Assembly: GCA_964383705.1 (NCBI GenBank)
Contig: CAYLHJ010000003.1
Span: 361 to 64,360 of the forward strand
DNA: 64,000 bases
DNA from: an uncultured Candidatus Saccharibacteria bacterium
GTDB taxonomy: Bacteria > Patescibacteriota > Minisyncoccia > Phycocordibacterales > Zambryskibacteraceae
Reading direction: 5' to 3'
In this document: positions 1-64,000 of the stretch, one piece after another
Position numbering within the stretch: position 1 is the first letter of the stretch
How the letters are laid out: each line of letters begins with the position of its first letter
Notes under the pieces: model-generated
Seen by the model: only the letters and a program-made list of their open reading frames with translations
What the model was told of the DNA's origin: nothing
Database searches by the model: none
Made by a program: the position numbers and the translations under genes

Positions 1-232
1 ATTTGGATTCCATTCGGCTTTTATTTCACCATGATTTTTCTCATAGCTACTTACAACATGAGTAAGGTGTTGCATTAGGCGCTTTGCGTGCTCTGGAGTA
101 AAAACTAATACTTGAGTATCGGCCCCAGAAGCAAGTGCTAAAAGAAAATGATCTTCACGGAAACCAGCCTTAGCATTATCACAAAATTTCTTGGAAGAGT
201 TCCTAAATAAATCTTCATTTAATAGATCCATA
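1..232 (-). CDS. Hypothetical protein, 5' part only (ATG at 232-230, runs off the window start); lies immediately downstream of lexA on the same strand
   Basis: My own minus-strand translation from the ATG at 232: MDLLNEDLFRNSSKKFCDNAKAGFREDHFLLALASGADTQVLVFTPEHAKRLMQHLTHVVSSYEKNHGEIKAEWNPN... The frame stays open to position 1. No family recognised. Confidence 0.3.
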
Positions 233-240
233 TATTTATA

Positions 241-816
241 TTAGTATTTTCTTATAACCGCCTTTACAATTGCTGCAACACGAAAGCTTTCTTTTGGATA
301 AATCGGCTTAAAAAGCTTGTTTGCTGGCTCAAGATAGACTTTCCCTGATCTATCTTTCCTGAAGTATTTCATTGTCCAACCACCATCAACTTCAGCTATA
401 ACAATATCACCAAGTCTTGGATTATCTGAACGTTCTACTAGCACATAATCCCCTTCTTCAATATGAGCATCAATCATTGATTCGCCTTTCACTTCTAAAA
501 GATAACTTTTATCTTTATTATCTACAAGAAATTCTTCTATATTAAGCGAATCAAGCTCCTCAGCCTCTACAACACTGGGAATACCAGCCTCAACCAAACC
601 TAGAAGCGGTATTTCACCAATAATTTTATTAGGAGTAATGCGACCCAATGAATCTTTAGAGACAACACCCTCTTCTACAAGCCAATTAATAAGTTTGTGA
701 ACTGAATTTTTTGACTTGAAACCTAGAATGTCCATTATTTCTTTATACCCCGGCATTCGCTTATTATCACGATAGAAAGAAATTATTTTATTCTTTTGTT
801 CTTCTTTCTTTTTCAT
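241..816 (-). CDS. lexA: LexA repressor (S24 self-cleaving SOS regulator)
   Basis: 191 aa. An N-terminal winged HTH is followed by an S24 peptidase domain with the GESM catalytic Ser motif and a downstream Lys (VKAV). The domain order is typical of LexA. Confidence 0.9.
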   Translation of the reverse strand: MKKKEEQKNKIISFYRDNKRMPGYKEIMDILGFKSKNSVHKLINWLVEEGVVSKDSLGRITPNKIIGEIPLLGLVEAGIPSVVEAEELDSLNIEEFLVDNKDKSYLLEVKGESMIDAHIEEGDYVLVERSDNPRLGDIVIAEVDGGWTMKYFRKDRSGKVYLEPANKLFKPIYPKESFRVAAIVKAVIRKY

Positions 817-817
817 A

Positions 818-1015
818 TTAGAAAATCAATGAAGCAAAGCTCCATGAACTTCGTGCTCGCGCTTTTTCACTGATGTCGTTTAACATTGAAACAAGAAGTT
901 TGTGACGCTTCGCTTCTGCCCTATACGAAGCACCCTTTATGACTTTCAAATCTATCATCTCATTTATTTCAACTAATTCTCTATTGATTGTTCTTATTAA
1001 TTTTTCTTTGCTCAT
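818..1015 (-). CDS. Small hypothetical protein (65 aa) immediately upstream of lexA, probably co-transcribed with it
   Basis: The ORF stop abuts the lexA start with a 1-nt gap. A LexA-type box lies about 50 nt upstream of its start. No recognisable domain. Confidence 0.4.
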   Translation of the reverse strand: MSKEKLIRTINRELVEINEMIDLKVIKGASYRAEAKRHKLLVSMLNDISEKARARSSWSFASLIF

Positions 1016-1063
1016 TTTAGTTTGAAATTACCTGACCGATAATTACTTATAAATTAATTATAA

Positions 1064-1079
1064 GTGAACTTTGGTTCAC
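1064..1079. promoter_or_regulatory. Putative LexA operator (Cheo/SOS box, GAAC-N4-GTTC type): GTGAACTTTGGTTCAC
   Basis: A perfect inverted repeat, GTGAAC-TTTG-GTTCAC, sits in the AT-rich leader upstream of the small ORF-lexA operon. It matches the Gram-positive LexA consensus CGAAC-N4-GTTCG in its core GAAC-N4-GTTC. Confidence 0.6.
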
Positions 1080-1225
1080 CTGCAAGAAAATTCCGAAATA
1101 AACTGGGGATAACGCGATACCTATCCCTTGATGACATAATCTTTACAAAAAACCTGTAAAGGGTATCCTCATTAGTGGAAAGATTTGTTTCTTTTTATCC
1201 ATACTAGGCCATATCGGAGGGTTCT

Positions 1226-1513
1226 ATGTCGAGACGGGCCAGAGCAAGCACCCCTCGCTCGCATCCCAACCAGATGCGCGCAAGCGCGAAAAAGAAGCTT
1301 CGGAAGAAGGAGAAGGCCCTCGAGTTAGAGCTCGAGGCAGTGAAGCTCGGGCTATCAATTCCTGAGCTTCAACAGAAGAAGTTTGTTGAAGCAATGGAAG
1401 CCGCAAGAAAGCGGAAGCTGGAAGCGGACAAGAATGGCTGGGTGCCAAGAAATAACCGGGCATCGAGACCCCCCTACTACAACTACATGGATTATTCGGG
1501 GGTTGGTTACTAA
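1226..1513 (+). CDS. GC-rich mini-cistron A: 95-aa highly basic (K/R-rich) hypothetical protein
   Basis: SD GGAGGG lies 4 nt before the ATG. The coding region is visibly GC-rich relative to its flanks, which is also why several overlapping shadow ORFs appear on both strands here. It ends at an intrinsic terminator. The protein is MSRRARASTPRSHPNQMRASAKKKLRKKEK... with a Y/N/G-rich C-terminus. Confidence 0.45.
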   Translation: MSRRARASTPRSHPNQMRASAKKKLRKKEKALELELEAVKLGLSIPELQQKKFVEAMEAARKRKLEADKNGWVPRNNRASRPPYYNYMDYSGVGY

Positions 1514-1525
1514 GCCCCAATCCTC

Positions 1526-1557
1526 AAGGCGCGACAGCATGTCGCGCCTTTGTTTTG
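1526..1557 (+). terminator. Rho-independent terminator: GGCGCGAC-agcat-GTCGCGCC followed by TTTGTTTTG
   Basis: An 8-bp GC stem with a 5-nt loop is followed by a T-tract, directly after the stop of mini-cistron A. Confidence 0.7.
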
Positions 1558-1615
1558 CGCCACTTAGTTAAATGTATTAAAATGATAGCCTGTTTAGCCA
1601 TTTATACTTAATCTG

Positions 1616-2311
1616 TTGCCTATGTCATTTATAAGAAGAAATCTGTGGGGAGTTGGCTTTGTCGTTGTTTTAGGTGGAGCATTGATTGCAATGTGGTTAG
1701 CAAATAGGAGTAATGCTACCAATTATCCAACGGGAGATACATTAAAAGAGGTGGAATTTTCAATATCCGCAGATGACAATGTTAAGGGACCCCAAAATGC
1801 AAAAGTAACTCTTGTAGAATTTTCAGACTTCCAATGCCCAGCGTGTAAAGCTTATGCTCCAGTTATTGATGAATTGCTCAGCCAATACCCAAATGATTTA
1901 AGACTTGTTTACAAACACTTTCCACTTAAGACTATACATATGAGAGCAATGAATGCGGCCCAAGCTTCAGAGGCTGCAGGCAGACAAGGAAAATTCTTTG
2001 AAATGGCAAAGATTCTTTTTGATAATCAGGACAATTGGTCACGAGTTCCTGGTATTGGGGTATTTGAGTCATATGCTGAAAATCTCGGTTTAAATATTGA
2101 ACAATTTAAAAATGATTACGGCTCAGATGAAGTTAGAGACAAAATCAATGGACAGCTCGATTATGGAATAAGCTTGAACGTTAATTCCACACCGACAATC
2201 TATCTCAATGGGAAAAAGATAGAAAATCCAGCAAGCTTCGACGCCTTCAGAGGACTCATTGAAGCGGAAATAAATAAACCTTCAGAAACTACCGTATCGA
2301 TAACCCCATAA
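1616..2311 (+). CDS. DsbA-family thiol:disulfide oxidoreductase (membrane-anchored, thioredoxin fold, CPAC active site)
   Basis: N-terminal TM helix. The FSDFQCPACKAY motif is a CxxC in a DsbA/BdbD-like context. The gene is adjacent to a VKOR homologue. Confidence 0.8.
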   Translation: MPMSFIRRNLWGVGFVVVLGGALIAMWLANRSNATNYPTGDTLKEVEFSISADDNVKGPQNAKVTLVEFSDFQCPACKAYAPVIDELLSQYPNDLRLVYKHFPLKTIHMRAMNAAQASEAAGRQGKFFEMAKILFDNQDNWSRVPGIGVFESYAENLGLNIEQFKNDYGSDEVRDKINGQLDYGISLNVNSTPTIYLNGKKIENPASFDAFRGLIEAEINKPSETTVSITP

Positions 2312-2313
2312 AA

Positions 2314-2745
2314 ATGGATATTCAAATTCCTCGATCAATAAAAATTCTGTTCTTAATCGTCGCCCTTATTGGTTTTTTTGATGCGGTATTTCTAACCGCC
2401 AATCATTACTCTGGTATCACACCACCGTGTTTTGTGGTCCAAGGTTGTGAGCAAGTTACAACAAGTAAATATTCTGAAATTTTAGGAATCCCGGTCGCGC
2501 TTTATGGGGCAATATTTTATCTCGTAGTATTTTTCACGGCAGTTTATTTTATAGAAAAAAGAAAGCTTATTGCGCTACGTTTTCTTCACTTAATCACAAC
2601 CGTTGGCGCAATATTTTCACTTTGGTTTTTATATGTCCAAGGAATTATCATCGGTGCCTGGTGTATGTATTGTCTTATTTCAGCGGGAACATCTTTTACC
2701 CTATTTATTCTTGGTTCATTGGCTATTCACAAAAAGTGGTCTTAG
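2314..2745 (+). CDS. Vitamin K epoxide reductase (VKOR) family membrane protein, the DsbB-analogue partner of DsbA
   Basis: A multi-TM protein with a loop Cys pair (PPCFVVQGC) and a CxxC in a TM helix (AWCMYC), as in bacterial VKOR. It overlaps/abuts the DsbA-like gene. Confidence 0.75.
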   Translation: MDIQIPRSIKILFLIVALIGFFDAVFLTANHYSGITPPCFVVQGCEQVTTSKYSEILGIPVALYGAIFYLVVFFTAVYFIEKRKLIALRFLHLITTVGAIFSLWFLYVQGIIIGAWCMYCLISAGTSFTLFILGSLAIHKKWS

Positions 2746-2774
2746 TGCTTATAGCAAAAAAAAATTAGCAATCA

Positions 2775-2805
2775 AAAACCCCGCATTGCGCGGGGTTTTT
2801 GATTT
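2775..2805. terminator. Bidirectional intrinsic terminator: A-tract, CCCCGC-attgc-GCGGGG, T-tract
   Basis: The hairpin is flanked by AAAAA upstream and TTTTTGATTT downstream. It lies between the convergent VKOR (+) gene and the 2810..3343 (-) gene. Confidence 0.7.
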
Positions 2806-2809
2806 AAGT

Positions 2810-3343
2810 TTATCTCTTTGTTATTTTCGCGTAACTTGCCCAACAATGAGACGAGTAGAGCCAGGGTCGTGCACCTTCCTTCTCATAGAGATATCGCGCA
2901 TACGCCATATTCCCTTCCAAAGTATAGATGTCATACCCAAGTTTCTTTGATTCCTTTAAGTGATACTTTTCATTAATCTGCATCACACCAACATCGCTTC
3001 TGTTGACCTCACCGCGAATCACTTTACCGTTTTTATCAAATTGATTAAAACGAGATTCACAACGAGCAACATCAATCAAGATTGGTAAATCAGAGAAATA
3101 TTCTGTAACCGCCTCTTTTGTTGTCAAAGTTCTAGGGTGACTTAATTCAACATCTTCTGGGGTGTTTACAACCGTTTCCGCAGTGACCTGCGTTTCTGGA
3201 AGTGAAACATCCCCTACAGTGTTGAAACCGGAAATAACAGCGAGTAAACCGATAGTCGTGAGATTTAAGATACACGTTTTTGTTATCAATAATTCTGTCG
3301 TTACCGTAAAAAAACAAAATTCCAGCTCTTCACTGGAATACAA
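2810..3343 (-). CDS. Membrane-anchored lysozyme-like / lytic transglycosylase (SLT) domain protein
   Basis: N-terminal TM helix. The C-terminal region carries CESRFNQ...GxxxxSDVGVMQIN, resembling the catalytic Glu-Ser and GLMQI motifs of SLT-domain transglycosylases. Confidence 0.5.
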   Translation of the reverse strand: MYSSEELEFCFFTVTTELLITKTCILNLTTIGLLAVISGFNTVGDVSLPETQVTAETVVNTPEDVELSHPRTLTTKEAVTEYFSDLPILIDVARCESRFNQFDKNGKVIRGEVNRSDVGVMQINEKYHLKESKKLGYDIYTLEGNMAYARYLYEKEGARPWLYSSHCWASYAKITKR

Positions 3344-3475
3344 ATATAATAGCAGGTCTAGAACTAAAAGTCAAGCTTTTTATTATGAAAATAAGTGAAA
3401 ATATGCTTATTTTAAGCCATAGTTTTAAGTAAAAGTATTATGCTATTTTTATGGGTTTTTGTCTAATTTAGACAA

Positions 3476-3661
3476 TTAAATAATCTCATTGGCATCTAGT
3501 ATTACTTGACATATACCAAAGGACATGATAGGGTATCTTCTAGATATAAATTCAAACAAATCACAGTAATCCTGTTCCTTCTCAATCAGTTTCATCAGGC
3601 CTACTTGGGTACAGCCTGAGACAATGAAACTGAAACGGCGCTGACGGGGATCTCCCACCAT
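3476..3661 (-). CDS. Small hypothetical protein (61 aa) downstream of trhO
   Basis: SD-like AAGAGGG lies 8 nt upstream of the ATG on the minus strand. There is no homology and the region is otherwise intergenic. Low confidence. Confidence 0.25.
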   Translation of the reverse strand: MVGDPRQRRFSFIVSGCTQVGLMKLIEKEQDYCDLFEFISRRYPIMSFGICQVILDANEII

Positions 3662-3737
3662 ATTAATTACCCTCTTTTGGGGAGAGAAAATTCTCTCGGG
3701 AATGTGGAAAGCCGAACCCGTGCGGTGTCACTCTTAC

Positions 3738-3770
3738 GGCGCGTTCGAATGTGGACGCGCCTTTTTTATT
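3738..3770 (+). terminator. Plus-strand-oriented intrinsic terminator hairpin: GGCGCG-N12-CGCGCC followed by TTTTTTATT
   Basis: A GC stem followed by a T-run on the plus strand. No plus-strand gene ends here; the T-run overlaps the trhO stop on the opposite strand. This may terminate an unannotated plus-strand transcript. Confidence 0.5.
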
Positions 3771-4653
3771 GAATATTCACCAAATTCCTACAATCTTCCC
3801 CGCAAAATCCGTCTTTTTCAGCCTTGCAAGCATCACAAATAAGAAAATGGCGGTTGCATTCCGGTCTTTTGCAATTTACATATTGCTCGGTCTGGCTCCC
3901 ACACATATCACATTCCCCTACTACTGTATGACTATCTTTGTCATAATCGGTAACAATTCTATTATCAAATACATATAATTTACCTTTAAATCCCTGATCA
4001 GGATACTTTTTCATATAAGTTACGATGCCACCATCAAGCTGGTAGACGTCTTCAAATCCCTTACTTAACAAATACCCAGAAGCTTTTTCACATCTGACAC
4101 CGCCAGTACAAACGGTAACAATTGTTTTATCTTTAAATTTTGTTTTTAAGTTCTCTGTTGCTATCGGCAAATCTCTAAAATTTTGCATTTGAGGATTAAT
4201 TGAATTTTCAAATCTGCCGACTTTGTATTCATAATCATTTCGCATATCAATCACATAGAACTCTTTCCCTTCTTTCCTCCACCCTTCAAGCTCGTCCGGA
4301 GAAATCCTTTTGCCTGTCAACTCATACGGCTTTACATCATCACTACCCAAATGTGAACTAACAATTTCATCCCGAAATTTAACTTTAAGCTTCGGGAAAG
4401 ATTTACCGTCGCTTAGATCTTTTTTGAAGATAATATCTTCAAAACCACTGTGGCTTTTTAAATCATTACAATATTTTTCTATATTCTCCTCAGTGCCCTC
4501 TAAGGTTCCATTTATCCCTTCAGATGCAACAATGACCCTACCCTTAAGAGAAAGTTTGGCGCAAATTCTTTTTTGCTCCTCAGTCAATAATTTAGGATTT
4601 TCAACCGGCGTATATTTATAATAGAGAATAATTTCGTATTTCATTTTAAACAA
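3766..4653 (-). CDS. trhO: Rhodanese-domain tRNA U34 hydroxylase TrhO (YceA/UPF0176 family) with a C-terminal Cys-rich zinc finger
   Basis: 295 aa. The rhodanese active-site loop is CTGGVRCEKA. The conserved YceA N-terminal region is present. A C-terminal CxxC...CxxC cluster is present. Confidence 0.8.
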   Translation of the reverse strand: MFKMKYEIILYYKYTPVENPKLLTEEQKRICAKLSLKGRVIVASEGINGTLEGTEENIEKYCNDLKSHSGFEDIIFKKDLSDGKSFPKLKVKFRDEIVSSHLGSDDVKPYELTGKRISPDELEGWRKEGKEFYVIDMRNDYEYKVGRFENSINPQMQNFRDLPIATENLKTKFKDKTIVTVCTGGVRCEKASGYLLSKGFEDVYQLDGGIVTYMKKYPDQGFKGKLYVFDNRIVTDYDKDSHTVVGECDMCGSQTEQYVNCKRPECNRHFLICDACKAEKDGFCGEDCRNLVNIQ

Positions 4654-5096
4654 AGTGGATCATCGCCGCACTCTTCTCTGACAGTGGAAAGAAGAACATC
4701 AAGCGTTTTTTCTAATTCTGATCTTTTTATTTTATCAATTTTTCCCAAAAGAGCTTCCGCTTTTTTTTCAACAAATATGAAAGTCTTTCCAAAAAGCTTT
4801 TGCCCCCGCTTTGTCAGATACAAATTATGTTCCTTCCGATTATTACTATTTGTAGTCAGGGCAACATAGTTCATCTTTTCAAGCACATCAATATGGCGCG
4901 ATACCGCAGCCTCTGTCGTTTCTTGAGTTCGCGCTACCTGTTTTTGAGATATACCCGGCTTGTGATTAATAATTGAAATAACGCGAAACTGAGAAAAACT
5001 AATCTCAAAATGAGAATGAAGTTCGCGATCCAGAAACTTATCAGCAAGAAACATAAACTTATGAATCTTGAGCATTGGGTTATCTTCAAAACTCAT
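4641..5096 (-). CDS. MarR-family transcriptional regulator
   Basis: 151 aa. The winged HTH (SQFRVISIIN...ISQKQVARTQETTEAAVSRHIDVLEK...YV) is typical of MarR. The gene lies upstream of an ABC efflux operon. Confidence 0.75.
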   Translation of the reverse strand: MSFEDNPMLKIHKFMFLADKFLDRELHSHFEISFSQFRVISIINHKPGISQKQVARTQETTEAAVSRHIDVLEKMNYVALTTNSNNRKEHNLYLTKRGQKLFGKTFIFVEKKAEALLGKIDKIKRSELEKTLDVLLSTVREECGDDPLCLK

Positions 5097-5116
5097 ATAA
5101 ATTTTTAAGCTAATTT

Positions 5117-6652
5117 CTACTTAAGCGTGACATTTATTGTGTCTCCTTGAGACAATCCGCTTGAAATTTCGACCATTCCATCGCTACCCACTAGGCCGGT
5201 TGTAACCGTCACTTCCTCAACCTCACCGTTATCTAGAACTTTCTGCACATAAGATTTTCCATCTCTTACTGTTATTGCGTACTGTGGAACAGAAAGAACA
5301 TTTTCCTTTGAAGCTGACTTTATCCTCAAGTTTGCCGTTAAACCACTCTTTAATCCTATAACGTCTCCGATAATTTTTATCTTAACTTTATAGTTCACTA
5401 CATCATCGACGATTGTTTCAGCTGGTTCAATGTAAAATATTTCCCCCTGATAAACAGTATCGGGGAACGCATCGAAAGTTATTGAAACAATGTTTCCAAT
5501 AGCAATCTTTCCGATATTAACTTCTGAAACATCTGCCTCAATTTCCATTTCCGCATCAGAAATAACAGAGACTAGATTCACTCCAGGAGATACAATCTCT
5601 CCAACTTCAGCATCTTGTTTGGTTACTATGCCATCTATTGGAGAACGAATGATTGTTTTTTCAAGTTGGGCGCGTACAGCATCCACTTGGGCTTGGTATT
5701 GGCCAACTCTCGCTTCTTGACTTAATACATCGTTAAACAGCAGGCTTGAGTTTTGTTGAGGCGCGGCGGTTAATTTTTCTTTTGCTGAAATTAAGTCTGA
5801 AATAGCGGTGGCAATAATTGTTCTGATATTAGAGACATCACTTTTATACTCTTCAACCGTATCTCTGTGATCTTCTATCTCAATCTCAATAGAGTTCACA
5901 GCCAAAGCAACCATGTCAATAAAATCCTTTATGCGATTTAAATTATTTTCTGCTTCAATTACATATGAATCAATATTCTGTCCAGAACTTAAAGTTTTGA
6001 GTTTAGTTAATGATTCTTTCCAAGACGTAAGAAGAAGTTCGAGTTTATATCTTTCATCATTTATCTTAACTCGAAGAGAGGTATCGACAGAAAAGATGTA
6101 TTTCCTATCGTCATCTAAAATTGAAAATTCAATACGAGTATTGCCAGCTCTCGGATTTTCAAAGAACTGATCAATTTTATTACGAAGCGCATCATCACTT
6201 TTTACATATGCATCTTCAATTTCAGCAATCATGTTTACTCTGGCGTCAGAATATTCATTTGTGCTTCCTGTTTTTATCGTAGAGAGCTTCACCATCTCCT
6301 CTCGCACGGTAGCTTCTGCTTTAGCAAGATCTGCTCGTAGCTCTGAATTATTTAAAGAGACTAAGAGTTCACCTTCTTTTACTCGAGATCCAACCGAAAC
6401 TGGAGTTGACGCTATTGTTCCCGTTTTCTCAAAACCCAAATTAACATCATGGACAGAGACCGTTTTGCCAGTAACAGCAACCTCGGCATTTACAGAACCC
6501 CGCACTACACTTATTTGCTCAATTTGACTCTTTCCGCCACGGATTATGAATATAATGGCAATAATAACGAGTAGAAGCGCCACGCTTGTTTTAGGGCGAG
6601 ATTTAACCATTCCAATTAGATTCTGTATTTTTTGTTTCATATTTTTTATCAT
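5117..6652 (-). CDS. Periplasmic adaptor / membrane-fusion (HlyD-family) protein of a tripartite ABC efflux system
   Basis: 511 aa. N-terminal TM anchor, a long coiled-coil insert, and beta-barrel/lipoyl-like motifs typical of MacA/HlyD adaptors. The gene is in an operon with ABC ATPase and FtsX-like permease genes. Confidence 0.7.
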   Translation of the reverse strand: MIKNMKQKIQNLIGMVKSRPKTSVALLLVIIAIIFIIRGGKSQIEQISVVRGSVNAEVAVTGKTVSVHDVNLGFEKTGTIASTPVSVGSRVKEGELLVSLNNSELRADLAKAEATVREEMVKLSTIKTGSTNEYSDARVNMIAEIEDAYVKSDDALRNKIDQFFENPRAGNTRIEFSILDDDRKYIFSVDTSLRVKINDERYKLELLLTSWKESLTKLKTLSSGQNIDSYVIEAENNLNRIKDFIDMVALAVNSIEIEIEDHRDTVEEYKSDVSNIRTIIATAISDLISAKEKLTAAPQQNSSLLFNDVLSQEARVGQYQAQVDAVRAQLEKTIIRSPIDGIVTKQDAEVGEIVSPGVNLVSVISDAEMEIEADVSEVNIGKIAIGNIVSITFDAFPDTVYQGEIFYIEPAETIVDDVVNYKVKIKIIGDVIGLKSGLTANLRIKSASKENVLSVPQYAITVRDGKSYVQKVLDNGEVEEVTVTTGLVGSDGMVEISSGLSQGDTINVTLK

Positions 6653-6663
6653 TTTATTATTTT

Positions 6664-7371
6664 TTATTTATTTTTTATATCAGAAATAATTTCACCATCA
6701 GATAGTGTTATCATTCGATCTGTTAATTTTGCATATTCTGGCTCATGAGTAACCATAATTATAGTCTGTCCTTCCTTATGAAGCTCAAAAAAATTCTTTA
6801 AAACCATGTCTGATGTTTCGCTATCAAGATTGGCGGTCGGCTCATCGGCAAATATAATTTTTGGTTCATGTGCAATTGCTCGAGCGATTGAAACCCTTTG
6901 CTGTTCACCCCCCGAAAGTTGAGAAGGTATATTTTCTAATCTGTGACCAAGACCAATTCGCTCAAGTGATTTTTTTGCCTTTCTGTCAGCATCGCCACGA
7001 GATAGCCCCTGCATGAGAAGTGGGACAACAACATTTTCCAAAGCATTTAAATCTGGAATGAGAGCATAATCTTGAAAAACATAACCGAGCTCTTCTAGAC
7101 GGATTTTTGTCTTTTCATCTCCAGAAAGATCAGTCACTTCTCTTCCATCGAGATAGACTTTCCCTGATGTTGGATGATCAAGCAAACCAATCTGATACAT
7201 TAGTGTTGATTTTCCTGATCCAGATTTTCCCGTAATAGCCACAAATTCTCCCGTCTTCACTTCAAAATTTACACCCCGAAGAGCGAAGATTTCTGAATCT
7301 CCGCTTTGGAATTTTTTGACAATGTTTTCTGCTTTTATCATTTTAAAATTATTTCCTACCAAGAATGGCAT
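6664..7371 (-). CDS. ABC transporter ATP-binding protein (MacB/LolD-like)
   Basis: Walker [13 protein letters not shown] signature [14 protein letters not shown], Walker B IIFADEPT and an H-loop are all present. Confidence 0.85.
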
Positions 7372-8629
7372 CCAACGTATTTTGTTTTACCACTATGCGA
7401 GCAGGAATATATCCCGCGATTAATGTGGCGACAATGAGGGTAACTGCCCGCGTAGCGGTATTTGGAATTTCTGCCACAAGAATACCATCACTAAATGGAA
7501 ACTTAATTGGATGCGCTTCAATAAAAGGCACGAGGAAACCATAGAGAATGAGGAGGCCAATACTAATACCAATAATTGCATAGAAAAATGATTGAAGAAC
7601 GTATGAAAATTCAATAGCTATTGAATCAATACCAATGCCCTTTAAAATGCCGATGAATTTCCTGCGAGTAATAGCATTAACAAAAATAACGATAAAAATC
7701 GTAATTGAAGCCGCAACTAAACCAATGGTCCCAACAACATTACCCAACAACCCAAAAGTATTTTTTATATCAAGAAGAAATTTTGGCAAGGATTCTTCCC
7801 ATGTTTGTACACGAGCATAATCACCAACCCCACCACGCAACAGAATATCTTTTACTAAATTTGGGTCGGCATCCTTTTTGAGAACAATTGATATCTCATC
7901 AACATTGTAATCTGACCTGCCAATCAAATTTCGCAAAGTTGTGTCAAGCATAAACATGCGAAAATCAACTTGATCCACTTTCCCCTGCATAATACCTTTA
8001 ATAAAAAATTCTTTTGTATTTTCTCCAACAGTGAGCAAAACTTTGTCTCCTATTTCTACATCTTCAAGTAAAGTAAGCCCAGGAACCTCTATATCAAGAT
8101 ACTTTCTTAAGAAGTTCGCTCCAATAAGAATACTGTCTGTATCAGCAGAAGTAAGATAGCTACCTTCAATAACTTTAGAACTTAGATGAGTTGCTTGATC
8201 TTCAAGCTCCGGATTAATACCAGCAATTTGCCCTGAAGCCGCATTCGGGGCGTCAGTAAGACGAATCTTTGTCTTATAATTCGCTTCAACTGTTCCCCCT
8301 TCTACATATCGATAAGTAACAACTTCGGCCCAAGGCAATTGCTGGGCCTGAGCAAGAATTGACGGACTATTTTCAATATATTCTTTCTTTGGGAGAGCAG
8401 TAATTAATATATCGCCGGCATAACCCGATCTGTATACATTAGTTGAACCTTCAATAAGGCCTACAAGAACCCCTCGAACAACAACCAAATTAAGAAAAGT
8501 TAGAACCATAACAAAAATAATAAGCGTTGTGGTGGCTCGAGAAGATCCCTTTACTTGACGGAGAGCAAGAAACCAACCGACTTTAAGAGATGTAACAATA
8601 TGAGAAAGGCGCTTTTTTTGTCGCTCCAT
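7349..8629 (-). CDS. ABC transporter permease (FtsX/MacB-like, 4 TM with a large extracytoplasmic domain)
   Basis: 426 aa. One TM helix, a roughly 250-aa loop, then three C-terminal TM helices: FtsX-like topology. The 3' end overlaps the ATPase gene. Confidence 0.75.
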   Translation of the reverse strand: MERQKKRLSHIVTSLKVGWFLALRQVKGSSRATTTLIIFVMVLTFLNLVVVRGVLVGLIEGSTNVYRSGYAGDILITALPKKEYIENSPSILAQAQQLPWAEVVTYRYVEGGTVEANYKTKIRLTDAPNAASGQIAGINPELEDQATHLSSKVIEGSYLTSADTDSILIGANFLRKYLDIEVPGLTLLEDVEIGDKVLLTVGENTKEFFIKGIMQGKVDQVDFRMFMLDTTLRNLIGRSDYNVDEISIVLKKDADPNLVKDILLRGGVGDYARVQTWEESLPKFLLDIKNTFGLLGNVVGTIGLVAASITIFIVIFVNAITRRKFIGILKGIGIDSIAIEFSYVLQSFFYAIIGISIGLLILYGFLVPFIEAHPIKFPFSDGILVAEIPNTATRAVTLIVATLIAGYIPARIVVKQNTLDAILGRK

Positions 8630-8668
8630 AATAAAGCAATATTCAGAATAACAAAAATACTTGATTAA

Positions 8669-9265
8669 TCAAGTATTTTGTGTCCACGGGATAGGAAAAG
8701 ATTCGAATTGCTTAAACAAAATTTTATCATACATCATCCGTGAAAAAGCTTCCGCCTCCCAAATAGCGCCGTTAATAGCTGTATGTGGCTTTGGTTCAGC
8801 ATTAATGCCGACATATTCCATAATTTTATCTGAATCAATTCTGGTTTTACGATTAAGAATTGGTGGCTCAATTCCTCTCCTGATCATGTGAAAATATGTA
8901 ACCGAGTGAAGATCAACAATTCTAAATGATAAAGGTGAGAATATCCCCACCCTCAACAGCGCAGAATTAATCATGGAAACATCAAAAGAAACATTTTGTC
9001 CGGCTATAACCATATCATCTCTGTTTTCTAACCAATCAATAAATAGCTTGGCTATCTCCCCTTCACCCTTTTTGCGAGGATCCTTAATCTGAGCTTCTGT
9101 AAATCCGTTTATCTGAAGTGCGGCGGGGTTAATTTCAGCCTGATCCCAGATCTTACACTCTTCAAAAAATTGCTTTTCTGGATGAGCAAAATCAATGGCC
9201 CCAATACTTACAATAGAATTTTTTTCTGGACTTATCCCGGTTGTTTCTACATCTAAAATAATCAT
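8669..9265 (-). CDS. DEDDh 3'-5' exonuclease (DnaQ/epsilon-like exonuclease domain protein)
   Basis: Exo I motif ILDVETTG near the N-terminus, downstream Exo II/III-like acidic motifs, and His before the C-terminal Asp. Confidence 0.75.
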   Translation of the reverse strand: MIILDVETTGISPEKNSIVSIGAIDFAHPEKQFFEECKIWDQAEINPAALQINGFTEAQIKDPRKKGEGEIAKLFIDWLENRDDMVIAGQNVSFDVSMINSALLRVGIFSPLSFRIVDLHSVTYFHMIRRGIEPPILNRKTRIDSDKIMEYVGINAEPKPHTAINGAIWEAEAFSRMMYDKILFKQFESFPIPWTQNT

Positions 9266-9271
9266 TTTGTT

Positions 9272-9748
9272 TTATTTTAATCCTTTGCAATTTGCAGCCG
9301 GAGTATATCCAGCCTTTCTTGCTTCCTCCGAAGAGTCAAAAAATATCTTATTTTCATCTAATATTCTTTTTGCCCCAGCACACCATGGGAAATGGTATTT
9401 TGTTCCACTTTTGGAAGCAACCACCACATCAGAATTACTGTTCGTTACTCCCTTAACTTCACTTGTTAAACCTTTGCCAAACTCATTTTGAGAAAAATTT
9501 GTGTTTACCGGAGACAAATTTTCGCCATTTCCTCTGATGACAACTGGAGTTTTTTCTTCCAATCGGATCATTCTCCCAAATCCAAATGAGGCAGTAGCAA
9601 CCAAAAACAGAATGATTACCTTTAAAATTAGGTCTTTTGGGGGGAAAATGGTCTTTCCTTTTGGGACAATCTCAAACTCCTCCTCAAAGATTGGATTCTT
9701 CTCAAAAGACTTGATTTCTTCCTTATTTTCTTTTATACTTATACCCAC
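9272..9748 (-). CDS. Membrane-anchored hypothetical protein with a C-terminal Ada-like zinc-binding domain; start uncertain
   Basis: The C-terminus KYHFPWCAGAKRILDENKIFFDSSEEARKAGYTPAANCK resembles the Ada N-terminal metal-binding domain (FCRPSC...FYANASEALAAGFRPCKRC). The tracked ORF extends to 9955 but that portion is antisense to rpmA, so a later start (for example GTG near 9748) is more plausible. Confidence 0.45.
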   Translation of the reverse strand: MGISIKENKEEIKSFEKNPIFEEEFEIVPKGKTIFPPKDLILKVIILFLVATASFGFGRMIRLEEKTPVVIRGNGENLSPVNTNFSQNEFGKGLTSEVKGVTNSNSDVVVASKSGTKYHFPWCAGAKRILDENKIFFDSSEEARKAGYTPAANCKGLK

Positions 9749-9782
9749 TTGTTTATTGTAGCAAGTAGAACAATCTAAAACT

Positions 9783-10055
9783 ATGGCAACCAAAAAAGCG
9801 GGCGGATCGTCAAAAAACGGAAGAGATTCCAATCCTAAATACCTCGGTATAAAGATAACTGCGGGTGATTTTGCATCACTTGGTTCAGTTCTTGTGCGCC
9901 AGAGAGGTAGTGATGTTCTACCGGGTAAAAATGTGGGAATCGGAAAAGACCACACACTCTTCGCACTTAAAGAGGGTGTTGTTCAAATGGGCAGAAAGAG
10001 AAAGACTCACTTCGACAATAGCACCATCATCAAAAAGGTTATACATGTGATCTAA
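9783..10055 (+). CDS. rpmA: 50S ribosomal protein L27
   Basis: [24 protein letters not shown]...GNILVRQRGT-like core; canonical L27 sequence. Confidence 0.9.
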
Positions 10056-10090
10056 TAAAAACACCGGCTTAAGCCGGTGTTTTTATTTTG
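10056..10090. terminator. Bidirectional intrinsic terminator between rpmA (+) and rplI (-): ACACCGGC-ttaa-GCCGGTGT flanked by A- and T-tracts
   Basis: A perfect 8-bp palindromic stem with AAAAA upstream and TTTTATTTTG downstream. Confidence 0.7.
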
Positions 10091-10526
10091 CTTTTACAAT
10101 AAGCTTAAATTTGGCTATTTTTTCTTGAACCTTTACTTCCACTTCATGCTCGCCCACTTCTTTAATCGGTTTTTCAAGAATAATGAATTCTGGGAGGATA
10201 TCTAATCGTGTCTGTTCTTTTATAACTGGGATTAACTCTTCTTTGTGTATTCCAGCAAATAAATGCCCTTTATCATTAGCCTTTTCCTCCATTTCAATTA
10301 CAAGACCAGAAATATCATTCAAATTCTTTAATAAAAGGTCTTCTCTTATTGCCCTTTCGCCAGCCTCTTTTTCCTTTTGCTTCTCAGATTTTTTTACATT
10401 ACCTGGAGAAGCGATTTCTGCTAAATGATTGGGAATAAGAAAATTCGTGGCATATCCATCAGACACATCTTTGATTTCATGTTTTTTGCCGATTTTTGAA
10501 ACATTCTTTAAAAGGATAACTTTCAT
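10083..10526 (-). CDS. rplI: 50S ribosomal protein L9
   Basis: [32 protein letters not shown] is a typical L9 N-domain. The product is 147 aa. Confidence 0.85.
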
Positions 10527-10599
10527 GTAAATCTGTTTATGATTGTGTAATGAGGTTATATACTACTCAATTTTACTTTTTTGTCTAATTACATTATTT

Positions 10600-11823
10600 C
10601 TACCAATTTAGAAGAGTTTCTATGGCCTTTTCTTTTTGAGCATCTTTTCCTTTAGCAAGATCTTCCTTTGTATTCTTGACTTCAATATCCGGCTTAACCC
10701 CATCCTCTGAAATAGATATTCCAAGTGGAGTAAGCCATCTAGCTATTGTCACTTTTAGCGATGTCTCTGGAGTTATATTTATTAGCTCTTGAACTGACCC
10801 CTTTCCGAAACTTCTCTCCCCAACCACCTTAGCAATATTGTGCTCTTGAAGAGCTCCGGCAAGAATTTCTGAGGCTGAGGCAGAGCCCCCATTAATCAAA
10901 ATCACTAATTTTAATTTATCATTGAAAACATTGTAACCGCGACTTCGATAGATTGTTTCTTCCTGTTGGTCGCCAAAATCTTCCCGAACAATCACTTTAC
11001 CCGGTGGCAAGAACCAACTTGCCATATCTATTGAGGCCTCAAGATACCCGCCAGGATTTCCTCGAAGGTCGATAATAAGCTTGTCTGTACGTGATTCTAT
11101 AAACTCTCTCAGCGCTTTTCTAAATAAAGTTGGTGAATTTGCTGAAAAACTATAAAGTTCAATTACAAAAACTTTATTTGGAAGAAGTTCAGTATTAATG
11201 GTTGGAATATTAATAACATCTCGAACAACTGAAACTTTGATTGGCTCTTCTTCACCCTCACGAACAATAGTGAGCTTAACTGCAGTCCCCTTTTTACCAC
11301 GAATAAGTGATACAGATTCATCAGTTGAAAGGTTGTATGTCGGAGTATCCTCAATTTCAATGATTTTGTCTCCAGAAAGAATCCCAGCATTATACGCTGG
11401 CGTCCCTTTAATTGGGGAAATAACCGTAAGAGTTCCGTCCCTTTGGCCAATTTCCATACCCACTCCTTCAAAATTACCTCGGACATCACTTTGGAAAAGC
11501 TCATTTTCAACCGGAGGAAGAAATTGAGTATATGGATCGTCTAAAGAATTGGCTAATCCTTCTATTGCCCCCCAGACCTTTTCCTGATCTGTAACCGAAT
11601 CTGTTGTGGTAGCGGGCACAAATTTTTCATTAAGAATATTCCACGCTTTCCAAAAAGGAGAAAAGTCAACACCATTTGGTTGACCCAACTCTTTATTATC
11701 TAAGCTTGAAACTTCGGCCTTATTTTTATTTTTCCCCTCCCCAACAGAAACACCGGTATAAAACGAAGCTAAGATAATCAAAACGAGTACGGCTACAGAA
11801 AGGTTCTTTGAGTAAGTTTTCAT
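10600..11823 (-). CDS. ctpA: Carboxyl-terminal processing protease (S41 peptidase, PDZ-containing)
   Basis: Signal/TM N-terminus, a PDZ domain, the S41 motif GGSASASEILAGALQ and a catalytic Lys region. Confidence 0.85.
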   Translation of the reverse strand: MKTYSKNLSVAVLVLIILASFYTGVSVGEGKNKNKAEVSSLDNKELGQPNGVDFSPFWKAWNILNEKFVPATTTDSVTDQEKVWGAIEGLANSLDDPYTQFLPPVENELFQSDVRGNFEGVGMEIGQRDGTLTVISPIKGTPAYNAGILSGDKIIEIEDTPTYNLSTDESVSLIRGKKGTAVKLTIVREGEEEPIKVSVVRDVINIPTINTELLPNKVFVIELYSFSANSPTLFRKALREFIESRTDKLIIDLRGNPGGYLEASIDMASWFLPPGKVIVREDFGDQQEETIYRSRGYNVFNDKLKLVILINGGSASASEILAGALQEHNIAKVVGERSFGKGSVQELINITPETSLKVTIARWLTPLGISISEDGVKPDIEVKNTKEDLAKGKDAQKEKAIETLLNW

Positions 11824-11902
11824 GAATACCTGCCATTATCTCAAAGAAATGCCCCAGTAGTCAAAGTTTAAATAAGCTGTGTTATAATTTTCACAACTTA
11901 GT

Positions 11903-12820
11903 ATGATAAACCGTTATAAATACAAAGATACCGTTTGGGTAGATATCACCAATCCTACAGATGACGAGGTTTCAGTAGTTGTCGAAGAATTCGGCATCAA
12001 TCACTCAGTCAAGAAAGAACTCGTCTCGCCATCGGTTAAATCGAGAGTAGAAATACACAAGGATTACATTTATTTGATTCTTCATTTCCCATCTTTTAAA
12101 CACAGTCATTCTGAAGAAAGTAACAGACAGGAAATAGATTTTGTCATCGGTAAAGATTTTCTAATCACAACCCGATATGAAACCATAGACGCGGTGGATA
12201 AATTCTCAAAAATCGTCGAGGTAAATACCATACTCGATAGGGGTTTTAAAGAAAATTGCACCGGCATCTTATTCTTTGGTGTCCTGCAAGAAATCTATCA
12301 ATCTCTTTTCAATGAAATGGAGTATATTGAGGGTACACTCATGAAGATTGAGGAAAATATCTTCGCCGGAAAAGAGAAAGAAATGGTCCTCGCCCTTTCA
12401 GAAGCAAGTCGAACCCTTCTTAATTTTAAAAAAGCAACCGATTTCCACAAAGAAGTATTGGAATCACTCGACAGGTATGGCAAAGAAATATTTGACGACC
12501 ACTTCTCATATCACACCAGAAGTATCTTGGATGAATACTTTAAAGTAAACAGTGCGATAAAAAACAATATGGAGTTTGTCGCTGAACTACGGGAAACGAA
12601 CAATTCTCTCCTTTCAAGCAAGCAAAATGAGATAATGAAAATCCTCACTATTATTACCTTTATTGTTTCGCCACTAGCCCTCATCGCTTCCCTTTTTCAA
12701 ATCGATACGGCCTCAAGACCACTTATTGGCTCACCAAATGATTTTTGGATAATTGTTGGTGCCATGGTTGTAATCAGCGTTAGTATGTATATTCTATTTA
12801 AATTCAAAAAGTGGCTTTAG
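11903..12820 (+). CDS. CorA-like divalent cation transporter homologue, divergent (canonical GMN motif absent)
   Basis: 305 aa with a cytoplasmic N-domain and two C-terminal TM helices in CorA topology. The position where YGMNF is expected reads SLFQID. Confidence 0.5.
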   Translation: MINRYKYKDTVWVDITNPTDDEVSVVVEEFGINHSVKKELVSPSVKSRVEIHKDYIYLILHFPSFKHSHSEESNRQEIDFVIGKDFLITTRYETIDAVDKFSKIVEVNTILDRGFKENCTGILFFGVLQEIYQSLFNEMEYIEGTLMKIEENIFAGKEKEMVLALSEASRTLLNFKKATDFHKEVLESLDRYGKEIFDDHFSYHTRSILDEYFKVNSAIKNNMEFVAELRETNNSLLSSKQNEIMKILTIITFIVSPLALIASLFQIDTASRPLIGSPNDFWIIVGAMVVISVSMYILFKFKKWL

Positions 12821-12826
12821 AAACAA

Positions 12827-14221
12827 ATGCTTCGCCTGAAAAATACGCTCACAGAAAAGGTAGAGAATTTTAAACCGATACAGGAAGGAAAGGTCGGAAT
12901 GTATAACTGCGGGCCAACTGTTTATGATGATGTGCATATCGGCAATCTTCGGTCTTTTGTTATGGCCGATCTTATTCGCCGAACTCTTGAATTTAGCGGT
13001 TACAAGGTCACCCAAGTAATGAATATAACCGATATAGGCCATCTCTCAGGAGACAATGATAGCGGTGAAGACAAAATGACAAAAGGGTTAAAAAGAGAGG
13101 GAAAGCCTTTGACACTTGAAGCCATGAAAGAACTTGCTGATTTTTACGCAAATCGTTTTAAGAAAGACCTAGAAAAATTAAACATCAAAACCCCCCATCA
13201 TTTCCCTAAAGCAAGCGAGCATGTTAAGGAAGATGTCGAGCTTATAAAAATTTTGGAAGAAAAAGGATTTACTTATAAAACCAAAGACGGAATATACTTT
13301 GATACGACAAAAGATGAATCTTATGGACAGCTGGGCGGTATTAACTCAGAAGGAAAAGATGTTAGAGCGAGAATCTCAACAAACAATGAAAAACAAAACC
13401 AAAGAGATTTTGCTCTCTGGAAATTTAATGAAAATATTGGCTTTGAAAGCCCTTGGGGAAAAGGATTTCCTGGTTGGCATATTGAATGCTCGGCAATGTC
13501 ACGAAAATATCTGGGAGATCATTTTGATATTCATACTGGGGGCATTGATCTTGCATCCATCCATCACAATAATGAAATTGCACAATCACAAAATGCTTGC
13601 AGTTGCCAATTTGTAAATTACTGGGTTCACAATGCATTTGTGAATGTCACAGACGGCAAAATGGCAAAATCAGAAGGAAATACCCTAACCCTTGATGCCC
13701 TTACTTCAAAAGGAATTAATCCCCTCTCATATAGATACTGGCTCTTACAAGCACATTATAGTTCTCCTATAAATTTCACTTGGGAAGCAATAGAGGGGTC
13801 TCAAAATGGATACAAAAATCTTGCAACACAGATAAAAAATCTCGGAAAAGATATTGGAACAATTGATCCTAAATACAGAGATGAATTTACAGAAATAATC
13901 CAAAATGACATAGATACCCCGCAAGCCATAGCTCTTGTGTGGAAATTACTAAAAGATGACAGCGTGCCTAATCCGGATAAAAAAGCAACTATTTTGTATT
14001 TTGATAAAGTCTTTGGGCTGGATCTTGATAATTCAGAAATTAATAATTCTGAAATATCATTTTCTGAATTACCGGAAGATATAAAAGAGTTGATAAAAGA
14101 AAGAGAAATTCATAGAAAATCAAAAGATTGGGAAAAATCTGATTCTCTTCGAAAAGAAATCGCAAAAAGGGGCTATGAGCTTAAAGATACTGGAGAGGGG
14201 GTAAAAATACTCTCTATTTAG
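12827..14221 (+). CDS. cysS: Cysteinyl-tRNA synthetase
   Basis: HIGN (HIGH) motif, KMAKSEGN (KMSKS) motif and a Cys-binding Zn site; class I CysRS architecture. 464 aa. Confidence 0.9.
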   Translation: MLRLKNTLTEKVENFKPIQEGKVGMYNCGPTVYDDVHIGNLRSFVMADLIRRTLEFSGYKVTQVMNITDIGHLSGDNDSGEDKMTKGLKREGKPLTLEAMKELADFYANRFKKDLEKLNIKTPHHFPKASEHVKEDVELIKILEEKGFTYKTKDGIYFDTTKDESYGQLGGINSEGKDVRARISTNNEKQNQRDFALWKFNENIGFESPWGKGFPGWHIECSAMSRKYLGDHFDIHTGGIDLASIHHNNEIAQSQNACSCQFVNYWVHNAFVNVTDGKMAKSEGNTLTLDALTSKGINPLSYRYWLLQAHYSSPINFTWEAIEGSQNGYKNLATQIKNLGKDIGTIDPKYRDEFTEIIQNDIDTPQAIALVWKLLKDDSVPNPDKKATILYFDKVFGLDLDNSEINNSEISFSELPEDIKELIKEREIHRKSKDWEKSDSLRKEIAKRGYELKDTGEGVKILSI

Positions 14222-14353
14222 CACCATAAAATATTTATTAAAATCTGTAAATCGCATTAATCAGGGCTTTATAACTACTTTTTTACTCTCCACATCTTAG
14301 CCACAGCTTTTTCCTAAGATTTTCTTTCTGTTCTATTTTGCCTTCATGGTAAT

Positions 14354-15748
14354 ATGTCTTTCATGGCAGACAAAATCATCCGCGACAAAGTCCGCATCCC
14401 ACCACAAAGTATTGAAGCTGAGGTGGCTCTTCTTGGATCAATAATGCTTCGACCCGAAGCCATATACGAAATTGTTGATCTCATAAATACCCAGTCATTC
14501 TATGCAGAAAAACATGCAATTATTTTCGAAACAATGCTCGAACTTTTTTCTAAACGAAACCCCATCGACCTGCTTTCCCTTTCTTCACGACTTAAAGAAA
14601 AGGGTCTTCTTGACCAGGTTGGCGGTGCAAGCTATTTAACTGAACTTGTAAACACCGTCCCCTCATCAGCCAATATCAAGCATTATGGAGAGATTGTCCA
14701 AAAAAAAGCCATGATGCGTCGATTAATTGATGCTTCAGAGTTTATTTCTCATATTGGATTTGATGACGCACACGATTTGGAAGAAGCATTAGATAAGGCA
14801 GAAAAAAAGATTTACGAAGTGACCAATGTTGGAACAACACATAAATTTGTTCATATGAAAGACGAACTTGTCGGAGCGTGGGAGCGTCTTGACCACCTAC
14901 ACAACAGTAAAGGTGAGATGCGTGGAATACCTACCGGGTTTACCGATATAGATAATAGACTTGCAGGTCTTCAAAAAGCCGACCTTATTATTCTCGCAGC
15001 GCGACCTTCAATGGGAAAAACCGCACTCGCTTTAGATATTGCGCGACAAGCGGCTGTAAATCACAATGTTCCTGTTGGAATTTTTTCTTTGGAAATGAGC
15101 TCACAACAATTGGTTGACCGCATGCTCGCATCACAATCAAATGTAGACGCTTGGAAGTTAAGAACTGGGAGACTTACAAGAGAAGAAGATTTCGATGCGC
15201 TCAGACATTCCTTGGACAAACTCTCACAAGCCCCGATCTATATCGATGATCAACCAGGAAATAATATTTTAAAAATGCGATCTGTCGCAAGAAGATTGAA
15301 AAGTGAAAAAGGTCTTGGTCTTATAGTAGTTGACTACCTTCAGCTCATGCTCCCGACCCATACAAAATCAAGTGATAATCTGGTTCAGCAAGTAACGGAA
15401 ATCTCTCGATCACTTAAAAATCTGGCCCGCGAATTAGATATTCCAGTTCTTGCCCTTTCTCAACTCTCTAGAGCGGTTGAACAGCGTGATGGAAACCGTC
15501 CCCGCCTTTCTGATCTGAGAGATTCCGGCTCAATTGAGCAAGATGCGGACGTAGTAATGTTTATCCATCGAAAAGATAAATACAAAGAGGAATCCGAAAG
15601 AACAAATATCGCCGAAATACTTATTGAAAAGCATAGGAATGGAGAAACGGGAACTGTAAATCTTTACTTTAATGAGAAGAAGGTCACTTTCCAAAATATG
15701 GAAAAAGGTGAATTTACGGGGGCAGAAAAAGAACTGAATGAATTCTAA
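14354..15748 (+). CDS. dnaB: Replicative DNA helicase DnaB
   Basis: N-terminal DnaB domain. RecA-like domain with Walker A GARPSMGKTAL, Walker B VVDYLQLM and an arginine finger. 464 aa. Confidence 0.9.
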   Translation: MSFMADKIIRDKVRIPPQSIEAEVALLGSIMLRPEAIYEIVDLINTQSFYAEKHAIIFETMLELFSKRNPIDLLSLSSRLKEKGLLDQVGGASYLTELVNTVPSSANIKHYGEIVQKKAMMRRLIDASEFISHIGFDDAHDLEEALDKAEKKIYEVTNVGTTHKFVHMKDELVGAWERLDHLHNSKGEMRGIPTGFTDIDNRLAGLQKADLIILAARPSMGKTALALDIARQAAVNHNVPVGIFSLEMSSQQLVDRMLASQSNVDAWKLRTGRLTREEDFDALRHSLDKLSQAPIYIDDQPGNNILKMRSVARRLKSEKGLGLIVVDYLQLMLPTHTKSSDNLVQQVTEISRSLKNLARELDIPVLALSQLSRAVEQRDGNRPRLSDLRDSGSIEQDADVVMFIHRKDKYKEESERTNIAEILIEKHRNGETGTVNLYFNEKKVTFQNMEKGEFTGAEKELNEF

Positions 15749-15763
15749 TGATGATTAAAAGAT

Positions 15764-16375
15764 ATGAATGCTGTTCAAAAGCTTATTGAGATGTTTTCAG
15801 ATTTCCCTGGTATCGGCCCAAGACAAGCAAAGCGCTTTGTCTATTTTCTTTTGAATCGCAATGGTACCTATATAGAAGAATTTATTACTCTAATAAATGA
15901 ACTCAAAAAAGAAACCGCGCTTTGCAATTCTTGTTATCGACACTTCACGAAAAACAAAGATACAAATAAAAATTGCCCTATATGCTTAGACCCAAAAAGA
16001 AAGAAAGAAAAACTTATGGTTGTTGCCAGGGAAGTTGATTTTGAAAATATTGAAAAAACCGGAATATATGACGGAATTTACTTCATACTGGGGGGCAATA
16101 TCCCAATCCTTGAGAAAGACCCCATCAAAAAGGTGCGCATTAGAGAACTCCAGAAAAAAGTGACAGATAGTTCAATTTCAGAAATTACTTTAGCAATGAA
16201 TGCAAACCCGGAAGGAGAGAATACGGAAGAAATACTCCGTGAAGAATTAAAGAAGGTAAGCCAAGACAAAAACATAAAAATACTCACGCTTGGTCGTGGG
16301 CTTTCAACTGGAGTTGAACTTGAATATTCAGATAGCGAAACTATTAAAAACGCCTTCAAAAACCGAACAGATTAA
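15764..16375 (+). CDS. recR: Recombination protein RecR
   Basis: HhH motif FPGIGPRQAKRF, a C4 zinc finger CNSC...CPIC, and a Toprim domain with YFILGG. Confidence 0.85.
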   Translation: MNAVQKLIEMFSDFPGIGPRQAKRFVYFLLNRNGTYIEEFITLINELKKETALCNSCYRHFTKNKDTNKNCPICLDPKRKKEKLMVVAREVDFENIEKTGIYDGIYFILGGNIPILEKDPIKKVRIRELQKKVTDSSISEITLAMNANPEGENTEEILREELKKVSQDKNIKILTLGRGLSTGVELEYSDSETIKNAFKNRTD

Positions 16376-16383
16376 ATAAATAA

Positions 16384-16785
16384 TTATTTTATTGAATCAA
16401 TAGTAACTTCAAAGTATGGCTGTCGATGACCATTCTTTTTGAAGTACCGGCTTTTCTGCTTGTACTTAATAACTGTAACTGTAGGATATCTGCCAATCTT
16501 AGTGAGACTGCCCTCAACTTTTGCTCCACCAATATATGGGTCACCAATGGTAGTATTTGAACCATCATCAACTAGAAGCACCTGATCAAAGACCATACGA
16601 TCTCCTTCCTTGAAAGACCCCTCTATTTTTTCGATCTTTATCTTTTCCCCTTGGGCAACCTTATATTGCTTGCCGCCGGTCGCAATAACAGCAAACAAGT
16701 CGCTCTTGCTTTGCTTTTCGGCTCTCGGCTTCTGGGTTTTTTTGGCTTCTGCTGTTTTAGGCATAACGGGTATCATTCTATACAA
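16384..16785 (-). CDS. rplU: 50S ribosomal protein L21 (start is probably an internal ATG; the tracked start is TTG)
   Basis: The core FAVIATGGKQYKVAQGEKIKIEKIEG...VLLVDDG...YKQKSRYFKKNGHRQPYFEVTI is typical of L21. The gene is not adjacent to rpmA. Confidence 0.85.
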   Translation of the reverse strand: MYRMIPVMPKTAEAKKTQKPRAEKQSKSDLFAVIATGGKQYKVAQGEKIKIEKIEGSFKEGDRMVFDQVLLVDDGSNTTIGDPYIGGAKVEGSLTKIGRYPTVTVIKYKQKSRYFKKNGHRQPYFEVTIDSIK

Positions 16786-16827
16786 AAAACATAAAAAGAC
16801 AAGCGCCTAACGTTTCCGTCAGGCGCT
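16783..16827 (-). terminator. Minus-strand intrinsic terminator: AGCGCCT-N12-AGGCGCT followed, on the minus strand, by TTGTCTTTTTATGTTTTTTG
   Basis: A 7-bp GC stem immediately after the stop of GC-rich mini-cistron B. The U-tract overlaps the rplU start region. Confidence 0.6.
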
Positions 16828-16836
16828 GGAACGAGA

Positions 16837-16968
16837 TCACCTCCCAGGGTTCCGTGTCTCGAGGGTCGACTGAGAGAAACTGGGTTCATTGTACCCACCA
16901 GCGCGAGTGCCTCCGCCATACCGGCCCCTGATCCTAGTCCGATCCCTGGAAAGTGCTGATCTTTTCAT
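16837..16968 (-). CDS. GC-rich mini-cistron B: 43-aa Arg/Gly-rich hypothetical peptide (MKRSALSRDRTRIRGRYGGGTRAGGYNEPSFSQSTLETRNPGR)
   Basis: Consensus SD AGGAGG lies 5 nt before the ATG on the minus strand. The patch is GC-rich and sits in an otherwise ORF-free intergenic region. It ends at a terminator hairpin. An alternative reading as a structured ncRNA is not excluded. Confidence 0.35.
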   Translation of the reverse strand: MKRSALSRDRTRIRGRYGGGTRAGGYNEPSFSQSTLETRNPGR

Positions 16969-17026
16969 CACATCCTCCTATTGTTGAGGGTGTAATTAAA
17001 GTATACAGCTCTATCTGGCAATTTAA

Positions 17027-18088
17027 CTATTCTATATCCCCAGCCGGCTTATCAATTTGAATGGACTCTATGTCTAGCTTCTCTCCCGTGATACGCATAA
17101 CATCTTTATCAATCTTAACAAGTTCTTTTCGCGAAGAATTAAAGTGACTAACAGTTGTAGAAAGAGAGGCGCCAAGCTTGCTGTGATAGGTTTCGTATGA
17201 GGCCAAATGTTTGCCCAGCTCATCTACCCTTTTTATTATATTCTTGGCTTCTTCTTCAATCTTAAGCGCCTTCAACCCCTGCATAACTGTTTGAAGATAA
17301 GCCAGAAATGAAGTTGGAGAAACAATAATAACGCGGTATTTATTGGCCGCGCGTTGAATAAGATTCTCAGTATCTTCTCCCCTGACTTCACCAATTTTAT
17401 TTACCAAAAGATCGTAATATATTGCTTCGTGCGGAATAAACATAAAAGCGAAATCTGTTGTCCCTTCTTCGGGACGAATGTATTTAGCAGTTTCTTGAAT
17501 ACGAAGTTTTAAATCATTCACAAAGACTTTTTCAAGGCGTTCTCGTTCTGATTGATTTTTTTCATCAGTAATACGATTATAGTTTTCAAGAGAAAACTTT
17601 GAGTCGACAGGAATAATATAATCCTTAACCTTCACGATGGCGTCCACAATATTCCCGTCTTTAAAAGCGTATTGCATTTCATAGCTTCCGGGAGGTAAGA
17701 CATTTTTTAAAAGAGTTTCAAGATAATATTCTCCCAAAATACCTCTCTGCTTCGGGTTTTTTAAAATGTCCTGAAGAGATTGTAATTGGTCCGCGAACCC
17801 CATTATCTGTTTACCCGTTTCATCAACGCGCGTTAGTCGCTCCGTAATATCGCGAATAAGTTTTTGCGATTCTGTAAATTGTAACCGAACAGAATCATGC
17901 ATCTCTTTTGAAGATTCGCCTATTTTTTTATCGAGAGTGCGAGTTAATTCATTTAACTGATTCTGGACAAATAGAAGCCCTTCAGAACCATTTTTCTCTC
18001 CCCCGCTATTGCGAAATAATCGCCACAAAATAACAGCGTTTAACAAAAGAATAACAGCGATTATAAAATAAAATACTAGGCTTTCCAT
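17027..18088 (-). CDS. rmuC: DNA recombination protein RmuC
   Basis: N-terminal TM helix, a long coiled coil, and a C-terminal RmuC region (DAIVKVKDYIIPVDSKFSLENY) matching the conserved RmuC nuclease-like core. Confidence 0.7.
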   Translation of the reverse strand: MESLVFYFIIAVILLLNAVILWRLFRNSGGEKNGSEGLLFVQNQLNELTRTLDKKIGESSKEMHDSVRLQFTESQKLIRDITERLTRVDETGKQIMGFADQLQSLQDILKNPKQRGILGEYYLETLLKNVLPPGSYEMQYAFKDGNIVDAIVKVKDYIIPVDSKFSLENYNRITDEKNQSERERLEKVFVNDLKLRIQETAKYIRPEEGTTDFAFMFIPHEAIYYDLLVNKIGEVRGEDTENLIQRAANKYRVIIVSPTSFLAYLQTVMQGLKALKIEEEAKNIIKRVDELGKHLASYETYHSKLGASLSTTVSHFNSSRKELVKIDKDVMRITGEKLDIESIQIDKPAGDIE

Positions 18089-18163
18089 GTAGTGAAACTA
18101 TTATAACAAGAATATCTTTTCTCTTATACAGGCCATTTTTAGGGCTATTGGTTTTCTCAAAAA

Positions 18164-18634
18164 ATGATTATAATGATTGAAATGCTACATCAAAAAATAA
18201 AAGAGGAAATAAAAGAGGCAATGCTTGCAAAGGACGCTGTGAGGCTTGGCACTATGCGAGGCCTTGTCGCCGCTTTTACAAACGAGCTTGTCGCCAAACG
18301 CCGAAAGCCACAAGAAGAGTTAAGTGATGAGGAGGCTCTCGATGTAATTCGTCGTGGGGTTAAACAACGCAAAGACTCTATTGAGCAATTTAGAAAAGGA
18401 AACCGAGAAGACCTGGCCCAAAGTGAAGAAGCTGAAATGAAAATCTTGGAATCATACTTGCCACAAATGATGGGAAGAGATGAAGTGCTGAAAGTGGCTA
18501 TCGCCAAAAAAGAAGAGTTAGGAATCACTGATAAATCAAAAATGGGAATGTTTATGGGTACCCTGATGAAAGAACTAAAAGGAAAAGCTGATGGTGATGT
18601 GGTGAAATCTGTTGTCGAAGAGGTTTTGCAATAA
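18164..18634 (+). CDS. yqeY: GatB/YqeY-domain protein
   Basis: The roughly 150-aa all-helical sequence LHQKIKEEIKEAMLAKDAVRLGTMRGLVAAFTNELVAK matches the YqeY family. Confidence 0.8.
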   Translation: MIIMIEMLHQKIKEEIKEAMLAKDAVRLGTMRGLVAAFTNELVAKRRKPQEELSDEEALDVIRRGVKQRKDSIEQFRKGNREDLAQSEEAEMKILESYLPQMMGRDEVLKVAIAKKEELGITDKSKMGMFMGTLMKELKGKADGDVVKSVVEEVLQ

Positions 18635-18649
18635 TACAATTTTCGTCTA

Positions 18650-18678
18650 TTGACTTTTTACCTTAATAGTGATATTAT
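18650..18678 (+). promoter_or_regulatory. Sigma70-like promoter TTGACT-N17-TATTAT upstream of mini-cistron C
   Basis: Near-consensus -35 and -10 hexamers with a 17-nt spacer lie about 50 nt upstream of the mini-cistron C ATG. Confidence 0.45.
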
Positions 18679-18728
18679 TAAGGTAGAAGATCATTTAATA
18701 CTTCGTCCCTTCTCACGCTGGAGGCTTG

Positions 18729-19016
18729 ATGTATAGCGACGAGTTCATCAATGAGCTCCGGATAAAGATTGGGAAGCTCCACAGAAAGACCGGAAACTAC
18801 CTCCAAGCCAGAACAGAGGTTCTGAGGGAGGCTCGTATCCCCTCAGATGACTGGCATGACGTCTCCTCCTGCATCGCCAAACTCTCAGCAAGAATCAGGA
18901 GAGATAACAAGGAGAAGCGCACGAAGGCGAACCCTGGCAAGAAGTCACTTTCACACCACAAGCCAGACCGCAATGAACGCAACCGCCCGCAGAACGGGTA
19001 CCAGCCGGACGATTAA
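18729..19016 (+). CDS. GC-rich mini-cistron C: 95-aa basic hypothetical protein
   Basis: SD GGAGG lies 4 nt before the ATG. The coding region is GC-rich and produces shadow ORFs on both strands. The stop lies in the loop of a terminator hairpin. Protein: MYSDEFINELRIKIGKLHRKTGNYLQARTEVLREARIPSDDWHD...RNERNRPQNGYQPDD. Confidence 0.45.
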   Translation: MYSDEFINELRIKIGKLHRKTGNYLQARTEVLREARIPSDDWHDVSSCIAKLSARIRRDNKEKRTKANPGKKSLSHHKPDRNERNRPQNGYQPDD

Positions 19017-19041
19017 TTGTCCGGCTGTTCTTTTTATATTT
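19002..19041. terminator. Intrinsic terminator CAGCCGGAC-gattaatt-GTCCGGCTG followed by TTCTTTTTATATTT; shared by the convergent mini-cistron C and the large ATPase gene
   Basis: A 9-bp stem followed by a T-run, with A/T-rich sequence on both sides. Confidence 0.65.
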
Positions 19042-21805
19042 AAATGGCATTAGGCGTAACTGTCCTATATTTCTCAAGTATTTCCTTTTCAACTTCCGCC
19101 CTGTCTCGACCGTATCTCATATATGAGCGTTCTTTAAGCGAATCTACATTATCATTATTCCTCTCAGGCGGAGGCATGCATTCAATATTAAACGGCTTTA
19201 CCGGTTTACCATGAACAAGCATTTTCAAATAGGCGTTTTTATTCTCAACATTAATTAATTGTTGAGAATTAAATACTGGCTCAAATTGTTTTGCTAGATA
19301 TTCAGCATCATCAGAACCGACACGAAAACACGCTATCGTTCCAACATTACCAAAAACAGCATTTTTTATATTTTCATCCAACTGGCCGATAAATTGATGA
19401 GCAATAGAAAGCGAGAGTTTGTATTTTCTAGCTTCGGAAAGAATTGTCCCGATAGACGGCGTTGTAATGTTTTGAAACTCATCAATATAAAGATAAAAGG
19501 GCGGAAGATTGGCATGAGTAGAATCCACCCTGGAAAGAGCTGCCATTAAAATTTTACCGACAAGAATAAGCCCAATTAGATTAGCATTAATATCGCCGAG
19601 TCTTCCTTTCGCCAGGTTAACCAAGAGAATTTTCTTATTATCCATAATATCTCGGAAATCAAAGGAAGAATGCTCTTGGGCGATAATCGGGCGCATAATC
19701 TCATTTGAAAGAAAGACATCAAACTTACTTGTTATGTAAGGCACTATATTTGCGAGCGCCCCTTCTCCGCCCGCTTTCTCCGCAATCTCGCGCCAAAATT
19801 GAGAAACCACCGGATTATTACATCTGGAAAGTTTCATTTGACGAAACTCTTTATTTGATAAAACTCGAGAAACATCAAGAAGTGTTCCACCACTATCAGG
19901 GTCTTCTATAACAAGCATGGTTGCATTCCTAAAGTATTGTTCGAACATTGGCCCCATAGATTCTGGCACCGCCCCATAAAGTTTTTGAAAAATATTAAAT
20001 AGCTCATTTACCACAAAGGTTTTTTGCTCTGGAAATTGCCTGTCATACTCAAGCATATTTAAAGCCATGGGCCTATCGACATTCCCTGGGTCAAAATAAA
20101 TCACATCATCAACCCTCTCCGGCGGGATATTGGCCAAGATATCCAAAATATCAGAGCCGTGTGGGTCAATCATACAAACCCCATCACCATTGCGAATATC
20201 TTGAATAATCATATTTTTTAGCAATGTTGATTTTCCTGTCCCCGTCTGCCCAATAGTATAAAAATGTCTGAGTCTGTCCTCCGCGGTTAGATATACTTTA
20301 GTTAGAGTGTTGCGATAACTATTAATACCAATAAGAGTTCCTTCTTGTGGCAAATCAAGAGGTGCTGGAGCATCCCCCACCCTATTAGTTTTTAATTGAG
20401 AAACACCGTGAAGACCTTCCCTATGAAAATGGATTAAGGAAGTCAATTCTGAGAGATTCAAAGGCAAACTTTCTTCTTTCACAAAAGAACGAAAAGCAAA
20501 ATTACGAAATAAAGATTTTAATTTTCCGCCCCTTGGACGAACGAACTTCAGACTATTACCTTGAGGATTATCAAACTGATTAAAAGCCGATTCCAAATGA
20601 GACAATATAGTCTCCGCCCGATCTTCATCAGGCGCCGAGGTAATAAGTCTGATTGCCACATTTACAATTGGCTTGGCAATTTTTGTTTGAATGCGCTCAA
20701 CCTCGGCCGAATCAAATGTCGGTCTTAAAATTTCGTTTTCTGGCTCTTTTTTCTTCTGGGAGAAAAATATTTCTTTAAAAATTTTGCCAACTTCACCTGC
20801 CACTCCTCCTTCAGAACCGAGAGCGTCTTTAAGCGGAACGCCCTTTTGAATTTTTTCTAGTGCGTTTGAATATTTTTTATGATAATACTCCCCCGCTGGA
20901 GAGAAGAGTATCTGGAGACACGCACCTTCGCTATCTCGATCAATCTTAGAAAAGCTATTTAAGATGACATTTAAAGGATCGTGGTCAAATGCCTCATATG
21001 TTTTAATGGGGAAAATTGGATTATTGCGAGATGTTGCGACAGAACCCATAGAAAAACCCTCCGGATTAAAAATGTTGTGGTCATCGGCTTGTTGACTAAT
21101 GCGTGCATTGTGAAAAATGGAAAGAATTTGTTTCTCAAATAAATCCTTCTTTGAATCCGGCACAGAAACATAAAATACAAATTCATCACTCCCATTGCTA
21201 TTGGCAATCTCTAAAACAAAATGATTTTCGCCAGGAGTATTTTGCGGGGAGATAGAAAGCATCCCTGCATAGAATTGCTCCATACCTGAAAGTAATTGCT
21301 TTAATACTTGCCCCTTTTCATCTCTTTCTGTTTCTGGCAATACAACTTCATAAAGAGTCATTTGAAGCGCCTTGGAAAGTGGTGCCCTTGGAGCTAGGCC
21401 TTTTATAGGGAAACCTCGCTTTATGTATTGAACTAAAAATCGATGAAAATCATCTTCTAAATGGCTATCGCCCATATTTTCTATTACGGAAATAGTATTT
21501 TTTATTCCCTTAGTGTTGAGTATTAAAAGAAGCTCCTCAATCTTCTTATCATGAGACTCCGGCCTCAAATTTGAAACGAGAGAGTGGAGATTTTCTTGGT
21601 TTAATCTAAATTGAGAATCAAGAACATCTTGCGGTAAAGTGTTGCCATACCGAGACAGTTTTTCTTTTATAATATTTTCTCTGTGTGGCTCAATGCCTTC
21701 GCGCCTTAATTCTCTCTCATGACGAAGTATTTCTGACTGCAAAAAAGCCTTTTCTTCCTGAGGCGATTTGAATTTAGATTCTAAAGAGAACTGTTTGTGC
21801 TCCAT
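19040..21805 (-). CDS. Large soluble P-loop NTPase, VirD4/TraG/TraD-like (type IV coupling-protein-like) or HerA-FtsK superfamily, with a roughly 450-aa N-terminal domain of unknown function
   Basis: 921 aa. Walker A TIGQTGTGKSTLL is followed by MIDPHGSDI and YFDPGN motifs. A Walker B-like segment is present. The C-terminal segment HQFIGQLDENIKNAVFGNVGTIACFRVGSDDAEYLAKQF resembles the TraG/TraD C-terminal (TraM-recognition) domain. No N-terminal TM helices. Confidence 0.6.
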   Translation of the reverse strand: MEHKQFSLESKFKSPQEEKAFLQSEILRHERELRREGIEPHRENIIKEKLSRYGNTLPQDVLDSQFRLNQENLHSLVSNLRPESHDKKIEELLLILNTKGIKNTISVIENMGDSHLEDDFHRFLVQYIKRGFPIKGLAPRAPLSKALQMTLYEVVLPETERDEKGQVLKQLLSGMEQFYAGMLSISPQNTPGENHFVLEIANSNGSDEFVFYVSVPDSKKDLFEKQILSIFHNARISQQADDHNIFNPEGFSMGSVATSRNNPIFPIKTYEAFDHDPLNVILNSFSKIDRDSEGACLQILFSPAGEYYHKKYSNALEKIQKGVPLKDALGSEGGVAGEVGKIFKEIFFSQKKKEPENEILRPTFDSAEVERIQTKIAKPIVNVAIRLITSAPDEDRAETILSHLESAFNQFDNPQGNSLKFVRPRGGKLKSLFRNFAFRSFVKEESLPLNLSELTSLIHFHREGLHGVSQLKTNRVGDAPAPLDLPQEGTLIGINSYRNTLTKVYLTAEDRLRHFYTIGQTGTGKSTLLKNMIIQDIRNGDGVCMIDPHGSDILDILANIPPERVDDVIYFDPGNVDRPMALNMLEYDRQFPEQKTFVVNELFNIFQKLYGAVPESMGPMFEQYFRNATMLVIEDPDSGGTLLDVSRVLSNKEFRQMKLSRCNNPVVSQFWREIAEKAGGEGALANIVPYITSKFDVFLSNEIMRPIIAQEHSSFDFRDIMDNKKILLVNLAKGRLGDINANLIGLILVGKILMAALSRVDSTHANLPPFYLYIDEFQNITTPSIGTILSEARKYKLSLSIAHQFIGQLDENIKNAVFGNVGTIACFRVGSDDAEYLAKQFEPVFNSQQLINVENKNAYLKMLVHGKPVKPFNIECMPPPERNNDNVDSLKERSYMRYGRDRAEVEKEILEKYRTVTPNAI

Positions 21806-21846
21806 GAAAATTGGATACCAAAATTATACCACTTCAAAAAACAAAT

Positions 21847-22134
21847 TTATTCAGTTTTATATCCCTCACGCTTCAGCAAATTTTTTTTTGACGGCCCATT
21901 AATACGATTGTATTTACCAATCTTTCCATCAGAGCGTATGACACGGTGGCACGGTATATTTTTATCAGTATTATTGCTCATTATATTTCCAACTGCTCGA
22001 AATGCGTTGGGACTCCCTGCTCTATATGCCACTTCTTTATATGTCATGACTTTTCCTTTAGGAATCTTTTTTACAACAGCAAAAACTCTTTCTTTAAAAG
22101 ATTTAGGGCGAAGAAAGTTTTTATTCCTTTTCAT
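21847..22134 (-). CDS. Methylated-DNA-protein-cysteine methyltransferase DNA-binding domain protein (MGMT/Ogt C-terminal domain only)
   Basis: 95 aa. An HTH is followed by the active-site motif IPCHRVI (PCHR), so the catalytic Cys is retained. Confidence 0.7.
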   Translation of the reverse strand: MKRNKNFLRPKSFKERVFAVVKKIPKGKVMTYKEVAYRAGSPNAFRAVGNIMSNNTDKNIPCHRVIRSDGKIGKYNRINGPSKKNLLKREGYKTE

Positions 22135-22148
22135 TTATTTAAGTATAA

Positions 22149-22185
22149 CAAAACTCCCAAGTTGTCCTTGGGAGTTTTGTTATAA
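22149..22185 (-). terminator. Palindromic intrinsic terminator CTCCCAAG-N5-CTTGGGAG followed by TTTTGTTAT
   Basis: An 8-bp stem (12 bp with the flanking A/T pairs) followed by a U-run. It lies after the stop of 22194..22925 and before the MGMT-ATPase operon. Confidence 0.55.
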
Positions 22186-22193
22186 AATAATCT

Positions 22194-22925
22194 TTATTGT
22201 TTAATTCTCACCACAGACCCCGTAGTAGCGTCTACTTCTACTCTTACATTATCAGTAAATCTTACGCTCCACACAACTTTACCTTCCTCCAAAGAAAGCT
22301 CTAGTTTGGCAATGGTTCCCGTATGCGCACCAAGTGCTATCGTTCTCGCTTTATCAGCAGAAATTGTGGCCACAAAGCCGGCAGGAACATTTGAATTCCT
22401 CTCGACTTTGTTTATAAGCTCAATCTTTTTGTCTTCAACTTTTTGAGTCCAAACCTCACCTCGTGACCAATTGCGTAATACAGTAGCGTCGATAGTCAAA
22501 GATTTATCAAGGTCAATTTGTCCTCGTGCGCCTACATAATCACCCACCTTGAAGTTCCCCGGAAATGATCCATTAGGAATTACTTCCGTATCGGAGTAAA
22601 CATTTACTTTCCATGATCCACCCCAGCTCTTCACTGTAATAGAACCAGTGCTTGATGCTGTGGAAGTTGAAACAGATTCGATTTTTCCACGAATAAGAGC
22701 CTTTCCCTTAGGACCAACTTCAAGAATGATTGGCTGGTTATTTCCTCTTCGAACAAGCTCATCTTCTATTCTTTGAATTTTTTTCTTCGCTTGCTCTTCT
22801 ATCTTTTCAATCTTTTTTTCTGATTTGGAACTACCTGAATTTGACTCCGCAAAGACGGCGGATGAAATTCCAAGTACAGTAAACAAGGCTAACATTATTG
22901 CGATATTCCTCTTAATTTTTTGCAT
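22194..22925 (-). CDS. Secreted hypothetical protein (signal peptide, coiled coil, beta-rich C-terminal domain)
   Basis: 243 aa. N-terminal signal peptide MQKIKRNIAIMLALFTVLGISSAVFA. No recognised catalytic motif. Confidence 0.45.
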   Translation of the reverse strand: MQKIKRNIAIMLALFTVLGISSAVFAESNSGSSKSEKKIEKIEEQAKKKIQRIEDELVRRGNNQPIILEVGPKGKALIRGKIESVSTSTASSTGSITVKSWGGSWKVNVYSDTEVIPNGSFPGNFKVGDYVGARGQIDLDKSLTIDATVLRNWSRGEVWTQKVEDKKIELINKVERNSNVPAGFVATISADKARTIALGAHTGTIAKLELSLEEGKVVWSVRFTDNVRVEVDATTGSVVRIKQ

Positions 22926-23030
22926 ATTGTGAAATTAACTGTCAATAATAGCTACTAAATTATAACAAATTTATACCCCCGCACTAGTATATAAGACGCG
23001 CGATACGTACTTTCTTACAATCAAGATAAG

Positions 23031-24806
23031 CTATGAATGAGATATATCCTTTATCTCATTTGCAATCGCCTCTTCCGCCTCTCCAAGCTCATTATCAAAT
23101 TGCTCTAAGAAAGATATTTCCTCCTTAGTTAATTTTCTTTTTAGAGACTTAAGACGAGTAATGTGTGTAGCAATATCTCTTCGAAGAAGACGGAAAGATT
23201 TCTCTAAAATTTTTTCTGCTTCTCTGCTCTCTCGCTTAAATTTTCGTAATACACGATTTGTTCGATTCCAAGCATATACACCACCTCCAATAAATACCGC
23301 AAGTAAAATTCCAATGAGAATAATCGCCGATAAGTAATCAAGGACTATATTAATGAGGTCAGTTAAAAATTTTGATTTTGCAATAATTGTCAACGGCTCG
23401 GTTTCATCACTTTGTGCACCACGACCATCAGTTACACGAGCGGTAAATACATATATTCCTGGGGAAAGACGTTTTGTTGCCACAACTGCCCAATCACCGG
23501 AACTATTACTCCTAGTGTGCTCTTCAAAAATAACTTCATCTCTTTCTTTAAATAAAATGGTTATATCTGAATCTGGATAAGTCGTTCCGCGGATTTTAAC
23601 AATATCTCCAGACTCTATTTCTTCTTGATAAGAGGTTATGATTGGCTTATCAATAGCCTGAATAGTAAAATTCTCTGATTCGCTTCGTGTGTTTCCTGCT
23701 TCATCAATAGCTGTGATAGTAACTATATGATTTCCCGGATATTGTTTTGGTAACGGATATGGATTTGAAGTTGCTGTGGGTGCAACACGCTCCGGCCCAC
23801 CATTCCCAATCTTTACATCGTAGGTACGTACCCCCGATATATTGTCTGTTGTGTTAAAAAGAATAACTGGTTGTGGCTCCAATCCGGTTTTTCCGTGAGG
23901 AAAAGAAATTAAAAATGGATCTGGTGGCGTTGTATCGATATTTACACGATAACGGGCAATATTACCCCAACCACTATTACTAGTAAGTATTTGAAGTGAA
24001 AAATAATATACACCATCAGGAAGCTGATCAATCTTCTTTGATGATATTGGTGGCGAATAACGCACCGATGGCAGAGCGGTTGATGAAACCCCAATTAGAG
24101 TTTTAACCTCAATAGCATCAGGCGGAAGTGTCCATGAAAATTCGGGAGCATTGTTCGAATACCATTTTGCTTGGTCTGGGTGTGTTGGTGATGTAATTGT
24201 TGGTGCATTAAAGCCATTTTCAATACTTGAAACAGGAATAATATCTGGAACTTCCGCATTGTCGCTTTGTATCGAGAATGTAGCGATACCAAGATCATCA
24301 AGAATATTGGTTCCCGCCCCGTCATTTGCCAATACCGAACCAGAAGAAAATTTTACATTGGCAACCCCGGCAGATTTCGCTCTAAACGTAACATTTATAA
24401 TAGTGCCCTGACTTCCAGTATATCCGGGGTTAAGGGCGATACCCTCAAAATTAACAGTCCCTTGTATATTTGAAAACGTTGGTTCTTGGACCCACAAATT
24501 CATTACAGAATTGTTCTTAGAAACACCCACAACTTCAAGCAAGCTCGGTGAAAAAGAAATAACCCCCGAGGCGGCATTTATCGCCTTATCAGGACTTGAA
24601 ACATAGGCAGAGACAGAAAACGTACTGCCAACCGCCCTTGTAATAATAGAAGGAGAAAATCCGAGATTTGCAGCATAAGAAATTACTGGTGCGAAAAACA
24701 ACACACCAAAGACAGAGAATAATAAAAAAGTTTTTAAATGTTCCTTCACTGTTTTTTTAAAAATACATAAAACACGCCAAACAGGATACTTATAAGTATA
24801 AGCCAA
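23031..24806 (-). CDS. Cohesin-domain surface protein with Ig/FN3-like repeats and a C-terminal TM anchor; N-terminus uncertain (overlaps the upstream gene by about 60 nt)
   Basis: Signal peptide, then a domain (FSPSIITRAVGSTFSVSAYVSSPDKAINAASGVISFSPSLLEVVGVS...GTIINVTFRAKSAGVANVKFS) matching the cohesin pattern. A TM helix lies near the C-terminus, followed by a charged cytoplasmic coiled-coil tail. Confidence 0.55.
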   Translation of the reverse strand: MAYTYKYPVWRVLCIFKKTVKEHLKTFLLFSVFGVLFFAPVISYAANLGFSPSIITRAVGSTFSVSAYVSSPDKAINAASGVISFSPSLLEVVGVSKNNSVMNLWVQEPTFSNIQGTVNFEGIALNPGYTGSQGTIINVTFRAKSAGVANVKFSSGSVLANDGAGTNILDDLGIATFSIQSDNAEVPDIIPVSSIENGFNAPTITSPTHPDQAKWYSNNAPEFSWTLPPDAIEVKTLIGVSSTALPSVRYSPPISSKKIDQLPDGVYYFSLQILTSNSGWGNIARYRVNIDTTPPDPFLISFPHGKTGLEPQPVILFNTTDNISGVRTYDVKIGNGGPERVAPTATSNPYPLPKQYPGNHIVTITAIDEAGNTRSESENFTIQAIDKPIITSYQEEIESGDIVKIRGTTYPDSDITILFKERDEVIFEEHTRSNSSGDWAVVATKRLSPGIYVFTARVTDGRGAQSDETEPLTIIAKSKFLTDLINIVLDYLSAIILIGILLAVFIGGGVYAWNRTNRVLRKFKRESREAEKILEKSFRLLRRDIATHITRLKSLKRKLTKEEISFLEQFDNELGEAEEAIANEIKDISHS

Positions 24807-25618
24807 TAAAAGAGGTATTCATACCATAAAAGTGGATGGGTGGGGGCAATCTCTACGACTTGCATATTGTGCGCATTATCTACAGCTCGTACAAAAATGT
24901 AACTTCTCAATTCTTGATCCGAAAGAACATAAGGACTCTCAACAACTCTCCACGAAGTGAGAAATGAAAGAGGTTTGAATAGATATTCTTTTACTTCATA
25001 GTGAGAAATACCCGAACCCTTATCTTGAGTCGAAAAAACAACAAACAAATTATCCTCATACAAAGAGTTACTATGCGAAATTATCGGAGTAAAATTCTCT
25101 GGCGGTTCCGAGTCTTCAATCACATTTCTTCGGGCATTACTATCTCCTGCCTTGACCTGTAATACCGTATTTCGAAGATCAAGGGCTATTTCTGTACCTG
25201 ATCCATCATTTTGAAGTGCCTTTGCTTCTGCAATTGAAATTGAGGCGACGCCTTCTTGCTTTGCCTTAAAGACAATAGAGAATATTAAGTTATTCACACC
25301 GCTAAATCCGCCTGGCGTGATGCCTGAAAATACTGAGGTACCAGCAGATTCGGTATTAGGTTTTTCAATCCAGAAATTTATGGAAGAGTTGCCATCACGA
25401 ATCTCTCGCATTTCAAGCATCATATCTGGAAAAAGAATTCGTCCCGAAATGGCATTTACTGACTCGTCACTGTTCGCAATGACATCAACGGTAAATTCCT
25501 CTCCAACACTCACATCTACCTTACTTGAATAAAGTAATAGTTCAGATGCATGCACACTGGGTGTAAAAAAGACCCAGAGCGTAAATACAGAAAATATTTT
25601 AGGTATTGAGCTATACAT
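24746..25618 (-). CDS. Cohesin-domain surface protein with a C-terminal TM anchor (start taken at the internal Met that begins the signal peptide)
   Basis: Signal peptide MYSSIPKIFSVFTLWVFFTPSVHA, then SKVDVSVGEEFTVDVIANSDESVNAISGRILFPDMML...LIFSIVFKAKQEGVASISI, which is cohesin-like. A C-terminal TM helix is present. Confidence 0.55.
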   Translation of the reverse strand: MYSSIPKIFSVFTLWVFFTPSVHASELLLYSSKVDVSVGEEFTVDVIANSDESVNAISGRILFPDMMLEMREIRDGNSSINFWIEKPNTESAGTSVFSGITPGGFSGVNNLIFSIVFKAKQEGVASISIAEAKALQNDGSGTEIALDLRNTVLQVKAGDSNARRNVIEDSEPPENFTPIISHSNSLYEDNLFVVFSTQDKGSGISHYEVKEYLFKPLSFLTSWRVVESPYVLSDQELRSYIFVRAVDNAHNMQVVEIAPTHPLLWYEYLFYWLILISILFGVFYVFLKKQ

Positions 25619-25619
25619 A

Positions 25620-26663
25620 TTATCCAGTCCAATTAAACGCCATAATGCTAAAATCAACCAAATCAACTTTACCGTCCGAATTCAGGTCGCTTGAGGTGGG
25701 AGGATTTGCTCGCTTATACCAATATGCCACAACTGAAAAATCAACTAGATTCACACGCCTGTCGTTATTCACATCTCCTTTTGATGGGGATTTTATAGGA
25801 ATGTCGGCAGTAACATTTTTTGTACCGACGACAAAACCAAGCGTTTTACCAAACGCGGTTATCTCCCCGTTCAAAGCCGATTTTGACTTTGTTTGATGTT
25901 GCCCCATTTCAAGAACTGATGTGTCAAAATTCAAAAGATACGCGCCTGTTGCGTCAGCAATTTTCTTTAGAAAAAATTCTTCTTCTGAATTTACACTAAC
26001 TGTTATCTCAGAAGAAGGCGCGCTTTGGCCGAAAATAACAAGATTATCTCCACGTCTTACTTCACTTTTGTCAACTGCAATAGTTGGAGCAATAAAAATG
26101 TTACCGACCTTGGTTGTTACACCCGATGTGACACTAATAGGAAAAGTTAGAAGCGAAGAACGGATACCCTTATTATCCTCAGAATAAACACTAAAAATAT
26201 AATTACCACCAGAAAGACCTGATATGGTCATTTGAAAATTGGCGTTCGCATCGGCAATGGTTGTTGCTGCAACCTGAGCGTCCTTAAGAAGGGTTATTGT
26301 GCTCCGAGGATAGGCTTTCCCAGTAAATACAACATTGGTTATAGGTATAGAGGGGCTACTTGCACCACCGCCGCCACCTCCCCCGCCACCTCCACCACCG
26401 GAAGATCCAGATGTGCACTGCGATGTGTTAAATGTACAAGCGGAGGTACAAGAAAGTGAACCCCCAGAAAAACCGAGTGACGAGCATGAAGATCCGCCAA
26501 GATTTGAGCCATCGCATTGCTCACCACTGCCAACCGCACTGTCGCCACAGCCGGGAACTGTGGCTGTTATTTCAACCGTTATCGCATTTACAACAAACGG
26601 CTCCAAAGTAAAGGCAAGGAGAGTGACGAGAGCAGATAGGAAAAATATATATTGACGATTCAT
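25620..26663 (-). CDS. Secreted dockerin-containing protein: N-terminal 7-Cys module, poly-Gly linker, Ig-like domains, C-terminal type-I-like dockerin
   Basis: Signal peptide present. The C-terminus contains two calcium-binding dockerin repeats, GDVNNDRRVNLVDFSVVAYWY and DLNSDGKVDLVDFSIMAFNW, matching the DxNxDGxVxxxD pattern. Confidence 0.6.
   Translation of the reverse strand: MNRQYIFFLSALVTLLAFTLEPFVVNAITVEITATVPGCGDSAVGSGEQCDGSNLGGSSCSSLGFSGGSLSCTSACTFNTSQCTSGSSGGGGGGGGGGGGASSPSIPITNVVFTGKAYPRSTITLLKDAQVAATTIADANANFQMTISGLSGGNYIFSVYSEDNKGIRSSLLTFPISVTSGVTTKVGNIFIAPTIAVDKSEVRRGDNLVIFGQSAPSSEITVSVNSEEEFFLKKIADATGAYLLNFDTSVLEMGQHQTKSKSALNGEITAFGKTLGFVVGTKNVTADIPIKSPSKGDVNNDRRVNLVDFSVVAYWYKRANPPTSSDLNSDGKVDLVDFSIMAFNWTG
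26365..26402. repeat. (GGN)12 trinucleotide run encoding Gly12 in the dockerin protein (antisense reads as poly-Pro)
   Basis: CCACCGCCGCCACCTCCCCCGCCACCTCCACCACCGG is visible in the sequence. It is an imperfect GGN repeat. Confidence 0.8.
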
Positions 26664-26666
26664 TCA

Positions 26667-27653
26667 TTATTTATCGCGCATTGTTTCCGCAATAATTCTA
26701 CGCTTTAGTCTGGCCACCCAAGCCTTAAAAACAAAACGTGCGAGTCCAAGAATCACAATAGTTATTGTTAAAAGTTGCCAAGGAACAACAAAAAAATTAT
26801 ATGATGCATTAGCATCTTGTGGAGACTCTCCCCATATTACTTGCATATGGGCCGTATACAAACCAAAATGAAAGTCTATTATTTGATTAAGTGCCATTTT
26901 AAAAAATCCCCGTTTTTCTTCTTCACCTTGTTTTGATCCCCATAACACCTCAAAACGCCTTGTACTATTTGGAAGTACACTCCCTTCGTTCTCGTTGGCA
27001 AGCAAGGTCGCAGATGTAAGTTGTAAGGTGTTTTTAATCTTTATCTCGCCGCGCGGAACAACCCTGTCTCCACCAGTATTATTGAAGCCATACTCAAATA
27101 AGATTGGAAGCACACTAAAAAAACGTTGGCCATTTAACGCACCAAAATCAACAAGCCCGGCCGACTCTTCAACCTCTCCTGACACTTTCAAAAGCATTAA
27201 AACGCCAATTTTACCTCCGATGGTAACTTCGCCTCCACCTGTACCCTGAGCAGGCTGGCTTCCGAAAAAAACAGCAGCAAAATAACCTCCAGCCTTCGCG
27301 TTTTCAGGAATTGATATTGTGTAAGGGACCTGTACCCTTTCACCAGGAGCAAGCACGACTTGAGGATCAGTTGAAACCCAAGTTGCAAGACCATTATTTG
27401 CGCCTATGAAATAAGGTGCGCCAGAATCACCTCGTGATTCAAAATTTTCATATGAAGCATAAAAAGTTTTAGTCTCATTTTGTTCGTTAAAGAGTTCGAT
27501 CTCTCCCCTCACTGTCTGTCCAGGATCGGCCGCTATCTCAATCTTTGCGGGAGAAACAGTAAGTGCATATGTGTTTGACACAATGCCTGTTGCAGTAATA
27601 AGTATGAATATGTAAAAAAATATTTTTCTCATGGGTGTTCGAGAGAATATCAC
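26667..27653 (-). CDS. Cell-surface protein with signal peptide, beta-rich ectodomain and a single C-terminal TM anchor; DUF916/DUF3324-like architecture as found in WxL loci
   Basis: 328 aa. The N-terminal segment LTVSPAKIEIAADPGQTVRGEIELFNEQNETKTFY is followed by a C-terminal TM helix and an RLKRR tail. Architecture and position match the DUF916/DUF3324 partner of WxL proteins. Assignment rests on architecture only. Confidence 0.4.
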   Translation of the reverse strand: MIFSRTPMRKIFFYIFILITATGIVSNTYALTVSPAKIEIAADPGQTVRGEIELFNEQNETKTFYASYENFESRGDSGAPYFIGANNGLATWVSTDPQVVLAPGERVQVPYTISIPENAKAGGYFAAVFFGSQPAQGTGGGEVTIGGKIGVLMLLKVSGEVEESAGLVDFGALNGQRFFSVLPILFEYGFNNTGGDRVVPRGEIKIKNTLQLTSATLLANENEGSVLPNSTRRFEVLWGSKQGEEEKRGFFKMALNQIIDFHFGLYTAHMQVIWGESPQDANASYNFFVVPWQLLTITIVILGLARFVFKAWVARLKRRIIAETMRDK

Positions 27654-27669
27654 ACCCCATACACCAATG

Positions 27670-28773
27670 CTAGAAGTTAGCAGTTGCTACATAGGTGAGG
27701 GTTGCGGTGTAAGCACCAGCCTCCGTCGAAGATGTGATATTCGCGAGATATCGTGCTGAGTATGTTGTGTTTGCAGAAGCGCTAGTTGCCGCTGCCACTT
27801 CATCAGGGAAAGCGGCAGTATCAAATGCAAAGCCCGCAGCCGCGTAGGGAGCAGAAACTGCGCCCGAACCACCAGAGGCTGTCATGCGTAAGCCAAATTG
27901 TTCGGTGCCCACCGAAGATGCAGTATTTGAGGAACCAATTGCAGATATAGTATTAGCACCAGAAGTAAGCGTTGCCCCATTCACCGTTACGGTGTAGCCG
28001 TTTGCTGCATTTGTGCCAACAACAAGTGTGTGTGCCTCCGCTTCGGTCGCAGAACCATTTGTATCACCAGAAGCAAAGAAATCGTCAGAGGCAGAGAGTG
28101 TACCAAACCCTATCGAGTTATCAGAGATAGTAAAGGTAAGTGATTCATCTACGGTTGCTGAAACAGACACCTGGTCATCGTTCAAAATGTTAATAACGAT
28201 ATCACCTGAATCTCCGAATGTTCCCGCAATTGCAATAGTATAGCTCGCTGCTGAGGCATGGTTAGTAATTTGTGTATCTCCAGTTGCTCCAGTTGTTGCG
28301 TTTGTACCAATCTGAACCTGAACACAGGCATCTGCGGCGATCGCGGCTGCACCAACACCGTCACTTGGAGCGGTAAGTGTAAGCACCTGGCCAGAAAGTG
28401 CTGCGCCCCAAGCGGTTGCTGAAGGTGAAGCGGCAAGTGTTTCTTCGTTAGAATAAGTTGGGGCGGTACAGTTTGACTGACTACCTGCGGAGTGAGCAAG
28501 ATCCACATCAGCAAAATCAAATGTGTTCGTAGTAAATCCTGATGGAAGCGTAATCGTGATGGTGTCCGACGACTGGTTAGCGCCCGTAGGAGATCGAAAA
28601 ACAATCGTATGATTTGAGGCCGTGCTTACTTTCTGACTCGACATTGTGTCTGATTTATTAAGAAGTGAAGCTGCGTATATGATATTAGGTGCTATACCCA
28701 AGAAGCAGGAGACTAGCGTAAACACAAGAAATAAGCTGGCGATAAAACGAAACCGTAAAAGGAGCTTGTGCAT
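27670..28773 (-). CDS. Secreted protein (367 aa) with a C-terminal WxL-like domain in which the two conserved Trp positions are Tyr; the 'small' member of the pair
   Basis: Signal peptide present. The C-terminal roughly 170 aa (LTFTISDNSIGFGTL...GYTVTVNG...EQFGLRMTASGG...YSARYLANITSSTEAGAYTATLTYVATANF) is shared at about 65% identity with the 906-aa neighbour. Confidence 0.5.
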   Translation of the reverse strand: MHKLLLRFRFIASLFLVFTLVSCFLGIAPNIIYAASLLNKSDTMSSQKVSTASNHTIVFRSPTGANQSSDTITITLPSGFTTNTFDFADVDLAHSAGSQSNCTAPTYSNEETLAASPSATAWGAALSGQVLTLTAPSDGVGAAAIAADACVQVQIGTNATTGATGDTQITNHASAASYTIAIAGTFGDSGDIVINILNDDQVSVSATVDESLTFTISDNSIGFGTLSASDDFFASGDTNGSATEAEAHTLVVGTNAANGYTVTVNGATLTSGANTISAIGSSNTASSVGTEQFGLRMTASGGSGAVSAPYAAAGFAFDTAAFPDEVAAATSASANTTYSARYLANITSSTEAGAYTATLTYVATANF

Positions 28774-28878
28774 AAATGTGCTGTTAGATTTTTTAAATTA
28801 CTCTTATTAAGACACGGCTATATACATGTTTAATTGTATCTAATTATTAAAATATTTGCATAGAACTTCTGTGGAGAA

Positions 28879-31599
28879 CTAAAAACCTGCAGTGATGACA
28901 TATGTAAGAGTTGCACTATAACTCCCCGCTTCGGTGGTCGCAGAAATATTTCCGAGGTAACGTACTGAATATGTTGTTGTAACATCATCTCCATCAACAT
29001 CAGATGCCACCTGGTCAGGAAAACTTCCGGTATCACACGCGAAACCACTTGCGGCATATGGAGCAGTTACGGAACCATTACCTCCAGATGCACTCATCCG
29101 CAAACCGAACTGCTCGCTACCCGCGCTTGAGGAGGTGTTTGTGCTACCAATCGCGGTAATAGTATTGGGACCAGATGTGAGTGTATTTCCATTTACCGTT
29201 ATGACATAGCCACTGGATGCATTTGTCGAAGCAGAAATAGTATGTGCCTCTACCTCCGTACCAGAACCACTTGTATCGCCCGTTGCATAACGCGCGGCAG
29301 AAGACAATAACGTGCCGAAACCAATTGAGTTGTCGGAGATTGAGAATGTTAATGTACCAGATGCGCCGCTAGCCGCAGTTATCACTTCGGGAACAACGGT
29401 ATATGTATCAAGCTGCGTGCCATCAGATTCAACTACGCGAAAACAATATGATGTGTTTGCGATCGCGCCGTTATCAATTAGCGCGAAGTCCCACTTGCTG
29501 TCTTGACCAGAGGGAACTGCCGCAACCGTATTGGTGAAGTTATTTGCTTCCTCATAATCTTGATTTACGATGGTGTGTCCACTATGTGTCGGATCGCTTG
29601 CGTTCGCGGTTAAATTATCTCCATCGGCTGGAGTCGCATTGTTATTGTAGGCAATAACCGTTGAGCCCGTAACGTCGGCATAACTTTCACCAGAAAAACT
29701 TGTGTCGCAGGTGCCACTTTTTTCGGCAAACTGTAATTTAAGATTTTGCGCACTCGCTGCAAGATTTGCGGTGCCAACATGCAAGAGCGTTCGGAGGCGA
29801 AATGCATCACCAGTTGAGGAAAGTGTTGCGGCAGTGTCTTGCGCGGCAAGTGCACTCCCCACATCAGTAGAATTTGCATTGCTAAAAAGACGGTAGGCCG
29901 CTTGTTCAAACGTAGGTGGCGTTTCTCGCACACGGATAAAAATACCAGGGCCACGAACATTGGTTACAGTGCCCGCCGCTGTCGCAATCATGGTGGGCGC
30001 CGCTGAGCTGGTACCAGAAGACACCGAAGAACGTACTGTGAAGCCACCTATGTCGTTACCAGTCGCACTGTCCGGCTCGTTGATTTCCGTTACAGTGCCA
30101 AACGTGACTCCCGTTTGCGTAAATGATTCCGATGAAAACTGTGCCGGCGTGGTAACGTCCGTTGGAATTACCATCGCTCCCAAGATATGATCACCTGTTG
30201 TAACACCTGGGTCAGCAGACATAGCGATAGAAACCGAAGTATCACCGGTCGCATCCGAACCGGTCGTTGCGGCTAAACTCCACACATCTGAGTCACTCGA
30301 AAGTCGATACATTTGCGCCCATGAGGCGTTGTTGGTAGTAAGTGAAAAACAATTCTCGCTTGCTTCTGTTCCAAGTGCAGTGCGGTAGAAAGAAAACACG
30401 TTGGTGTTGCCAGTATCAATGCCTAGCGTCGTACCATAACCACCTGCACCGACTAGAGAGCCGTTTGTAATTGCTGTCCAACCGGAGGGTGTCGTCACAG
30501 AACCGCTATTTGCGGTTGAGGGCTTCATACCTATAACAACGATTAGAATGTCATTTACTGCAACGGAGGCTGGGTGTGCTGGACATATTCCCGTACCAGT
30601 CGTTGTGGTTTGATACGCAAGAGTACCTGCCGCCTGGTATGTAATAGTCCCCGTCGCGCGTATTCTGATGAATATTCCAGGGCCACGAACATTGGTTACT
30701 GTACCTCCCGCAGTACCAGAGAATGTTGGGGCCGCGGAGGAAGTCCCGGAAGATACCGATGAGCGAACAACCACCCCTCCTATATCATTTCCCGTTGTAG
30801 AATCGGGTTCTGAAACTTCTGTAACAGTACCAAATGTGATGCCAGTTTGTGTCAAGGCCTCAGCAGAGAATTGCGATGGCGTCGAAACGTCAGTAGGAAT
30901 AACCATTGTCGCCAAAATATGGTCTCCACTTGCGACTCCTGGATCAGCTGACATTGCAATTGAAAGAGATGTATCACCAGTCACATCCGATCCAGTGGTA
31001 GCGGCCAGTGTCCAATCTTCAGTTGCATTAGTAAAACGGTATATTTGAGCCCAGGCAGCATTATTAGTCACAAGTCGCACCAGCACTGTGCCAGTTTCGT
31101 TTCCCTCCGCAATTTTATAATATGAAAATACATTAGTGTTGCCGGTGTCCGCACCAAGTGTAGTACTGTATCCGCCCGCGCCGACTAGAGAGCCGTTTGT
31201 AATTGCTGTCCAACCTTCGGGAGCCGCCCCGATTGAGCCGCTGTTCGCGGTCGAGGGCTTCATGCCTATAATCATCACAAGTAAATCACCGTTAGCAATT
31301 GAAGCTGGATAGCTTGGCGCGATGGTAACAACCCCACTGTTAGCCACAGCACTTGCAGATTGGTAGGTAATGGCTGCGTGTGCTTCTTGTATTCGGATCT
31401 TATCCGCCACCTTGCGAAGCGAACTAAAATTATCAACGACATTTGAATCGCGGGAAAGATGCCACGCCTTATCTACAATATTCTGCGACTGCGCATATGA
31501 ATCAAGAAGCGCAGATACGATCCAAAACGGCCCATTAGAGAATAATATACCAATTACAACAAGTATCGTTATAGAAATGTTACAAATCTTCCTCAGCAT
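28879..31599 (-). CDS. Large secreted protein (906 aa) with two roughly 240-aa internal tandem repeats and the same C-terminal WxL-like (Tyr-variant) domain
   Basis: Signal/TM N-terminus. Tandem repeats run from about aa 76-315 and 316-555. The C-terminal domain ...LTFSISDNSIGFGTL...GYVITVNG...EQFGLRMSASGG...YSVRYLGNISATTEAGSYSATLTYVITAGF is shared with the 367-aa neighbour. Confidence 0.55.
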   Translation of the reverse strand: MLRKICNISITILVVIGILFSNGPFWIVSALLDSYAQSQNIVDKAWHLSRDSNVVDNFSSLRKVADKIRIQEAHAAITYQSASAVANSGVVTIAPSYPASIANGDLLVMIIGMKPSTANSGSIGAAPEGWTAITNGSLVGAGGYSTTLGADTGNTNVFSYYKIAEGNETGTVLVRLVTNNAAWAQIYRFTNATEDWTLAATTGSDVTGDTSLSIAMSADPGVASGDHILATMVIPTDVSTPSQFSAEALTQTGITFGTVTEVSEPDSTTGNDIGGVVVRSSVSSGTSSAAPTFSGTAGGTVTNVRGPGIFIRIRATGTITYQAAGTLAYQTTTTGTGICPAHPASVAVNDILIVVIGMKPSTANSGSVTTPSGWTAITNGSLVGAGGYGTTLGIDTGNTNVFSFYRTALGTEASENCFSLTTNNASWAQMYRLSSDSDVWSLAATTGSDATGDTSVSIAMSADPGVTTGDHILGAMVIPTDVTTPAQFSSESFTQTGVTFGTVTEINEPDSATGNDIGGFTVRSSVSSGTSSAAPTMIATAAGTVTNVRGPGIFIRVRETPPTFEQAAYRLFSNANSTDVGSALAAQDTAATLSSTGDAFRLRTLLHVGTANLAASAQNLKLQFAEKSGTCDTSFSGESYADVTGSTVIAYNNNATPADGDNLTANASDPTHSGHTIVNQDYEEANNFTNTVAAVPSGQDSKWDFALIDNGAIANTSYCFRVVESDGTQLDTYTVVPEVITAASGASGTLTFSISDNSIGFGTLLSSAARYATGDTSGSGTEVEAHTISASTNASSGYVITVNGNTLTSGPNTITAIGSTNTSSSAGSEQFGLRMSASGGNGSVTAPYAASGFACDTGSFPDQVASDVDGDDVTTTYSVRYLGNISATTEAGSYSATLTYVITAGF
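29935..31374. repeat. Intragenic tandem duplication: two units of about 720 bp (roughly 75-80% identical by eye) inside the 906-aa surface-protein gene
   Basis: A near-identical block (ATGAAGCCCTCRACCGCRAAYAGCGG...GGTTGGACAGCAATTACAAACGGCTCTCTAGTCGG) recurs at minus-strand offsets about 31262 and about 30541. The duplicated antisense shadow ORFs 29960..30190 and 30668..31048 also reveal the repeat. Confidence 0.65.
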
Positions 31600-32530
31600 A
31601 GGTGCTTACATAGTTATATATGATATTTGAGATATCGCGCATCATATTTCGAGCATGCGATTCTTCTCCAGTTCTAACCATGACTGTTAGGACATATGGG
31701 CGACCGGTCGGATATACGATACCGGAATCCACATAAACATTTTTATCTGTTGCAATACCAATTTTGTGCGAAAATTCTGTTCCTTCAGGCAGTCCGCCCT
31801 CAATAAAGTTCTTAAAAGCTGACTCCGTCATAAATGTCAATAATTTTTGCGAATATTCAGGAGAAAGATAGGATGACGTATACAACATTCTAAAAATTGC
31901 GGAATACCGTTTGGCGCTAATGCGACCATCGGTATCAAAAAACCCCTTGAGACCAATGTGTTCATATACCGCTTCCACCTCCTCAGTTTCCAGATTACGA
32001 AGCAAGATAAAGTGCGCTGTATTATCTGATTCAACCAGTGATCGCCGCACGAGATCTTCTATAGTATGCGTAGAATTGATCGGCTCTTGGTATAACGTAC
32101 CGAACAGTTCATCTCTGTCTCCGGCAAGTAAGACTAATTCATTGCCCCATTTCCATTCCCCACGCTCTATTTTTTTAGCGACAGCAACCGCAACCGGCAC
32201 CTTGAGAAGAGAGGCTGGATAAAATTCTGCATCTTTGTTAATCGAAATATTCGCGCCAGTCGGCAAATATTCAAAATACATTGATATATCGGGGTTGTTT
32301 TCATACAAAGCATTGAGTTTGTTACGAAGAAGTTGAAAGTTGACAATGAGATTTTCCTGCTCGACAAAACGACGTGAGGGATCAACAAATGAGAACAATG
32401 TATCGGATAACCGCGCATCGGTTTGATGTTCTGCCTGCCACCACGTGAATATATTAGTGATGAGCAACACCATTACCACTCCCGAAAGGAAACGTATCGA
32501 AATATTATTTTTGCCTTGGACATATTTCAT
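31580..32530 (-). CDS. Class A beta-lactamase-fold serine hydrolase-like protein, membrane anchored
   Basis: N-terminal TM helix. SxxK (ASLLK) and SDN (VESDNTA) motifs are present. The position where KTG is expected reads KIG, so true beta-lactamase activity is uncertain. Confidence 0.45.
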   Translation of the reverse strand: MKYVQGKNNISIRFLSGVVMVLLITNIFTWWQAEHQTDARLSDTLFSFVDPSRRFVEQENLIVNFQLLRNKLNALYENNPDISMYFEYLPTGANISINKDAEFYPASLLKVPVAVAVAKKIERGEWKWGNELVLLAGDRDELFGTLYQEPINSTHTIEDLVRRSLVESDNTAHFILLRNLETEEVEAVYEHIGLKGFFDTDGRISAKRYSAIFRMLYTSSYLSPEYSQKLLTFMTESAFKNFIEGGLPEGTEFSHKIGIATDKNVYVDSGIVYPTGRPYVLTVMVRTGEESHARNMMRDISNIIYNYVSTYAEEDL

Positions 32531-32538
32531 AGTTTCCT

Positions 32539-34110
32539 TTATTTCACATTAACTATGTTTATCTGGCAGATTACCGATGAATCCTCCTTGCCTTTTTGGG
32601 TAAAGACAATTGGAACAGTGAAGTTCCCAGTAAGTGCACCCTCCTCGTTTCTTATACGAAGCGACACGATGTCATCGTCAAAGTCAGGCTCATACACATA
32701 GTCATCATTTGCTGAGAAGACCATATTAACACCATCAGGAAGACTTCCGATTTCAAGTTGATAGTTTTCGTCGAGAGATTTTTGCAACATAACTTTTGTC
32801 GAAAAAGAACGCCGACCAAAGACATCAATACTGAATGGCGACGCCTCGCAGCGATGCACAGCATTCGGATCGATGATTATTTCTTTTGTGAAATTCCTTA
32901 CTGAAAGTCGCGGCGGGAGAGGTACCGGTTCGATAATGGGTTGATATGTTTCCTCGATGGGCAGTTCATCTACGATCACTTCTTCCAAAGCTTCCTGTTC
33001 TTCGGTTGGGATAAGTTCCCCTATTGTTTCTCCCAAGACTTCGCCGATTGCACTTGCAACATTCGCAAGTTGCGATGTGTCGCTTTGATTCGTGTACTCG
33101 TATTCCGTCTCGATCCACACGGAATCAAGATAGATAATTGGCGCGACGCCGTCTACCACAGGTACACTTTGAATGCCAATTTGTATTTTGGCAATATTTT
33201 CCCAGTCCGACACTTCTTCGATGGGTATCTCAAAATACTTACTTCCAAATTCGTCTTTCTCCACAAACCCAAGACTTTTCCATTCAACCCCATCAAGCGT
33301 GTAGAGTACTTCCACCAAGCCGTACGCGGAGATGGAGGTGGGAGTTGCGATATCCGGAGTCGTGGTGGCAGTCTCTTCAATCGCATCCGTTGTCGACGAC
33401 ACAGTATCCAAAATCTCTTGTGCATACACGACAGTCGCAAAAAAATTTAAAATAGACGCGGATGGTTCTTGTGGAGCAGGCTCAGGTGATGGCTCTGATG
33501 TCGTCTCTTGTGGCTGTGGCGTTGATTCTTCAACGGCTGAAACTGCTTCCGATTCAGGTTCAGAAACCGATTCGGTTGGTGCCAGAGTTTCTGATTCTCC
33601 TGATTCCGCCGCTGCTGGTCCCAGTTCTGCATTTGACTTTTCAGCTGATTGATCAAACGCACCCGTTGCATTTGCATCCTCGTTCTTGATTTGTATGTTT
33701 CCTTCTATTTGCGCAGCAGAATCAGTGGTGGCTGCAGTATCTTCGACCTGAAGCACTTCGGTGTTCAATTTCGGATACTCGACCGCCCAAGAGAATTTAA
33801 CTAGGATATTCTTCGGTACCGTATTTTCCAAAATATCTCCGGCAAATCCGCCGCAATATATTTGGGCGTGCGCACTGGCGTCGAGTCGAGCTGAATTAAC
33901 TTGCGTAAATATCGGCGCCCCACCCAATTCATTGGCTTCGGGAACACCGGAAGCGAGATGCGTGTTCTCCCATCCCCCAAGACACATCGATGCATACAAA
34001 TTGTAAATGCTTGCACGTGCGGTTAATGTATATAGTGACACGCAAAAAATAATAACAATGGCCACTACCGCGGAACATACCAAAAATAATCTTGGAAGTG
34101 TAGTACGCAT
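32539..34110 (-). CDS. Membrane-anchored secreted protein with an acidic Ser/Glu/Pro/Thr-rich low-complexity linker; hypothetical
   Basis: 523 aa. N-terminal TM/signal. The low-complexity segment ESGESETLAPTESVSEPESEAVSAVEESTPQPQETTSEPSPEPAPQEP is prominent. No catalytic motif recognised. Confidence 0.4.
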   Translation of the reverse strand: MRTTLPRLFLVCSAVVAIVIIFCVSLYTLTARASIYNLYASMCLGGWENTHLASGVPEANELGGAPIFTQVNSARLDASAHAQIYCGGFAGDILENTVPKNILVKFSWAVEYPKLNTEVLQVEDTAATTDSAAQIEGNIQIKNEDANATGAFDQSAEKSNAELGPAAAESGESETLAPTESVSEPESEAVSAVEESTPQPQETTSEPSPEPAPQEPSASILNFFATVVYAQEILDTVSSTTDAIEETATTTPDIATPTSISAYGLVEVLYTLDGVEWKSLGFVEKDEFGSKYFEIPIEEVSDWENIAKIQIGIQSVPVVDGVAPIIYLDSVWIETEYEYTNQSDTSQLANVASAIGEVLGETIGELIPTEEQEALEEVIVDELPIEETYQPIIEPVPLPPRLSVRNFTKEIIIDPNAVHRCEASPFSIDVFGRRSFSTKVMLQKSLDENYQLEIGSLPDGVNMVFSANDDYVYEPDFDDDIVSLRIRNEEGALTGNFTVPIVFTQKGKEDSSVICQINIVNVK

Positions 34111-34208
34111 ATTATGATTGTAACAAGATTAAAACAATAATAATATCCTACATTCATAAATGATTGTATTAATTGCTCTATATAAAATTTCCGTCGAAGT
34201 TTCTTTTT

Positions 34209-34280
34209 GTGACCCTACGGGGAATCGAACCCCGCTTTGAGCCTTGAGAAGGCTCCGTCCTAGCCGATAGACGATAGGGC
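34209..34280 (-). tRNA. tRNA-Glu (anticodon CUC), 72 nt, CCA not encoded
   Basis: Manual fold: acceptor GGCCCTA/TAGGGTC (7 bp, one G-U), D-arm GTCT/GGAC, anticodon stem GAGCC/GGCTC with loop TTCTCAA, a 4-nt variable loop, T-arm CGGGG-TTCGATT-CCCCG, and discriminator A. The D-arm resembles E. coli tRNA-Glu. Confidence 0.85.
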
Positions 34281-34323
34281 CGTTGAAACAAAAGAATACC
34301 GAATTTAGTGGCTATAATCAAGG

Positions 34324-35625
34324 TTATCTTTTCTGCCATTCTTCATCTTGCCGAACAAGCAACCTTCTTTTTTCCATGGGCTCTGCCATAACTTCTTCTA
34401 CTGCTTTCTCCATGCGCATTCCCTGCGAGCCCTTTATAAGAACGATGTCTCCGGATTTTAAAAGAATCTCCAAATGTTTTCCCGCTTCTCGTGAATCCTC
34501 AAACTGAAATATTTTTTCTTCATGCAAACCATTATTCAAAGCACCTTCTGCGATTGCTCGAGCCCGAACCCCAACAGTAATAAGACAGGAGACTGTCTTT
34601 GCCACATAATCCCCCACCTTTTTATGCTCATTTGCAGAATGAGTTCCAAGTTCAAGCATATCGCCCAAAACAGCAATCTTCCTGCCTTTGGTTCGAATCA
34701 AGGCCAGAGTATTTAATGCCTCCTCGAGAGCCACTGGAGATGAATTGTATGAATCATCAATTATGGTTGTGTTTTTAACTCCCGAAATAATTTTCATCCT
34801 TCCGCGAGTCGCTTCATATGATTTAAATGCCTTAGCAATGTCATTAAGCGAAAATCCTTCTGATATTGCTGCGGCACAAGCGGCAAGTGCTGGATACATT
34901 TGCTGGATACCGAGCCCGCCGAATATTTTTATATTCTCCGTATCATTTCCGAATGAAACATTAAATGAAACTCCAGAAGGAACGCTTATATTTTCTTTTT
35001 CTTCATAAATAATCTCATAACCGGTGCCGATAACCTGAGCATTGCTTTCCTTGCCATAAAGAAAAGTTTTTCCTTGAAAAAGATTTCTAAAATCCAACAC
35101 ATCCTCGTCATCGCTATTTAAGATGAGCGTGCCGTCTTTTTTGAGAGCTTCTACTAAATTCCCCTTTTCTTTATAAAGCTCTAAAGCGCTCTTAAAATAT
35201 TCGACATGAACAGGGACTTTAGAAAGGCGGGTGACAATACAAATGTCCGGATGAATCCACTGCGCCAAAGATTTTATATCTCCCGGCCTATCAGCACCAA
35301 TCTCAAGGATAAGCCATTTGGGATAACGGTTTGGGAGAAGGATGAGGGCAAGTCCTTCAAAAATATTTTTTATCCAAATATACGGATTATTCCAGCCGTT
35401 CGGACATCCTAAAATCGTAAGAGGAACCCCGATTTCACTATTGTAACTTTTTTCACTTTTGCGAGTAAAAAAGAAGTTAGAAAAAACAGAAAAAACGGCA
35501 TCTTTGGTCGAAGTTTTTCCCACACTGCCAGTGATGGCAACAATTTTGGGTTGATATTTGCGAAGAACAAGCTTTGATTCCCAGATGAGAATTTTTACAA
35601 TTATTTGCTTGAATATGGACTTCAT
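34324..35625 (-). CDS. murF: UDP-N-acetylmuramoyl-tripeptide--D-alanyl-D-alanine ligase
   Basis: Mur ligase fold with the ATP-binding motif ITGSVGKTSTKD. 433 aa. The gene sits downstream of ftsI in a dcw-like cluster. Confidence 0.85.
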   Translation of the reverse strand: MKSIFKQIIVKILIWESKLVLRKYQPKIVAITGSVGKTSTKDAVFSVFSNFFFTRKSEKSYNSEIGVPLTILGCPNGWNNPYIWIKNIFEGLALILLPNRYPKWLILEIGADRPGDIKSLAQWIHPDICIVTRLSKVPVHVEYFKSALELYKEKGNLVEALKKDGTLILNSDDEDVLDFRNLFQGKTFLYGKESNAQVIGTGYEIIYEEKENISVPSGVSFNVSFGNDTENIKIFGGLGIQQMYPALAACAAAISEGFSLNDIAKAFKSYEATRGRMKIISGVKNTTIIDDSYNSSPVALEEALNTLALIRTKGRKIAVLGDMLELGTHSANEHKKVGDYVAKTVSCLITVGVRARAIAEGALNNGLHEEKIFQFEDSREAGKHLEILLKSGDIVLIKGSQGMRMEKAVEEVMAEPMEKRRLLVRQDEEWQKR

Positions 35626-35632
35626 AAGAATT

Positions 35633-37336
35633 CTATCGGTCTGGAGGTATTTGATAATAGTTTATCAAAAATTTTGTAATATCCATAAATGGATATGTGA
35701 GTGTCTCAGATGCGTACTTCACACCCTTTGGGTCATAGGAAAATAGGAAGACCAGAAACTTCGCTTCATATGCCGGAAAATATCCGAAAAATGAATGAAG
35801 GAATTTATCATCAAAATATCCTCCTTTTGTAGCAATTTGCGCCGTGCCGGTTTTCGCAGCGATACTGTAATGATCCATCTTAACTGCACCAGAAAGCAGA
35901 GCATTGTCTACGACAGAAACAAGCATCCTAGTTATCTCTTCTGCACTTTCTTTTTTTATCACTTGTTCATCTACACCGGGATAGATTTTCTTTGAACCGC
36001 CGATTTTGTATTCAATTTTCTGCCCGATGTGAGGATTGATAAGCTTCCCGCCATTAGCCAAAACAGAGAGAGCGCGAACAGTCTGGATGGGAGTGATGGC
36101 GATGCCTTGACCAAAAGAAGCGGTGGCGTACTCGATATCACGAGGTGAGGAGAGATTTTCCACAAGACCATGAGTTTCATTTGGTAAATCAATCCCCGTT
36201 TCTTCCCCGATTCCGAAATCCTTCATATATCGAGCAAAATTGCCTTTACCCATCTGTCGCACCACAAAAGCGACCCCTGTGTTTAATGACTGGTTTAAAA
36301 CTTCCTGCATATTTACCGTACCTCTCCCCTTTCCATCAAAGTTTGAAAAAGTTTTTTTATCCAATGTAACTGTGCCGGAATCATAATAAGTGGTGTCAGC
36401 AGTAACAGCGCCGGCATCAATACCAGCCACCATGGTTAAAGGTTTAATAATTGAGCCCATTTCATAGACACGTTCAACCAGAGGATTTGAAAATATAGAC
36501 GAATCGGTTTCATCTTTAAGGTTGTTCGGATCAAATGTCGGAGTTACCGCCATAGCGACAATTTCTCCGTTTGAAGGATCCATTACTATTCCTCCGCTAT
36601 AATCAGAACCCCATTTTTCATTTATTTTTTCTAACTGTTCTTCCAGCAAAATCTGAACCGATGGCTCAATCGAAGTAATGAGATCCCCTTCAAGGGTATT
36701 GCTTCCCTCAATCCCCCCTTTTATATTTGAAAATATTTCCGCAAAAAAATTAACGTAGACGCTTTCATTATTGCGCCTTAGTGTGTCTTCGTAGTATCTC
36801 TCAAGGCCGTATCTGCCCGCCAATTCATCTTCATTAAAAGCGATGAATCCTAGCGTGTGGGCAGCAAGAGAATTGCCTGGATAATATCTCCAGCGCTCTT
36901 TATAGAGACTCACTCCAGGGATTGCCAAATCTTTAATTTTTGAAGCGTCATCCGGCGAAACCTTGTGTGCAATAACCGAGTAAGAGCTATTCTTTTTTTG
37001 AGCTCGAGCAATAAAATCCTCTTTATCAATCGGCAAAATTGCATTTATATCGCTCCATACTTGCTCCGGATTTTTCACAAGGCTTGGATTAATGGCCAAA
37101 ATAAAACCGGTCTTGAGGGCCGCCGCTGGAAATGAAACTCCACCCTTTGTCTTAAAAAAAATCGACCCGCGATCAAAATAGTCGTAGGAAGATTGCACAT
37201 ACTGACGATCGGCTTTGTCTTTAAGTTCGTCACCTGAAACTATTTGAAGAAAATAAAGCCTTCCGATAAGAAGTAATCCGAAAAAAAATATTAAAAAAGA
37301 AATTGATCTAATCCGTGATGTAGACCCGAGTTTCAT
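35633..37336 (-). CDS. ftsI: Class B penicillin-binding protein (transpeptidase), divisome-type (FtsI-like) by context
   Basis: N-terminal TM helix and a dimerisation domain. Transpeptidase motifs SIIKP (SxxK), SxN and KTGT are present. The gene lies between ftsL and murF. Confidence 0.8.
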   Translation of the reverse strand: MKLGSTSRIRSISFLIFFFGLLLIGRLYFLQIVSGDELKDKADRQYVQSSYDYFDRGSIFFKTKGGVSFPAAALKTGFILAINPSLVKNPEQVWSDINAILPIDKEDFIARAQKKNSSYSVIAHKVSPDDASKIKDLAIPGVSLYKERWRYYPGNSLAAHTLGFIAFNEDELAGRYGLERYYEDTLRRNNESVYVNFFAEIFSNIKGGIEGSNTLEGDLITSIEPSVQILLEEQLEKINEKWGSDYSGGIVMDPSNGEIVAMAVTPTFDPNNLKDETDSSIFSNPLVERVYEMGSIIKPLTMVAGIDAGAVTADTTYYDSGTVTLDKKTFSNFDGKGRGTVNMQEVLNQSLNTGVAFVVRQMGKGNFARYMKDFGIGEETGIDLPNETHGLVENLSSPRDIEYATASFGQGIAITPIQTVRALSVLANGGKLINPHIGQKIEYKIGGSKKIYPGVDEQVIKKESAEEITRMLVSVVDNALLSGAVKMDHYSIAAKTGTAQIATKGGYFDDKFLHSFFGYFPAYEAKFLVFLFSYDPKGVKYASETLTYPFMDITKFLINYYQIPPDR

Positions 37337-37353
37337 AGGACAAAAATCTCACA

Positions 37354-37674
37354 CTAGCGAGACGTATTTGTGCCTGGTAAAAAAGCAACTGAATTTTTTC
37401 TTGAAACAAAGGTGACCTTATCTGTCTGACGAAATCCGAGTTCAATGGCGCGATCAAGCGTCACAGAGTTTTTCAAATCCATATATTCAAATTCAAGGTC
37501 ACTCACACGAACCACCCGAGTCGAAAGTTCTTGTTCAATGGTCTGTCGTTCTGCAACATTGTGAACGGTGCGATTTATGCCGTATACATATAAAATAGCG
37601 GACAAAACACAAAGGCCTGCAAGACCGAAGAATAAAAGCTTATTTTTATGAATTTCAAGAACCTTTGTTTTCAT
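37354..37674 (-). CDS. ftsL: Cell division protein FtsL/DivIC-like (small bitopic coiled-coil protein)
   Basis: 106 aa with a single TM helix and a coiled coil. Its position between rsmH and ftsI is the conserved dcw order. Confidence 0.5.
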   Translation of the reverse strand: MKTKVLEIHKNKLLFFGLAGLCVLSAILYVYGINRTVHNVAERQTIEQELSTRVVRVSDLEFEYMDLKNSVTLDRAIELGFRQTDKVTFVSRKNSVAFLPGTNTSR

Positions 37675-38573
37675 TATGAAGTGGAACTATTTTTCTCTAT
37701 GATGCGCAATTTTGCACTTCGAGAGCGAGGATTTTCTCTTGTCTCATCCTCTGAGGCCGTAATGGGTTTTTTAGTAATTAAATTGGAAAGACCAGTTTGG
37801 GACCATGCTTTAAACATTTGCTTAACAATGCGATCCTCATGACTATGGAAAGAAATGGCAGCAATCCTTCCAAGTGGAGTAATGAGGCGAAAGGCTGCAT
37901 CGAGACCGTCTGCGACGGTAGCAAGCTCGTCGTTTACCGCAATACGAAGAGCTTGGAATGTGCGAGTAGCGGGATGAATTTTTTTCTTTTGATAATCGAT
38001 CGGTGTAACCGCTTCGATTATTTTCACCAGTTGAGTCGTACTCTCAATTGGTTTTTCATCTCGCGCTTTGACAATTCCTTTAGCGATACGACCGGCAAAT
38101 CTCTCTTCGCCATATCCACGCAATACTTGTCGCAATGTGTCCTCGTCCCACGTGTTTATGATTTCATAAGCGGTAAGATCGTCCGGACCAGGGTTTGATT
38201 TGAAAGTCATCATAAGCGGTTCGTCTTTTAGAAATGAGAAGCCGCGATTAGAGCTTTCAATTTGCGGAGATGAGAATCCAAAATCAAAAAGAACTTTTGT
38301 GATTTTAGAAATCCCAAGACCGGAAGCGATTGATTGCATATTACGATAACTGTCGCAGACAAAGGTTACTCTTGAATCCCTATTTAACCTTTCTCTGCTT
38401 CTCTCTATCGCTTCGCTGTCTAAGTCAATACCGATTACTTGGACATCTTTACCAGTCGCAAGTATTGCTTCAGTATGCCCGCCATCGCCTAAGGTAGCAT
38501 CTATGACAATGTCACCATCCTCAAGTGCGAGCCCTTCTATTGTTTCGTGTAAAAGAACAGGTTTGTGGGTCAT
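37674..38573 (-). CDS. rsmH: 16S rRNA (cytosine1402-N4)-methyltransferase RsmH (MraW)
   Basis: SAM-binding motif IDATLGDGGHT and the conserved RsmH C-terminal region. 299 aa. Confidence 0.9.
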   Translation of the reverse strand: MTHKPVLLHETIEGLALEDGDIVIDATLGDGGHTEAILATGKDVQVIGIDLDSEAIERSRERLNRDSRVTFVCDSYRNMQSIASGLGISKITKVLFDFGFSSPQIESSNRGFSFLKDEPLMMTFKSNPGPDDLTAYEIINTWDEDTLRQVLRGYGEERFAGRIAKGIVKARDEKPIESTTQLVKIIEAVTPIDYQKKKIHPATRTFQALRIAVNDELATVADGLDAAFRLITPLGRIAAISFHSHEDRIVKQMFKAWSQTGLSNLITKKPITASEDETRENPRSRSAKLRIIEKNSSTS

Positions 38574-38575
38574 CT

Positions 38576-39010
38576 TTATATGACACCCATTCCCCCAAGT
38601 TTTTCGGCCATGCCGTCTGCTTGGCGTTCAATGAGTTTTCTTTTCTCAGTCCAATCCTTTTCGTTCCAGATTTCTATTCGATCATATAGACCGGCGAATA
38701 TTACCTTGCTTTTCAGCTCGGCAAATTCTCTTAAGAAATCGGGTATGAGGATTCTCCCGATAGAATCAACCTCGACTTCAACTGCGCCGGAAAGCATAAA
38801 CCGACCGAAGTCTCGATTATCCCGATGCCCCATGGGAAGAGTTCCTAATTTTTTTGCAATATCTTCCCACGCTTTAAGCGGATATACCAAAAGACAAGTG
38901 TCAGGGCTTTTTGTGACAATCACTTTTCCCCCAAGTTCTTTCTTGAATTTTGCCGGCAATGAGATTCTTTTCTTCTCATCGACTGTGTGTGTATATTCGC
39001 CGATAAACAT
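38576..39010 (-). CDS. mraZ: Transcriptional regulator MraZ
   Basis: Two MraZ repeats (DEKKRISLPAKF.. and VDSIGRILIPDFL). 144 aa. Heads the dcw cluster. Confidence 0.85.
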   Translation of the reverse strand: MFIGEYTHTVDEKKRISLPAKFKKELGGKVIVTKSPDTCLLVYPLKAWEDIAKKLGTLPMGHRDNRDFGRFMLSGAVEVEVDSIGRILIPDFLREFAELKSKVIFAGLYDRIEIWNEKDWTEKRKLIERQADGMAEKLGGMGVI

Positions 39011-39148
39011 TTCATTGTTTTAAGCGCGGTGTTGTAGAAAATATTTTCCCACTTCTTCCCACTTGATAGAAAGTATATGACACTTAATCCCACTCCCCTA
39101 TACTTTTTATCCACTTTTTTATTGAACTTTAGTTCACCTTTAGAATTT

Positions 39149-39189
39149 TATACAAAACAAAAGCGCCACTCGATTATCCGAAGTGGCGC
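39149..39189 (-). terminator. Minus-strand intrinsic terminator GCGCCACT-N11-AGTGGCGC followed by TTTTGTTTTG
   Basis: An 8-bp GC-rich stem directly after the mini-cistron D stop, with a U-run on the minus strand. Confidence 0.6.
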
Positions 39190-39381
39190 TCACCGTGAGA
39201 TCGTGCCCGTCGTGAGAGTCTTGATTTCTCTGAGGATTTCTTCGTGTTCAAGCTTCAAGAACTCACGAATTTCCTCCATCAACTTTGATTCTCCTGCCGA
39301 GAGCTTCTGGTTCTCAATTTGCTTGAGCACAAGCCCAGCATATTTGACCAGAAGCCTCGTCCTCAAATCTGGACGAGACAT
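39190..39381 (-). CDS. GC-elevated mini-cistron D: 63-aa hypothetical protein (MSRPDLRTRLLVKYAGLVLKQIENQKLSAGESKLMEEIREFLKLEHEEILREIKTLTTGTISR)
   Basis: SD AAGGAGA lies 5 nt before the ATG. A terminator follows directly. A TTGATA-N17-TAAATG promoter-like sequence lies upstream. The tracked ORF starts further upstream, but the SD supports the ATG at 39381. Confidence 0.4.
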   Translation of the reverse strand: MSRPDLRTRLLVKYAGLVLKQIENQKLSAGESKLMEEIREFLKLEHEEILREIKTLTTGTISR

Positions 39382-39444
39382 AGCTATCTCCTTTTGTTTG
39401 TTCCACCATAATAATAACACATTTATTTATAATATGCAAATATA

Positions 39445-39879
39445 TCAATCAGAAGACTCTATCCCCCTTGAAAGGGTTAGCCTTAAGGCGAAACTTCCAC
39501 ATGCCGGACGAGATTCTGGATTAGGAAGCAGGGGGTGCACCTGCTCTTTGCTTTTTCCTGCTTTTATTAAATTTCTAACAAACGCCCTGATAGTATCTTG
39601 AGTCGCATTGTGAGTTTTAGTTCTATTATCTGCTTTTTGAGAACTTTCTTCGCCGAAACCTTCTTCTTGCTGAGTATTGAGGTGTTCTAAAACTGATTTT
39701 GTGTACCGAAAACATTGATCAAATAAGTCTTCAAGTAATTCTTTCAGACCCTCATCACCTTCTACTAGCGCCTCAAGTTTATCAAGTGGCACCATCCAAT
39801 TATCAATTGAACCGTCAACTAATTCTTTCTCTAACGGCACTAACTCATCGTGCACTGATTCTGGTAGTTCAAAACTCAT
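39445..39879 (-). CDS. Acidic hypothetical protein in the GC-elevated islet; start ambiguous (TTG at 39948 or ATG at 39879)
   Basis: Open frame of 144-167 aa. No SD was detected for either candidate start. No domain recognised. Confidence 0.3.
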   Translation of the reverse strand: MSFELPESVHDELVPLEKELVDGSIDNWMVPLDKLEALVEGDEGLKELLEDLFDQCFRYTKSVLEHLNTQQEEGFGEESSQKADNRTKTHNATQDTIRAFVRNLIKAGKSKEQVHPLLPNPESRPACGSFALRLTLSRGIESSD

Positions 39880-40002
39880 TTTTAATCTAAATCTATCGAA
39901 TAAATTACTATTGAGTATAATACCACGTGGCAATGATGGGAAATACAAAAGGCGCCGCGATTTCCGAAGAAATTACGACGCCCCGAACTGCTTGAAGCGG
40001 GC

Positions 40003-40596
40003 CTAATGCGAGGAGGACCCCAGACCAAAGTACACTGAAGCAGGATCCCCCTTTAGATTCCAGCTACGCCAGATTTTGACGTAGAAAGAACCAGAACTCA
40101 ACTTCACCGCAGGACCAAAGTTGATTGCGAGTCTCTTGCTAGAAGTATCATAGTAGAGAGTCTCGTCGGCCCCGACATGGAGCCATGGATTCACCCTCAC
40201 TAACGCATCAATGAAGTGGAACCCGAAGTGATAGTCGCCACCAACACCACGAGAGTATTGATTCGACATGAAAACTGAAGATCGGCCCTCATTCACGAAG
40301 GTGTACAACTGAAGCGAAATGGCAGAGTAATCGCCCGCCATTCCACCAAGAGAAATGGAGTGCGAAACCTTACCATTTCCCACTGGCACCCCCACAAAAA
40401 AGCCAAATGTGTTTGGCTCATCAAAGTTATAGCGAGTATCGATCACGAACGGTAAGGTTTCGTCCGAGATGATGAACCACGGAAAGAAAGTGGTCTCCCC
40501 GTCAGATTGCTTTGCCCAGATAGAAAAGTCGCTCTGAGCACTCAGCTCCCCGACTGAAAGGAATGCGAGGATAATCCATGAACAAAACGCCTTCAT
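40003..40596 (-). CDS. Secreted beta-rich hypothetical protein (signal peptide, roughly 175-aa mature part) in the GC-elevated islet
   Basis: Signal peptide MKAFCSWIILAFLSVGELSAQS. The mature part is rich in alternating hydrophobic, Gly and aromatic residues. No motif recognised. Confidence 0.4.
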   Translation of the reverse strand: MKAFCSWIILAFLSVGELSAQSDFSIWAKQSDGETTFFPWFIISDETLPFVIDTRYNFDEPNTFGFFVGVPVGNGKVSHSISLGGMAGDYSAISLQLYTFVNEGRSSVFMSNQYSRGVGGDYHFGFHFIDALVRVNPWLHVGADETLYYDTSSKRLAINFGPAVKLSSGSFYVKIWRSWNLKGDPASVYFGLGSSSH

Positions 40597-40712
40597 ACTC
40601 CCCCCGTGAGATGAAGAAATGTTTAAGTACCCTATCCACCCACAATTATAACAAAAATATATGGCTATTGTCAATAGCTATAAGTTAGGTTTATTTTAAT
40701 AAGAAGAAAATA

Positions 40713-42188
40713 CTAATTTCTTGGTTTGAGAGTAGGAAATAGAATCACTTCCTTTATATTTTTTATATCAGTTAAGACCATAACCAAGCGATCAATACCG
40801 ATACCAATTCCACCATTTGGCGGCATACCGTATTCCATCGCTTCAAGATATTCTAGGTCGGATGGAGAAATTTCTTTTTCTCCCGCTGTTCCCTTCTTGT
40901 CTTGTTCTAAATATCTTTCTTTTTGATCAAGCGGATTATTGAGTTCGGAAAAAGCATTCACAAGTTCTACTCCTCCAATAACAAGTTGGAAGCGATCAAT
41001 TAAATCTTTATTCTCTTCCTTTCTCTTGGCAAATGGATTAAAGGATACTGGATAATCTACAATAAATGTCGGCTGAATGAGCTTTGGTCTGGCTACCTTT
41101 TTATAAATATTATCTAGTATCTTTTCTAAACTATCTTTTGAATCAACCTTAACACCAAGTTGCTCTGCCCGAAGAGCCGCGTCATCTCGAGATAAAGATT
41201 CCGGATTAGGAATAAGGGCATGATGTCTTAGTAAATCGTAAAACGGAACAACATTAAATTTTTTCTTTACATCAATATTATTTCCGTCGTAGACAAAAAT
41301 ATTTTTTCCAAAGAGATTCTTCACTATGTATTGAAAAAGTTCTTGAATAAAATCCATCTGGCTCTTGGCGTCTGCATAGGCTTCATTTGATTCAAGCATT
41401 GTAAACTCTGGATTATGACTCGTATCAACCCCCTCATTACGGAAACGCTTGCCTATTTCAAAAACTTTAGTAAAACCCCCAGCCAAAAGCTCTTTAAGAT
41501 AAAGTTCTTGGGCTATAGTCAAATGAAAATCCGTCTGCAAAGCATTGTGATGAGTTATAAACGGTTGGGCGGTGGCGCCACCAGCCAAAGATTGCAGAAT
41601 AGGCAAATCTACTTCAAGAAAACCTTTAGAATCATAAAATCCCCTGACTAAAGAAATTATTTTCGAACGAGTTAAAAACCTCTCTCTCACCTCTTCTGAC
41701 ATTAATAAATCTAGATATCTGTGACGAAAGCGTTCTTCAGTGTCTTGCAAGCCGTGCCACTTTTCCGGAAGAGGCCTCAGTGATTTAGCGAGCATCCGCC
41801 ATGAATTTATAAGAATTGTTTTTTCTTTTCTCTTTGTAAGAAAGAGCGTCCCGGACACTTCTATAAAATCTCCGATATCAACCGTATTTTCAAAAAGCTC
41901 AAAAGCATCCTTTGGTATCCCCTCATCAGATTTAAGCATGCCCTGAAGCTTGTCAGTGCCATCAAAAAAATGAAAAAAGGTTATTGCCCCTTGCGGACGA
42001 AGAGACATAACCCTGCCAACAAGAGAATAATGTTTCTTTTTTGATTTTGATAATTTGGCAAAGTTTTTATTTACAAAAGAAAGCTCATAGTCTTGGTTGG
42101 CGTGAGAAGGATAAGCATTTACACCCAAACCCTCAAGGGCTTTCAGCTTTTCAAGTCTAGTATTTCTAATTTCTTCAAGAGAAGCCAT
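40713..42188 (-). CDS. lysS: Lysyl-tRNA synthetase (class II)
   Basis: N-terminal OB anticodon-binding domain. Class II motifs 1-3 are present (FRNEG..., GGIGIGIDRLVM). 491 aa. Confidence 0.9.
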   Translation of the reverse strand: MASLEEIRNTRLEKLKALEGLGVNAYPSHANQDYELSFVNKNFAKLSKSKKKHYSLVGRVMSLRPQGAITFFHFFDGTDKLQGMLKSDEGIPKDAFELFENTVDIGDFIEVSGTLFLTKRKEKTILINSWRMLAKSLRPLPEKWHGLQDTEERFRHRYLDLLMSEEVRERFLTRSKIISLVRGFYDSKGFLEVDLPILQSLAGGATAQPFITHHNALQTDFHLTIAQELYLKELLAGGFTKVFEIGKRFRNEGVDTSHNPEFTMLESNEAYADAKSQMDFIQELFQYIVKNLFGKNIFVYDGNNIDVKKKFNVVPFYDLLRHHALIPNPESLSRDDAALRAEQLGVKVDSKDSLEKILDNIYKKVARPKLIQPTFIVDYPVSFNPFAKRKEENKDLIDRFQLVIGGVELVNAFSELNNPLDQKERYLEQDKKGTAGEKEISPSDLEYLEAMEYGMPPNGGIGIGIDRLVMVLTDIKNIKEVILFPTLKPRN

Positions 42189-42262
42189 TTTAAAAACAAA
42201 AGTGACTGATAAATAGGCGAATGAAAATCAAACAGAAACAGTTATTTACTGGATTTAAACGC

Positions 42263-42736
42263 CTATTTAATGTCAACTATCTTATATTCCATCATACCAG
42301 AGGGTGTGGTGAAAGAGAACAATTCACCCTTCTTCTTACCTAAAATAGCTGAACCGAGTGGAGATTTGACAGATATTTTTCCAACACTAGAATCGGCCTC
42401 TTCAGAACCGACAATAGTAAATATCCTAGACTCTTTCTCTTTTTCTCTCTTCACAGTAACAGTTGAACCAACGGAGACTGAATCCGTATCGTGACTGGAG
42501 ATAATCGTTGCATGCTTTAAGACCATTTCAAGCTTTGCAATACGGTCTTCAACGGAAGCCTGCGTATCACGAGCTTCGTGATACTCAGCATTTTCGGACA
42601 AATCACCCAAACTTTTGGCATATTCAAGATTCTCTGCCACCTCTTTCCGGCGAACAGTTTTCAACGTTGCGAGTTCATTTTTAAACTCTTCGTATTTTTC
42701 TTTCGTTAGATATTCGTGTTCGTCTTTCATATACAT
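42263..42736 (-). CDS. greA: Transcription elongation factor GreA
   Basis: N-terminal coiled coil with conserved acidic tip residues (DxxEN). FKBP-like C-terminal domain. 157 aa. Confidence 0.85.
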   Translation of the reverse strand: MYMKDEHEYLTKEKYEEFKNELATLKTVRRKEVAENLEYAKSLGDLSENAEYHEARDTQASVEDRIAKLEMVLKHATIISSHDTDSVSVGSTVTVKREKEKESRIFTIVGSEEADSSVGKISVKSPLGSAILGKKKGELFSFTTPSGMMEYKIVDIK

Positions 42737-42802
42737 TGACGCTACATTATAGGGCTAAGTCAGCAAAAGTCAATCTGATAGATAGAAGCCCATTTTTACG
42801 AC

Positions 42803-44509
42803 CTAAAGAACATATTCTGGAGTATTAATATACATCCATTCAAAAAGTTGGCGCATGATAGAGGTGGCGCCAATTTGGTTTGCATATGGCCCTTTTTCCA
42901 TTAAAACCAGAAAGGCGTAGCGAGGATTTTCATAAGGAAAATAACCCATAACCCACGAATTAACCAAAGCTTTGGCGCTTCCGAGCTCTGCAGTACCAGT
43001 TTTCGCCGCCACGGTTATTCCTGGCATTAAAAGACCTTTTGCTGTGCCCTCCAAGACAGACAAACGCATACCTTCACGAATAATTTTAAAATTCTCCTCC
43101 AGAAAAGGAAGTTTTTGCGGTTCACTTTTTGGCTTATTATCTTTGAGTATTGTTGGCGTAACAAGTATTCCACCATTTGCAAGAGAAGCCACAGCGCGAA
43201 CTCCTTGAATAGGGGTAACTTGGAAACCATACTGACCAATAGAACTGTTATATGTATCTCCAACTCTCCAGTCACCATCTTCATAATTTAATTTTTTCCA
43301 TTCAAGACTCGGCACGTTTCCACTTTCCTCTCCAAACAAATCAATTCCTGTCTTGCTACCAAAACCGAAGAGTTTTGTATATTTCTCAATATTAGCAATA
43401 CCAATTCCTTTTTGACCATCATGACCTCCACCGACCGTGAAAAAGTAGACGTTTGAAGAAACTGCCAGTGCGTGTCTTAAATCAACTAGACCATGCGCCT
43501 TCCAATCTTTAAAAATTGTTTTTTTAGTTTCATCATATGGGTTCGGGATAGAGATGGAGCCAGTAGAAAGAATTTGTTTCATTGGATCAATAATCCCCTC
43601 TGAAAGTACCCCCATTGCCACAAATGGCTTGATAATAGAGCCGGGGATAAATTGTCCGGCCACTGCTCTATTTAAAAACGGATTGCCTGGATGATTGAGA
43701 AGATTTTGAATTTTTTCACTGTCACCACCCGAAGTCATTACGTTTTGGTCATACTCGGGATAACTTGAAATTGCTAAAATTTCTCCAGTATTAATATCCA
43801 TTATTACCCCGGCGCCAGCAACAAATTCTCGATCGATTACTGTTTCGTGCATCAGTTCATAAAGTTTTTGATTCACCGCTGAATCGATAGAAAGGGTGAT
43901 ATTTTCTCCATCTTTTGGCGAAGTTAAAACACTTTCTGATTGGACATTACCCAGCGCGTCAGTTTCTGTAATTTTCAAGCCATTCGACCCAGAAAGTTTT
44001 TCATTAAATTCAAGTTCTACACCATCTTTAGGGTTAAATTCATTGTTGTAATAAACGCCATATTTATCTTTTGATGGATATTTCACATAACCTACAAGAT
44101 GGGCGACCCCAGAAATTGGCGCGTAAGATCGTAAAGAAAAATCGCCGTTTGTATTTAAAATATTTTGGGCAAGTTCTATTTTATTCCTGTCATAAATAAT
44201 TCCTCGATTGGCAAAAATTGTGGTATGCCTTAAATGATTATTCTCGCTTCTCTCTCTATATTCATTGCCTTGAGCGACTTGAAGCATAAAAAGTCGACCA
44301 AAAAAGACTGAACCGATTAGAAATACAACAACTGAAAACCAAACAAAAGTTACTTTTGAGATAGGTTTTTCTAGTCTGCCCTCAAATTGGTGTGTGTCAA
44401 ATTGAGGGAGGTTTGAGGAATCAAGAAATATTTCCTCGGGCTGTATTTCCCCGCCAATTTTAATCCTATTGCCTGAAAATATTTTTCTTTTAATTTTCTT
44501 AAAATTCAC
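42803..44509 (-). CDS. mrdA: Class B penicillin-binding protein 2 (elongasome transpeptidase) by context with mreBCD
   Basis: N-terminal TM helix. SIIKP (SxxK), SSN and KTGT motifs are present. The gene lies immediately downstream of mreB-mreC-mreD-like genes. Confidence 0.8.
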   Translation of the reverse strand: MNFKKIKRKIFSGNRIKIGGEIQPEEIFLDSSNLPQFDTHQFEGRLEKPISKVTFVWFSVVVFLIGSVFFGRLFMLQVAQGNEYRERSENNHLRHTTIFANRGIIYDRNKIELAQNILNTNGDFSLRSYAPISGVAHLVGYVKYPSKDKYGVYYNNEFNPKDGVELEFNEKLSGSNGLKITETDALGNVQSESVLTSPKDGENITLSIDSAVNQKLYELMHETVIDREFVAGAGVIMDINTGEILAISSYPEYDQNVMTSGGDSEKIQNLLNHPGNPFLNRAVAGQFIPGSIIKPFVAMGVLSEGIIDPMKQILSTGSISIPNPYDETKKTIFKDWKAHGLVDLRHALAVSSNVYFFTVGGGHDGQKGIGIANIEKYTKLFGFGSKTGIDLFGEESGNVPSLEWKKLNYEDGDWRVGDTYNSSIGQYGFQVTPIQGVRAVASLANGGILVTPTILKDNKPKSEPQKLPFLEENFKIIREGMRLSVLEGTAKGLLMPGITVAAKTGTAELGSAKALVNSWVMGYFPYENPRYAFLVLMEKGPYANQIGATSIMRQLFEWMYINTPEYVL

Positions 44510-44516
44510 AGGCCAA

Positions 44517-44804
44517 TTATACCCTAAGAATCAGATGCTCCTTAAGCCACAAAGATATGAAAAAGAAAACACTCGAAACAAAGAAAAAAATGTTAGAAAA
44601 GATAAAACCATTTGATATTACACCATAAAGACCATCCAAAAATACCCCTATAAAAATAGCCTCGATCGGGAACGGGAAAAGTAGGATAAAGCAAACAGTA
44701 AGCACTATGGTTGTCCACCAAGGAAAATAAAAGAGTGATAAAAAAAGAGCAAAAAGTGCAATAATTCGCTGAAAGATTTTAAATTGCATGGAGAATTTCA
44801 ACAA
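44517..44804 (-). CDS. Small polytopic membrane protein, MreD-like by position
   Basis: 95 aa with roughly 3 TM helices. It lies between mreC and mrdA, where mreD is expected. No sequence motif. Confidence 0.35.
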   Translation of the reverse strand: MLKFSMQFKIFQRIIALFALFLSLFYFPWWTTIVLTVCFILLFPFPIEAIFIGVFLDGLYGVISNGFIFSNIFFFVSSVFFFISLWLKEHLILRV

Positions 44805-45573
44805 AACGAATAGAAAACAAATTTACTGGAATTATGAGTCTAACAACTTTGAGGGAATCGGTTTCTGTAGTTTCAATACTTGCAACACGAGCAAGAGAGA
44901 AAGATGGATTTGCTGACAATACAACAAGCTCACCGGGCGATATTTCCAAATCTCTTGGGACTTTCACAGAAAAATTTCCCCCGCCTTTCCCAATTAGTGT
45001 GAGTGGCTCACCACCATCTAAAAGCCGAGCTTCAGTCTGCACATTAGGGCTTGAGTAAAGCTCAACCTTAGCAAGCGTATCTAAATCCTCTATCACCTTT
45101 CCTAAAGCAACACTACCAATAACAGCTGTGCCACCGACCACAATAGAGTCATCGTCAGGAACGTTAACAAATAAAAGATCGTATGGTGATTGAACTGGAA
45201 AAGAAACGACTGGGACAACCGAGCCACGCTCTCGTGATTCAATGTTTAAAAGTTTTCTTAGTTCTTCGTTTTCGGTGAATGTAAGTTCATAAAAAATTGC
45301 TTTTTCGTTCTGTTCGTCAATCTTATTCTTTAATTTTTCATTTTCCTGAATAAGTTCCTCCTTTGAAGAAAATATTTTGTTCGCCATACTTTCAATACCA
45401 AGAGAATCTTTAAATTTCCAAATAGGTTTAGCTATATTTGCTATAGTCCCAGGAAAAAAACTTGGAGCAAATATCTGAATAATAAAAACAAGAGTAAAGA
45501 TAAAAAATCCTACAAGAAATACCTTGCGATTACTTTTTTTTGTTTTAGGTTGTAGAAGGTAATTCGTCTTCAT
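44779..45573 (-). CDS. mreC: Rod shape-determining protein MreC
   Basis: N-terminal TM helix, a coiled coil, and C-terminal beta domains containing GTAVIGSVALGKV-like and LxxS motifs typical of MreC. Confidence 0.75.
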   Translation of the reverse strand: MKTNYLLQPKTKKSNRKVFLVGFFIFTLVFIIQIFAPSFFPGTIANIAKPIWKFKDSLGIESMANKIFSSKEELIQENEKLKNKIDEQNEKAIFYELTFTENEELRKLLNIESRERGSVVPVVSFPVQSPYDLLFVNVPDDDSIVVGGTAVIGSVALGKVIEDLDTLAKVELYSSPNVQTEARLLDGGEPLTLIGKGGGNFSVKVPRDLEISPGELVVLSANPSFSLARVASIETTETDSLKVVRLIIPVNLFSIRFVEILHAI

Positions 45574-46612
45574 TTTGAATAAGAACTTCTTTAAATCCTT
45601 CTAAATCCTCTAAAACTATCCCCGTCCCACGAGCCACAGCAGTCAGTGGGTCAGGAGCCACATGAACAGGAATCTTTATTTCTTCCTCAATAAGTTGAGC
45701 TAAACCTTTAATGAGCGCCCCCCCACCAGCCAAGTAAATACCTCGATTCATTATGTCAGAGAGAACTTCAGGTGGGGTGGTTTCCAAAACTTCTCGTGTC
45801 GACTCAATCAGGCTTGCAATGGATTGAGAAATTGCTTCACGAATATCAGAATCAGTAATGATAACTTCCCGAGGTAATCCAGTGACCAAATCTCTACCTT
45901 TGATTGATGCTTCAAGCGGGGTTTCACCAGGAAGAACCGCACCAATAACAATTTTTACATTTTCTGCTGTTTTTTCTCCAATAAGAATTTTAAATTCACT
46001 CCTAATATAAGAAATGATGTCAGAATTTAAAGTATCGCCCGCAATGCGCAAATTCTTTGCACGGACAACCCCACTAAGTGAAATTACAGCTATATCAGAA
46101 GTTCCTCCGCCAATGTCTATGATCATAGTACCAATGGGATCCTTAACGGGAAGCCTAACACCAATAGCCGCCGCCATAGGCTCCTCAATTATGTGCACCT
46201 CTCCCGCACCAGCATTTCTAGTAGCGTCGCGGACAGCCCTGATTTCAACATTTGTAATACCTGAGGGGACACCCACAACAACCCTTGGACCAAAAAGTTT
46301 TTTTGAGTTTTTTTGTGCTTTATTTAGTAAATAAGTAATCATCTCTTCTGTGACCTCAAAATCAGAGATAACGCCATCAACGAGAGGTTTGACCGCCACG
46401 ATATGGTTTGGAGTTCTACCAAGCATTTGTTTCGCTTCAGAACCAACTGCAACAACTTGTCCGGTTTTTTGATTGACGGCAACAACAGATGGCTCATTAA
46501 TGATAATGCCTTGCCCACGCAAATAAACCAGAGTATTGGCTGTACCTAAATCAATGCCGATATCATTCGACAATATTCGCCTTAATTTTTCATATCTACT
46601 TCCTTTAAACAT
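45545..46612 (-). CDS. mreB: Actin-like rod-shape protein MreB
   Basis: Phosphate 1 motif IGIDLGTANTLVY, and the adenosine and phosphate 2 motifs. 355 aa. Confidence 0.9.
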   Translation of the reverse strand: MFKGSRYEKLRRILSNDIGIDLGTANTLVYLRGQGIIINEPSVVAVNQKTGQVVAVGSEAKQMLGRTPNHIVAVKPLVDGVISDFEVTEEMITYLLNKAQKNSKKLFGPRVVVGVPSGITNVEIRAVRDATRNAGAGEVHIIEEPMAAAIGVRLPVKDPIGTMIIDIGGGTSDIAVISLSGVVRAKNLRIAGDTLNSDIISYIRSEFKILIGEKTAENVKIVIGAVLPGETPLEASIKGRDLVTGLPREVIITDSDIREAISQSIASLIESTREVLETTPPEVLSDIMNRGIYLAGGGALIKGLAQLIEEEIKIPVHVAPDPLTAVARGTGIVLEDLEGFKEVLIQNEDELPSTT

Positions 46613-46614
46613 AT

Positions 46615-47910
46615 CTAGTGGAAAAAATGACCTAAAGATGAAAAGATATTGTCCTGAGGAACAATTACTGTCTTTCCACTCTTCCTTTCTTTTATTTCAA
46701 GTGTCTTTTCTGCAATACCGCGATCACTAACTATAATCTGATACGGAATACCAATGAGGTCTGCGTCAGCGAACTTCTCTCCTGCTCGCAAATCCCTGTC
46801 ATCATAAAGAACTTCTATATTTTTTGAAAGTTCTGAATAGATTTCTTTTGCATAATTTGTCACATTTTCATCCTTACCTTTAATCTCAATAAGATGAATA
46901 TAAAATGGAGCGACAGATTCTGGCCAAACCACACCCTTTTCATCAGAAAGAGTTTCAACTATTGTCCCCATTACTCGGCCCGGCCCGATACCATAACTTC
47001 CCATTATTACCATTCTCTTTTCGCCACTTTCATCTGTAAAAAATAATTCGAATGCTTCTGAGAATTTCGTTCCCAATGAAAATATATTTCCAACTTCAAT
47101 GGCTTTTTTCTCTACAAGGCTGTCACGAGAGAGATTCAAATCACCTAACACTTCATCATTCAGCACCTCTTTATTTACAGCAATTTTTTTATTTTCATCA
47201 ACAAAAATGATATCTTCACCCGCATCAGATATTGTCTGGAATTCATGAGAATATTTACTAAAGGTACCGCCACTTGCAAAGGTTATAAATGTTCTCCCCC
47301 CTAAACCGACCCGATCAAAAATGGTTATATATGCTTGTTTCACCTTTTCGTAAAGTGCATTATGTTCTTCCTGATCTTTAGTAAAAGAATAGAGGTCTTT
47401 CATACCAAATTCCCTTCCCCTTAAAATCCCACTTTTAGCCCTAGATTCATTTCTAAACTTAGTTTGAATTTGATAAACCAGTTTAGGCAAATCACGATAA
47501 GAACTTATGTATTCCTTCATAAGAGAAGTAATCGGTTCTTCGTGAGTAAAACCGAGACCAAGATCACTTCCGTTTTTAAGTTTTGTTTTAAACCAATTGT
47601 CTACAACTTCATCACTCCATCGATTGGTTTTATCCCAAATTTCTTTGTCTTGAAGTGCGGTTAAAAAAATTTCTTGTCCGCCAAGATTATTCATCTCTTC
47701 GCGAATAATATTTTGAATTTTATTAATAACGCGAAGGCCCATCGGAAGATAAGAATATGCGCCGGCCATTTCTTTATGCACATATCCAGCACGAACAAGC
47801 AACTCAGCATTTTTTGCAATCTCGTCTTTTGGCCCCTCCCTCCTTGTCTTTGTAAAGAGTTGTGATTGTCTCATTGCCAAAATATTACAGGAAATAAAGT
47901 AGTTAAGCAA
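46615..47910 (-). CDS. proS: Prolyl-tRNA synthetase (class II, short form without the editing insertion)
   Basis: The N-terminal SQLFTKTRRE...ELLVRAGYV is typical of ProRS. Class II motifs and a C-terminal anticodon-binding domain are present. 431 aa. Confidence 0.85.
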   Translation of the reverse strand: MLNYFISCNILAMRQSQLFTKTRREGPKDEIAKNAELLVRAGYVHKEMAGAYSYLPMGLRVINKIQNIIREEMNNLGGQEIFLTALQDKEIWDKTNRWSDEVVDNWFKTKLKNGSDLGLGFTHEEPITSLMKEYISSYRDLPKLVYQIQTKFRNESRAKSGILRGREFGMKDLYSFTKDQEEHNALYEKVKQAYITIFDRVGLGGRTFITFASGGTFSKYSHEFQTISDAGEDIIFVDENKKIAVNKEVLNDEVLGDLNLSRDSLVEKKAIEVGNIFSLGTKFSEAFELFFTDESGEKRMVIMGSYGIGPGRVMGTIVETLSDEKGVVWPESVAPFYIHLIEIKGKDENVTNYAKEIYSELSKNIEVLYDDRDLRAGEKFADADLIGIPYQIIVSDRGIAEKTLEIKERKSGKTVIVPQDNIFSSLGHFFH

Positions 47911-47941
47911 AAATGGATTGACACGAATAAAAAAATGTTAC

Positions 47942-48238
47942 CTAAGAGGCCTGAGGAGTTCTATGGACAGATTCTAATCTGTCCGCGATTTCTTTTATAA
48001 CTTCATCTGGATGCTCTTGCGCTCGAACAAAAAAATCTTCTTCATTGTTAACTCTTGTGTTAAATAACAAGCGAAATTCAGTAGAAAATTCATCAATCCA
48101 AGCTTCGGCTTTTTTAATATCATGAACACCTTCTGCTAAAAAATGTTTCATGACACCAGTTTGAATAATCATTTTGACTCTAAGAAATTCTTGGGGCGGT
48201 ATAGTTTCTTTTTTTGTTGGAACACCTTCTTGGTTCAT
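47942..48238 (-). CDS. Hypothetical protein (98 aa)
   Basis: ORF with consistent codon usage, situated between rseP and proS. No motif. Confidence 0.35.
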   Translation of the reverse strand: MNQEGVPTKKETIPPQEFLRVKMIIQTGVMKHFLAEGVHDIKKAEAWIDEFSTEFRLLFNTRVNNEEDFFVRAQEHPDEVIKEIADRLESVHRTPQAS

Positions 48239-48245
48239 TTTCTCC

Positions 48246-49349
48246 TTAGAATAATTTAATTATATCGTGAAAAGTTACCACAACCATAAGAAGTATAAGA
48301 AAGGCAAAACCAACAGCATTGACCGTATTTGTTATTTTGGATGAAATGGCTTTTTTGCGCACAGCCTCAATAGCAACAATTACCAAGCGCCCCCCATCAA
48401 GAGCGGGAAATGGCAAAAGATTAATTACCGCCAAGTTTATGGAAATAAGGGCGGTGAAAGATATTAGATAGACAAGACCAAGTTCTGATACGTCTCCCAC
48501 CAAACCCACAATTCCGACAGGGCCTGTTACTTGAGAAAAATCGCCATTTCCCACCACGGCTTGACCAAGAAAATTAACAAGACCAACAGTAGTCGCTACA
48601 AAAAGTTGGCTGGTGTCTTTTAACCCTTCAACCAAAGCCAAGTGGACTGGAAGATTTAAAATCCCAATTTCATCCATTGCAATACCGATAGCGATTTTGC
48701 CCTGAATAACACCTTCTTCACCCTTTACATCTTTTATTAATAATTCTTTCCCCCTCTTTATTTCAAATTTAACTCCATCCTTTCCATGAGCTTCTATGAA
48801 ATTTGAAACATTTCGACCAGTCATTTCTTTTAGAACAAAGGTTTCTCGGGAGGATTCTGAGGAAAGCGAAATGATGGTGTCTCCAGGCTTTATGGATGAC
48901 CTGTCGGCCGGTGAATTGGGAGAAACCGCAGTAATAATCAATCTTTCATTTTTTACGATACCTGGACCATCATGACTGACCGGAGTTGGCAAACCAATTA
49001 AATAACCACTAGCAATTAGAATCCAAGCAAACAGGAAATTAAACAAAACTCCGGCAACAAGAACAGCCGCTTGAATATGCCTTGGCTTAGCAATAATACT
49101 CCTATTGTGTTCTGGGCCGGATATTGATTCATCATTAGGATCCTCACCAAATATCTTTACAAAACCACCAAATGGAATTGCGTTTATAGAATATTCAGTT
49201 TCACCGCGAGTAGTACTCCAAAGTTTAGGAGGAAAACCAATACCAAACTCAGTTACCTTTATACCAGACCTCTTGGCAACAAGAAAATGACCTAATTCAT
49301 GGACAAAGACTAGAATTGCTAAAACAATAATAAAGATAATTATAGACAT
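48246..49349 (-). CDS. rseP: RIP site-2 metalloprotease RseP (M50 family) with a PDZ domain
   Basis: HELGHF zinc motif in TM1, a PDZ insert, and the LDGG motif in the C-terminal TM. Confidence 0.85.
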   Translation of the reverse strand: MSIIIFIIVLAILVFVHELGHFLVAKRSGIKVTEFGIGFPPKLWSTTRGETEYSINAIPFGGFVKIFGEDPNDESISGPEHNRSIIAKPRHIQAAVLVAGVLFNFLFAWILIASGYLIGLPTPVSHDGPGIVKNERLIITAVSPNSPADRSSIKPGDTIISLSSESSRETFVLKEMTGRNVSNFIEAHGKDGVKFEIKRGKELLIKDVKGEEGVIQGKIAIGIAMDEIGILNLPVHLALVEGLKDTSQLFVATTVGLVNFLGQAVVGNGDFSQVTGPVGIVGLVGDVSELGLVYLISFTALISINLAVINLLPFPALDGGRLVIVAIEAVRKKAISSKITNTVNAVGFAFLILLMVVVTFHDIIKLF

Positions 49350-49901
49350 TTATGTAATTATTTCTTGCTCCTTCTTTTCCGCCATTTCATCTATCTTTTT
49401 GTTAACAATTTCAACTCTCTTTTGAAGCTCTTCATAATAACGAAACTTATCGTCTTCACTTATCTCCCCCTTTTTTTCTTTTAAATCGATGTCGCTTTTT
49501 ATTTTTTCTCGTTCAAGCCTTAAACTGATTTTAGCTTCCTCCTGTTTTTGTTTTGCAACTTTTACTAATGCTACTCTGCGTTCAGTGGTTAATTGAGGAA
49601 AACTGACTCTTAAACCCTTTTCATCTGTTGAAACAGAAAGCCCCAAACCAGAATCAATAATTCCTTTTTCAATATTTTTTGACTGAGTTATATCCCAAGG
49701 AGTTATTCGTAGAGTCTTTGGATCTTCGACAGAAATACCAGCGAGCTCTCGGATAGACATCTTGCTCCCATATGATTCTACAGAAACCGCATCAAGAATA
49801 ACTGGTGTCGCTCTCCCAGTACGTATTAAAGAATACTCTTGTTTTAACCAAGAGATTACATCTTCAGTTTTTTGATCAAAAATTTGAAAATTGTATACCA
49901 T
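49350..49901 (-). CDS. frr: Ribosome recycling factor
   Basis: 183 aa. Conserved RRF sequence (...IRTGRATP..LD.V.V.YG...). Confidence 0.9.
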   Translation of the reverse strand: MVYNFQIFDQKTEDVISWLKQEYSLIRTGRATPVILDAVSVESYGSKMSIRELAGISVEDPKTLRITPWDITQSKNIEKGIIDSGLGLSVSTDEKGLRVSFPQLTTERRVALVKVAKQKQEEAKISLRLEREKIKSDIDLKEKKGEISEDDKFRYYEELQKRVEIVNKKIDEMAEKKEQEIIT

Positions 49902-49942
49902 ACATCGCTATTGTATCAGAGAAATTAACAAGCTCAATTTAA

Positions 49943-50485
49943 TCAATAAAAAATAGAATAAATAGATATTACAACACCAACAAAAACAACTTGGAGTAAT
50001 GGACCGAGAAGATAATTCTTTTTTAGATTTTTCTTGCTATGACAAAATTCATGAAATTTTTTAAGAGAAATAAGGGGTTCTTTTTTATATATAAAATAAA
50101 CAAATTGCAAAAAGTCCGGCATAACACCACCAAGCGCCCCCCAAAAGATACCACTTGAAATAATCCCAGAAAAAGTAAAGCTATCAAAATATTGCTGATA
50201 AAAGTAAAAAGCAACGACAAATCCAAAAATACAATCAAAAAGAATTACGAGTACATCAGTTATTGTTTTTTTGCTGAAGACCACAATAACGCTTTTTTTA
50301 TCTGCCGATTTTTTCTTAAATGAATTGAGTAAATGAAAATAGTCCCAGTGCGCGATGGAATCAAGTAGAAAGTGGCTTAAAAAGCCAAATAGAAAAGACA
50401 ACACTGGATGAGTGCGCATCATTAAACCAATAGAGGCTCCAATTACTCCGTGCGTTGCTAATACCATCGGTCTAGAGTATACCAA
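49943..50485 (-). CDS. Membrane-bound metal-dependent hydrolase-like protein (YdjM/DUF457-like)
   Basis: Polytopic membrane protein. An N-terminal THGVIGASIG motif and the HFLLDSIAHWDYF His/Asp cluster are reminiscent of the YdjM family. Confidence 0.35.
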   Translation of the reverse strand: MVYSRPMVLATHGVIGASIGLMMRTHPVLSFLFGFLSHFLLDSIAHWDYFHLLNSFKKKSADKKSVIVVFSKKTITDVLVILFDCIFGFVVAFYFYQQYFDSFTFSGIISSGIFWGALGGVMPDFLQFVYFIYKKEPLISLKKFHEFCHSKKNLKKNYLLGPLLQVVFVGVVISIYSIFY

Positions 50486-50490
50486 GGTTT

Positions 50491-51186
50491 CTAAACCCTG
50501 GGAATAATACTACTTATGTGTTCTAAAATAATTTTTACTGATGGTGAACGACTGCGCAAATACTTCTTTAGATTAATAATGTCCAACAATGTGCTCCCAT
50601 TTAATCTAACCTGATGTTTTTTTAAAAAAATATCTCTCCCGTAAACTTCAATACTATCTAAAAGTGAAATTGCTCTTGTTTTATCTTTATCTTCGACAAT
50701 ATTTTCAATTATCAAACTCCTCTGCTTAGAATTTGCCTTAAAAAAGGCCTCTCCCGTCTTTAAAAGATGATCCTCCCTATCAGAATAATCAGATAGAGGG
50801 ACAATGAGCATACGGGATCGAAGGGTCGGCAAAAGTATCTCAGCGGAAGGGGCAATAATAAAAAAGTGTGTATTCCCTGTTGGTTCTTCAAACATTTTTA
50901 AAAGAGCATTTTGAGCTTCTAATGAAAAAGACTCAACTCCAATGACAAAGATTTTCCTATTGTTGAAGCTTTTCTTTGACTGAAGGTTTGATACAAGTCT
51001 CCCTTCCTCTATACCAAACATTGAAAATTTACTTTTCCAATAATCGGGGTTTGCCTTAACAGAAAAAGAAAGTTCTTTCTCAAAAAACAACTCAAGGTCT
51101 AAAACTAATGAATCAAAATCACCAACTAGAAAGTGGGAATGGTGCAGAGTTCCATATTTTTTAAACCAATTCGAAAGAAATTTCAT
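50491..51186 (-). CDS. holB: DNA polymerase III delta-prime-like clamp-loader subunit
   Basis: AAA+ fold lacking an intact Walker A. Conserved EAQNALLKMFEEP and sensor-2 SRM(C) motifs. Confidence 0.55.
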   Translation of the reverse strand: MKFLSNWFKKYGTLHHSHFLVGDFDSLVLDLELFFEKELSFSVKANPDYWKSKFSMFGIEEGRLVSNLQSKKSFNNRKIFVIGVESFSLEAQNALLKMFEEPTGNTHFFIIAPSAEILLPTLRSRMLIVPLSDYSDREDHLLKTGEAFFKANSKQRSLIIENIVEDKDKTRAISLLDSIEVYGRDIFLKKHQVRLNGSTLLDIINLKKYLRSRSPSVKIILEHISSIIPRV

Positions 51187-51195
51187 TTTAACTTA

Positions 51196-52209
51196 CTACC
51201 GTTTTGAGATAATGCTCTTCTTATATATATCCAAATGATCAAGGGCTACTCCTGTACCACGGGCAACACAATAGATAGGATCTTTGGCGAGTGTAGCTTT
51301 TACCCCAGTCCGACGGAAAACAAGTTCAGGAAGATTGCGCAACAAAGAAGATCCCCCTGTCATAATTATACCCTTATCAATAATATCTGAAGAAAGTTCT
51401 GGGGGCGTTTCCTGAAGTACGTCTTTTATCGCCTTTATCATCTCCCTTAATTCTTTTGAAATTGCTTTAACAATTTCATTTGTCTTTATTTCAACGGAAC
51501 GCGGTAGTCCCAAAACGTAATCCCTTCCTTTTATATTCATAACCAATTCTTCTTCTAGCGGAATAGCCGAACCAATTTTCATTTTTATCTCTTCTGCAGT
51601 CTTATCTCCAATAGCTAAATTAAAACTTTTCTTAATGTAGTCAGCAATCGCCAGATCAACCCTATTGCCAGCACATTTTATTGATGTTGAAGCGACGATA
51701 CCGCCCAAAGAAATAACAGCCACATCAGTCGTCCCGCCACCAATGTCAACAATCATGTGGCCTACAGGCTCATGAATCGGAATACCGGCCCCGATTGCGG
51801 CCAATATCGGTTCTTTAACTACAAAAGCATTTTTAGCTCCAGCTTTCATTGCCGCCTCAACTACCGCCCTCCTTTCCGTCGAAGTAACTCCTGCCGGGAC
51901 AGATATCAAAACCTCCGGCTTTGCAATATTCCATTTCCCAAGAGCCTTTCCGATATAATAACGCAACATTGCTTCAGTTACCCTATAATCTGCAATTACC
52001 CCATCTTTCATCGGGCGATAAGCCACAATTGAATCTGGAGTTTTGCCTATCATCTCTTTCGCTTCCAAACCAATAGCAAGAATCTTTTTATCTTCTTCTG
52101 AAATTGCAACAACTGATGGTTCATTAAGCACAATCCCCCGCCCCGGTGCAAAAACAAGCACGCTTGTTGTGCCTAAGTCTACCCCCAACTTTTTAGAGAA
52201 AATACCCAT
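51196..52209 (-). CDS. Second MreB-family actin-like protein (Mbl-like paralogue)
   Basis: GVDLGTTSVLVF phosphate 1 motif and full MreB motif set. 337 aa. Distinct from the mreB at 45545..46612. Confidence 0.85.
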   Translation of the reverse strand: MGIFSKKLGVDLGTTSVLVFAPGRGIVLNEPSVVAISEEDKKILAIGLEAKEMIGKTPDSIVAYRPMKDGVIADYRVTEAMLRYYIGKALGKWNIAKPEVLISVPAGVTSTERRAVVEAAMKAGAKNAFVVKEPILAAIGAGIPIHEPVGHMIVDIGGGTTDVAVISLGGIVASTSIKCAGNRVDLAIADYIKKSFNLAIGDKTAEEIKMKIGSAIPLEEELVMNIKGRDYVLGLPRSVEIKTNEIVKAISKELREMIKAIKDVLQETPPELSSDIIDKGIIMTGGSSLLRNLPELVFRRTGVKATLAKDPIYCVARGTGVALDHLDIYKKSIISKR

Positions 52210-52275
52210 ACGACCATAGCTTACGGTTTTTAAAATGAAAATACAAGAAAAAGGAATGTGATATTCTGATAAACA

Positions 52276-54162
52276 ATGAAGCTCTACAACGTTATTCCTA
52301 TTGGTCGAACTATGGGCAAGGAAACCCTGTCATACTTTGGTAGAGACTCAATTGAACTTGGGTCTCTTGTATCAATCCCCCTGCGAAAAAAGACCGGATT
52401 AGCAATTGTCGTAGACAAAAAAGATGTCCGCGAGATTAAATCAGAAATAAGAAAATCTGAATATTCCCTAAAGAAAATAAATAAAGTAGAGTCAAAAAAC
52501 TTTTTATCTAAAGAATTTCTAGAGGCAACGCGAGAAACCTCTAAATGGTACGCGGTTTCTACTGGCGCAATTTTAGAAAATGTCACACCAAAACACGTTT
52601 TAGAGAATGCTTCAAAAATTCACCCACCAAAAACAATTAGGAGAAAAAATGAGCCACACGAACCACTAGTCATACAGGCAGAAGACGAAGAGAGGTTTGC
52701 GCATTATAAGAGTTTCATTAGAGGTCAGTTCGCAAAACAGTCATCAGTTTATTTCTGTTTACCAAATATTGAGGATATAAGACAGGCCCAATCAAACCTC
52801 GAAAAAGGAATAGAAAAATACACCGTTGCAGTCCACAGCGGGCTAACAAAAAAGGAATTTTTGGAAGTAATTCGAATAATAGAAAATGAAAGACATCCGA
52901 TTTTAATTATTGGAACTGTCCCGTATCTTTCTATTGAACGTGATGACCTGGGAAGCGTCGTTTTAGATCACGAAAATTCTCGATCATACCGAACAAATAA
53001 AAGACCTTTCATTGATTTGAGAAATTTTGTTAGGTTTTTAGCCAAATCAAAGAAAATCCCTCTACTTCTTGGAGACACATTATTGTCTGTTGAAACAATC
53101 TGGCATCAGAAAAATGACAATTATGTAGAATTCTCGCCACTTAAAATGAGAATACTATCACCGGCCCGAGACATAATTGTAGACATGAAAAATAAAGATG
53201 AAGAATCAAAGAAATTTCGTGTCTTATCCCCAGAGCTAACAGCATTAATTGATAAGACAAAAGAAGAGAACGAAAATCTTTTCATATTCTCAGTAAGAAA
53301 GGGGTTGTCCCCCTCTACAGTTTGCGGAGATTGTGGTCAAGTCGTAACTTGTGCACGCTGTAATGCCCCAGTAAGTCTCTACTCTGAAAAAAACAAAGAA
53401 AATTTTTTCTTATGTAATAAATGCGGATTAAAGAGCGATGCGTCTATACGATGCAATAATTGCGATAGTTGGAAATTGAACACTTTAGGCATTGGAATTG
53501 AGCTTGTTGAAGAAGAAATTAGGAAGAAATTCCCAGACATTATGATATTCAGATTAGATAAAGAAATTATAAAAACTGAAAAAAAGGCTCGTGATATTAT
53601 AACCAAATTTGAAAATTCCCCCGGAAGCATACTTCTTGGAACAGAACTCGCTTTATTTTATCTCAAAAAACAAATAGAAAATGTGGCGGTAGCATCAATA
53701 GATAGTTTGTTCTCTATACCAGATTTTCGTATCAATGAAAAAATATTTTATAACCTTCTTTTAATGCGCTCGCTGGCTCAAAAAGTTTTTTTGATACAAA
53801 CAAGAAATAAAACTGAACCGATATTTGAATATGCGACAAAAGGCAATCTGGCTGATTTTTACAAAAATGAGATTACTGATAGAGAAAATTTTGATTATCC
53901 ACCATTCAAGATATTCATTAAAATTTCTGTGGAAGGAAAACCCATGATAGTAGAAAAAGTTGGAGAAAATATGAAAGAATTCCTAAAAGAATATGAACCT
54001 TCTCTATATCAAGCGTTCTCACCAAGTAAAAGAGGAAATACTATTATTCATCTACTTATAAGAAAAAACCCAAAAGAGTGGCCAGACGATGGCTTAATTG
54101 CAAAATTGCGAGAGTTGGGGCCAGCTGTCTCCGTCAAAGTAGACCCAGAAAGTCTGCTGTGA
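52276..54162 (+). CDS. Primosomal protein N' (PriA)-like, with a degenerate ATPase (no Walker A) but PriA motif II and Cys4 zinc-binding region retained
   Basis: 628 aa. VVLDHENSRSYRTN resembles the PriA DEEHDSSYKQ motif. The Cys cluster CGDCGQVVTCARCNAPV...CNKCG...CNNCDS is present. No GxxGxGKT. Confidence 0.5.
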   Translation: MKLYNVIPIGRTMGKETLSYFGRDSIELGSLVSIPLRKKTGLAIVVDKKDVREIKSEIRKSEYSLKKINKVESKNFLSKEFLEATRETSKWYAVSTGAILENVTPKHVLENASKIHPPKTIRRKNEPHEPLVIQAEDEERFAHYKSFIRGQFAKQSSVYFCLPNIEDIRQAQSNLEKGIEKYTVAVHSGLTKKEFLEVIRIIENERHPILIIGTVPYLSIERDDLGSVVLDHENSRSYRTNKRPFIDLRNFVRFLAKSKKIPLLLGDTLLSVETIWHQKNDNYVEFSPLKMRILSPARDIIVDMKNKDEESKKFRVLSPELTALIDKTKEENENLFIFSVRKGLSPSTVCGDCGQVVTCARCNAPVSLYSEKNKENFFLCNKCGLKSDASIRCNNCDSWKLNTLGIGIELVEEEIRKKFPDIMIFRLDKEIIKTEKKARDIITKFENSPGSILLGTELALFYLKKQIENVAVASIDSLFSIPDFRINEKIFYNLLLMRSLAQKVFLIQTRNKTEPIFEYATKGNLADFYKNEITDRENFDYPPFKIFIKISVEGKPMIVEKVGENMKEFLKEYEPSLYQAFSPSKRGNTIIHLLIRKNPKEWPDDGLIAKLRELGPAVSVKVDPESLL

Positions 54163-54180
54163 TAAAGTTTCTATGAAATT

Positions 54181-54732
54181 ATGACCAGCATAGTTCAAAA
54201 GGATAATCCCATTTTGCGCACCACCGCTTTGGAAGTAAACAAAAAGGATATCCTCTCCACCAAAATAAAAAAAATTATAAGCGAAATGAAGAAGGCTCTA
54301 GAATCCCAAGATGATGGTGTTGCTATTGCCGCACCGCAGATCGGAGTCGGATTACGTATATTTGTTGTATCAGGAAAAGCAATCAGTTTTATGAAAGGTG
54401 AAGATGAAAAAAATGGAGATTACCCCGACATGGTATTCATAAATCCAAAAATCACGAAACAATCAAAAAAGAAAAAGATAATGGAGGAAGGATGTCTTTC
54501 TATCAGATATTTATATGGAAAAGTCAAAAGATCAGACAAAGTACAAATTGAGGCATACGATGAAAATGGCAATTTTTTCAGTCGCGGAGGATCAGGACTC
54601 TTAGCTCAGATTTTCCAACACGAGACCGATCATTTAAATGGGATATTGTTTACTGATCTGGCAACAGATATCGAGAATATTCCTCCAAATGAATTTATCA
54701 AACGATCAAGGGGTCGCCATCTTCATGCCTAA
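54181..54732 (+). CDS. def: Peptide deformylase
   Basis: Motif 1 GVAIAAPQIG, motif 2 EGCLS, motif 3 QHETDHLNG. Confidence 0.9.
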   Translation: MTSIVQKDNPILRTTALEVNKKDILSTKIKKIISEMKKALESQDDGVAIAAPQIGVGLRIFVVSGKAISFMKGEDEKNGDYPDMVFINPKITKQSKKKKIMEEGCLSIRYLYGKVKRSDKVQIEAYDENGNFFSRGGSGLLAQIFQHETDHLNGILFTDLATDIENIPPNEFIKRSRGRHLHA

Positions 54733-55612
54733 AGATATTTCCTTTGTATTCTGGGGAACACCAAAGTTTGCTCAAATTATTCTAGACGAATTAGAATCAA
54801 GAGGTTTTGTTCCGAAACTCGTTATAGCCGGAGAAGACAAACCGAAAGGAAGGCATCTCATTGTTACTCCGCCAGAAACAAAAATCTGGGCAGAAAAACG
54901 AGGAATAAAAATTCTACAACCAAAGACGCTTAGAGACCCCGGAATTGTCGATGCAATTAAAAATGAAGCTCCCCAAGGAATTTGGGATTTATTCATAGTT
55001 GCGTCTTACGGGAAAATCATACCCAAAGAGCTTCTTGCTATGCCCAGAAAAGGAGCCTTGAATGTTCATCCATCACTTCTCCCAAAATTAAGAGGGCCAT
55101 CCCCAATCTCTGAAGCAATAATCCGTGAAAAAGAAACTGGGGTTACAATCATGCTCTTAGATGAGGAGATGGATCACGGACCAATTGTAGCCCAAGAGAG
55201 AATAGAGATTCTGGATTGGCCACCAGAGAATAAGATTCTTGAATCAGAACTTGCACATGCTGGAGGTCTACTTCTCGCCAAGACAATAATTCCTTGGTTA
55301 AAAGGAGAGATAAGAGAGAAAGAGCAAGAACACGACAAGGCTACATACTCAAAAAAAATCAAAAAAGAAGATGTGATAATTGATTTAAAAGATGATCCTG
55401 AAACAAATCTCAGGAAGATTAGAGCTTATAGCAACAATTTAAATCCATACACAAATATTAAAGTCAACAAAAAAGACATCCGATTGATTATAAAAAAAGC
55501 TAGAGTTGAAAACGGAAAGCTGATTATAGAGAGAGTAATCCCAGATGGTAAGAAAGAAATGGACTTTGAAGATTTTAAAAGAGGACTACATTCAGAAATT
55601 GAGGGTATTTAA
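54725..55612 (+). CDS. fmt: Methionyl-tRNA formyltransferase (start taken at the ATG that overlaps the def stop)
   Basis: N-terminal formyltransferase domain with SLLPKLRGPSPI (SLLP motif). C-terminal Fmt domain. The tracked ORF starts upstream, inside def. Confidence 0.85.
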   Translation: MPKDISFVFWGTPKFAQIILDELESRGFVPKLVIAGEDKPKGRHLIVTPPETKIWAEKRGIKILQPKTLRDPGIVDAIKNEAPQGIWDLFIVASYGKIIPKELLAMPRKGALNVHPSLLPKLRGPSPISEAIIREKETGVTIMLLDEEMDHGPIVAQERIEILDWPPENKILESELAHAGGLLLAKTIIPWLKGEIREKEQEHDKATYSKKIKKEDVIIDLKDDPETNLRKIRAYSNNLNPYTNIKVNKKDIRLIIKKARVENGKLIIERVIPDGKKEMDFEDFKRGLHSEIEGI

Positions 55613-55613
55613 T

Positions 55614-55763
55614 TTAATCTAATCTTTCTTCACTAAATCCATAGAGAATCGAAATCGCCCTTTCTTCGGTCCTGTGCAAAATAAAAAGGATAATTACAAG
55701 GCATATGGTTCCGATAAACATCCCAACAAGCACATCTGTACCAATCCTTCTTCCGTATCTCAT
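55614..55763 (-). CDS. Possible small membrane peptide (49 aa) immediately downstream of hpf
   Basis: The minus-strand ATG lies 12 nt after the hpf stop. The predicted peptide MRYGRRIGTDVLVGMFIGTICLVIILFILHRTEERAISILYGFSEERLD has one TM helix. There is no SD; highly tentative. Confidence 0.2.
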   Translation of the reverse strand: MRYGRRIGTDVLVGMFIGTICLVIILFILHRTEERAISILYGFSEERLD

Positions 55764-55775
55764 TTGGTTTAATTG

Positions 55776-56156
55776 CTATTCATCCCCTTTTCTCCAATCC
55801 AAACCTTTAAGAATATTCTTCATCTTTAGCGCTCCTCTGCGCATAAGCGCAATCGTCTTGTCCTTATGAGAAGTGAGAGACCTGACAATCTCATCTCTAA
55901 CTTCATCAATCGCCGCGTAGAGGTCTTCTTTTTCCGAAACAGCATAAAGATTTTTCCCAGAGAGGTGTAGGTTTACTTCTGCTTTAAAGATATCGCCAGA
56001 TTTATGATGTTTCGTTATAACGCCGACCTCCACATCACAACGCGCAGAATCAACCTGATTTCCGACAAAACGATCAAAAGCAGAAAATTTTTTTTCAATA
56101 TAGTCGGCTATTGCTGGAGTAATTACCATATTTGTAGCTTTTATGTTTTTTTGCAT
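55776..56156 (-). CDS. hpf: Ribosome hibernation promoting factor (HPF/RaiA family)
   Basis: 126 aa. The conserved N-terminal region (I..T..ADYIEKKF..FD.F...V.LH..GK) matches HPF. Confidence 0.85.
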   Translation of the reverse strand: MQKNIKATNMVITPAIADYIEKKFSAFDRFVGNQVDSARCDVEVGVITKHHKSGDIFKAEVNLHLSGKNLYAVSEKEDLYAAIDEVRDEIVRSLTSHKDKTIALMRRGALKMKNILKGLDWRKGDE

Positions 56157-56225
56157 AGCTTGAGGATATAAATATTAATAATTAAATTCTATCAGAAAAT
56201 AACCCGTTATTATGAAGTGAAAAAT

Positions 56226-57107
56226 TTAGTCAAATATACTGACTAAGTATTCATTAATCTCTCGCTGGTCTAAGTCGTAAAAGAATTTATTTTCTCTGTG
56301 TAACCTACGAGCCAAAGATTCTCCAACAAACCTCCAATGCCACGGTTCAAATTGATAATAAGCATTATCTTTTGGATAAGACAAAATAAAACCGTATTTA
56401 TGGGCATTTTCTTGTAACCACAAATAAGCTGGGTCATTTGCAAAATTAGTAAAATTTGAACCAAGCTCCACTGAAGTAAAGTCAATCGTAGTCCCGAGCT
56501 GATGCTCTGAATATCCTTGATCGGCGGAAAACTGATTAGCACCACTTCCATAGGTCGTATTATAACTGGATTTTAAAGCCGTCTGTGCACCAAAAGAACG
56601 GTAAGATGAAATTACTTGAAGGAAGATATCATCTTCAATAGCTTCTTCAATCAAATCTTTAAGAAAAGGAATGACTTTTTCGTGTATCTGCTGAGACCTA
56701 TCTTTGTTGTATAAATATTTCTCTGGTATATCTGCCAAATTTGATGGAATATAATTTTCGTTAAGAAAATATATCTTTGAATATTTCTGGAGAAGTTCTT
56801 TATCCGTTTTACTCAATTTTTCAAGCACTCCAACTGTATCCGCAATATCTCCTATCTGCCCCTCAAAAGATTCATTAATCTCCCTCTCTTTTGCAAGCCT
56901 TTCTACCAAATCCCTGTTCTCACTTTCCGCATATGAAATCTTTGTATATAACTCTTCTCTTTCAGATTCAAAGGCAAGCTTAGTCTGTTTAAAATCACTA
57001 TTAATCTTCCAAAAACCGTAGGCCCCCAACCCCATAACCAAAATAATAGCTGTAATGCCGGTAATAATTAATACTCTCTTCTTGTTTATGTTGTTTTCGG
57101 CAACCAT
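56226..57107 (-). CDS. D-alanyl-D-alanine carboxypeptidase (VanY-like, M15B), membrane anchored
   Basis: N-terminal TM helix and a coiled coil. Motifs SYRSFGAQ, SEHQLGTTIDF and EPWHWRFVG are characteristic of VanY/M15. Confidence 0.75.
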   Translation of the reverse strand: MVAENNINKKRVLIITGITAIILVMGLGAYGFWKINSDFKQTKLAFESEREELYTKISYAESENRDLVERLAKEREINESFEGQIGDIADTVGVLEKLSKTDKELLQKYSKIYFLNENYIPSNLADIPEKYLYNKDRSQQIHEKVIPFLKDLIEEAIEDDIFLQVISSYRSFGAQTALKSSYNTTYGSGANQFSADQGYSEHQLGTTIDFTSVELGSNFTNFANDPAYLWLQENAHKYGFILSYPKDNAYYQFEPWHWRFVGESLARRLHRENKFFYDLDQREINEYLVSIFD

Positions 57108-57158
57108 ATCCCTGAGATTGTATCATAAAGCTATAATTTCAAATGCTATAGTGAAACT

Positions 57159-57797
57159 ATGCATTCTTTCTTTAAATCACTCACGAACAAAGAAAAGGCC
57201 GTGTTTAAAAAACTTAACACGCCCAAAAAGATCCAGGATTTTTTAGAGATAATACCTATAAATTTCGAGGAAAATGGTGATACGATTTTTTCCCCCACAA
57301 CAGTAATAAAGCGACGCAAAGCACATTGCTTAGAAGGCGCCCTTCTTGCTGCCGCAATACTTTACTATCACAAAAACGCACCAATCATCATTGATCTACA
57401 ACCGGGTGATTTCAAAGATGATGGTCATGCGATTGCTGTCTTTAAGCAAAAAGGAAAGTGGGGCGCAATCAGCAAAACAAACCATGCAACTCTTAGATTT
57501 CGTGATCCTGTTTACAAAAATCACAGAGAATTAGTAATGTCTTACTTCCATGAATATTTCTTGGATGATGGGGTCAAAACATTACGTTCTTATACTGTTT
57601 TTGATTTAAGAAAAATTAAAAAAAATTGGATTGCTAACACTGACAACCTTTGGTGTATAGATGAAGCCCTAAACAAACAAAAATATATAAAAATTATATC
57701 AAAAAAAGAAGTGAAATCATTAAGAAAAGCAGACAAAATAGAAATAGAATCCGGGAAAATAATTCAATGGAAAAAGAAAAGCCACCCAGAAGTCTGA
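57159..57797 (+). CDS. Hypothetical protein, possibly transglutaminase-like cysteine peptidase fold
   Basis: KAHCLEGALLAAAILYYHKNAPIII resembles the transglutaminase-like Cys motif context. Downstream His (DDGHAIAVF) and Asp follow. Weak assignment. Confidence 0.3.
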   Translation: MHSFFKSLTNKEKAVFKKLNTPKKIQDFLEIIPINFEENGDTIFSPTTVIKRRKAHCLEGALLAAAILYYHKNAPIIIDLQPGDFKDDGHAIAVFKQKGKWGAISKTNHATLRFRDPVYKNHRELVMSYFHEYFLDDGVKTLRSYTVFDLRKIKKNWIANTDNLWCIDEALNKQKYIKIISKKEVKSLRKADKIEIESGKIIQWKKKSHPEV

Positions 57798-57816
57798 TGA
57801 CTTTCCTTGGGTGGCC
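57767..57816 (-). terminator. Minus-strand intrinsic terminator GCCACCCA-N19-TGGGTGGC followed by TTTTCTTTTTCC
   Basis: An 8-bp GC stem followed by a U-run on the minus strand, just after the mini-cistron E stop. It overlaps the 3' end of the plus-strand gene. Confidence 0.5.
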
Positions 57817-57834
57817 AATGTCGCCGACAGGGAT

Positions 57835-57981
57835 CAATTCTTCTCGGTCCTGACCACGCGACTGGCGACCGTCTTTGGGGCGCTGACCGGGTGAAGCCTC
57901 CCATTGGGATCCTTCTCCCGAATCTCGAGACTCCCGCCCTGTTTGTACCAGTGATCAAGCTCTTCCCGACTCGGGGGCATA
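57835..57981 (-). CDS. GC-rich mini-cistron E: 48-aa hypothetical peptide (MPPSREELDHWYKQGGSLEIREKDPNGRLHPVSAPKTVASRVVRTEKN)
   Basis: SD AAAGAGG lies 5 nt before the ATG. An upstream TTGACT-N17-TAGTAT promoter is present. The GC-rich patch stops before the terminator hairpin. The competing tracked ORF (57764..57958) reads through the hairpin and U-tract and is rejected. Confidence 0.35.
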
Positions 57982-58025
57982 CTTGCCTCTTTGGTGGTAG
58001 GTGAAAAAATAGCTCTCTCCTTTCA

Positions 58026-58054
58026 TACTATCACCTTTGCCATCAAAAGTCAAG
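58026..58054 (-). promoter_or_regulatory. Sigma70-like promoter TTGACT-N17-TAGTAT (minus strand) upstream of mini-cistron E
   Basis: -35 and -10 hexamers with a 17-nt spacer. The -10 lies about 45 nt upstream of the ATG. Confidence 0.45.
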
Positions 58055-58098
58055 ATGGAACAAAAACCCCAAGCAAGAAAGTTCCAACAATGACAAAC

Positions 58099-58497
58099 CT
58101 AAAGAAAGGCAAGAGCAAAACCACTTAGATAAGCAACTATCCAAATCGGTAAAAACATGCACTTTGCCGATTTGATATGTAAAATCCGATACCTACTCCT
58201 AACCAACTGAATTTCAGAAAGAGCCTTTAGTCCAAGAGCTGCCTGAAAAAAGAAAGCTAGAATCGCCAATACAGATAGGGCGATGTGAACCTTGAGGGTT
58301 AAAGGAAATTGGATGAGAACAACCCCATTACCAGAAAGGAGTAGCCACATAAGATATGTCGCGTACATATCTGCAAAAAACCCAAAGAGGGCCGTCAGGA
58401 CATGTATGTTCCAGTGCCTCCTCGCTACGAAAAAAGCGAACAAATAAAGCAAGAAAGCAACCGACATCCAGATTTCAATCTGATGTTTGATCTCCAT
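58099..58497 (-). CDS. Polytopic membrane protein, hypothetical (4 TM)
   Basis: 132 aa and hydrophobic. No motif. Confidence 0.4.
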   Translation of the reverse strand: MEIKHQIEIWMSVAFLLYLFAFFVARRHWNIHVLTALFGFFADMYATYLMWLLLSGNGVVLIQFPLTLKVHIALSVLAILAFFFQAALGLKALSEIQLVRSRYRILHIKSAKCMFLPIWIVAYLSGFALAFL

Positions 58498-58585
58498 ATA
58501 ACCCCCATTTCAAAGTTGGCAATGGTTAACAAATTCCGCTATTAGATAATCATAAACAATGCAACCCGTCAATGAAATGAACTTA

Positions 58586-59230
58586 TTAAACTCCTTTGGC
58601 GAGCAAAACAACTTTTATTGTACGAATAATTATTTTTACATCAAAAATGAGAACTTTGTACCAAGGGTTTGAAATATAATATTCCACATACTCTCTATCC
58701 ATAGCTTCTGATGTTTTATTCGGAACACGCTTATATGATTGGTAATTACCAGTAAGACCAGCCCTGACCTTAACCTTATCATTAATACCCTGCTCTAGAA
58801 GTTTGTTGTAAACTTCCCTATTCACTGGCCTCGGACCGACAACGCTCATATCACCAATTATTATGTTAAAAAATTGCGGGATTTCATCAAAATAGATTTG
58901 TTTAAGTATCCAGCCAACCCACAGTAATGATCCGTTGTGTTCAAGTTTCTTAGTATGAATAAACTCTCCACGAGATCTTAAACCGACAACGATATCGTGC
59001 TTAAAAATATTAAACTTATAAAGCGTAAACGGCTTGCCCTGCGACATCCTTATCTCACTATAAAAAATAGGGTCAAGCGGGCGAAGACGAATTAGGTGTT
59101 CAAGGAAAATAGCTAATATAAAAAAGATGAGAATAGGAGAAAAAAATAAAATAATAAAAAGTGAAAAAATAAGATCAAAGACCCGCTTCGAAAAATATAT
59201 GCCATAAGTCGGGATATTTGATGTTTTCAT
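58586..59230 (-). CDS. Bacterial sugar transferase (polyprenyl-phosphate hexose-1-phosphate transferase, WbaP/EpsL C-terminal-domain type)
   Basis: N-terminal TM helix. The conserved motif DEIPQFFNIIIGDMSVVGPRP parallels DELPQLxNVLxGDMSLVGPRP. Confidence 0.8.
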   Translation of the reverse strand: MKTSNIPTYGIYFSKRVFDLIFSLFIILFFSPILIFFILAIFLEHLIRLRPLDPIFYSEIRMSQGKPFTLYKFNIFKHDIVVGLRSRGEFIHTKKLEHNGSLLWVGWILKQIYFDEIPQFFNIIIGDMSVVGPRPVNREVYNKLLEQGINDKVKVRAGLTGNYQSYKRVPNKTSEAMDREYVEYYISNPWYKVLIFDVKIIIRTIKVVLLAKGV

Positions 59231-59252
59231 CAGATATTATTATCACATAAGA

Positions 59253-59288
59253 TAAGCAAAGAAAACCGCCCCATTATACTAGGGCGGT
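59253..59288 (-). terminator. Minus-strand intrinsic terminator CCGCCC-N10-GGGCGG followed by TTTTCTTTGC
   Basis: A GC stem immediately after the stop of 59302..60507. Confidence 0.55.
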
Positions 59289-59301
59289 GGCACTCTGGAG
59301 A

Positions 59302-60507
59302 TCAGTCAAAAAGAAATCCTTGAATGCCGTTCTCTTCTGGGGTAAATCCTGTGGACTGAACTTCTCTCTTACTTCGATTTATTTGAACAAAGATTGAAGG
59401 AGTGTTTATAAGCTTAAGTTGCTCGGGATTATCCCTCAATCTCGTTACAAGAACAATGCCCTTCACATAGTAGTAAGCCGAAGGAACATTATATTTACAG
59501 GACCTTTCTACTGGGCACTGTGCGCATGTCCTGTCATAACGTTCTTCAGCTTGCTTATTCCACACAACAGGAATTTCAGTAATGTGGCGACTTCTCGCCT
59601 TCCTTATCTTATCAATGGAACACTTATTGCCGGGATGATGTCTGCAATAGGTCCTCGACAAAAGCCAGAGCCCATCAGCCAAGAGTTGGGGATCTTCTTT
59701 CATCTCCACAACGTATCGTAAAGTAACCTCCCGAGCCAAGGGCAAGAATTTCTCGCGAGATTGACGGGGACGTCTCTTCATATTTTTCATGAAAAGAATT
59801 CCCGTAGAAACAAGCACTCGAAGAATGTGAAAATCAACAGGTACTGGATAAGCAAATGGCTTCACCATTCCCGCGTGAATCATGAAATAGGAAATCATGC
59901 TCACCATCTTGTGCATGAATCCATAGAAACCGTATGGCGTTGCCATGAGCTCATCGTGACTGAGTTTCTTGTTGCGAATGATGATATCGCACAAGGCGTC
60001 ATAATTACTCTTAGCAGATGCGTATGATTCCCAAGATAGCTCGGCATTCTTATCCGCATCAACAAAAAGTTTGCGCGGATCAGATTCCCAGAACCGGCCA
60101 AGTTTTATTGCATTCCAAACCCAATGACGTTTTACTTCATTAACATTTGCCCCAAGGCCATACTCGCGCAAAACTTTTTCGAGCCAGTTTATAACCAGCT
60201 CGATTTCGTATTGCTCGAGGTCTACAAAATTCTCCGGGAAAAACACTTCCGGATAATCCGTGTAGAGCTGACCCATGCTAGCAATGGCAAATTGGCTATT
60301 AATGCCACCTTTCATGTAAAGCTCAATAAACCAAAGGAATAGGGCGTGTTCCCTACTTCCCCATATAAGTCCTTGGGGAAGATTTTGTGGATCCTGAACG
60401 AGTGGTTTGTCGTAAGGCTTAACCTTTCGACGCACGGCATCCAAGATAGATGGGAAAACCACCCGCTTGGCAAGGCCGTATCTTTTCCTGATCGGTTGCC
60501 CGGGCAT
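59302..60507 (-). CDS. GC-elevated hypothetical protein (401 aa) with a C-terminal Cys cluster (C-x7-C ... C-x2-C-x5-C)
   Basis: A TATAAT -10 and a GAGGGA SD lie upstream. Codon composition is visibly GC-richer than neighbouring genes. The Cys cluster is CRHHPGNKC...CAQCPVERSC. No MTase, NTase or helicase motifs recognised. Confidence 0.5.
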   Translation of the reverse strand: MPGQPIRKRYGLAKRVVFPSILDAVRRKVKPYDKPLVQDPQNLPQGLIWGSREHALFLWFIELYMKGGINSQFAIASMGQLYTDYPEVFFPENFVDLEQYEIELVINWLEKVLREYGLGANVNEVKRHWVWNAIKLGRFWESDPRKLFVDADKNAELSWESYASAKSNYDALCDIIIRNKKLSHDELMATPYGFYGFMHKMVSMISYFMIHAGMVKPFAYPVPVDFHILRVLVSTGILFMKNMKRRPRQSREKFLPLAREVTLRYVVEMKEDPQLLADGLWLLSRTYCRHHPGNKCSIDKIRKARSRHITEIPVVWNKQAEERYDRTCAQCPVERSCKYNVPSAYYYVKGIVLVTRLRDNPEQLKLINTPSIFVQINRSKREVQSTGFTPEENGIQGFLFD

Positions 60508-60643
60508 TTTTCCCTCACTTGAGTGTGAAAGTGCTAATTAGTCTCAGGGCATTATATGTGCTCTAAGTTCTTTGTCCACTAGCCTACTGTAAATTGAACT
60601 CTTATAATGCTTCTAGAAACGAACATACACATAAGGAGGGCTT

Positions 60644-61399
60644 GTGCGCGAAATCGCCAATTATAATTGGCGCCGATCGCGCCAAAAAGACACCCAAATC
60701 AAGGCAGGAAGGATTTACGAACATCTTGTCGCCCAAGTTCTGGGTTGTGAAATATCAAGGCAGGACGAATACGAATACGCAGATTTACACTCAATTGACT
60801 TGGGTATTCGCGTGGAGGTAAAAGCGCGAGGAGACAACAACCCTTTCGGTCTGCACACAGAACAAATGGATCAGTATGAGAATGACCTTCCATTTCCACT
60901 CAGTTATACACTCTATGCCCTAGTCCCATATCGAAGTCGGAGGTGGATAAAGACTGGAGAAGGAAGGCCGAGAAGGTTCAGTAACAAAACAACCATGATC
61001 TCAATGCTCCGGTTTCTGAAAACAGACCAGGAGAGAAATGAGTTCTGGGCGGAAAATGTAGAATTCGTCTATCTACTTGACTTTCGAATAGTGAAAGGCC
61101 TCTTGACCCTGCTGGGTAGCAAAAAGGGTCATTTCGCTGGCCGTAAATCGGAAGATGCTCTGGTTGTAAATAGGGGCACCTTAACTTCTCTTTTTCAAGA
61201 CGAGTCCTTCGCAACAGCTATGCGAACCCTTGGCTTGAGTGCATCTGGGTGGGCAAAAGGCACTTACCCAACCAGAACCCGATTTACGCTGGATGGACAA
61301 CGCCTCAGTTCAAATTTCACCCTCATAACTGTGCTCCGAAGGAGTCTTCATGCGAAGATAGCCTCTCAGCTCTGCAACAAAGCCGTCACGCATGTGTGA
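60644..61399 (+). CDS. GC-elevated hypothetical protein (251 aa) with an N-terminal PD-(D/E)xK nuclease-like motif
   Basis: GTG start with consensus SD AGGAGG 4 nt upstream. A TTATAAT -10 lies upstream. The motif ...EYEYADLHSIDLGIRVEVKAR (D...EVK) is followed by a roughly 150-aa unknown C-terminal domain. Confidence 0.45.
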   Translation: MREIANYNWRRSRQKDTQIKAGRIYEHLVAQVLGCEISRQDEYEYADLHSIDLGIRVEVKARGDNNPFGLHTEQMDQYENDLPFPLSYTLYALVPYRSRRWIKTGEGRPRRFSNKTTMISMLRFLKTDQERNEFWAENVEFVYLLDFRIVKGLLTLLGSKKGHFAGRKSEDALVVNRGTLTSLFQDESFATAMRTLGLSASGWAKGTYPTRTRFTLDGQRLSSNFTLITVLRRSLHAKIASQLCNKAVTHV

Positions 61400-61412
61400 C
61401 GGCTTTCAATTT
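61382..61412 (+). terminator. Intrinsic terminator GCCGTCAC-gcatgt-GTGACGGC followed by TTTCAATTT
   Basis: An 8-bp stem spanning the stop codon of 60644..61399, followed by a T-rich run. Confidence 0.5.
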
Positions 61413-61438
61413 GAAATTAAGTAATACAAATATTGCCT

Positions 61439-61963
61439 TTAAGGCTGAAACAAGTTTTCAGGCATAAAGCGCACACTTTTAACTACCGGGAATTGTTTTG
61501 CGGTCGCTTCAATTTGCGCCCACAAAATAGCAACTCTGCAAGAACCACCCCCTGTTTTGTTTTGGGGGTCGTCAAATATGAGCGTGGCAACTCCATCAGC
61601 AATATAGGCACTTTTAAGTGTGACACCAGAAAGCGGAAATTCACTTTCAATGCCTGATATCTTTTCTTCATCAGAAACATCACCCCGCAGAAGAAGTCTT
61701 ACAGCGTCCGCAAGTGGGGTTGTTGTTTTAGGAATAAATCGCTCGACGGCAACAAGTCCGTTCCTACTGCATTGCACTCCATCTGGACCTTGATCAAGAG
61801 TGGGATTATAAAGATGCAATTTGATGGGCACCTCGCTCTGATAAAAATTACCTTCCTCTGGGGCTGAAATCTGGGATATATAAAAATACCCAGTTGCTAA
61901 AATAAAAACAACAACAATTATTATCAGAGATTTTTTCATAAAATATTTATATAAATGTAGCAA
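61439..61963 (-). CDS. GerMN-domain-like lipoprotein or membrane-anchored protein
   Basis: N-terminal TM/signal. The C-terminal VATLIFDDPQNKTGGGSCRVAILWAQIEATAKQFPVVKSVRFMPE resembles the GerMN domain. Confidence 0.4.
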   Translation of the reverse strand: MLHLYKYFMKKSLIIIVVVFILATGYFYISQISAPEEGNFYQSEVPIKLHLYNPTLDQGPDGVQCSRNGLVAVERFIPKTTTPLADAVRLLLRGDVSDEEKISGIESEFPLSGVTLKSAYIADGVATLIFDDPQNKTGGGSCRVAILWAQIEATAKQFPVVKSVRFMPENLFQP

Positions 61964-61993
61964 ACAGACTCACGCAGATTTCTCTCAGAATCA

Positions 61994-62389
61994 CTAGTTG
62001 AAATTAACAACAAAATTATACATTCCCATAGCACAGAGTCCCTGAAGACGTTCTCCGGCCCCTGGCACGCCCACATTAATAACTTCTTCTCCTGTCTGAG
62101 CCAATACTTTTTGAAAACCGAGTGAGCGGATAACAAGCGACGCTGAACAATCATAAGTGCCATCCGTCTTCACGACCAATTTTGTCGGAATTCCCGCCTG
62201 AGCACTAGACACTTTTGGAAAATATCCACCCTTTGCCTTTACAGTAACATATTGAACTCCTTCTTTTATTTCGATATTTTGTGTTGCTTCATCCACTCCA
62301 TTATTATCTGATTTTGAGCCACCAAGAAAAATGAAGCCCATCCCTAAGACAAGAATAAATGTGACAATAATGGTCGCAGATTTATTCAT
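61994..62389 (-). CDS. Small secreted or membrane-anchored beta-sandwich protein, possibly cupredoxin-like metal-binding; hypothetical
   Basis: 131 aa with an N-terminal TM helix. Conserved Cys/Met residues (YDC...LCAMGMY). The gene is adjacent to copper-handling genes. Confidence 0.3.
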   Translation of the reverse strand: MNKSATIIVTFILVLGMGFIFLGGSKSDNNGVDEATQNIEIKEGVQYVTVKAKGGYFPKVSSAQAGIPTKLVVKTDGTYDCSASLVIRSLGFQKVLAQTGEEVINVGVPGAGERLQGLCAMGMYNFVVNFN

Positions 62390-62396
62390 AAAATGA

Positions 62397-63404
62397 TTAT
62401 ATGTTAAATAGAGGTTTAATAATTCCTAGTCCAGCAAGTCCAGCAAGAAGGGCGAACAACCCAAGACCGATTACAACTACTCCTGCTGATTTAAAAAACA
62501 AAGGAGCATGTTTGCTATGAGCAAATGATGCCGAGCCGAATGAAAGAAAAGCGAGCATTGGCAATGTTCCAAGCGAAAATGCAAACATAATTAAAAATCC
62601 AGACATAAAGCCGCCGCTTCCCAAGGCGGCGACTTGCATTGATTGTGTAAAACCGCAAGGCAAGAAAAATGTACCGAATCCGATAATGAGCGGAGTGAGC
62701 GTTTTATGCTCTATTTTTCTAAAAAAATCGAATATTCTAGAAGGTAGTGCGATTTTATTTTTCTCAAAAACTCCAGCTAAATTTAGCCCAAGCAACAACA
62801 TCACTATGGAAGCCAATAGTCCCAAGATTGCTGTAAATGTAAAATTTATGCCAATAGCACTGCCGAGCGCCCCCAAAACTCCGCCTAATATTGCGAAGCT
62901 GACCAACCTTCCTGTGTGAAAAAGAAAGAAAGCCTTAGTGTCACTTACATTATCCTGTGACACTTTTGCTGAAAGAGATAGGACCAAGCCTCCGACAATG
63001 GCGAGGCAACTTGATACTGAAGCTATAAGACCAATAATAAAACTTGTTACTGGTGTTGTTTGGCCACCTATACCAAGATTTAAAATTCCTGATTTTTGTA
63101 ATAGAAAAAATAAAATCAGAAACGCAAGCCCGATTGGCACTGCTTTCCAAATAACTTCGCTACTTTGTTTTTCCTTTGTAATCTTATCTACTGACAACGA
63201 ATAGCCGTGGGATTTTATCTTACTTGTAAGTGTTATGGCTAACTCTTCGATGTCTTGATCACTGTCAGTTTCAATATCGACAGTCTCATCTTTCAAATTA
63301 ACCCGCACATTCTTTACAAAACTCTCTCCACTTAAAACGTCTTCAATAAAAATTTTGCATGAAGCGCAGTGAGTACCAGAAACGTGGAATGTGTATTTTT
63401 TCAT
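62397..63404 (-). CDS. Heavy-metal-associated (HMA) domain fused to a CcdA/DsbD-like transmembrane thiol-disulfide transporter
   Basis: N-terminal HMA motif GTHCASC (GMxCxxC-like). The 6-TM core has a conserved Cys in two separate helices, as in CcdA. Confidence 0.65.
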   Translation of the reverse strand: MKKYTFHVSGTHCASCKIFIEDVLSGESFVKNVRVNLKDETVDIETDSDQDIEELAITLTSKIKSHGYSLSVDKITKEKQSSEVIWKAVPIGLAFLILFFLLQKSGILNLGIGGQTTPVTSFIIGLIASVSSCLAIVGGLVLSLSAKVSQDNVSDTKAFFLFHTGRLVSFAILGGVLGALGSAIGINFTFTAILGLLASIVMLLLGLNLAGVFEKNKIALPSRIFDFFRKIEHKTLTPLIIGFGTFFLPCGFTQSMQVAALGSGGFMSGFLIMFAFSLGTLPMLAFLSFGSASFAHSKHAPLFFKSAGVVVIGLGLFALLAGLAGLGIIKPLFNI

Positions 63405-63406
63405 AT

Positions 63407-64000
63407 TTATAATTTCTTGCTCTTAATTCGTAATGAATTTGATACAACTGATACGCTAGACATTGCCATCGCAAATCCAGCAAATACTGGATTCAGGAGC
63501 CATCCGAAAATTGGGTACAATACACCGGCCGCAAGCGGAATACCCACGATGTTGTAGATAAAAGCCCAGAAAAGATTCTGCTTAATTCCGCGCATAGTAA
63601 TCTTAGAAAGTTTGATAGCTTTTACAAGTTTTGATATATCTCCACCTAGAAGTGTAATACCAGCTGACTCTATCGCCACATCTGTTCCTGTCCCCATAGC
63701 AATGCCTACATCCGCCTGAGCAAGAGCGGGGGCATCGTTTACTCCATCACCAGCCATTGCCACCATCCGACCTTGTGACTGCAATTCTTTTATCTTTGCC
63801 AATTTATCTTGCGGCAAGACATGAGCGACCACATCATCGATGCCAACCATCGAAGCCATGTGCTTTGCGGCTTTTTCATCGTCGCCGGTAAGCATGACTA
63901 CTTTGATCCCCAGTTTATGGAGATTGGCAATCGCCTGTTTTGATTCAGGTTTTATTTCATCTGCCACCATGACAAAGCCGAGCACTTTTTCTTTTGTCGC
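63407..64000 (-). CDS. copA: Copper-translocating P1B-type ATPase, C-terminal part (gene continues beyond the window end)
   Basis: Hinge motif [35 protein letters not shown] and the final two TM helices. The N-terminal portion lies outside the window. Confidence 0.85.

Follow-up and report, generated by a model that had tools for sequence, protein, structure and literature searches.

A probable stand-alone gene for a basic small protein with maintained third-position GC, and an unrelated second gene of the same style, in an AT-rich Patescibacteria genome

Five short GC-rich patches (A to E) lie scattered through the 64,000-nucleotide stretch of DNA that we analysed (the window), and an earlier note had described them as one set of basic mini-cistrons. 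The reading that we favour, with moderate confidence, is that member A is a stand-alone gene for a basic small protein with a maintained excess of GC at third codon positions (GC3), that member C is an unrelated second gene of this kind, and that the five are not one family. Comparison confirmed that the five peptides have no mutual similarity, and since they are unrelated the reading of them as one set is wrong. The RmuC protein encoded in the window has relatives of up to 75–79% identity in metagenome-assembled genomes of Parcubacteria, Paceibacteria, Zambryskibacteria and Nomurabacteria, which places the window in a Patescibacteria (candidate phyla radiation) genome of Paceibacteria/Parcubacteria type.

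The GC enrichment of the patches holds when quantified. Their GC contents are 53.5% (A), 57.6% (B), 53.1% (C), 47.4% (D) and 59.9% (E), compared with 39.4% for the whole window and 33–41% for the 500-bp flanks of the patches. In 150-nt windows the mean GC is 0.394 (sd 0.060), and the maxima of patches A, B, C and E reach 0.59–0.61, or about +3.3 to +3.7 sd; the enrichment of D is only modest. All five sites are thus GC-rich as first described, but they share this property with an intergenic unit at ~3575-3770 and with the interiors of several large genes. The overlapping shadow ORFs on both strands that had been noticed at the patches are also present. An SD sequence 4–5 nt before an ATG can be read directly from the sequence at all five, and each unit has an intrinsic terminator, found by a terminator scanner for A, B and C and visible in the sequence for D and E, whose loops exceed the scanner's limit and which were identified by eye. 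The TTGACT-N17-TA[TG]TAT promoters attributed to C and E are present in the promoter scan or the sequence. The broader statement that most of the patches carry a promoter stands for C, D and E, which have good ones, but for A the scan gave only a weak match (TTTACA-16-TATCCT, with TATCCT as the -10 element). Altogether, the description of independently signalled mini-cistrons fits A and C and is plausible for D and E, and all the patches are compositionally atypical.

The five peptides are small and basic, as claimed (pI 9.2–11.7), and all are hydrophilic (GRAVY -0.43 to -1.45). The suggestion that they might be toxins or antimicrobial peptides found no support, given their hydrophilic character and the absence of a PADLOC match, and none of the five sequences contains a hydrophobic stretch of the kind looked for in type I toxins or membrane-active peptides. 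No described family in Rfam, Pfam, NCBIfam, PHROGs or PADLOC matches any of the five units, and the absence of likeness to small ribosomal proteins (L32–L36, S21 and others) was borne out, as none of the peptides matched a ribosomal family in Pfam or NCBIfam at E <= 1. The only gathering-level Rfam 15 match in the whole window is a tRNA-Glu at 34210-34281. Scans of the whole window at gathering level and at E <= 1, with sensitive local scans of A, B, E and 3500-3790, matched no patch to rnpB, ssrA, ffs, 6S, a riboswitch or any other family; below threshold they gave only chance-level matches, far under the gathering threshold. A literature search for Patescibacteria genes that are both small and GC-rich found nothing relevant.

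Member A and its signals lie as follows:
1104..1172: divergent promoter block between the S24/LexA-like operon (reverse strand) and A, near-invariant in three genomes
1216..1220, forward strand: SD GGAGG, 5 nt before the ATG, kept in L001 and L002
1226..1513, forward strand: coding sequence of A, 95 aa, pI 10.4, GC 53.5%, GC3 0.635
1526..1558, forward strand: intrinsic terminator, with a GC-rich stem of 11 bp and then a T tract (1526-1550 in the scanner), kept in L001 and L002

Several lines of evidence bear on whether this sequence is translated. Member A has two close protein homologs (P0004 and P0005, with 83% and 69% identity), and one of them lies on the 13.7-kb contig L001, which is syntenic with window positions 1-9000, carrying the S24/LexA-like operon, A, a DsbA-like gene and a VKOR gene. 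In a three-way DNA alignment the frame is open in all three genomes, with a single in-frame 3-nt indel. Over codons 1-77, substitutions at codon positions 1, 2 and 3 number 10, 7 and 25 (chi-square p = 0.0013), and a second ortholog pair gave 8, 6 and 25 differences (p = 0.0002). The dN/dS ratio is 0.12–0.20 at dS 0.4–1.0. Three orthologs (window, L001, L002) entered these codon tests and the covariation test, so that their statistical power is limited. The third-position substitution bias, the dN/dS ratio, the open frame and the protein homologs together indicate that A codes for a protein and not for a structured RNA. The coding body folds at z = -1.2 to -2.0, compared with -0.2 ± 0.96 for control segments taken at random from genes, and the GC richness of A is not a signal of RNA structure.

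Relatives of A form a very small family. An hmmsearch of 1.84 billion representative proteins returned 8 matches at E <= 1e-3, all of 82–109 aa and all with a common motif, and an iterated search with the A profile returned 15 proteins. The family comprises about 16 proteins of 82–110 aa, or about 16 clusters among 5.8 billion. Its motif reads RSHPNQxRASxKK...E(A)..LG(I/L)(S/T)(V/I)xEL (in short form SHPNQxRASxKK...LGISVPEL) and is followed by an aromatic-rich C-terminus. Members have so far been seen only on Patescibacteria-like contigs, where they sit in unrelated gene neighbourhoods, and most of those examined have their own SD and, shortly downstream of the stop codon, a terminator hairpin. 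Pfam holds no family for any of the 16 members, no ribosomal-protein model in Pfam or NCBIfam matches any of them at E <= 0.01, and NCBIfam, PHROGs and PADLOC gave nothing significant for A itself; tblastn of A against phages and plasmids also gave no match. These comparisons indicate that A represents a new, unnamed small-protein family.

An AlphaFold model of A built from the family alignment has a mean pLDDT of 78.5, rising to about 95 in a hairpin of two predicted helices (14-41 and 45-69), and both ends of the protein are predicted to be disordered. The N-terminal end would form a basic, Arg/Lys-rich arm carrying the SHPNQxRASxKK sequence, and the tail is rich in aromatic residues (Tyr) and in Gly/Arg. 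Foldseek found no match to the hairpin model in the PDB, so the hairpin is uninformative on function, and PDB sequence profiles gave only trivial matches, to designed repeat proteins, via the LGISVxEL motif. In size, strong positive charge and predicted helical hairpin A resembles small ribosomal or ribosome-associated proteins such as uL29, bS21 and RMF. It differs from them in lacking a ribosomal Pfam or NCBIfam match at E <= 1 and in lying outside any ribosomal operon, and a core ribosomal protein would be much commoner than its family is. Nucleic-acid binding is the most reasonable guess for its activity, a guess drawn only from charge, predicted disorder and tail composition: the highly basic and presumably cytoplasmic protein would use its arm and tail to bind nucleic acid, whether RNA, DNA or the ribosome.

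The gene itself would be monocistronic and independently transcribed, with a sigma-70-type promoter, a strong SD and an intrinsic terminator of its own. A stretch of about 60 nt ahead of the gene is near-invariant in the three genomes, and the adjoining 5'UTR varies. This block contains TTTACA (1142-1147)-N7-TGTAAA (1155-1160) and, on the plus strand, the -10 element TATCCT at 1164-1169. The simpler reading of the palindrome is as two back-to-back -35 boxes, one for A and one for the divergent operon, so that the promoter of A would overlap, back to back, that of the S24/LexA-like operon. The latter comprises a 65-aa ORF, a Peptidase_S24 protein and a DUF3467 protein; the gene at 241..816 carries the Peptidase_S24 domain (E = 4e-24) and a weak match to a LexA DNA-binding domain. 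An operator regulon built on TTTACA-N7-TGTAAA was considered and rejected, as the palindrome shows no enrichment there (7 matches in the window compared with 7.2 expected).

Two other accounts of A have to be set against that of a stand-alone protein gene. One, raised in the earlier note, is that A is a structured non-coding RNA and that its ORF is fortuitous; the ORF would then be a product of the low frequency of stop codons in GC-rich sequence. Long ORFs do open in several frames at this site, among them a 98-codon antisense ORF at 1224..1520, and the full unit including the terminator folds at z = -3.0. That z-score, however, is mostly due to the terminator, and the folding of the rest is ordinary. 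The account is further opposed by the bias towards third-position substitutions and the dN/dS values given above, by conservation at the protein level that extends to distant homologs of the same length, and by the absence of an Rfam match, including in a sensitive local scan of 1100-1620. Covariation, which had been proposed as a check, gave no support: the RNAalifold term was +0.82, on three orthologs and hence with low power. We regard a non-coding A as extremely improbable. The other account makes A an effector of the DNA-damage (SOS) response, for example a cell-division inhibitor, repressed through the palindrome by the divergent S24/LexA-like protein. Small SOS cell-division inhibitors (yneA, divS, chiZ) are encoded divergently from lexA in several Gram-positive bacteria, and A resembles yneA, divS, chiZ and sidA in being a small gene divergent from a LexA-like S24 gene with a conserved common promoter block; the domain matches of 241..816 and the near-invariance of the block with its palindrome fit this. 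Unlike those inhibitors, A has neither a transmembrane segment nor a LysM domain. Its relatives elsewhere do not neighbour S24 genes, and the palindrome is absent from the contexts of its other members; no LexA-box regulon was detected, and the overlapping -35 boxes offer a simpler explanation for the unenriched palindrome. An SOS role is very unlikely in our estimate. We therefore keep to the reading of A as a stand-alone gene for a basic protein.

Member C is a gene of the same style as A and lies as follows:
18650..19027, forward strand: member C unit, with promoter, SD, coding sequence and terminator
18650-18678, forward strand: promoter TTGACT-17-TATTAT, from the promoter scan
18720-18724, forward strand: SD GGAGG, 4 nt before the ATG
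18729-19016, forward strand: coding sequence, 95 aa, with a syntenic ortholog
19002-19027, forward strand: terminator from the scanner, overlapping the stop codon

The ortholog is a 91-aa ORF in L090 (1724..1999), which occupies the same slot between a TraG-like gene and the next gene and has the same promoter type, an SD and a terminator that likewise overlaps the stop codon. The two proteins are 43% identical (alignment z = 13.9). Nucleotide identity at the three codon positions is 0.53, 0.57 and 0.43, and the other frames contain stops. The RmuC proteins of L090 and the window are 79% identical; compared with this, the 43% identity of C implies that it evolves much faster than its neighbours while still coding. 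The comparison indicates that C is a protein-coding gene, and the structured-RNA reading with a fortuitous ORF fails here too, in view of the protein-level conservation with L090, the lack of RNA covariation and an ordinary folding z-score. No relatives of C were found in viral contigs, and B, C, D and E, searched together as one concatenated protein query, gave no homolog at E <= 1 among 5.8 billion clusters. C is a conserved orphan protein gene, unrelated to A.

The three remaining members, all on the reverse strand, are made up as follows:
16802..16979, reverse strand: member B unit, in the hypervariable rmuC-rplU spacer
16974-16979, reverse strand: B SD AGGAGG, 5 nt before the ATG
16837-16968, reverse strand: B ORF, 43 codons
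16802-16827, reverse strand: B terminator, from the scanner
39161..39440, reverse strand: member D unit, upstream of mraZ
39411-39440, reverse strand: D promoter TTTGCA-18-TATTAT, with TG
39387-39393, reverse strand: D SD AAGGAGA, 5 nt before the ATG
39190-39381, reverse strand: D ORF, 63 aa
about 39161-39189, reverse strand: D terminator, identified by eye
57775..58053, reverse strand: member E unit, with promoter, SD, ORF and terminator
58025-58053, reverse strand: E promoter TTGACT-17-TAGTAT, with an upstream TG
57986-57992, reverse strand: E SD AAAGAGG, 5 nt before the ATG
57834-57980, reverse strand: E ORF, 48 aa (previously given as 57835..57981)
about 57775-57815, reverse strand: E terminator, identified by eye

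In the frame set by the SD, GC content falls in the order GC3 > GC1 > GC2 in A, C, D and E and not in B. For D (GC1/GC2/GC3 = 0.50/0.34/0.58) and E (0.61/0.47/0.71) this order is the sole internal support for coding, and it would arise by chance about once in 6 ORFs. A coding role for D is plausible on these grounds; its folding z-score is -2.7 to -3.3. E is likewise plausible as a mini-cistron, with a folding z-score of about 0 and no Rfam match in a sensitive local scan. B, D and E may each be either an orphan protein gene or an RNA. In B, GC2 (0.68) exceeds GC3 (0.57), which is atypical of a coding frame. In L090 and L003 the region holds other ORFs and does not preserve that of B, and the spacer between rmuC and rplU varies from 61 to 895 nt across related genomes, containing different small ORFs or a promoter only. 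Many related genomes carry a GC-rich patch in this spacer, and the sequences of these patches are unrelated. A resemblance of B to the L090 spacer around QSTLE was not significant, and a conserved RNA downstream of rmuC was discarded because the spacer sequences are unrelated between genomes. We also rejected B as an rplU leader, given that Rfam gave no L21_leader match, that the spacer content is unrelated between genomes, and that B is separated from rplU by a terminator and a distinct promoter.

A sixth GC-rich small transcription unit, not listed in the earlier note, has no credible ORF:
3575..3770, forward strand: sixth unit
upstream of 3575-3770, forward strand: its promoter TTGACA-17-TAGGGT, from the promoter scan
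3738-3761, forward strand: its terminator, from the terminator scan

Folding z-scores for this unit are -4.2 and -3.8. About 150 nt of it are near-identical in L001, compared with ~65% identity in the flanks, and L001 carries an extra insert at the locus. Neither the whole-window Rfam scan nor the local scan of 3500-3790 gave a match. The unit is the window's best candidate for a true small RNA outside the Rfam families.

The composition of the five patches is anomalous mainly at one codon position. GC3 averages 0.33 ± 0.058 in 62 ordinary genes of the window and is 0.635 in A, 0.568 in B, 0.688 in C, 0.578 in D and 0.714 in E; the rise at third positions involves G as well as C. A-family genes have GC3 values of 0.72–0.78 in hosts of 42–46% GC (L083, L086, L172) and exceed their neighbours in about 7 of 9 lineages, GC-richer hosts included; the members in L088 and L173 show no elevation. 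The orthologs of A and C in which the excess recurs have saturated synonymous sites. For the C ortholog in L090, GC3 is 0.63, compared with 0.34–0.40 in neighbouring genes. The GC excess is mainly a third-codon-position bias, and it is kept in orthologs across AT-rich hosts. Since the bias is kept in diverged orthologs, some force on nucleotide composition seems to maintain it. A GC-rich and more stable short mRNA would be one possible cause, and it is in this sense that we infer a role for transcript stability. Expression-linked codon bias was rejected: the larger genes with high GC3 are hypothetical proteins and not translation factors, L21 shows no GC3 excess (mean difference -0.026 over 18 loci), GC3 is ordinary in a cold-shock gene of L086, and the window itself contains a normal, AT-rich 98-aa gene at 47942..48238.

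A foreign origin and a dual function are the two alternatives that address the composition directly. The patches had been called horizontally acquired and foreign; their composition is indeed atypical, and in horizontally acquired islets GC and codon usage deviate from the host in the same way. Recent acquisition from GC-richer donors (host, phage or plasmid), perhaps of toxins or antimicrobial peptides that have yet to drift, would account for GC and GC3 values far beyond the genome's range. It would fit the lack of homologs for B, C, D and E in the concatenated query, the different small genes in the rmuC-rplU spacer of different genomes, the extra L001 insert at the small-RNA locus, and an integrase gene ~500 nt from the A-family gene in L086. 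The units, however, are only 150–300 bp long, carry no mobility genes, and for A and C lie in the same syntenic slot in related genomes at a dS of about 0.7–1.0. Orthologs of both in AT-rich genomes have the same GC3 excess, which argues against recent transfer, and in deep orthologs from several AT-rich hosts the excess persists and exceeds even the level of GC-richer hosts. Collections of phages and plasmids (for A) and of viral contigs (for C) hold no relatives, and hydrophilic peptides without a PADLOC match are unlike pore-forming toxins. Synteny, the recurring GC3 excess and the absence of such relatives weaken the claim to the point that we find recent transfer distinctly unlikely; taken by itself, the trio of window, L001 and L002 may reflect an old foreign composition that is decaying slowly.

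The other alternative is that the units are dual-function transcripts, small RNAs with a regulatory or structural role that contain a translated small ORF as well, with selection on the RNA keeping GC high. This would explain why GC is kept even in C, whose protein evolves fast, and in B, whose protein is not conserved: the C protein has fallen to 43% identity against 79% for RmuC, yet its GC3 stays at 0.63–0.69. The same genome also has, at ~3575-3770, an ORF-less unit of the same build that is strongly structured and conserved, D has the low folding z-score given above, and the predicted fold of B contains a long-range closing helix. SgrS/SgrT, RNAIII/Hld and SR1/SR1P are comparable in being short transcripts with their own promoter and terminator and a small ORF, and here too the composition suggests constraint at the nucleotide level. 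Against this, A has no covariation support, the bodies of A, B, C and E fold with z-scores inside the control range, and no Rfam family matches; neither conserved RNA structure nor a target or antisense partner was found. Purifying selection on the A protein, moreover, is clear, and the typical peptides encoded by small RNAs are shorter than this protein. Dual function appears to us fairly unlikely, and we return to stand-alone protein genes, A and C, as the preferred reading.

Much of the gene content of the tiny Patescibacteria genomes has no known function, and annotation is poorest for small proteins. The present work adds a new conserved family of small proteins, that of A, and a conserved orphan, C. 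The units resemble uncharacterised small basic bacterial proteins encoded by stand-alone ORFs, which like them are of <= 95 aa, monocistronic, preceded by a strong SD, followed by their own terminator and narrow in taxonomic range. Such genes are often missed by gene callers. A collection of 15 billion proteins contains the exact product of A and none of the exact products of B, C, D and E; as neighbours from the same genome are present, gene callers probably miss such atypical small genes. A and C differ from other small-protein genes in being much GC-richer than the genome, mostly at third positions, and in keeping this in orthologs, and we know of no description of a GC3 excess as a property of small-protein genes. 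If upheld in a wider survey, the excess would point to selection on transcript composition, and it offers a cheap search signal for small genes. A more general proposal, which we put forward tentatively and consider rather doubtful, is that Patescibacteria carry short self-contained units, some coding (A, C) and some non-coding (~3575-3770), whose GC is selected independently of the protein. If so, high GC could resist AU-directed RNases or prolong transcripts in slow-growing or dormant cells, and the GC3 anomaly would mark an unrecognised layer of post-transcriptional control and find small genes that callers miss.

We looked at the generality of the excess in a crude scan for small SD-led intergenic ORFs in 169 loci of >= 4 kb together with the window. 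Such ORFs have an average GC3 excess of only +0.08, a modest value which implies that the excess is not general to all small genes. Nine ORFs combined a terminator with an excess of >0.2, among them A, B and C of the window and the C ortholog of L090; in this ranking C was highest and A third.

We identified a small transcription unit in the window with a counterpart in L001, a 13.7-kb contig syntenic with window positions 1-9000. The features that bear on it are:

window 3575-3770 (+) and L001 4290-4540: small GC-rich transcription unit, equipped with a separate promoter and terminator and lacking a credible ORF
L001 3891..4091 (-): 66-aa hydrophobic ORF, within an insert of ~420 nt

Folding of the window unit indicated strong structure (z about -4), and ~150 nt of it are nearly identical to L001 while the flanks are ~65% identical. 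A search of Rfam with this unit gave no match. We consider the unit a candidate for an unknown small RNA. At its positions 3800-4230, L001 carries ~420 nt more than the window, inserted between the same gene pair and containing a bidirectional terminator as well as the ORF; this is a small variable element adjoining the small-RNA candidate.

For B (16837-16968), C (18729-19016), D (39190-39381) and E (57834-57980), four of the GC-rich small ORF units, the exact products were not found in a 15-billion-protein collection, which does contain proteins neighbouring them from the same genome. These compositionally atypical small ORFs were probably skipped by gene callers. Most of the remaining GC-rich stretches of the window are accounted for by two large genes:

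window 27670-28773 (-) and 28879-31599 (-): overall GC 48-49%, second-position GC unusually high at 0.56

Neither matched Pfam, and both are probably low-complexity or surface proteins.

The spacer between rmuC and rplU, in which B lies (window 16786-17026), was compared with those of L003, L004, L008, L026, L042, L047, L056, L079, L090-L095 and other loci. It is hypervariable among Paceibacteria, ranging from 61 to 895 nt, and the small genes in it, frequently GC-rich, are unrelated from genome to genome (Gly-rich, disordered hydrophilic or membrane). The spacer resembles a hot spot of small-gene turnover. At its edge, rplU (L21) lacks a Shine-Dalgarno site (window 16775-16802 and 16785 (-); L090 4370-4396; L003 about 1790-1820). 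Since TGTATAG(A/T)AT-N5-6-CCCGTTATG, conserved in the window, L090 and L003, sits directly at the rplU start, the sequence suggests that the L21 mRNA is nearly leaderless. The -35 box of rplU overlaps the T tract of the terminator upstream.

Beside A, the S24/LexA-like gene (window 241-816 (-)) differs from its L001 ortholog (603-1178) by a dS of only 0.08. As dS is 0.7-1.0 for the adjoining A and DsbA-like genes, this comparison suggests that lineages have recently recombined here or that the gene is under unusual constraint. In L089 (1374-1640) the A-family gene is followed directly by a DUF3467 gene, and in L001 (293-592) and the window lineage DUF3467 is found within the divergent S24 operon, adjoining A; together these placements amount to a weak co-occurrence of DUF3467 with A-family genes.

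Follow-up and report, generated by a model that had tools for sequence, protein, structure and literature searches.

The window, by which we mean the whole 64,000-nucleotide stretch of DNA analysed here, carries on its minus strand three adjacent genes, named A, B and D, at the coordinates given for them by an earlier sequence-only reading; the ORF list confirmed both their existence and their position. These genes come last, at the 3′ end, in a compact operon of six genes ordered F2, F1, W, D, B and A, in which the members from F1 to A are separated by gaps of 1–16 nt or overlap. The features of the region are as follows.

23031..24749 (or 24806), minus strand: gene A, long membrane-anchored cohesin protein (ORF, Pfam, orthologue alignment, hydropathy)
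23034..23369, minus strand: TM helix and charged cytoplasmic tail of A (hydropathy; conserved in orthologue alignment)
24252..24674, minus strand: cohesin domain of A (residues ~45–185 in the 591-aa numbering; PF00963 above gathering score)
24746..25618, minus strand: gene B, short membrane-anchored cohesin protein of 290 aa (ORF from ATG at 25618, AF2, Foldseek)
25620..26663, minus strand: gene D, secreted dockerin protein of 347 aa (ORF, Pfam, homologue alignment)
25623..25781, minus strand: type-I-like dockerin of D with two Ca-binding F-hand repeats (residues 295–347; Dockerin_1, motif scan, invariant ligands)
26364..26555, minus strand: six-Cys knob (residues 37–84) and Gly12 linker (residues 89–100) of D
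26556..26582, minus strand: mature N-terminal strand of D, ITVEITATV, a proposed pilin-like donor strand (residues 28–36; 9-mer match to pilin linker)
26667..27653, minus strand: gene W, membrane-anchored protein of 328 aa with two beta-domains (ORF, hydropathy, synteny)
27670..28773, minus strand: gene F1, Pam-type shaft pilin of 367 aa (NCBIfam NF058581, AF2)
27673..28080, minus strand: C-terminal Pam pilin domain of F1 (NCBIfam NF058581)
28141..28182, minus strand: F1 linker DDQVSVSATV (conserved segment)
28879..31599, minus strand: gene F2, large variable Pam-type pilin or adhesin of 906 aa (NCBIfam NF058581)
28882..29289, minus strand: C-terminal Pam pilin domain of F2 (NCBIfam NF058581)
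31580..32530, minus strand: class-A beta-lactamase-like protein (Pfam Beta-lactamase2, E 1.5e-38)
32539..34110, minus strand: secreted protein of 523 aa with no assigned family, upstream on the same strand
34209..34281: tRNA-Glu, the cluster boundary

The maximal ORF of gene A is 591 aa long and begins with the TTG at 24806, which had been taken as its start. A GTG at 24749, giving 572 aa, overlaps the TGA stop of B as GTGA, and the starts in the orthologue alignment cluster near it; on the strength of these two observations, GTG 24749 is most likely the true start instead of the TTG. The protein consists of a hydrophobic signal peptide, a cohesin, three Ig/FN3-like domains, a TM segment (residues 480–514 by hydropathy) and a conserved cytoplasmic coiled-coil tail. 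It matched Pfam Cohesin (PF00963) over residues 56–162 with 31.6 bits (cut-off 24.1) and Big_13 with 34.2 bits, and among 40 orthologues the Cohesin match was found in 22 and the Big_13 match in 38. The mean column identity of the A cohesin across lineages was 69%. The charged tail (residues 515–591, ~77 aa) contains a conserved KR.LT.EE motif and gave weak coiled-coil-type matches in the PDB to ATP synthase subunit b (E ~0.07). Pfam and hydropathy thus agreed with the signal peptide, FN3/Ig-like repeats, C-terminal TM helix and charged tail described earlier for A.

Gene B encodes a signal peptide, a divergent cohesin (~24–157), an FN3/Ig-like domain (~170–257) and a C-terminal TM helix (263–289). 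Its score against Pfam Cohesin (13.3–13.5 bits) was under the cut-off; 18 of the 41 members of its family matched the model (best E 1.3e-7), the B family profile matched only cohesins of R. flavefaciens in the PDB, and the AF2 model of B (pLDDT 86.2) returned cohesins without exception as its top 50 Foldseek matches in the PDB. The cohesin-like domain suggested for B was therefore upheld by family, profile and predicted fold despite the sub-cut-off Pfam score. The alignment of the A and B cohesin profiles by hhalign (probability 99.7%, E 5e-27) indicated that the two domains are paralogues. A and B are type-I membrane proteins, paralogous by this alignment, with N-terminal cohesins turned outward, that of A raised on three Ig/FN3-like domains that form a long stalk and that of B on one FN3-like domain.

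The D protein contains a signal peptide, an N-terminal beta-strand, a 6-Cys knob, the Gly12 linker, two Ig-like domains and a dockerin. It matched Pfam Dockerin_1 with 29.7 bits (cut-off 22.9) and Big_6 with 29.3 bits, and it has more than 2346 homologues at 60–80% identity. The motif scan found both dockerin repeats exactly as they had been quoted. The ligand residues D297, N299, D301, N305, D308, N328, D330 and D337 were invariant in 27 homologues and 92–100% conserved in a set of 71 sequences (70 related loci plus the window), in which D326 and D334 were ~65% conserved; careful alignment thus sustained the calcium-coordinating Asp/Asn pattern, with ligands near-fully conserved in relatives. 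When the D family profile was compared with the PDB, only type I dockerins matched (2y3n_B, E 0.001; 5nrm_B). The C-terminal Ca-binding dockerin of D is conserved across the phylum. The Gly12 run was also present as described, and the supposed 7-Cys module was found to hold six cysteines (39, 50, 60, 72, 76 and 83), all of them invariant in the homologue alignment. Profiles, fold and Ca-ligand pattern were thus examined, and the calls of two membrane-anchored cohesins and one secreted dockerin protein survived.

At least 559 Patescibacteria genomes at species level encode relatives of D, and the trio is not confined to its source genome but common to hundreds of related species. The order D-B-A was retained in 72 of 81 related loci, a single one of which (L062) has B and A fused in-frame; the neighbourhood survey of related loci found no other conserved neighbouring family. 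Each of the 81 loci has exactly one dockerin gene, which encodes no enzyme domain, and in essentially every locus this single dockerin adjoins two cohesins. The dockerin of D was the only one found by motif scan within the 64-kb window. That D, B and A occur together so strictly supports a cognate cohesin–dockerin pair. Furthermore, with the Ig domains of D controlled for, dockerin divergence correlated with that of cohesin A (partial r 0.36, Mantel p 0.0005) and of cohesin B (partial r 0.18, p 0.005), and the never-varying residues of A and B would lie on predicted strands 3, 5, 6 and 8, which correspond to the type I dockerin-binding face. The pairing of one dockerin with two cohesins, the correlated divergence and these predicted positions weigh against an unlikely alternative, in which the A and B folds serve mainly in pilus assembly or in spanning the wall, usher- or chaperone-like with W, and the dockerin is either a structural module stabilised by Ca or has a partner other than A and B. 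Such a role would suit the constant company of A and B with the chaperone-like W, and the conserved cytoplasmic tail of A, which suggests coupling to intracellular partners; many non-cellulosomal dockerins reportedly have no known partner.

Neither the window nor any of the 81 loci was found to encode a carbohydrate-active enzyme, in agreement with what had been noted before. A miniature cellulosome or other glycan-degrading complex, whose scaffold recruits dockerin-bearing carbohydrate-active enzymes encoded elsewhere, is highly improbable: cohesin–dockerin chemistry is best known from cellulosomes and the nearest cohesins of known structure come from cellulosomes or are associated with glycoside hydrolases, but here each protein has one cohesin, CBMs are lacking, the one dockerin gene per locus is without an enzyme domain and the operon partners are pilins. 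A cellulosome identity was rejected on these grounds.

Both F1 and F2 are Sec-exported pilins with a Pam pilin C-terminal domain, which scored above the cut-off of 55 bits against NCBIfam NF058581 (CPR_Pam_pilin_C) in F1 (89.4 bits) and in F2 (79.9 bits). F1, with at least 1381 homologues, has an N-terminal beta-sandwich, the linker, which ranks among its most conserved segments, and the Pam domain; its AF2 model (pLDDT 86.4) shows two domains and resembles Ig-like adhesin and pilin folds. F2 contains two internal repeats of ~250 aa each in its translation, and its size differs between loci, the extremes being 308 and 2095 aa. W has a signal peptide, a C-terminal TM helix and a basic tail, and 14 of 35 orthologues matched WxLIP_PGBD/DUF916 weakly (best E 1.6e-4), all below the Pfam gathering score. 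Judged by its position and architecture, W is probably a Pam-type chaperone analogue of putative PapD-like fold. Among the 48 loci whose upstream sequence spans at least 4 kb, a W-like gene lies directly upstream of D in 46 and pilin-like genes were found upstream of D in 36, the pilin not being recognised in the other 12. The W-D-B-A block stays intact beside paired pilins that belong to at least two or three divergent classes. The beta-lactamase-like gene (10/81 loci) and that of the 523-aa protein (8/81) are at most accessory.

The 12-aa mature N-terminus of D found its best 9-mer match in the adjacent pilin at the linker preceding the C-terminal domain in 18 of 31 loci, which shuffles reached in 15%; the resulting P of ~6e-8 is optimistic because the strands are short and T/V/S/A-rich and the loci are phylogenetically related. 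The D motif shifts in step with pilin class, and locus-specific covariation was not seen within the main class (P 0.19). We infer from these similarities that D imitates, at its N-terminus, the strand donated by the adjacent pilin. The D variants with a complete N-terminus always have a variable head, poly-Gly, two Ig domains and a dockerin, the poly-Gly being present irrespective of the head. In four loci (L003, L055, L065 and L071), the D head is 31–45% identical to the N-terminal domain of a Pam-type pilin, with a likeness by eye that extends into the linker (STEVSATP versus SNEQTVTVP); in these proteins the acceptor C-terminal domain is replaced. The heads (6-Cys knob or other module types) have the look of functional binding modules, which would fit simple surface display as well.

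The sequence-only reading saw in the trio a free-standing mini-scaffold. Its cohesin and dockerin display parts stand, but the reading is incomplete because the trio ends a pilin operon, a context that it missed, the arrangement is conserved across Patescibacteria and D carries a proposed pilin-like donor strand. Stand-alone display, in which A and B hold D on the surface, its head is a short-range adhesin or ligand binder and the pilus genes are merely co-regulated neighbours with no physical link, is possible but rather doubtful. It would accord with the domain assignments of cohesins and dockerin, with the strict synteny of D-B-A, with heads that are modular, swapped between lineages and partly common to pilins, as binding modules would be, with a poly-Gly leash suited to presenting them and with the 12 loci lacking a recognised pilin. 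However, the 60–80% identity of D across class-level lineages is unusual for a host-specific adhesin, the persistence of W-D-B-A beside divergent pilin classes and the apparent donor-strand mimicry speak against it, and display alone hardly explains D variants that amount to a pilin minus its acceptor domain. A pilus-linked tether is thus better supported than free-standing display, and the trio probably fastens to the cell either a Pam pilus or a head that resembles one. We give about an even chance to the more specific proposal that, in this Paceibacteria/Parcubacteria-like CPR bacterium, the trio closes a Pam-type (donor-strand-exchange) pilus operon and serves to anchor the pilus to the cell, with D as a pilin-like terminator or adaptor. 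In this proposal, the dockerin of D would bind the cohesin of A and probably also that of B, fixing D non-covalently to the membrane, and the strand ITVEITATV would act like a pilin donor strand and enter the last pilin's acceptor domain. Having no acceptor domain of its own, D would therefore terminate the fibre and may tether the pilus to the cohesins of A and B, its anchors, with poly-Gly/Ig-Ig as a flexible leash.

The WxL/DUF916 (Csc) clusters of Firmicutes likewise have a TM-anchored DUF916-like protein beside paired secreted proteins sharing a C-terminal domain, and in some loci small pilins contain W-T-L motifs; F1 and F2 did not match the WxL domain and those clusters are without cohesin–dockerin genes, leaving a resemblance only. 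The anchoring scaffoldins of cellulosomes (C. thermocellum OlpA, OlpC and SdbA; PDB 3ul4 and 4dh2; type I/II dockerins), on whose cohesins the B model superposed with TM 0.69–0.72, also use an envelope-fixed single cohesin to capture a secreted dockerin protein with two Ca-binding F-hand repeats. They use SLH domains or sortase for anchoring and carry a scaffoldin or enzyme as cargo, whereas the system here is anchored by a TM helix at the C-terminus, carries a protein that is pilin-like or bears a head, has no CBMs or CAZymes and belongs to a small-genome episymbiont lineage. The best structural matches to B come from non-cellulosomal cohesin–dockerin pairs, namely the GH84C cohesin-FN3 module and the toxin complexes of Clostridium perfringens (2w1n, 2vo8 and 2jh2) and the cohesin of Archaeoglobus fulgidus (2xdh); the B model matched 2vo8 with TM 0.81 and rmsd 2.7, 2xdh with TM 0.78 and 2w1n, whose cohesin+FN3 tandem it shares, with E 5.5e-11. 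In those pairs too, binding assembles non-cellulolytic extracellular complexes, but the modules there belong to glycoside hydrolases that are secreted or to soluble proteins, whereas A and B are dedicated membrane proteins of a pilus operon conserved across a whole bacterial class.

The last subunit of the Pap system donates its strand and cannot accept one, which halts growth and anchors the fibre. Like the PapH-type terminators of chaperone-usher systems, D lacks an acceptor domain but carries a donor-like strand; unlike there, usher and outer membrane are lacking here and the anchor would be a cohesin–dockerin plug, which to our knowledge is not described for any pilus. Another close comparison is the Pam pilus of CPR bacteria, reported from Saccharimonadia and Microgenomatia with conserved donor strands, in a preprint that mentions no cohesin, dockerin or Paceibacteria and has none in the Mycosynbacter operon (Troman et al., bioRxiv 2026, 10.64898/2026.03.03.709456). 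Both systems have two-domain pilins with a conserved linker, the Pam C-terminal domain of F1 and F2 being above the NF058581 cut-off, and a signal-peptide and C-terminal-TM protein that adjoins the pilins, as PamC/PamD do; the PamT equivalog model gave 44.5 bits against 240. The terminators proposed for the two systems are also alike in combining a strand at the N-terminus with a membrane anchor at the far end. PamR, the proposed terminator/anchor of Saccharibacteria, is a single N-terminal-strand-plus-TM protein (10.64898/2026.03.03.709456) of RbmA-like FnIII-FnIII-TM build, whereas the anchor here would be split between D, with strand and dockerin, and the TM cohesins A and B. By this analogy, D together with A/B may be a two-polypeptide functional equivalent of PamR.

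A Pam-type pilus operon, Pam being the donor-strand-exchange pilus of CPR bacteria, was found to end in one secreted dockerin protein (D) and two membrane-anchored cohesin proteins (B and A), all of which are conserved together. The cluster lies on the minus strand, and its genes in transcription order are as follows:

34209..34281, tRNA-Glu, the upstream boundary of the cluster
32539..34110, minus strand, 523-aa secreted protein of unassigned family, first in transcription order
31580..32530, minus strand, class-A beta-lactamase-like protein, membrane-anchored, second in transcription order
28879..31599, minus strand, F2, Pam-type pilin of 906 aa
27670..28773, minus strand, F1, Pam-type pilin of 367 aa
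26667..27653, minus strand, W, two-beta-domain membrane-anchored protein of 328 aa, a probable analogue of the Pam chaperones
25620..26663, minus strand, D, dockerin protein of 347 aa
24746..25618, minus strand, B, cohesin protein of 290 aa
23031..24806, minus strand, A, cohesin protein, maximal ORF of 591 aa, last in transcription order

From F1 to A the genes overlap or are separated by 1–16 nt, with one base between the TAA of D and the ATG of B. The start of A, placed at 24806 in the sequence-only reading, is more probably the GTG at 24749, which is in frame with A and overlaps the TGA of B (GTGA); the orthologues in the alignment start near this GTG, and A is therefore probably 572 aa long and not 591 aa. 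Signal peptides were found on all six of A, B, D, W, F1 and F2 by hydropathy and the model of B. By hydropathy, D, F1 and F2 are without a TM helix, and in A a charged tail of ~77 aa comes after the C-terminal TM helix. The C-terminal TM helix of B was seen both in hydropathy and in its model. The signal peptides and TM helices of A and B, the charged tail of A and the secretion of D had been noted in the sequence-only reading. The remainder of the window contains housekeeping genes (MraW, PBPs, Mur ligase, MreB, DnaB and tRNA synthetases), indicating that the window is chromosomal; the relatives of its proteins place this chromosome in the Patescibacteria (Paceibacteria/Parcubacteria-like). 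The G+C content is 0.44–0.47 in the pilus part (26000..34000) and 0.35–0.41 elsewhere in the window, probably an effect of the Ala/Gly/Thr-rich pilins. A 921-aa VirD4/TraG-like type IV coupling protein (T4SS-DNA_transf, TraG-D_C) is encoded downstream of the cluster at 19040..21805, and its gene, present in 1 of 81 fetched non-redundant loci around D relatives, shows no conservation with the module. Directly downstream of A, a secreted PepSY + DUF5666 protein is encoded at 22194..22925, for which no homologue was found in the related loci.

The cohesin of A scored 31.6 bits with the Pfam Cohesin model (PF00963; cut-off 24.1), and this model was matched in 22 of 40 A orthologues; A also matches Big_13, as do 38 of the 40. 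The score of B was under the same cut-off (13.3–13.5 bits), and 18 of 41 B relatives match Cohesin with a best E value of 1.3e-7. When the B family profile was searched against the PDB, only R. flavefaciens cohesins were matched. The AlphaFold (AF2) model of B (pLDDT 86.2) has nine main strands in residues 25–156, and its top 50 Foldseek matches in the PDB were all cohesins (TM up to 0.81, rmsd 2.6–3.5). These included 2w1n, a cohesin+FN3 tandem of C. perfringens, as the best match (E 5.5e-11), 2vo8 (TM 0.81, rmsd 2.7) and 2xdh, a non-cellulosomal cohesin of A. fulgidus (TM 0.78). The model thus points to a nine-stranded cohesin beta-sandwich in B. The cohesin profiles of A and B aligned over 135 columns with a probability of 99.7% (hhalign, E 5e-27), which identifies the two cohesins as paralogues. 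The PDB returned no sequence match for a profile of the A cohesin only, and single-sequence searches of it with A and B gave nothing useful for cohesins; the predicted cohesin fold of A therefore rests on Pfam and on the hhalign match to B.

D matched Dockerin_1 (PF00404) over residues 295–341 with 29.7 bits (cut-off 22.9) and also matches Big_6. D contains both repeats quoted in the sequence-only reading, and no other dockerin-like loops occur within the 64-kb window. The calcium ligands at loop positions 1, 3, 5, 9 and 12 are D297, N299, D301, N305 and D308 in repeat 1, and D326, N328, D330, D334 and D337 in repeat 2. All of these except D326 and D334 are invariant among 27 D homologues and 92–100% conserved among 71 D sequences, in which D326 and D334 are ~65% conserved. 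In the PDB, the D-family profile matched type I dockerins only, namely 2y3n_B (E 0.001) and 5nrm_B, and the dockerin matches of a single-sequence search were marginal. The C-terminus of D is thus a type-I-like dockerin of two F-hand repeats with Asp/Asn ligands. Since neither a non-cohesin fold in A or B nor a loss of the calcium pattern from the dockerin was found, the original observation of two cohesins and a dockerin stands; the N-terminal module of D, described there as having seven cysteines, has six.

The C-terminal ~140 residues of F1 and F2 matched the NCBIfam model NF058581 (CPR_Pam_pilin_C, Pam pilus system pilin subunit) with 89.4 and 79.9 bits, respectively, at a cut-off of 55; no Pfam match was found for either protein. 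The AF2 model of F1 (pLDDT 86.4) contains an N-terminal beta domain of about ten strands (residues 38–197), an unpaired linker (198–211) and a C-terminal beta domain. The linker motif DDQV.V.ATV is nearly invariant and among the most conserved segments of the family, and on this model F1 is a two-domain pilin with a predicted donor linker. Its fold neighbours were generic two-Ig adhesins and pilins (ClfA, Cna, SdrG, CFA/I, RbmA and BslA); no Pam structure was among the matches, probably because none has been released. Scores with the PamT equivalog model were 44.5 and 30.7 bits, below its cut-off of 240, and no single protein with the architecture of PamR, the proposed terminator and anchor of the Pam pilus (N-terminal strand, FnIII-FnIII, C-terminal TM helix), was found. 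Membership of F1 and F2 in the WxL proteins was not confirmed, as the F1 orthologues have no WxL match. F2 carries two tandem copies of a ~250-aa domain before its Pam pilin C-terminal domain, with the motifs ...IGMKPSTANSGS...P.GWTAITNGSLVGAGGY....

Among the 48 loci with at least 4 kb upstream of D, iterative profile searches recognised pilin-like genes in 36, of which 28 have the Pam C-terminal domain and eight a second, divergent small-pilin type; the remaining 12 have same-strand genes of the same size pattern that the profiles did not recognise. The first pilin gene, equivalent to F2, ranges from ~300 to 2095 aa across loci. The second type consists of a ~175-aa protein and a large variable protein with a common C-terminal domain. 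Small pilins of this type (for example L008:1709-2245, L017:3425-3952 and L011:8725-9249, each with the large gene upstream) combine a T/V-rich strand at the N-terminus with one Ig-like domain, which contains a W-T-L motif. The NCBIfam Pam models did not recognise them, and after each come a W-like protein of only ~200 aa and then D-B-A.

A W-like gene was found just upstream of D in 46 of the same 48 loci. Because this gene is steady and the pilin pair varies in class and size, the constant part of the cluster is W-D-B-A. In architecture, W matches the description of PamC/D: its signal peptide is followed by two beta domains, and a TM helix lies at the C-terminus. No PapD match in Pfam and no PDB match was found for W, and hhalign showed no relationship with E. 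coli FimC (probability 0.2%) or with the B family. The best score of W with WxLIP_PGBD/DUF916 was 14.5 bits (cut-off 27.3), and weak matches occurred in 14 of 35 orthologues; all of them were sub-threshold, so that W was not confirmed as a DUF916 protein. This weak resemblance of W-like proteins to the DUF916 domain raises the possibility that the WxL/Csc clusters of Firmicutes and the Pam-type operons of CPR are distantly related chaperone-plus-surface-protein systems. One locus contains a hybrid gene between W and D (L014:9032-9991), which encodes a D-type Cys knob and Ig region with a W-type C-terminal domain instead of the dockerin.

The distribution of the trio was then compared across genomes. 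More than 300 relatives of B and more than 2300 of D are present in the protein collection; their named sources are all Patescibacteria lineages, and some of them carry NCBI labels "cohesin domain-containing" or "dockerin type I repeat-containing". D is 60–80% identical across class-level lineages. In a scan of one genome per species, a relative of D was encoded in at least 559 genomes. Among those listed, the records that name a lineage were mostly Patescibacteria, including Kaiser-, Nomura-, Wolfe-, Zambryski-, Campbell-, Jorgensen-, Portnoy-, Colwell-, Lipton-, Komeili-, Magasanik-, Veblen- and Torokbacteria and the co-cultured Ca. Microsyncoccus archaeolyticus, and a few record titles were Gammaproteobacteria or Methylomirabilis. 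The order D-B-A on one strand was seen in 72 of the 81 non-redundant loci, the others being mostly cut by contig ends. No flanking family outside those of the cluster was common to more than 10 of the 81 loci, which indicates that the module is autonomous. The beta-lactamase-like gene accompanies the cluster in only 10 of them and the gene for the 523-aa secreted protein in only eight; a function of the former in cell-wall remodelling for pilus passage is a speculation. An in-frame B-A fusion of 866 aa (L062:6871-9471), in which the TM helix of B is followed by the signal peptide of A, is topologically consistent; it may be genuine or may result from an error of assembly or sequencing. A phage or virus origin was rejected, as no relatives were found in IMG/VR or among GenBank phages.

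Each locus has one dockerin gene and usually two, occasionally three, cohesin genes. A cellulosome-like role of these proteins is essentially excluded, because there are no CBMs, each protein has a single cohesin, the one dockerin protein per locus is without an enzyme domain, and carbohydrate-active enzymes, the absence of which had already been remarked from the sequence, were found neither in the window nor in the 81 loci.

The divergence of the dockerin was compared with that of both cohesins. The mean pairwise distance was 0.39 for the dockerin and 0.46 for cohesin A, that is, similar rates, and 0.64 for the much faster cohesin B. With D's Ig domains controlled for, dockerin distances correlated with those of both cohesins, at a partial r of 0.36 for A (Mantel p 0.0005) and a weaker 0.18 for B (p 0.005); the correlation with A was the higher in 98.6% of bootstraps. 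The dockerin-binding face of type I cohesins is formed by strands 3, 5, 6 and 8. The residues that never vary in both cohesins (NA..G, (F/L)W, GI.PGG and L.NDG.GT) fall on predicted strands 3, 5, 6 and 8 and may form this face here. The synteny of D-B-A in 72 of the 81 loci and the correlated divergence indirectly support a predicted cognate, calcium-dependent cohesin-dockerin binding. As the two dockerin repeats of D are nearly symmetric, one might imagine a dual binding mode, or a dockerin that the short B passes on to A with its long stalk.

All D variants with a complete N-terminus consist of a variable head, a poly-Gly stretch of 8–15 residues, Ig-Ig and the dockerin. The commonest head is the six-Cys knob as in the window (63 of 81 loci); elsewhere its place is taken by another kind of small Cys module or by larger domains rich in beta structure. 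A giant variant of 1473 aa (L054:6311-10732) has many extra Ig/CarboxypepD_reg-like repeats before the poly-Gly, Ig-Ig and dockerin. In four loci (L003, L055, L065 and L071) the head shares 31–45% identity over 150–180 residues with the N-terminal domain that Pam-type pilins have at other loci; the similarity runs, by eye, into the linker (STEVSATP vs SNEQTVTVP), and poly-Gly, Ig-Ig and dockerin stand in place of the acceptor C-terminal domain. Such a D would in effect be a pilin able to donate a strand and not to accept one.

In the common D, the mature N-terminus after the signal-peptidase site (VNA, followed by ITVEITATV) resembles the predicted donor strand of the neighbouring pilin (QVSVSATV). 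When the 12-residue N-terminus of D was matched to the full length of the adjacent pilin, 18 of 31 loci had their best 9-mer match at the linker that directly precedes the C-terminal domain, compared with 15% in composition-preserving shuffles (binomial P ~6e-8, which is optimistic because the loci are related); the strands are short and compositionally similar. The motif shifts with the pilin class (TVEITATV/QVSVSATV, SVNISASI/AVNVNASV and TGLVQATIT/TGVVNATVT), and within one pilin class no significant locus-specific covariation of D strand and pilin linker was found (P 0.19).

These features can be arranged in one mechanism. Pilins would be exported by Sec, held by W and polymerised by donor-strand exchange; D would join last through its N-terminal (or linker) strand, and growth would stop there because D has no acceptor domain. 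The dockerin of D would bind the cohesin of A and/or B, so that a flexible poly-Gly/Ig-Ig leash and an Ig stalk spanning the wall would tie the fibre to the membrane, and the conserved cytoplasmic coiled coil of A may couple the anchor to an intracellular component. We put the whole chain, from pilin export through a D-terminated fibre to the cohesin-dockerin tether, at about an even chance. The specific proposal that a cohesin-dockerin plug is the membrane anchor of the pilus, with D as terminator and its dockerin locking the fibre onto two TM cohesins, is offered tentatively, at somewhat under even. The main rival is the model of the sequence-only reading, in which the cohesins simply present D as a module for short-range binding, with the pilus as no more than a co-regulated neighbour; we regard it as less likely. 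Of the stand-alone mini-scaffold proposed there, the domain calls held and the pilus-operon context had been missed.

Within the CPR, no branch is larger or less understood than the Paceibacteria/Parcubacteria, of which, to our knowledge, almost none have been cultured. Non-cellulosomal cohesin-dockerin pairs are known from C. perfringens and A. fulgidus. The domain calls made here are not new, since NCBI already labels these CPR proteins by domain. No description of the W-D-B-A module, of its phylum-wide conservation or of its link to Pam pilins was found in the searchable literature, and none of the operon in the literature on cohesins and dockerins in Patescibacteria, Parcubacteria, CPR or Paceibacteria. 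W-D-B-A, a compact module with phylum-wide conservation and a link to the newly discovered Pam pilus, includes a protein that ranks among the most conserved secreted ones of the group. Should the cohesin-dockerin pair indeed tether the pilus, it would be a previously undescribed pilus-anchoring principle in hundreds of Paceibacteria species, among the clearest non-cellulosomal roles of such pairs, and a handle on CPR-host contact (Ca/EDTA-sensitive attachment, recombinant domains and antibodies to D); D as a terminator would itself be a new way to anchor a pilus. An essential dockerin-domain protein has been reported in the Saccharibacterium Southlakia (SEML1_0315; Wang et al. 2023, PMC10633639), and its identity with this module was rejected, as it is a 927-aa stand-alone gene with unrelated neighbours.

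The Pam system was described in a 2026 preprint from cryo-EM of filaments of the Saccharibacterium Ca. Mycosynbacter amalyticus, and was reported mainly in Saccharimonadia and Microgenomatia, with no mention of cohesin, dockerin or Paceibacteria (10.64898/2026.03.03.709456). In its pilins, an N-terminal beta-sandwich is followed by a linker, which the next subunit receives, and by a truncated-Ig domain at the C-terminus that serves as acceptor, and its operon encodes the membrane-anchored FimC/PapD-like chaperones PamC/D (10.64898/2026.03.03.709456). PamR, an FnIII-FnIII protein with an additional strand at its N-terminus and a TM helix at its C-terminus, was put forward as the protein that terminates the fibre and anchors it in the membrane (10.64898/2026.03.03.709456). 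The cluster resembles this pilus in the high conservation of the F1 linker, as the preprint reports for Pam donor strands (10.64898/2026.03.03.709456), and differs in its base, where D and the TM cohesins A and B are found as against the reported PamR. D with A/B may be a split functional analogue of PamR, with the cohesin-dockerin pair acting as a membrane tether in a donor-strand-exchange pilus operon. These results show that the Pam system extends to Paceibacteria, a wider distribution than reported, and does so with another base architecture.

What the first reader, a model, noticed from the sequence alone, without database searches (positions are those of the whole stretch)
59253..61412. 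GC-elevated divergent gene pair: Cys-cluster protein (401 aa) plus PD-(D/E)xK-motif protein (251 aa), a candidate novel defence or mobile module
Seen in sequence: two divergently transcribed genes share a roughly 135-nt promoter region, each with its own TATAAT-like -10 and SD. Both are visibly GC-richer than the surrounding AT-rich genes and are bracketed by intrinsic terminators (59253..59288 and 61382..61412). The 251-aa protein has an N-terminal motif EYEYADLHSIDLGIRVEVKAR consistent with the D...(D/E)xK core of restriction-endonuclease-fold nucleases, followed by an unassigned domain of about 150 aa. The 401-aa protein has no Walker, SAM-binding (FxGxG, D/NPPY) or NTase motifs that I can see. 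It ends with a Cys cluster C-x7-C...C-x2-C-x5-C, reminiscent of Fe-S or Zn ligation in DNA-repair glycosylases. Inference: this is a compositionally foreign two-gene cassette combining a nuclease-fold protein with a metal-cluster partner. It could be an orphan restriction or anti-phage system or a remnant of a mobile element. No integrase or repeat boundaries were found.
Basis: partly seen in the sequence, partly recalled or inferred. Interest (0 to 1): 0.6.

Follow-up and report, generated by a model that had tools for sequence, protein, structure and literature searches.

The report
Iron-sulfur DNA glycosylase with nuclease partner
Two unannotated, divergently transcribed genes from a Patescibacteria (CPR) genome encode a new family of iron-sulfur, helix-hairpin-helix DNA glycosylase-like enzymes and a restriction-endonuclease-like partner that travel together across many CPR genomes, probably as an "excise a base, then cut the DNA" module whose role (defence or repair) is still open.

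Summary
There are two real genes: A (59302-60507, minus strand, 401 aa) and B (60644-61399, plus strand, 251 aa). They share a 136-nt divergent promoter region, end in two hairpin terminators and have raised GC3.

Neither protein matches Pfam, NCBIfam, PADLOC or PHROGs.

A belongs to the HhH-GPD glycosylase superfamily. Its AF2 model (pLDDT 89) matches Qng1/DUF2419 and MutY/MUTYH in Foldseek (probability 1.00). Lys200 and Asp225 are invariant in 78/78 homologues. A Cys-x39-Cys-x2-Cys-x5-Cys set aligns with the endonuclease III 4Fe-4S cysteines.

B keeps D47, E58-x-K60 and Q74 in 94-100% of 97 diverse homologues, in the secondary-structure order of a PD-(D/E)xK nuclease. No fold search confirmed that fold.

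The pair is conserved. B lies next to A in 16 of 75 genomes, in every orientation. Six of the 7 B contigs that could be judged carry A. Their distance matrices correlate (r = 0.65). Other A clades carry a ParB-like partner (19/75) or none.

All homologues are in Patescibacteria. None is on phages, plasmids or viral contigs, and no defence island or methyltransferase lies nearby.

I favour a glycosylase-plus-nuclease module. Defence (0.4) and lineage-specific repair (0.35) are nearly tied.

The parts
59255..59288 (-). Intrinsic terminator of gene A: 9-bp GC-rich stem (59265-59288) followed by a UUUUCUUU tail
   Evidence: -20.8 kcal/mol, z = -4.0
59302..60507 (-). Gene A, 401 aa: founding member of an unannotated, Patescibacteria-restricted family of Fe-S HhH-GPD-superfamily glycosylase-like proteins
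59806..59958 (-). A residues 184-234: helix, hairpin (GFYGF), helix carrying invariant Lys200 (59908-59910), Pro-rich loop YPVPV, and invariant Asp225 (59833-59835) capping the next helix. This is the HhH-G/P-D catalytic signature.
   Evidence: AF2 secondary structure; invariance in 78/78; alignment to endonuclease III D138 and to Pa-AGOG D172
59497..59646 (-). A residues 288-337: conserved four-Cys set C288-x39-C328-x2-C331-x5-C337, the predicted [4Fe-4S] cluster loop with an insertion after the first Cys
   Evidence: 77/78; hhalign to endonuclease III C194/C197/C203; weak EndIII_4Fe-2S hits
60508..60643 (.). Shared divergent promoter region. For A: -35 at 60573-60578, -10 at 60551-60556, and a GAGGG Shine-Dalgarno sequence. 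For B: -10 at 60603-60608 and AAGGAGG Shine-Dalgarno sequence at 60633-60639.
   Evidence: about 95% conserved in L076 and L078
60644..61399 (+). Gene B, 251 aa: member of an unannotated family (110 clusters at 50% identity) that is almost always encoded next to an A homologue
60698..60931 (+). B residues 19-96: putative PD-(D/E)xK nuclease core. E26 lies in helix 1. D47 is at 60782-60784, E58-V-K60 at 60815-60823, Q74 at 60863-60865. Y91 and Y96 lie on the next strand.
   Evidence: conservation 94-100% of 97; AF2 secondary-structure order; best PDB profile hits, not significant, are NhoI and the Hjc-like ST1444, aligned on these motifs
60956..61396 (+). B residues 105-251: unassigned C-terminal region (alpha/beta, conserved D146 and W203). 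Candidate DNA-binding or A-binding domain.
   Evidence: no sequence or fold match; conservation
61379..61415 (+). Terminator-like hairpin of gene B (11-bp stem overlapping the stop codon) with a weak UUUCAAUUU tail
   Evidence: -18.1 kcal/mol, z = -4.5, repeat I3

Best explanation
The two genes encode a two-protein "excise-and-cut" DNA module.

**Protein A.** A is a [4Fe-4S] helix-hairpin-helix (HhH-GPD superfamily) DNA glycosylase. It binds duplex DNA through the HhH and the Fe-S cluster loop and flips a non-canonical base into its pocket. It then cleaves the glycosidic bond using Asp225 and Lys200. It is probably bifunctional: a Schiff base on Lys200 would give beta-elimination and a nick.

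**Protein B.** B is a Mg-dependent PD-(D/E)xK endonuclease (D47, E58, K60) with an extra C-terminal domain. It works with A on the same DNA and converts the abasic or nicked product, or the flagged site, into a strand break.

**Role.** I favour, only narrowly, a restriction-like accessory role: attack on DNA that carries bases absent from the host genome, such as hypermodified or uracil-type phage DNA. This would be like a split, catalytically active counterpart of the END nucleases and Brig1.

**Shown:** the fold class of A; invariance of its catalytic and cluster residues; conservation of B's motif; the conserved, co-evolving gene pair.

**Inferred:** the nuclease fold of B; physical or functional coupling; substrate; biological role.

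**My estimates:**
- A is an HhH-GPD Fe-S protein: 0.9
- A is an active DNA glycosylase: 0.7
- B is a PD-(D/E)xK nuclease: 0.7
- A and B act together: 0.85
- defence-type role: 0.4
For: **Protein A**
- No curated family matches.
- The AF2 model has pLDDT 89 and pTM 0.86.
- Foldseek against the PDB gives only HhH-type glycosylase folds with probability of at least 0.9: Qng1/DUF2419 (E = 2.7e-4) and MutY/MUTYH (E = 6e-3 to 0.3). An AGOG-like protein, 1xg7, follows at probability 0.2.
- The best profile hit in the PDB is Pa-AGOG, aligned on PVPVD against its catalytic D172.
- hhalign against E. coli endonuclease III aligns VDFH with VDTH (D138) and C328/C331/C337 with C194/C197/C203. The endonuclease III query sequence was verified as 2ABK.
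- K200, D225, G193 and F194 are invariant in 78/78 homologues; the four Cys are present in 77/78.

**Protein B**
- K60 is conserved in 97/97, Q74 in 96/97, D47 and E58 in 94/97.
- The secondary-structure order is helix, strands, helix, strand around these residues.
- The two best PDB profile hits are the restriction enzyme NhoI and an Hjc-like resolvase, aligned on the motif.
- Three members give weak RE_Eco47II hits.

**Coupling**
- B is adjacent to A in 16/75 GTDB loci, in divergent, tandem and convergent arrangements.
- Six of 7 informative contigs found through B carry A.
- Mantel correlation of the A and B distance matrices is r = 0.65, p <= 5e-4.
- Partner type follows A clades.

**Accessory character**
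- Only 75 of 185,579 species genomes carry A. All are Patescibacteria or unclassified MAGs, apart from one bin labelled Gammaproteobacteria, L048, probably mis-binned.
- The partner is modular: B, a ParB-like protein, or an unknown 330-aa protein.
- The pair sits in different genomic contexts.
- A distant B homologue sits beside DruA, NurA-like, DUF87 and DpnI-like genes.

**Precedent**
- END nucleases combine a nuclease with an EndoIII/OGG-like sensor of hypermodified phage DNA (PMC12191111).
Against: - Fold searches do not recognise B as PD-(D/E)xK. All its profile hits have E >= 0.5.
- Neither A nor B matches PADLOC.
- No methyltransferase or defence genes lie nearby. Neighbourhoods are housekeeping.
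- uvrC or uvrA flank A homologues in three separate clades, which points to repair.
- About half of the A homologues have no adjacent partner.
- A's phylogeny roughly follows taxonomy, which suggests vertical descent with loss.
- END sensors have lost the catalytic residues, whereas A keeps them.
- No homologues occur on phages, plasmids or viral contigs.
- Substrate and activity are untested.
Confidence: 0.4

Rival explanations
1. The biochemistry is the same, but the role is lineage-specific base-excision repair. A removes a damaged or mismatched base from the cell's own chromosome. B, or the ParB-like protein in other clades, is a dedicated incision or processing factor that replaces or supplements an AP endonuclease, or works like Vsr or MutH.
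For: - The catalytic Lys and Asp and the Fe-S cluster are fully conserved, as in endonuclease III and MutY.
- Neighbourhoods are housekeeping.
- A lies between uvrC and uvrA in L009 and L010, and next to uvrC in L037 and L039. xth lies within 10 kb in 6 loci.
- A's tree broadly follows taxonomy.
- The family is absent from phage, plasmid and viral collections. PADLOC is negative.
- Between close relatives A and B diverge at the same rate as the flanking genes: 91-93% identity against 90-96%.
Against: - The family is very rare and patchy: 75 species genomes in all.
- To my knowledge, no known repair glycosylase has a dedicated PD-(D/E)xK or ParB-like operon partner.
- The partner is modular and swaps between clades.
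- B's weak similarities are to restriction enzymes.
Confidence: 0.35
2. B is not a nuclease. It is a DNA-binding, regulatory or loading partner for A, functionally equivalent to the ParB-like partner in other clades. A alone carries all the chemistry.
For: - Foldseek gives no PD-(D/E)xK match.
- In 19 other loci a ParB_N + HTH_ParB protein occupies the same position.
- ParB-like proteins activate other DNA base-modifying enzymes (PMC13229309).
- E58 is replaced by Gln in a few homologues next to A.
- Many A homologues work without any adjacent partner.
Against: - Near-invariant D47, E58, K60 and Q74 across 97 very divergent sequences (mean column identity 16%) are hard to explain without catalysis.
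- The secondary-structure order fits the nuclease core.
- The top PDB profile hits are nucleases aligned on the motif.
Confidence: 0.15
3. A is not a DNA enzyme. It is a nucleoside or nucleotide N-glycosylase of the Qng1/DUF2419 type, used for base salvage in an auxotrophic CPR cell. B would supply nucleic-acid fragments.
For: - The best Foldseek hits are Qng1 structures (E = 2.7e-4).
- The K...D spacing resembles the K199/D231 positions mutated in the Qng1 PDB entries (titles).
- From general knowledge, CPR bacteria depend on salvage.
Against: - A carries an endonuclease III/MutY-type Cys-x2-Cys-x5-Cys Fe-S loop and an HhH motif. From general knowledge, these are DNA-binding elements and Qng1 lacks the Fe-S loop.
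- There is no match to the DUF2419 model at E <= 1.
- TM-scores to the MutY core are at least as good as to Qng1: TMt 0.59-0.63 against 0.44-0.52.
- The partners, a nuclease-like and a ParB-like protein, are DNA proteins.
Confidence: 0.05
4. One reading: a horizontally acquired orphan restriction cassette or the remnant of a mobile element.
For: - GC3 is about 2 SD above the window mean.
- The pair sits in different contexts in different genomes.
- Gene content immediately to the right of B differs between the window and a relative whose B is 93% identical.
Against: - There is no integrase, transposase, flanking repeats or methyltransferase.
- There are no homologues on phages, plasmids or viral contigs.
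- Both genes are intact and conserved at the same level as their neighbours.
- The GC3 excess of A recurs in the same direction in 79% of 52 genomes, so it is a property of the gene, not a mark of recent transfer.
Confidence: 0.05

Closest known systems
Endonuclease III (Nth) and MutY: [4Fe-4S] HhH-GPD DNA glycosylases
   Same: - Same fold class (Foldseek probability 1.00 to MutY/MUTYH).
- HhH hairpin followed by a helix that carries a Lys at the endonuclease III K120-like position.
- Pro-rich loop and invariant Asp, aligned with D138.
- The last three cluster cysteines have the identical x2/x5 spacing.
   Different: - No significant sequence match to HhH-GPD (PF00730) or to any NCBIfam model.
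- About 190 extra N-terminal residues.
- The first-to-second Cys spacing is 39 residues in the window protein, with longer insertions in some homologues, instead of 6.
- Restricted to Patescibacteria.
- Frequently has a dedicated partner gene.
AGOG (archaeal 8-oxoguanine glycosylase) and Qng1/DUF2419 (queuosine-5'-monophosphate glycosylase)
   Same: - Best sequence-profile hit (Pa-AGOG, on the catalytic PVD segment) and best fold hits (Qng1).
- Similar Lys...Asp arrangement.
- Weak AGOG Pfam hits in 2 members.
   Different: - All matches are below family thresholds.
- From general knowledge, AGOG and Qng1 have no Fe-S cluster. A has one of the endonuclease III type.
- Qng1 acts on a free nucleotide, whereas A has DNA-binding elements.
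END nucleases: antiphage enzymes with a nuclease domain fused to an inactivated EndoIII/OGG-like sensor (PMC12191111)
   Same: - They combine an EndoIII-like HhH module with a nuclease module.
- The paper reports that the HhH module combines with several different nuclease types. That resembles the modular partners seen here.
   Different: - END is a single polypeptide whose HhH domain has lost the catalytic residues.
- Here the two modules are separate proteins, the catalytic Lys and Asp are invariant, and an Fe-S cluster is present.
- END genes lie in defence islands of Proteobacteria. This pair lies among housekeeping genes of CPR bacteria.
- I did not test homology to END directly, because no END sequence was at hand.
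Brig1-type defence glycosylases and restriction glycosylases (R.PabI)
   Same: This is an analogy from general knowledge and from PMC12191111 only. In both cases a DNA glycosylase disables foreign DNA by base excision, and strand breaks follow at abasic sites.
   Different: - From general knowledge, these belong to other folds (not HhH-GPD).
- They are single proteins.
- R.PabI comes with a methyltransferase.
- I did not test any of this here.
PD-(D/E)xK nucleases such as NhoI, Eco47II and Hjc
   Same: - D...(D/E)xK...Q motif order, and a helix-strands-helix-strand core.
- These are the top, although not significant, profile matches.
   Different: - No significant sequence or fold match.
- An extra 150-aa C-terminal region of unknown fold.
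- Obligate linkage to a glycosylase-like gene.
ParB-dependent DNA base-modifying enzymes (5mYOX-ParB, PMC13229309; DpdA-DpdB from general knowledge)
   Same: In 19 of 75 loci the A homologue is paired with a ParB_N + HTH_ParB protein instead of B. A base-flipping DNA enzyme paired with a ParB-fold activator is a known arrangement.
   Different: - This concerns sister clades, not the window itself.
- The enzymes involved are dioxygenases or transglycosylases, not HhH glycosylases.

Membership tests
HhH-GPD DNA glycosylase superfamily (protein A) | Helix-hairpin-helix followed by a Gly/Pro-rich loop and a conserved catalytic Asp | tested here: met
   Helix 184-188, hairpin GFYGF, helix 199-211, YPVPV loop, D225 capping helix 226-234. 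G193, F194, K200 and D225 are invariant in 78/78. D225 aligns with endonuclease III D138 and with Pa-AGOG D172.
HhH-GPD DNA glycosylase superfamily (protein A) | Overall two-domain all-helical glycosylase fold | tested here: met
   The AF2 model has pLDDT 89. Foldseek against the PDB gives probability of at least 0.9 only to Qng1 and MutY/MUTYH, with TM-scores of 0.36-0.63.
HhH-GPD DNA glycosylase superfamily (protein A) | Significant match to the curated sequence models (Pfam HhH-GPD, NCBIfam nth/mutY) | tested here: not met
   No hit at E <= 1 for the window protein. Across 35 members there are only sub-threshold EndIII_4Fe-2S (4 members, best E 0.085) and AGOG (2 members, best E 0.11) hits. 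A is therefore a new family within the superfamily, not a member of an existing family.
Endonuclease III / MutY [4Fe-4S] subgroup (protein A) | Cys-x6-Cys-x2-Cys-x5-Cys cluster motif at the C-terminus of the catalytic domain | tested here: inconclusive
   Four Cys are conserved in 77/78. The last three have the canonical x2/x5 spacing and align with C194/C197/C203. The first spacing is 39 residues in the window protein and longer in some homologues, instead of 6. Metal content cannot be tested here.
Bifunctional glycosylase/AP lyases (Nth, OGG1, AGOG) (protein A) | Nucleophilic Lys at the start of the second HhH helix | tested here: met
   K200 is invariant in 78/78 and lies at the N-terminus of helix 199-211, directly after the hairpin. 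Schiff-base chemistry cannot be tested with these tools.
Qng1 / DUF2419 (protein A) | Match to the DUF2419 model | tested here: not met
   Qng1 is the best fold match, but no DUF2419 Pfam hit appears at E <= 1 (window protein) or E <= 0.5 (35 members). A also carries a conserved four-Cys motif. Absence of an Fe-S cluster in Qng1 rests on general knowledge.
PD-(D/E)xK nuclease superfamily (protein B) | Conserved D...(D/E)xK catalytic motif | tested here: met
   D47 94/97; E58 94/97, plus 2 Asp and 1 Gln; K60 97/97; Q74 96/97.
PD-(D/E)xK nuclease superfamily (protein B) | alpha-beta-beta-beta-alpha-beta core, with D at the start of strand 2 and (D/E)xK on strand 3 | tested here: inconclusive
   The AF2 model (pLDDT 76) gives helix 19-33, short strand 35-36, strand 48-50 (D47 just before it), strand 55-63 (E58, K60), strand 68-71, helix 72-80 (Q74), strand 89-96. 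The order fits, but I could not inspect the 3-D geometry.
PD-(D/E)xK nuclease superfamily (protein B) | Fold-level or profile-level match to a solved member | tested here: not met
Known anti-phage defence systems (PADLOC-DB v2.0.0) | Match of either protein to a defence-system model | tested here: not met
   The window proteins give no hit at E <= 1. The 97 B-family members give only four single-member hits at E 0.015-0.04. The ParB-like partners also give only scattered weak hits. That database predates Brig1 and END.
END nucleases | Nuclease domain fused to an EndoIII/OGG-like domain that has lost its catalytic residues | tested here: not met
   A and B are separate genes. A keeps K200 and D225 in all 78 homologues. 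Definition taken from PMC12191111.
Restriction-modification systems | Cognate DNA methyltransferase encoded with the nuclease | tested here: not met
   The neighbours are Bac_transf, VanY and Germane-domain genes and copper-resistance genes. No methyltransferase family recurs in the 75 neighbourhoods. One small-molecule-type methyltransferase lies near the pair in L084 and L085.

The most novel reading that the evidence does not exclude
**Main reading.** The A family defines a new, CPR-specific class of glycosylase-centred DNA surveillance or defence systems.
- A catalytically active Fe-S HhH glycosylase both senses and attacks DNA that carries non-canonical bases.
- It is wired modularly to interchangeable second components: a PD-(D/E)xK nuclease as in this window, a ParB-fold NTPase, or an unknown 330-aa protein.
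- This would be the first defence-type system described from sequence in Patescibacteria that is built on an active HhH-GPD enzyme.

**Bolder variant, which I put at about 0.05.** A shares its fold with the queuosine glycosylase Qng1 and has ParB-like partners, as DpdA has DpdB. It might therefore act on 7-deazaguanine-type bases in DNA, or even exchange bases rather than only remove them.
Probability: 0.4. Interest if true: 0.75.

Novelty: new variant of a known kind. Interest (0 to 1): 0.58.

Why it matters
Both proteins are "hypothetical" everywhere and belong to no curated family. This work still assigns A to a well-understood enzyme class, with its catalytic Lys and Asp and its Fe-S ligands pinpointed, so the hypothesis can be tested directly by mutagenesis and standard glycosylase assays.

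The HhH-GPD superfamily has been studied for decades. A branch with a greatly expanded cluster loop and a dedicated, co-evolving nuclease-like partner would add a new architecture to it.

Patescibacteria have tiny genomes and few recognisable repair or defence genes. A lineage-restricted glycosylase module would help fill either gap.

If the defence reading is right, three things follow:
- Glycosylase-based immunity (Brig1, END) would extend to an active HhH enzyme in a two-component format.
- The module could become a new tool for detecting modified bases.
- The alternation between a PD-(D/E)xK partner and a ParB-fold partner would give a natural experiment on how base-flipping enzymes are coupled to downstream effectors.

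Tried and rejected
**Curated libraries.** Pfam, NCBIfam, PADLOC and PHROGs gave nothing for either protein, whether run on single sequences or on family members.

**Fold searches**
- Foldseek of B against the PDB and BFVD gave only noise.

**B domains against the PDB**
- The profile of B's N-terminal domain gave only non-significant nuclease hits.
- The profile of B's C-terminal domain gave only a spurious Top7 hit.
- hhalign of the B family against the ParB-like partner family showed no relationship.

**Building a comparison profile.** I tried to build an endonuclease III family profile from the fetched loci. Only one nth gene was present, so A was compared with the single E. coli sequence.

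**Mobile-element tests**
- No repeats flank the pair.
- tblastn found no homologues in phage or plasmid collections.
- IMG/VR held no homologues of A or of close B relatives. The wide B alignment was too diverse to scan.

**Empty-site test.** I scanned metagenomes with the flanking Bac_transf protein. It found only 25-52% identical genes without synteny, so the test was uninformative.

**Apparent repair link.** An early uvrA cluster in 10 loci turned out to be mostly other ABC-type ATPases. Strict searching leaves uvrA in 2 loci and uvrC in 4.

**Third gene.** The Germane-domain gene next to B is not a conserved third component. Among the fetched DNA it recurs only in L078, the contig whose A protein is identical to the window's. 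One DNA-less contig carrying the distant B homologue P0080 also has a weak Germane-domain gene beside B.

**GC-rich spacer.** The spacer at 57800-58000 matched no Rfam family.

Full report
**1. The observation**

The two ORFs exist as described.
- Gene A runs 59302-60507 on the minus strand (401 aa, ATG start).
- Gene B runs 60644-61399 on the plus strand (251 aa, GTG start, 4 nt after AAGGAGG).

The 136-nt spacer holds a near-consensus promoter for A: TGGACA-16-TATAAT, 11 of 12 matches. For B it holds TATAAT but no good -35. The spacer is about 95% identical in two related contigs, including these elements.

Both terminator hairpins fold far better than shuffled controls (z = -4.0 and -4.5). 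B's U-tail is weak.

GC is 44.4% for A and 47.5% for B, against 39.1 +/- 3.8% for 60 window ORFs. GC3 is 0.455 and 0.476 against 0.333 +/- 0.06, which ranks them 3rd and 2nd of 60.

The D...EVK motif and the Cys pattern are present. The conserved set is C288, C328, C331 and C337. No repeats bracket the pair. The window has a single tRNA, far away, and no Rfam hits nearby.

**2. Both proteins are unannotated**

Pfam, NCBIfam, PADLOC and PHROGs give nothing meaningful for either protein.
- A has 38-41 homologues in the 5.8-billion-protein collection. All lack Pfam domains, and every one that carries a name comes from Patescibacteria.
- A scan of one genome per GTDB species found 75 loci. Almost all are Saccharibacteria, Paceibacteria/Parcubacteria, Kazan, Wolfe-, Falkow-, Campbell-, Nomura-, Lipton-, Zambryski- or Moranbacteria, or unclassified MAGs. 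One bin, L048, is labelled Gammaproteobacteria and is probably mis-binned.
- B has 8 close homologues. An exhaustive profile search of 1.84 billion representatives found 110 clusters. Nearly all are single-domain proteins of about 220-270 aa.

**3. What A is**

The 35-sequence alignment shows several conserved blocks:
- GFxGFxxKMVSM
- PVPVDFHVLR
- a Cys after LWLLSRxxC
- TCGxCPVxxxC

The AF2 model is confident: pLDDT 89, pTM 0.86. Its secondary structure places K200 at the start of the helix that follows a GFYGF hairpin. D225 sits as the N-cap of the next helix, after a Pro-rich loop. This is the HhH-G/P-D signature.

Foldseek against the PDB returns only HhH-type glycosylase folds with high probability:
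- Qng1/DUF2419 (E = 2.7e-4 to 9e-3)
- the E. coli MutY core and mouse and human MUTYH (E = 6e-3 to 0.07)
- Geobacillus MutY
- an AGOG-like Pyrococcus protein, much weaker (probability 0.2)

The top hit of the profile search against PDB sequences is Pa-AGOG (E = 0.5, not significant), aligned on PIPVD, which contains its catalytic D172.

I compared the family profile by hhalign with E. coli endonuclease III. The comparison aligns VDFH with VDTH (D138) and C328/C331/C337 with C194/C197/C203, at P = 0.003 and probability about 10%.

Weak Pfam hits among family members point the same way: EndIII_4Fe-2S in 4 members and AGOG in 2.

In 78 homologues, G193, F194, K200, M201, D225 and R230 are invariant, and the four Cys are present in 77.

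I conclude that A founds a new family of the HhH-GPD superfamily.
- It has an endonuclease III-type Fe-S loop whose first spacer is expanded from 6 residues to 39 in the window protein, and more in some homologues.
- It retains both residues used by bifunctional glycosylase/lyases.
- It is not a member of any existing curated family.

**4. What B is**

Across 97 very divergent homologues (mean column identity 16%) conservation is concentrated on a few residues:

| Residue | Conserved in |
|---|---|
| K60 | 97/97 |
| Q74 | 96/97 |
| Y96 | 95/97 |
| D47 | 94/97 |
| E58 | 94/97 |
| Y91 | 92/97 |
| D146 | 91/97 |

The AF2 model has pLDDT 76 from a shallow alignment. It gives this order:
- helix 19-33
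- short strand 35-36
- strand 48-50, with D47 just before it
- strand 55-63, carrying E58 and K60
- strand 68-71
- helix 72-80, carrying Q74
- strand 89-96

That order is the one expected of a PD-(D/E)xK core.

Profile searches against the PDB put two PD-(D/E)xK enzymes on top, aligned on exactly these motifs: the restriction enzyme NhoI and the Hjc-like ST1444. Their E-values are 0.5-1. Three members give weak RE_Eco47II hits.

Foldseek found nothing in the PDB or BFVD. More sensitive libraries were unavailable. The C-terminal 150 residues remain unassigned.

I rate the nuclease assignment at about 0.7.

**5. The pair is a conserved unit**

Iterative searches of ORFs in the 75 A loci find a B homologue directly next to A in 16. 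The arrangements are divergent, tandem (one with overlapping stop and start codons) and convergent.

Coming from the B side, 6 of the 7 contigs that could be judged carry A as the divergent neighbour. One further contig, for P0080, was cut at the relevant end.

The exception is a distant B homologue. It sits beside a DEAD-box helicase, DruA, a NurA-like protein, a DUF87 ATPase and a DpnI-like protein.

Pairwise distances of A and B correlate over 21 pairs (r = 0.65, Mantel p <= 5e-4). B evolves faster: 23% mean identity against 38% for A.

In other clades of the A tree the adjacent gene differs:
- a protein of about 400 aa with ParB_N and HTH_ParB domains, in 19 loci
- an unknown family of about 330 aa, in 4 loci

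About 36 loci show no recognisable partner. Partner type follows A subclades.

**6. Context and mobility**

Around A homologues the recurrent neighbours are housekeeping genes: SmpB, NusG, L11, aminoacyl-tRNA synthetases and BipA. There are no restriction-modification or known defence genes.

In the window the neighbours are a sugar transferase, VanY, a Germane-domain protein and a copper-resistance cluster. In three other Parcubacteria the pair sits before a BipA-TruB-HisS block. The unit has therefore moved, or its surroundings have been rearranged.

uvrC and uvrA flank A in L009 and L010, and uvrC lies next to A in L037 and L039. An initially larger "uvrA" cluster was an artefact of ABC-ATPase similarity.

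No homologue of either protein occurs in 50,697 phage records or 72,556 plasmids. IMG/VR contigs hold no homologue of A or of close B relatives.

Between the window and a close relative (L076), A is 91% identical and B 93%, while the flanking genes are 90-96%. Both genes are thus maintained like their neighbours.

A's GC3 exceeds that of its neighbours in 79% of 52 genomes (mean z = +0.93, Wilcoxon p = 4e-6). B partners behave likewise, whereas ParB-like partners do not. This one-directional bias is not what random horizontal transfer predicts. I leave it unexplained.

**7. Mechanism**

The best-supported reading is a two-step module. A recognises and excises a base and probably nicks the DNA through Lys200. 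B then cleaves the DNA at or near that site.

Evidence for an accessory, restriction-like purpose:
- rarity and patchiness (75 of 185,579 species genomes)
- a modular partner
- B's weak resemblance to restriction enzymes
- the precedent of END nucleases, in which an EndoIII/OGG-like module senses hypermodified phage DNA for an attached nuclease (PMC12191111)
- ParB-fold activators of DNA base-modifying enzymes (PMC13229309)

Evidence against that purpose, and for ordinary repair:
- housekeeping context
- links to uvrC and uvrA
- a tree that broadly follows taxonomy
- a full catalytic complement
- negative PADLOC results
- absence from mobile elements

I put defence at 0.40 and lineage-specific repair at 0.35. 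The remainder is spread over a non-catalytic role for B, a Qng1-like salvage role for A, and a mobile-element remnant.

**8. Novelty and verdict**

The "foreign cassette or mobile remnant" framing is not supported.

This is a new family-level variant within two known superfamilies, in a new two-component arrangement restricted to Patescibacteria. It is not a categorically new kind of system.

Interest is moderate to high: 0.58. The catalytic hypothesis is sharp and testable, and either outcome, a new repair pathway or a new glycosylase-based defence in CPR bacteria, would be informative.

Noticed in passing
window 57800-58000: A non-coding stretch of about 200 nt with much higher GC (about 55%) than its surroundings. 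It lies between a transglutaminase-like gene (57159-57797, +) and a small membrane-protein gene (58099-58497, -). There is no tRNA and no Rfam match at E <= 1. Folding z is -2.4 on the + strand and -1.45 on the - strand. It may be an unrecognised small RNA or a gene remnant.
   Followed up: partly
L005:11111-12316 and 18 other loci (e.g. L008, L021, L055, L057, L058, L060, L070-L073): In 19 of 75 genomes the A homologue is paired with a ParB_N + HTH_ParB protein of about 400 aa instead of B, again in all orientations. The conserved GHRR and EN motifs suggest an NTP-binding ParB fold.
   Followed up: partly
L019:821-1813, L036:8763-9788, L041:7535-8470, L048:9007-9978: A third family of about 330 aa, with no Pfam match, is directly adjacent to A homologues in four genomes.
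   Followed up: partly
L081:4580-12300: A distant B-family member (P0100) has no A nearby. It sits between a DEAD/ResIII helicase and genes for DruA, a NurA-like 401-aa protein, a DUF87 ATPase and a DpnI-like protein. This is a candidate defence island that reuses the B-type module.
   Followed up: partly
52 of the A loci L001-L075, and window 59302-61399: The A gene, and B where present, has systematically higher GC3 than its neighbours in genomes ranging from about 33% to 60% GC. Mean z is +0.93, 79% of values are positive, p = 4e-6. The cause is unknown. Simple foreign origin does not explain it.
   Followed up: partly
window 61400-62000 compared with L076:3683-5400: Immediately to the right of B, the window has a Germane-domain gene (61439-61963, -). 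The relative whose B is 93% identical has two small ORFs and a 282-aa gene instead. The copper cluster beyond is 92-96% conserved. This looks like a local indel hot spot.
   Followed up: partly
window 61994-64000: A copper-handling cluster: cupredoxin-like protein, HMA + DsbD_2 membrane protein and P-type ATPase. A CsoR-type repressor lies further on in the related contig L076.
   Followed up: no
window 60667-60685: A 19-nt palindrome, TTGGCGCGATCGGCGCCAA, lies inside codons 8-14 of gene B, just after the start. It is conserved in related contigs. It might be an operator or a translational element.
   Followed up: no
window 61914-61950 and 62364-62400: A 37-nt direct repeat (78% identity) covers the 5' ends of two adjacent small genes on the minus strand. 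It probably reflects related signal peptides or promoters.
   Followed up: no
window 60322-60324 (A residue 62); L067:4004-6821: The window's A protein has Glu at a position where 73 of 78 homologues have Cys. Separately, one Saccharibacteria MAG (L067) carries two A paralogues in tandem.
   Followed up: no
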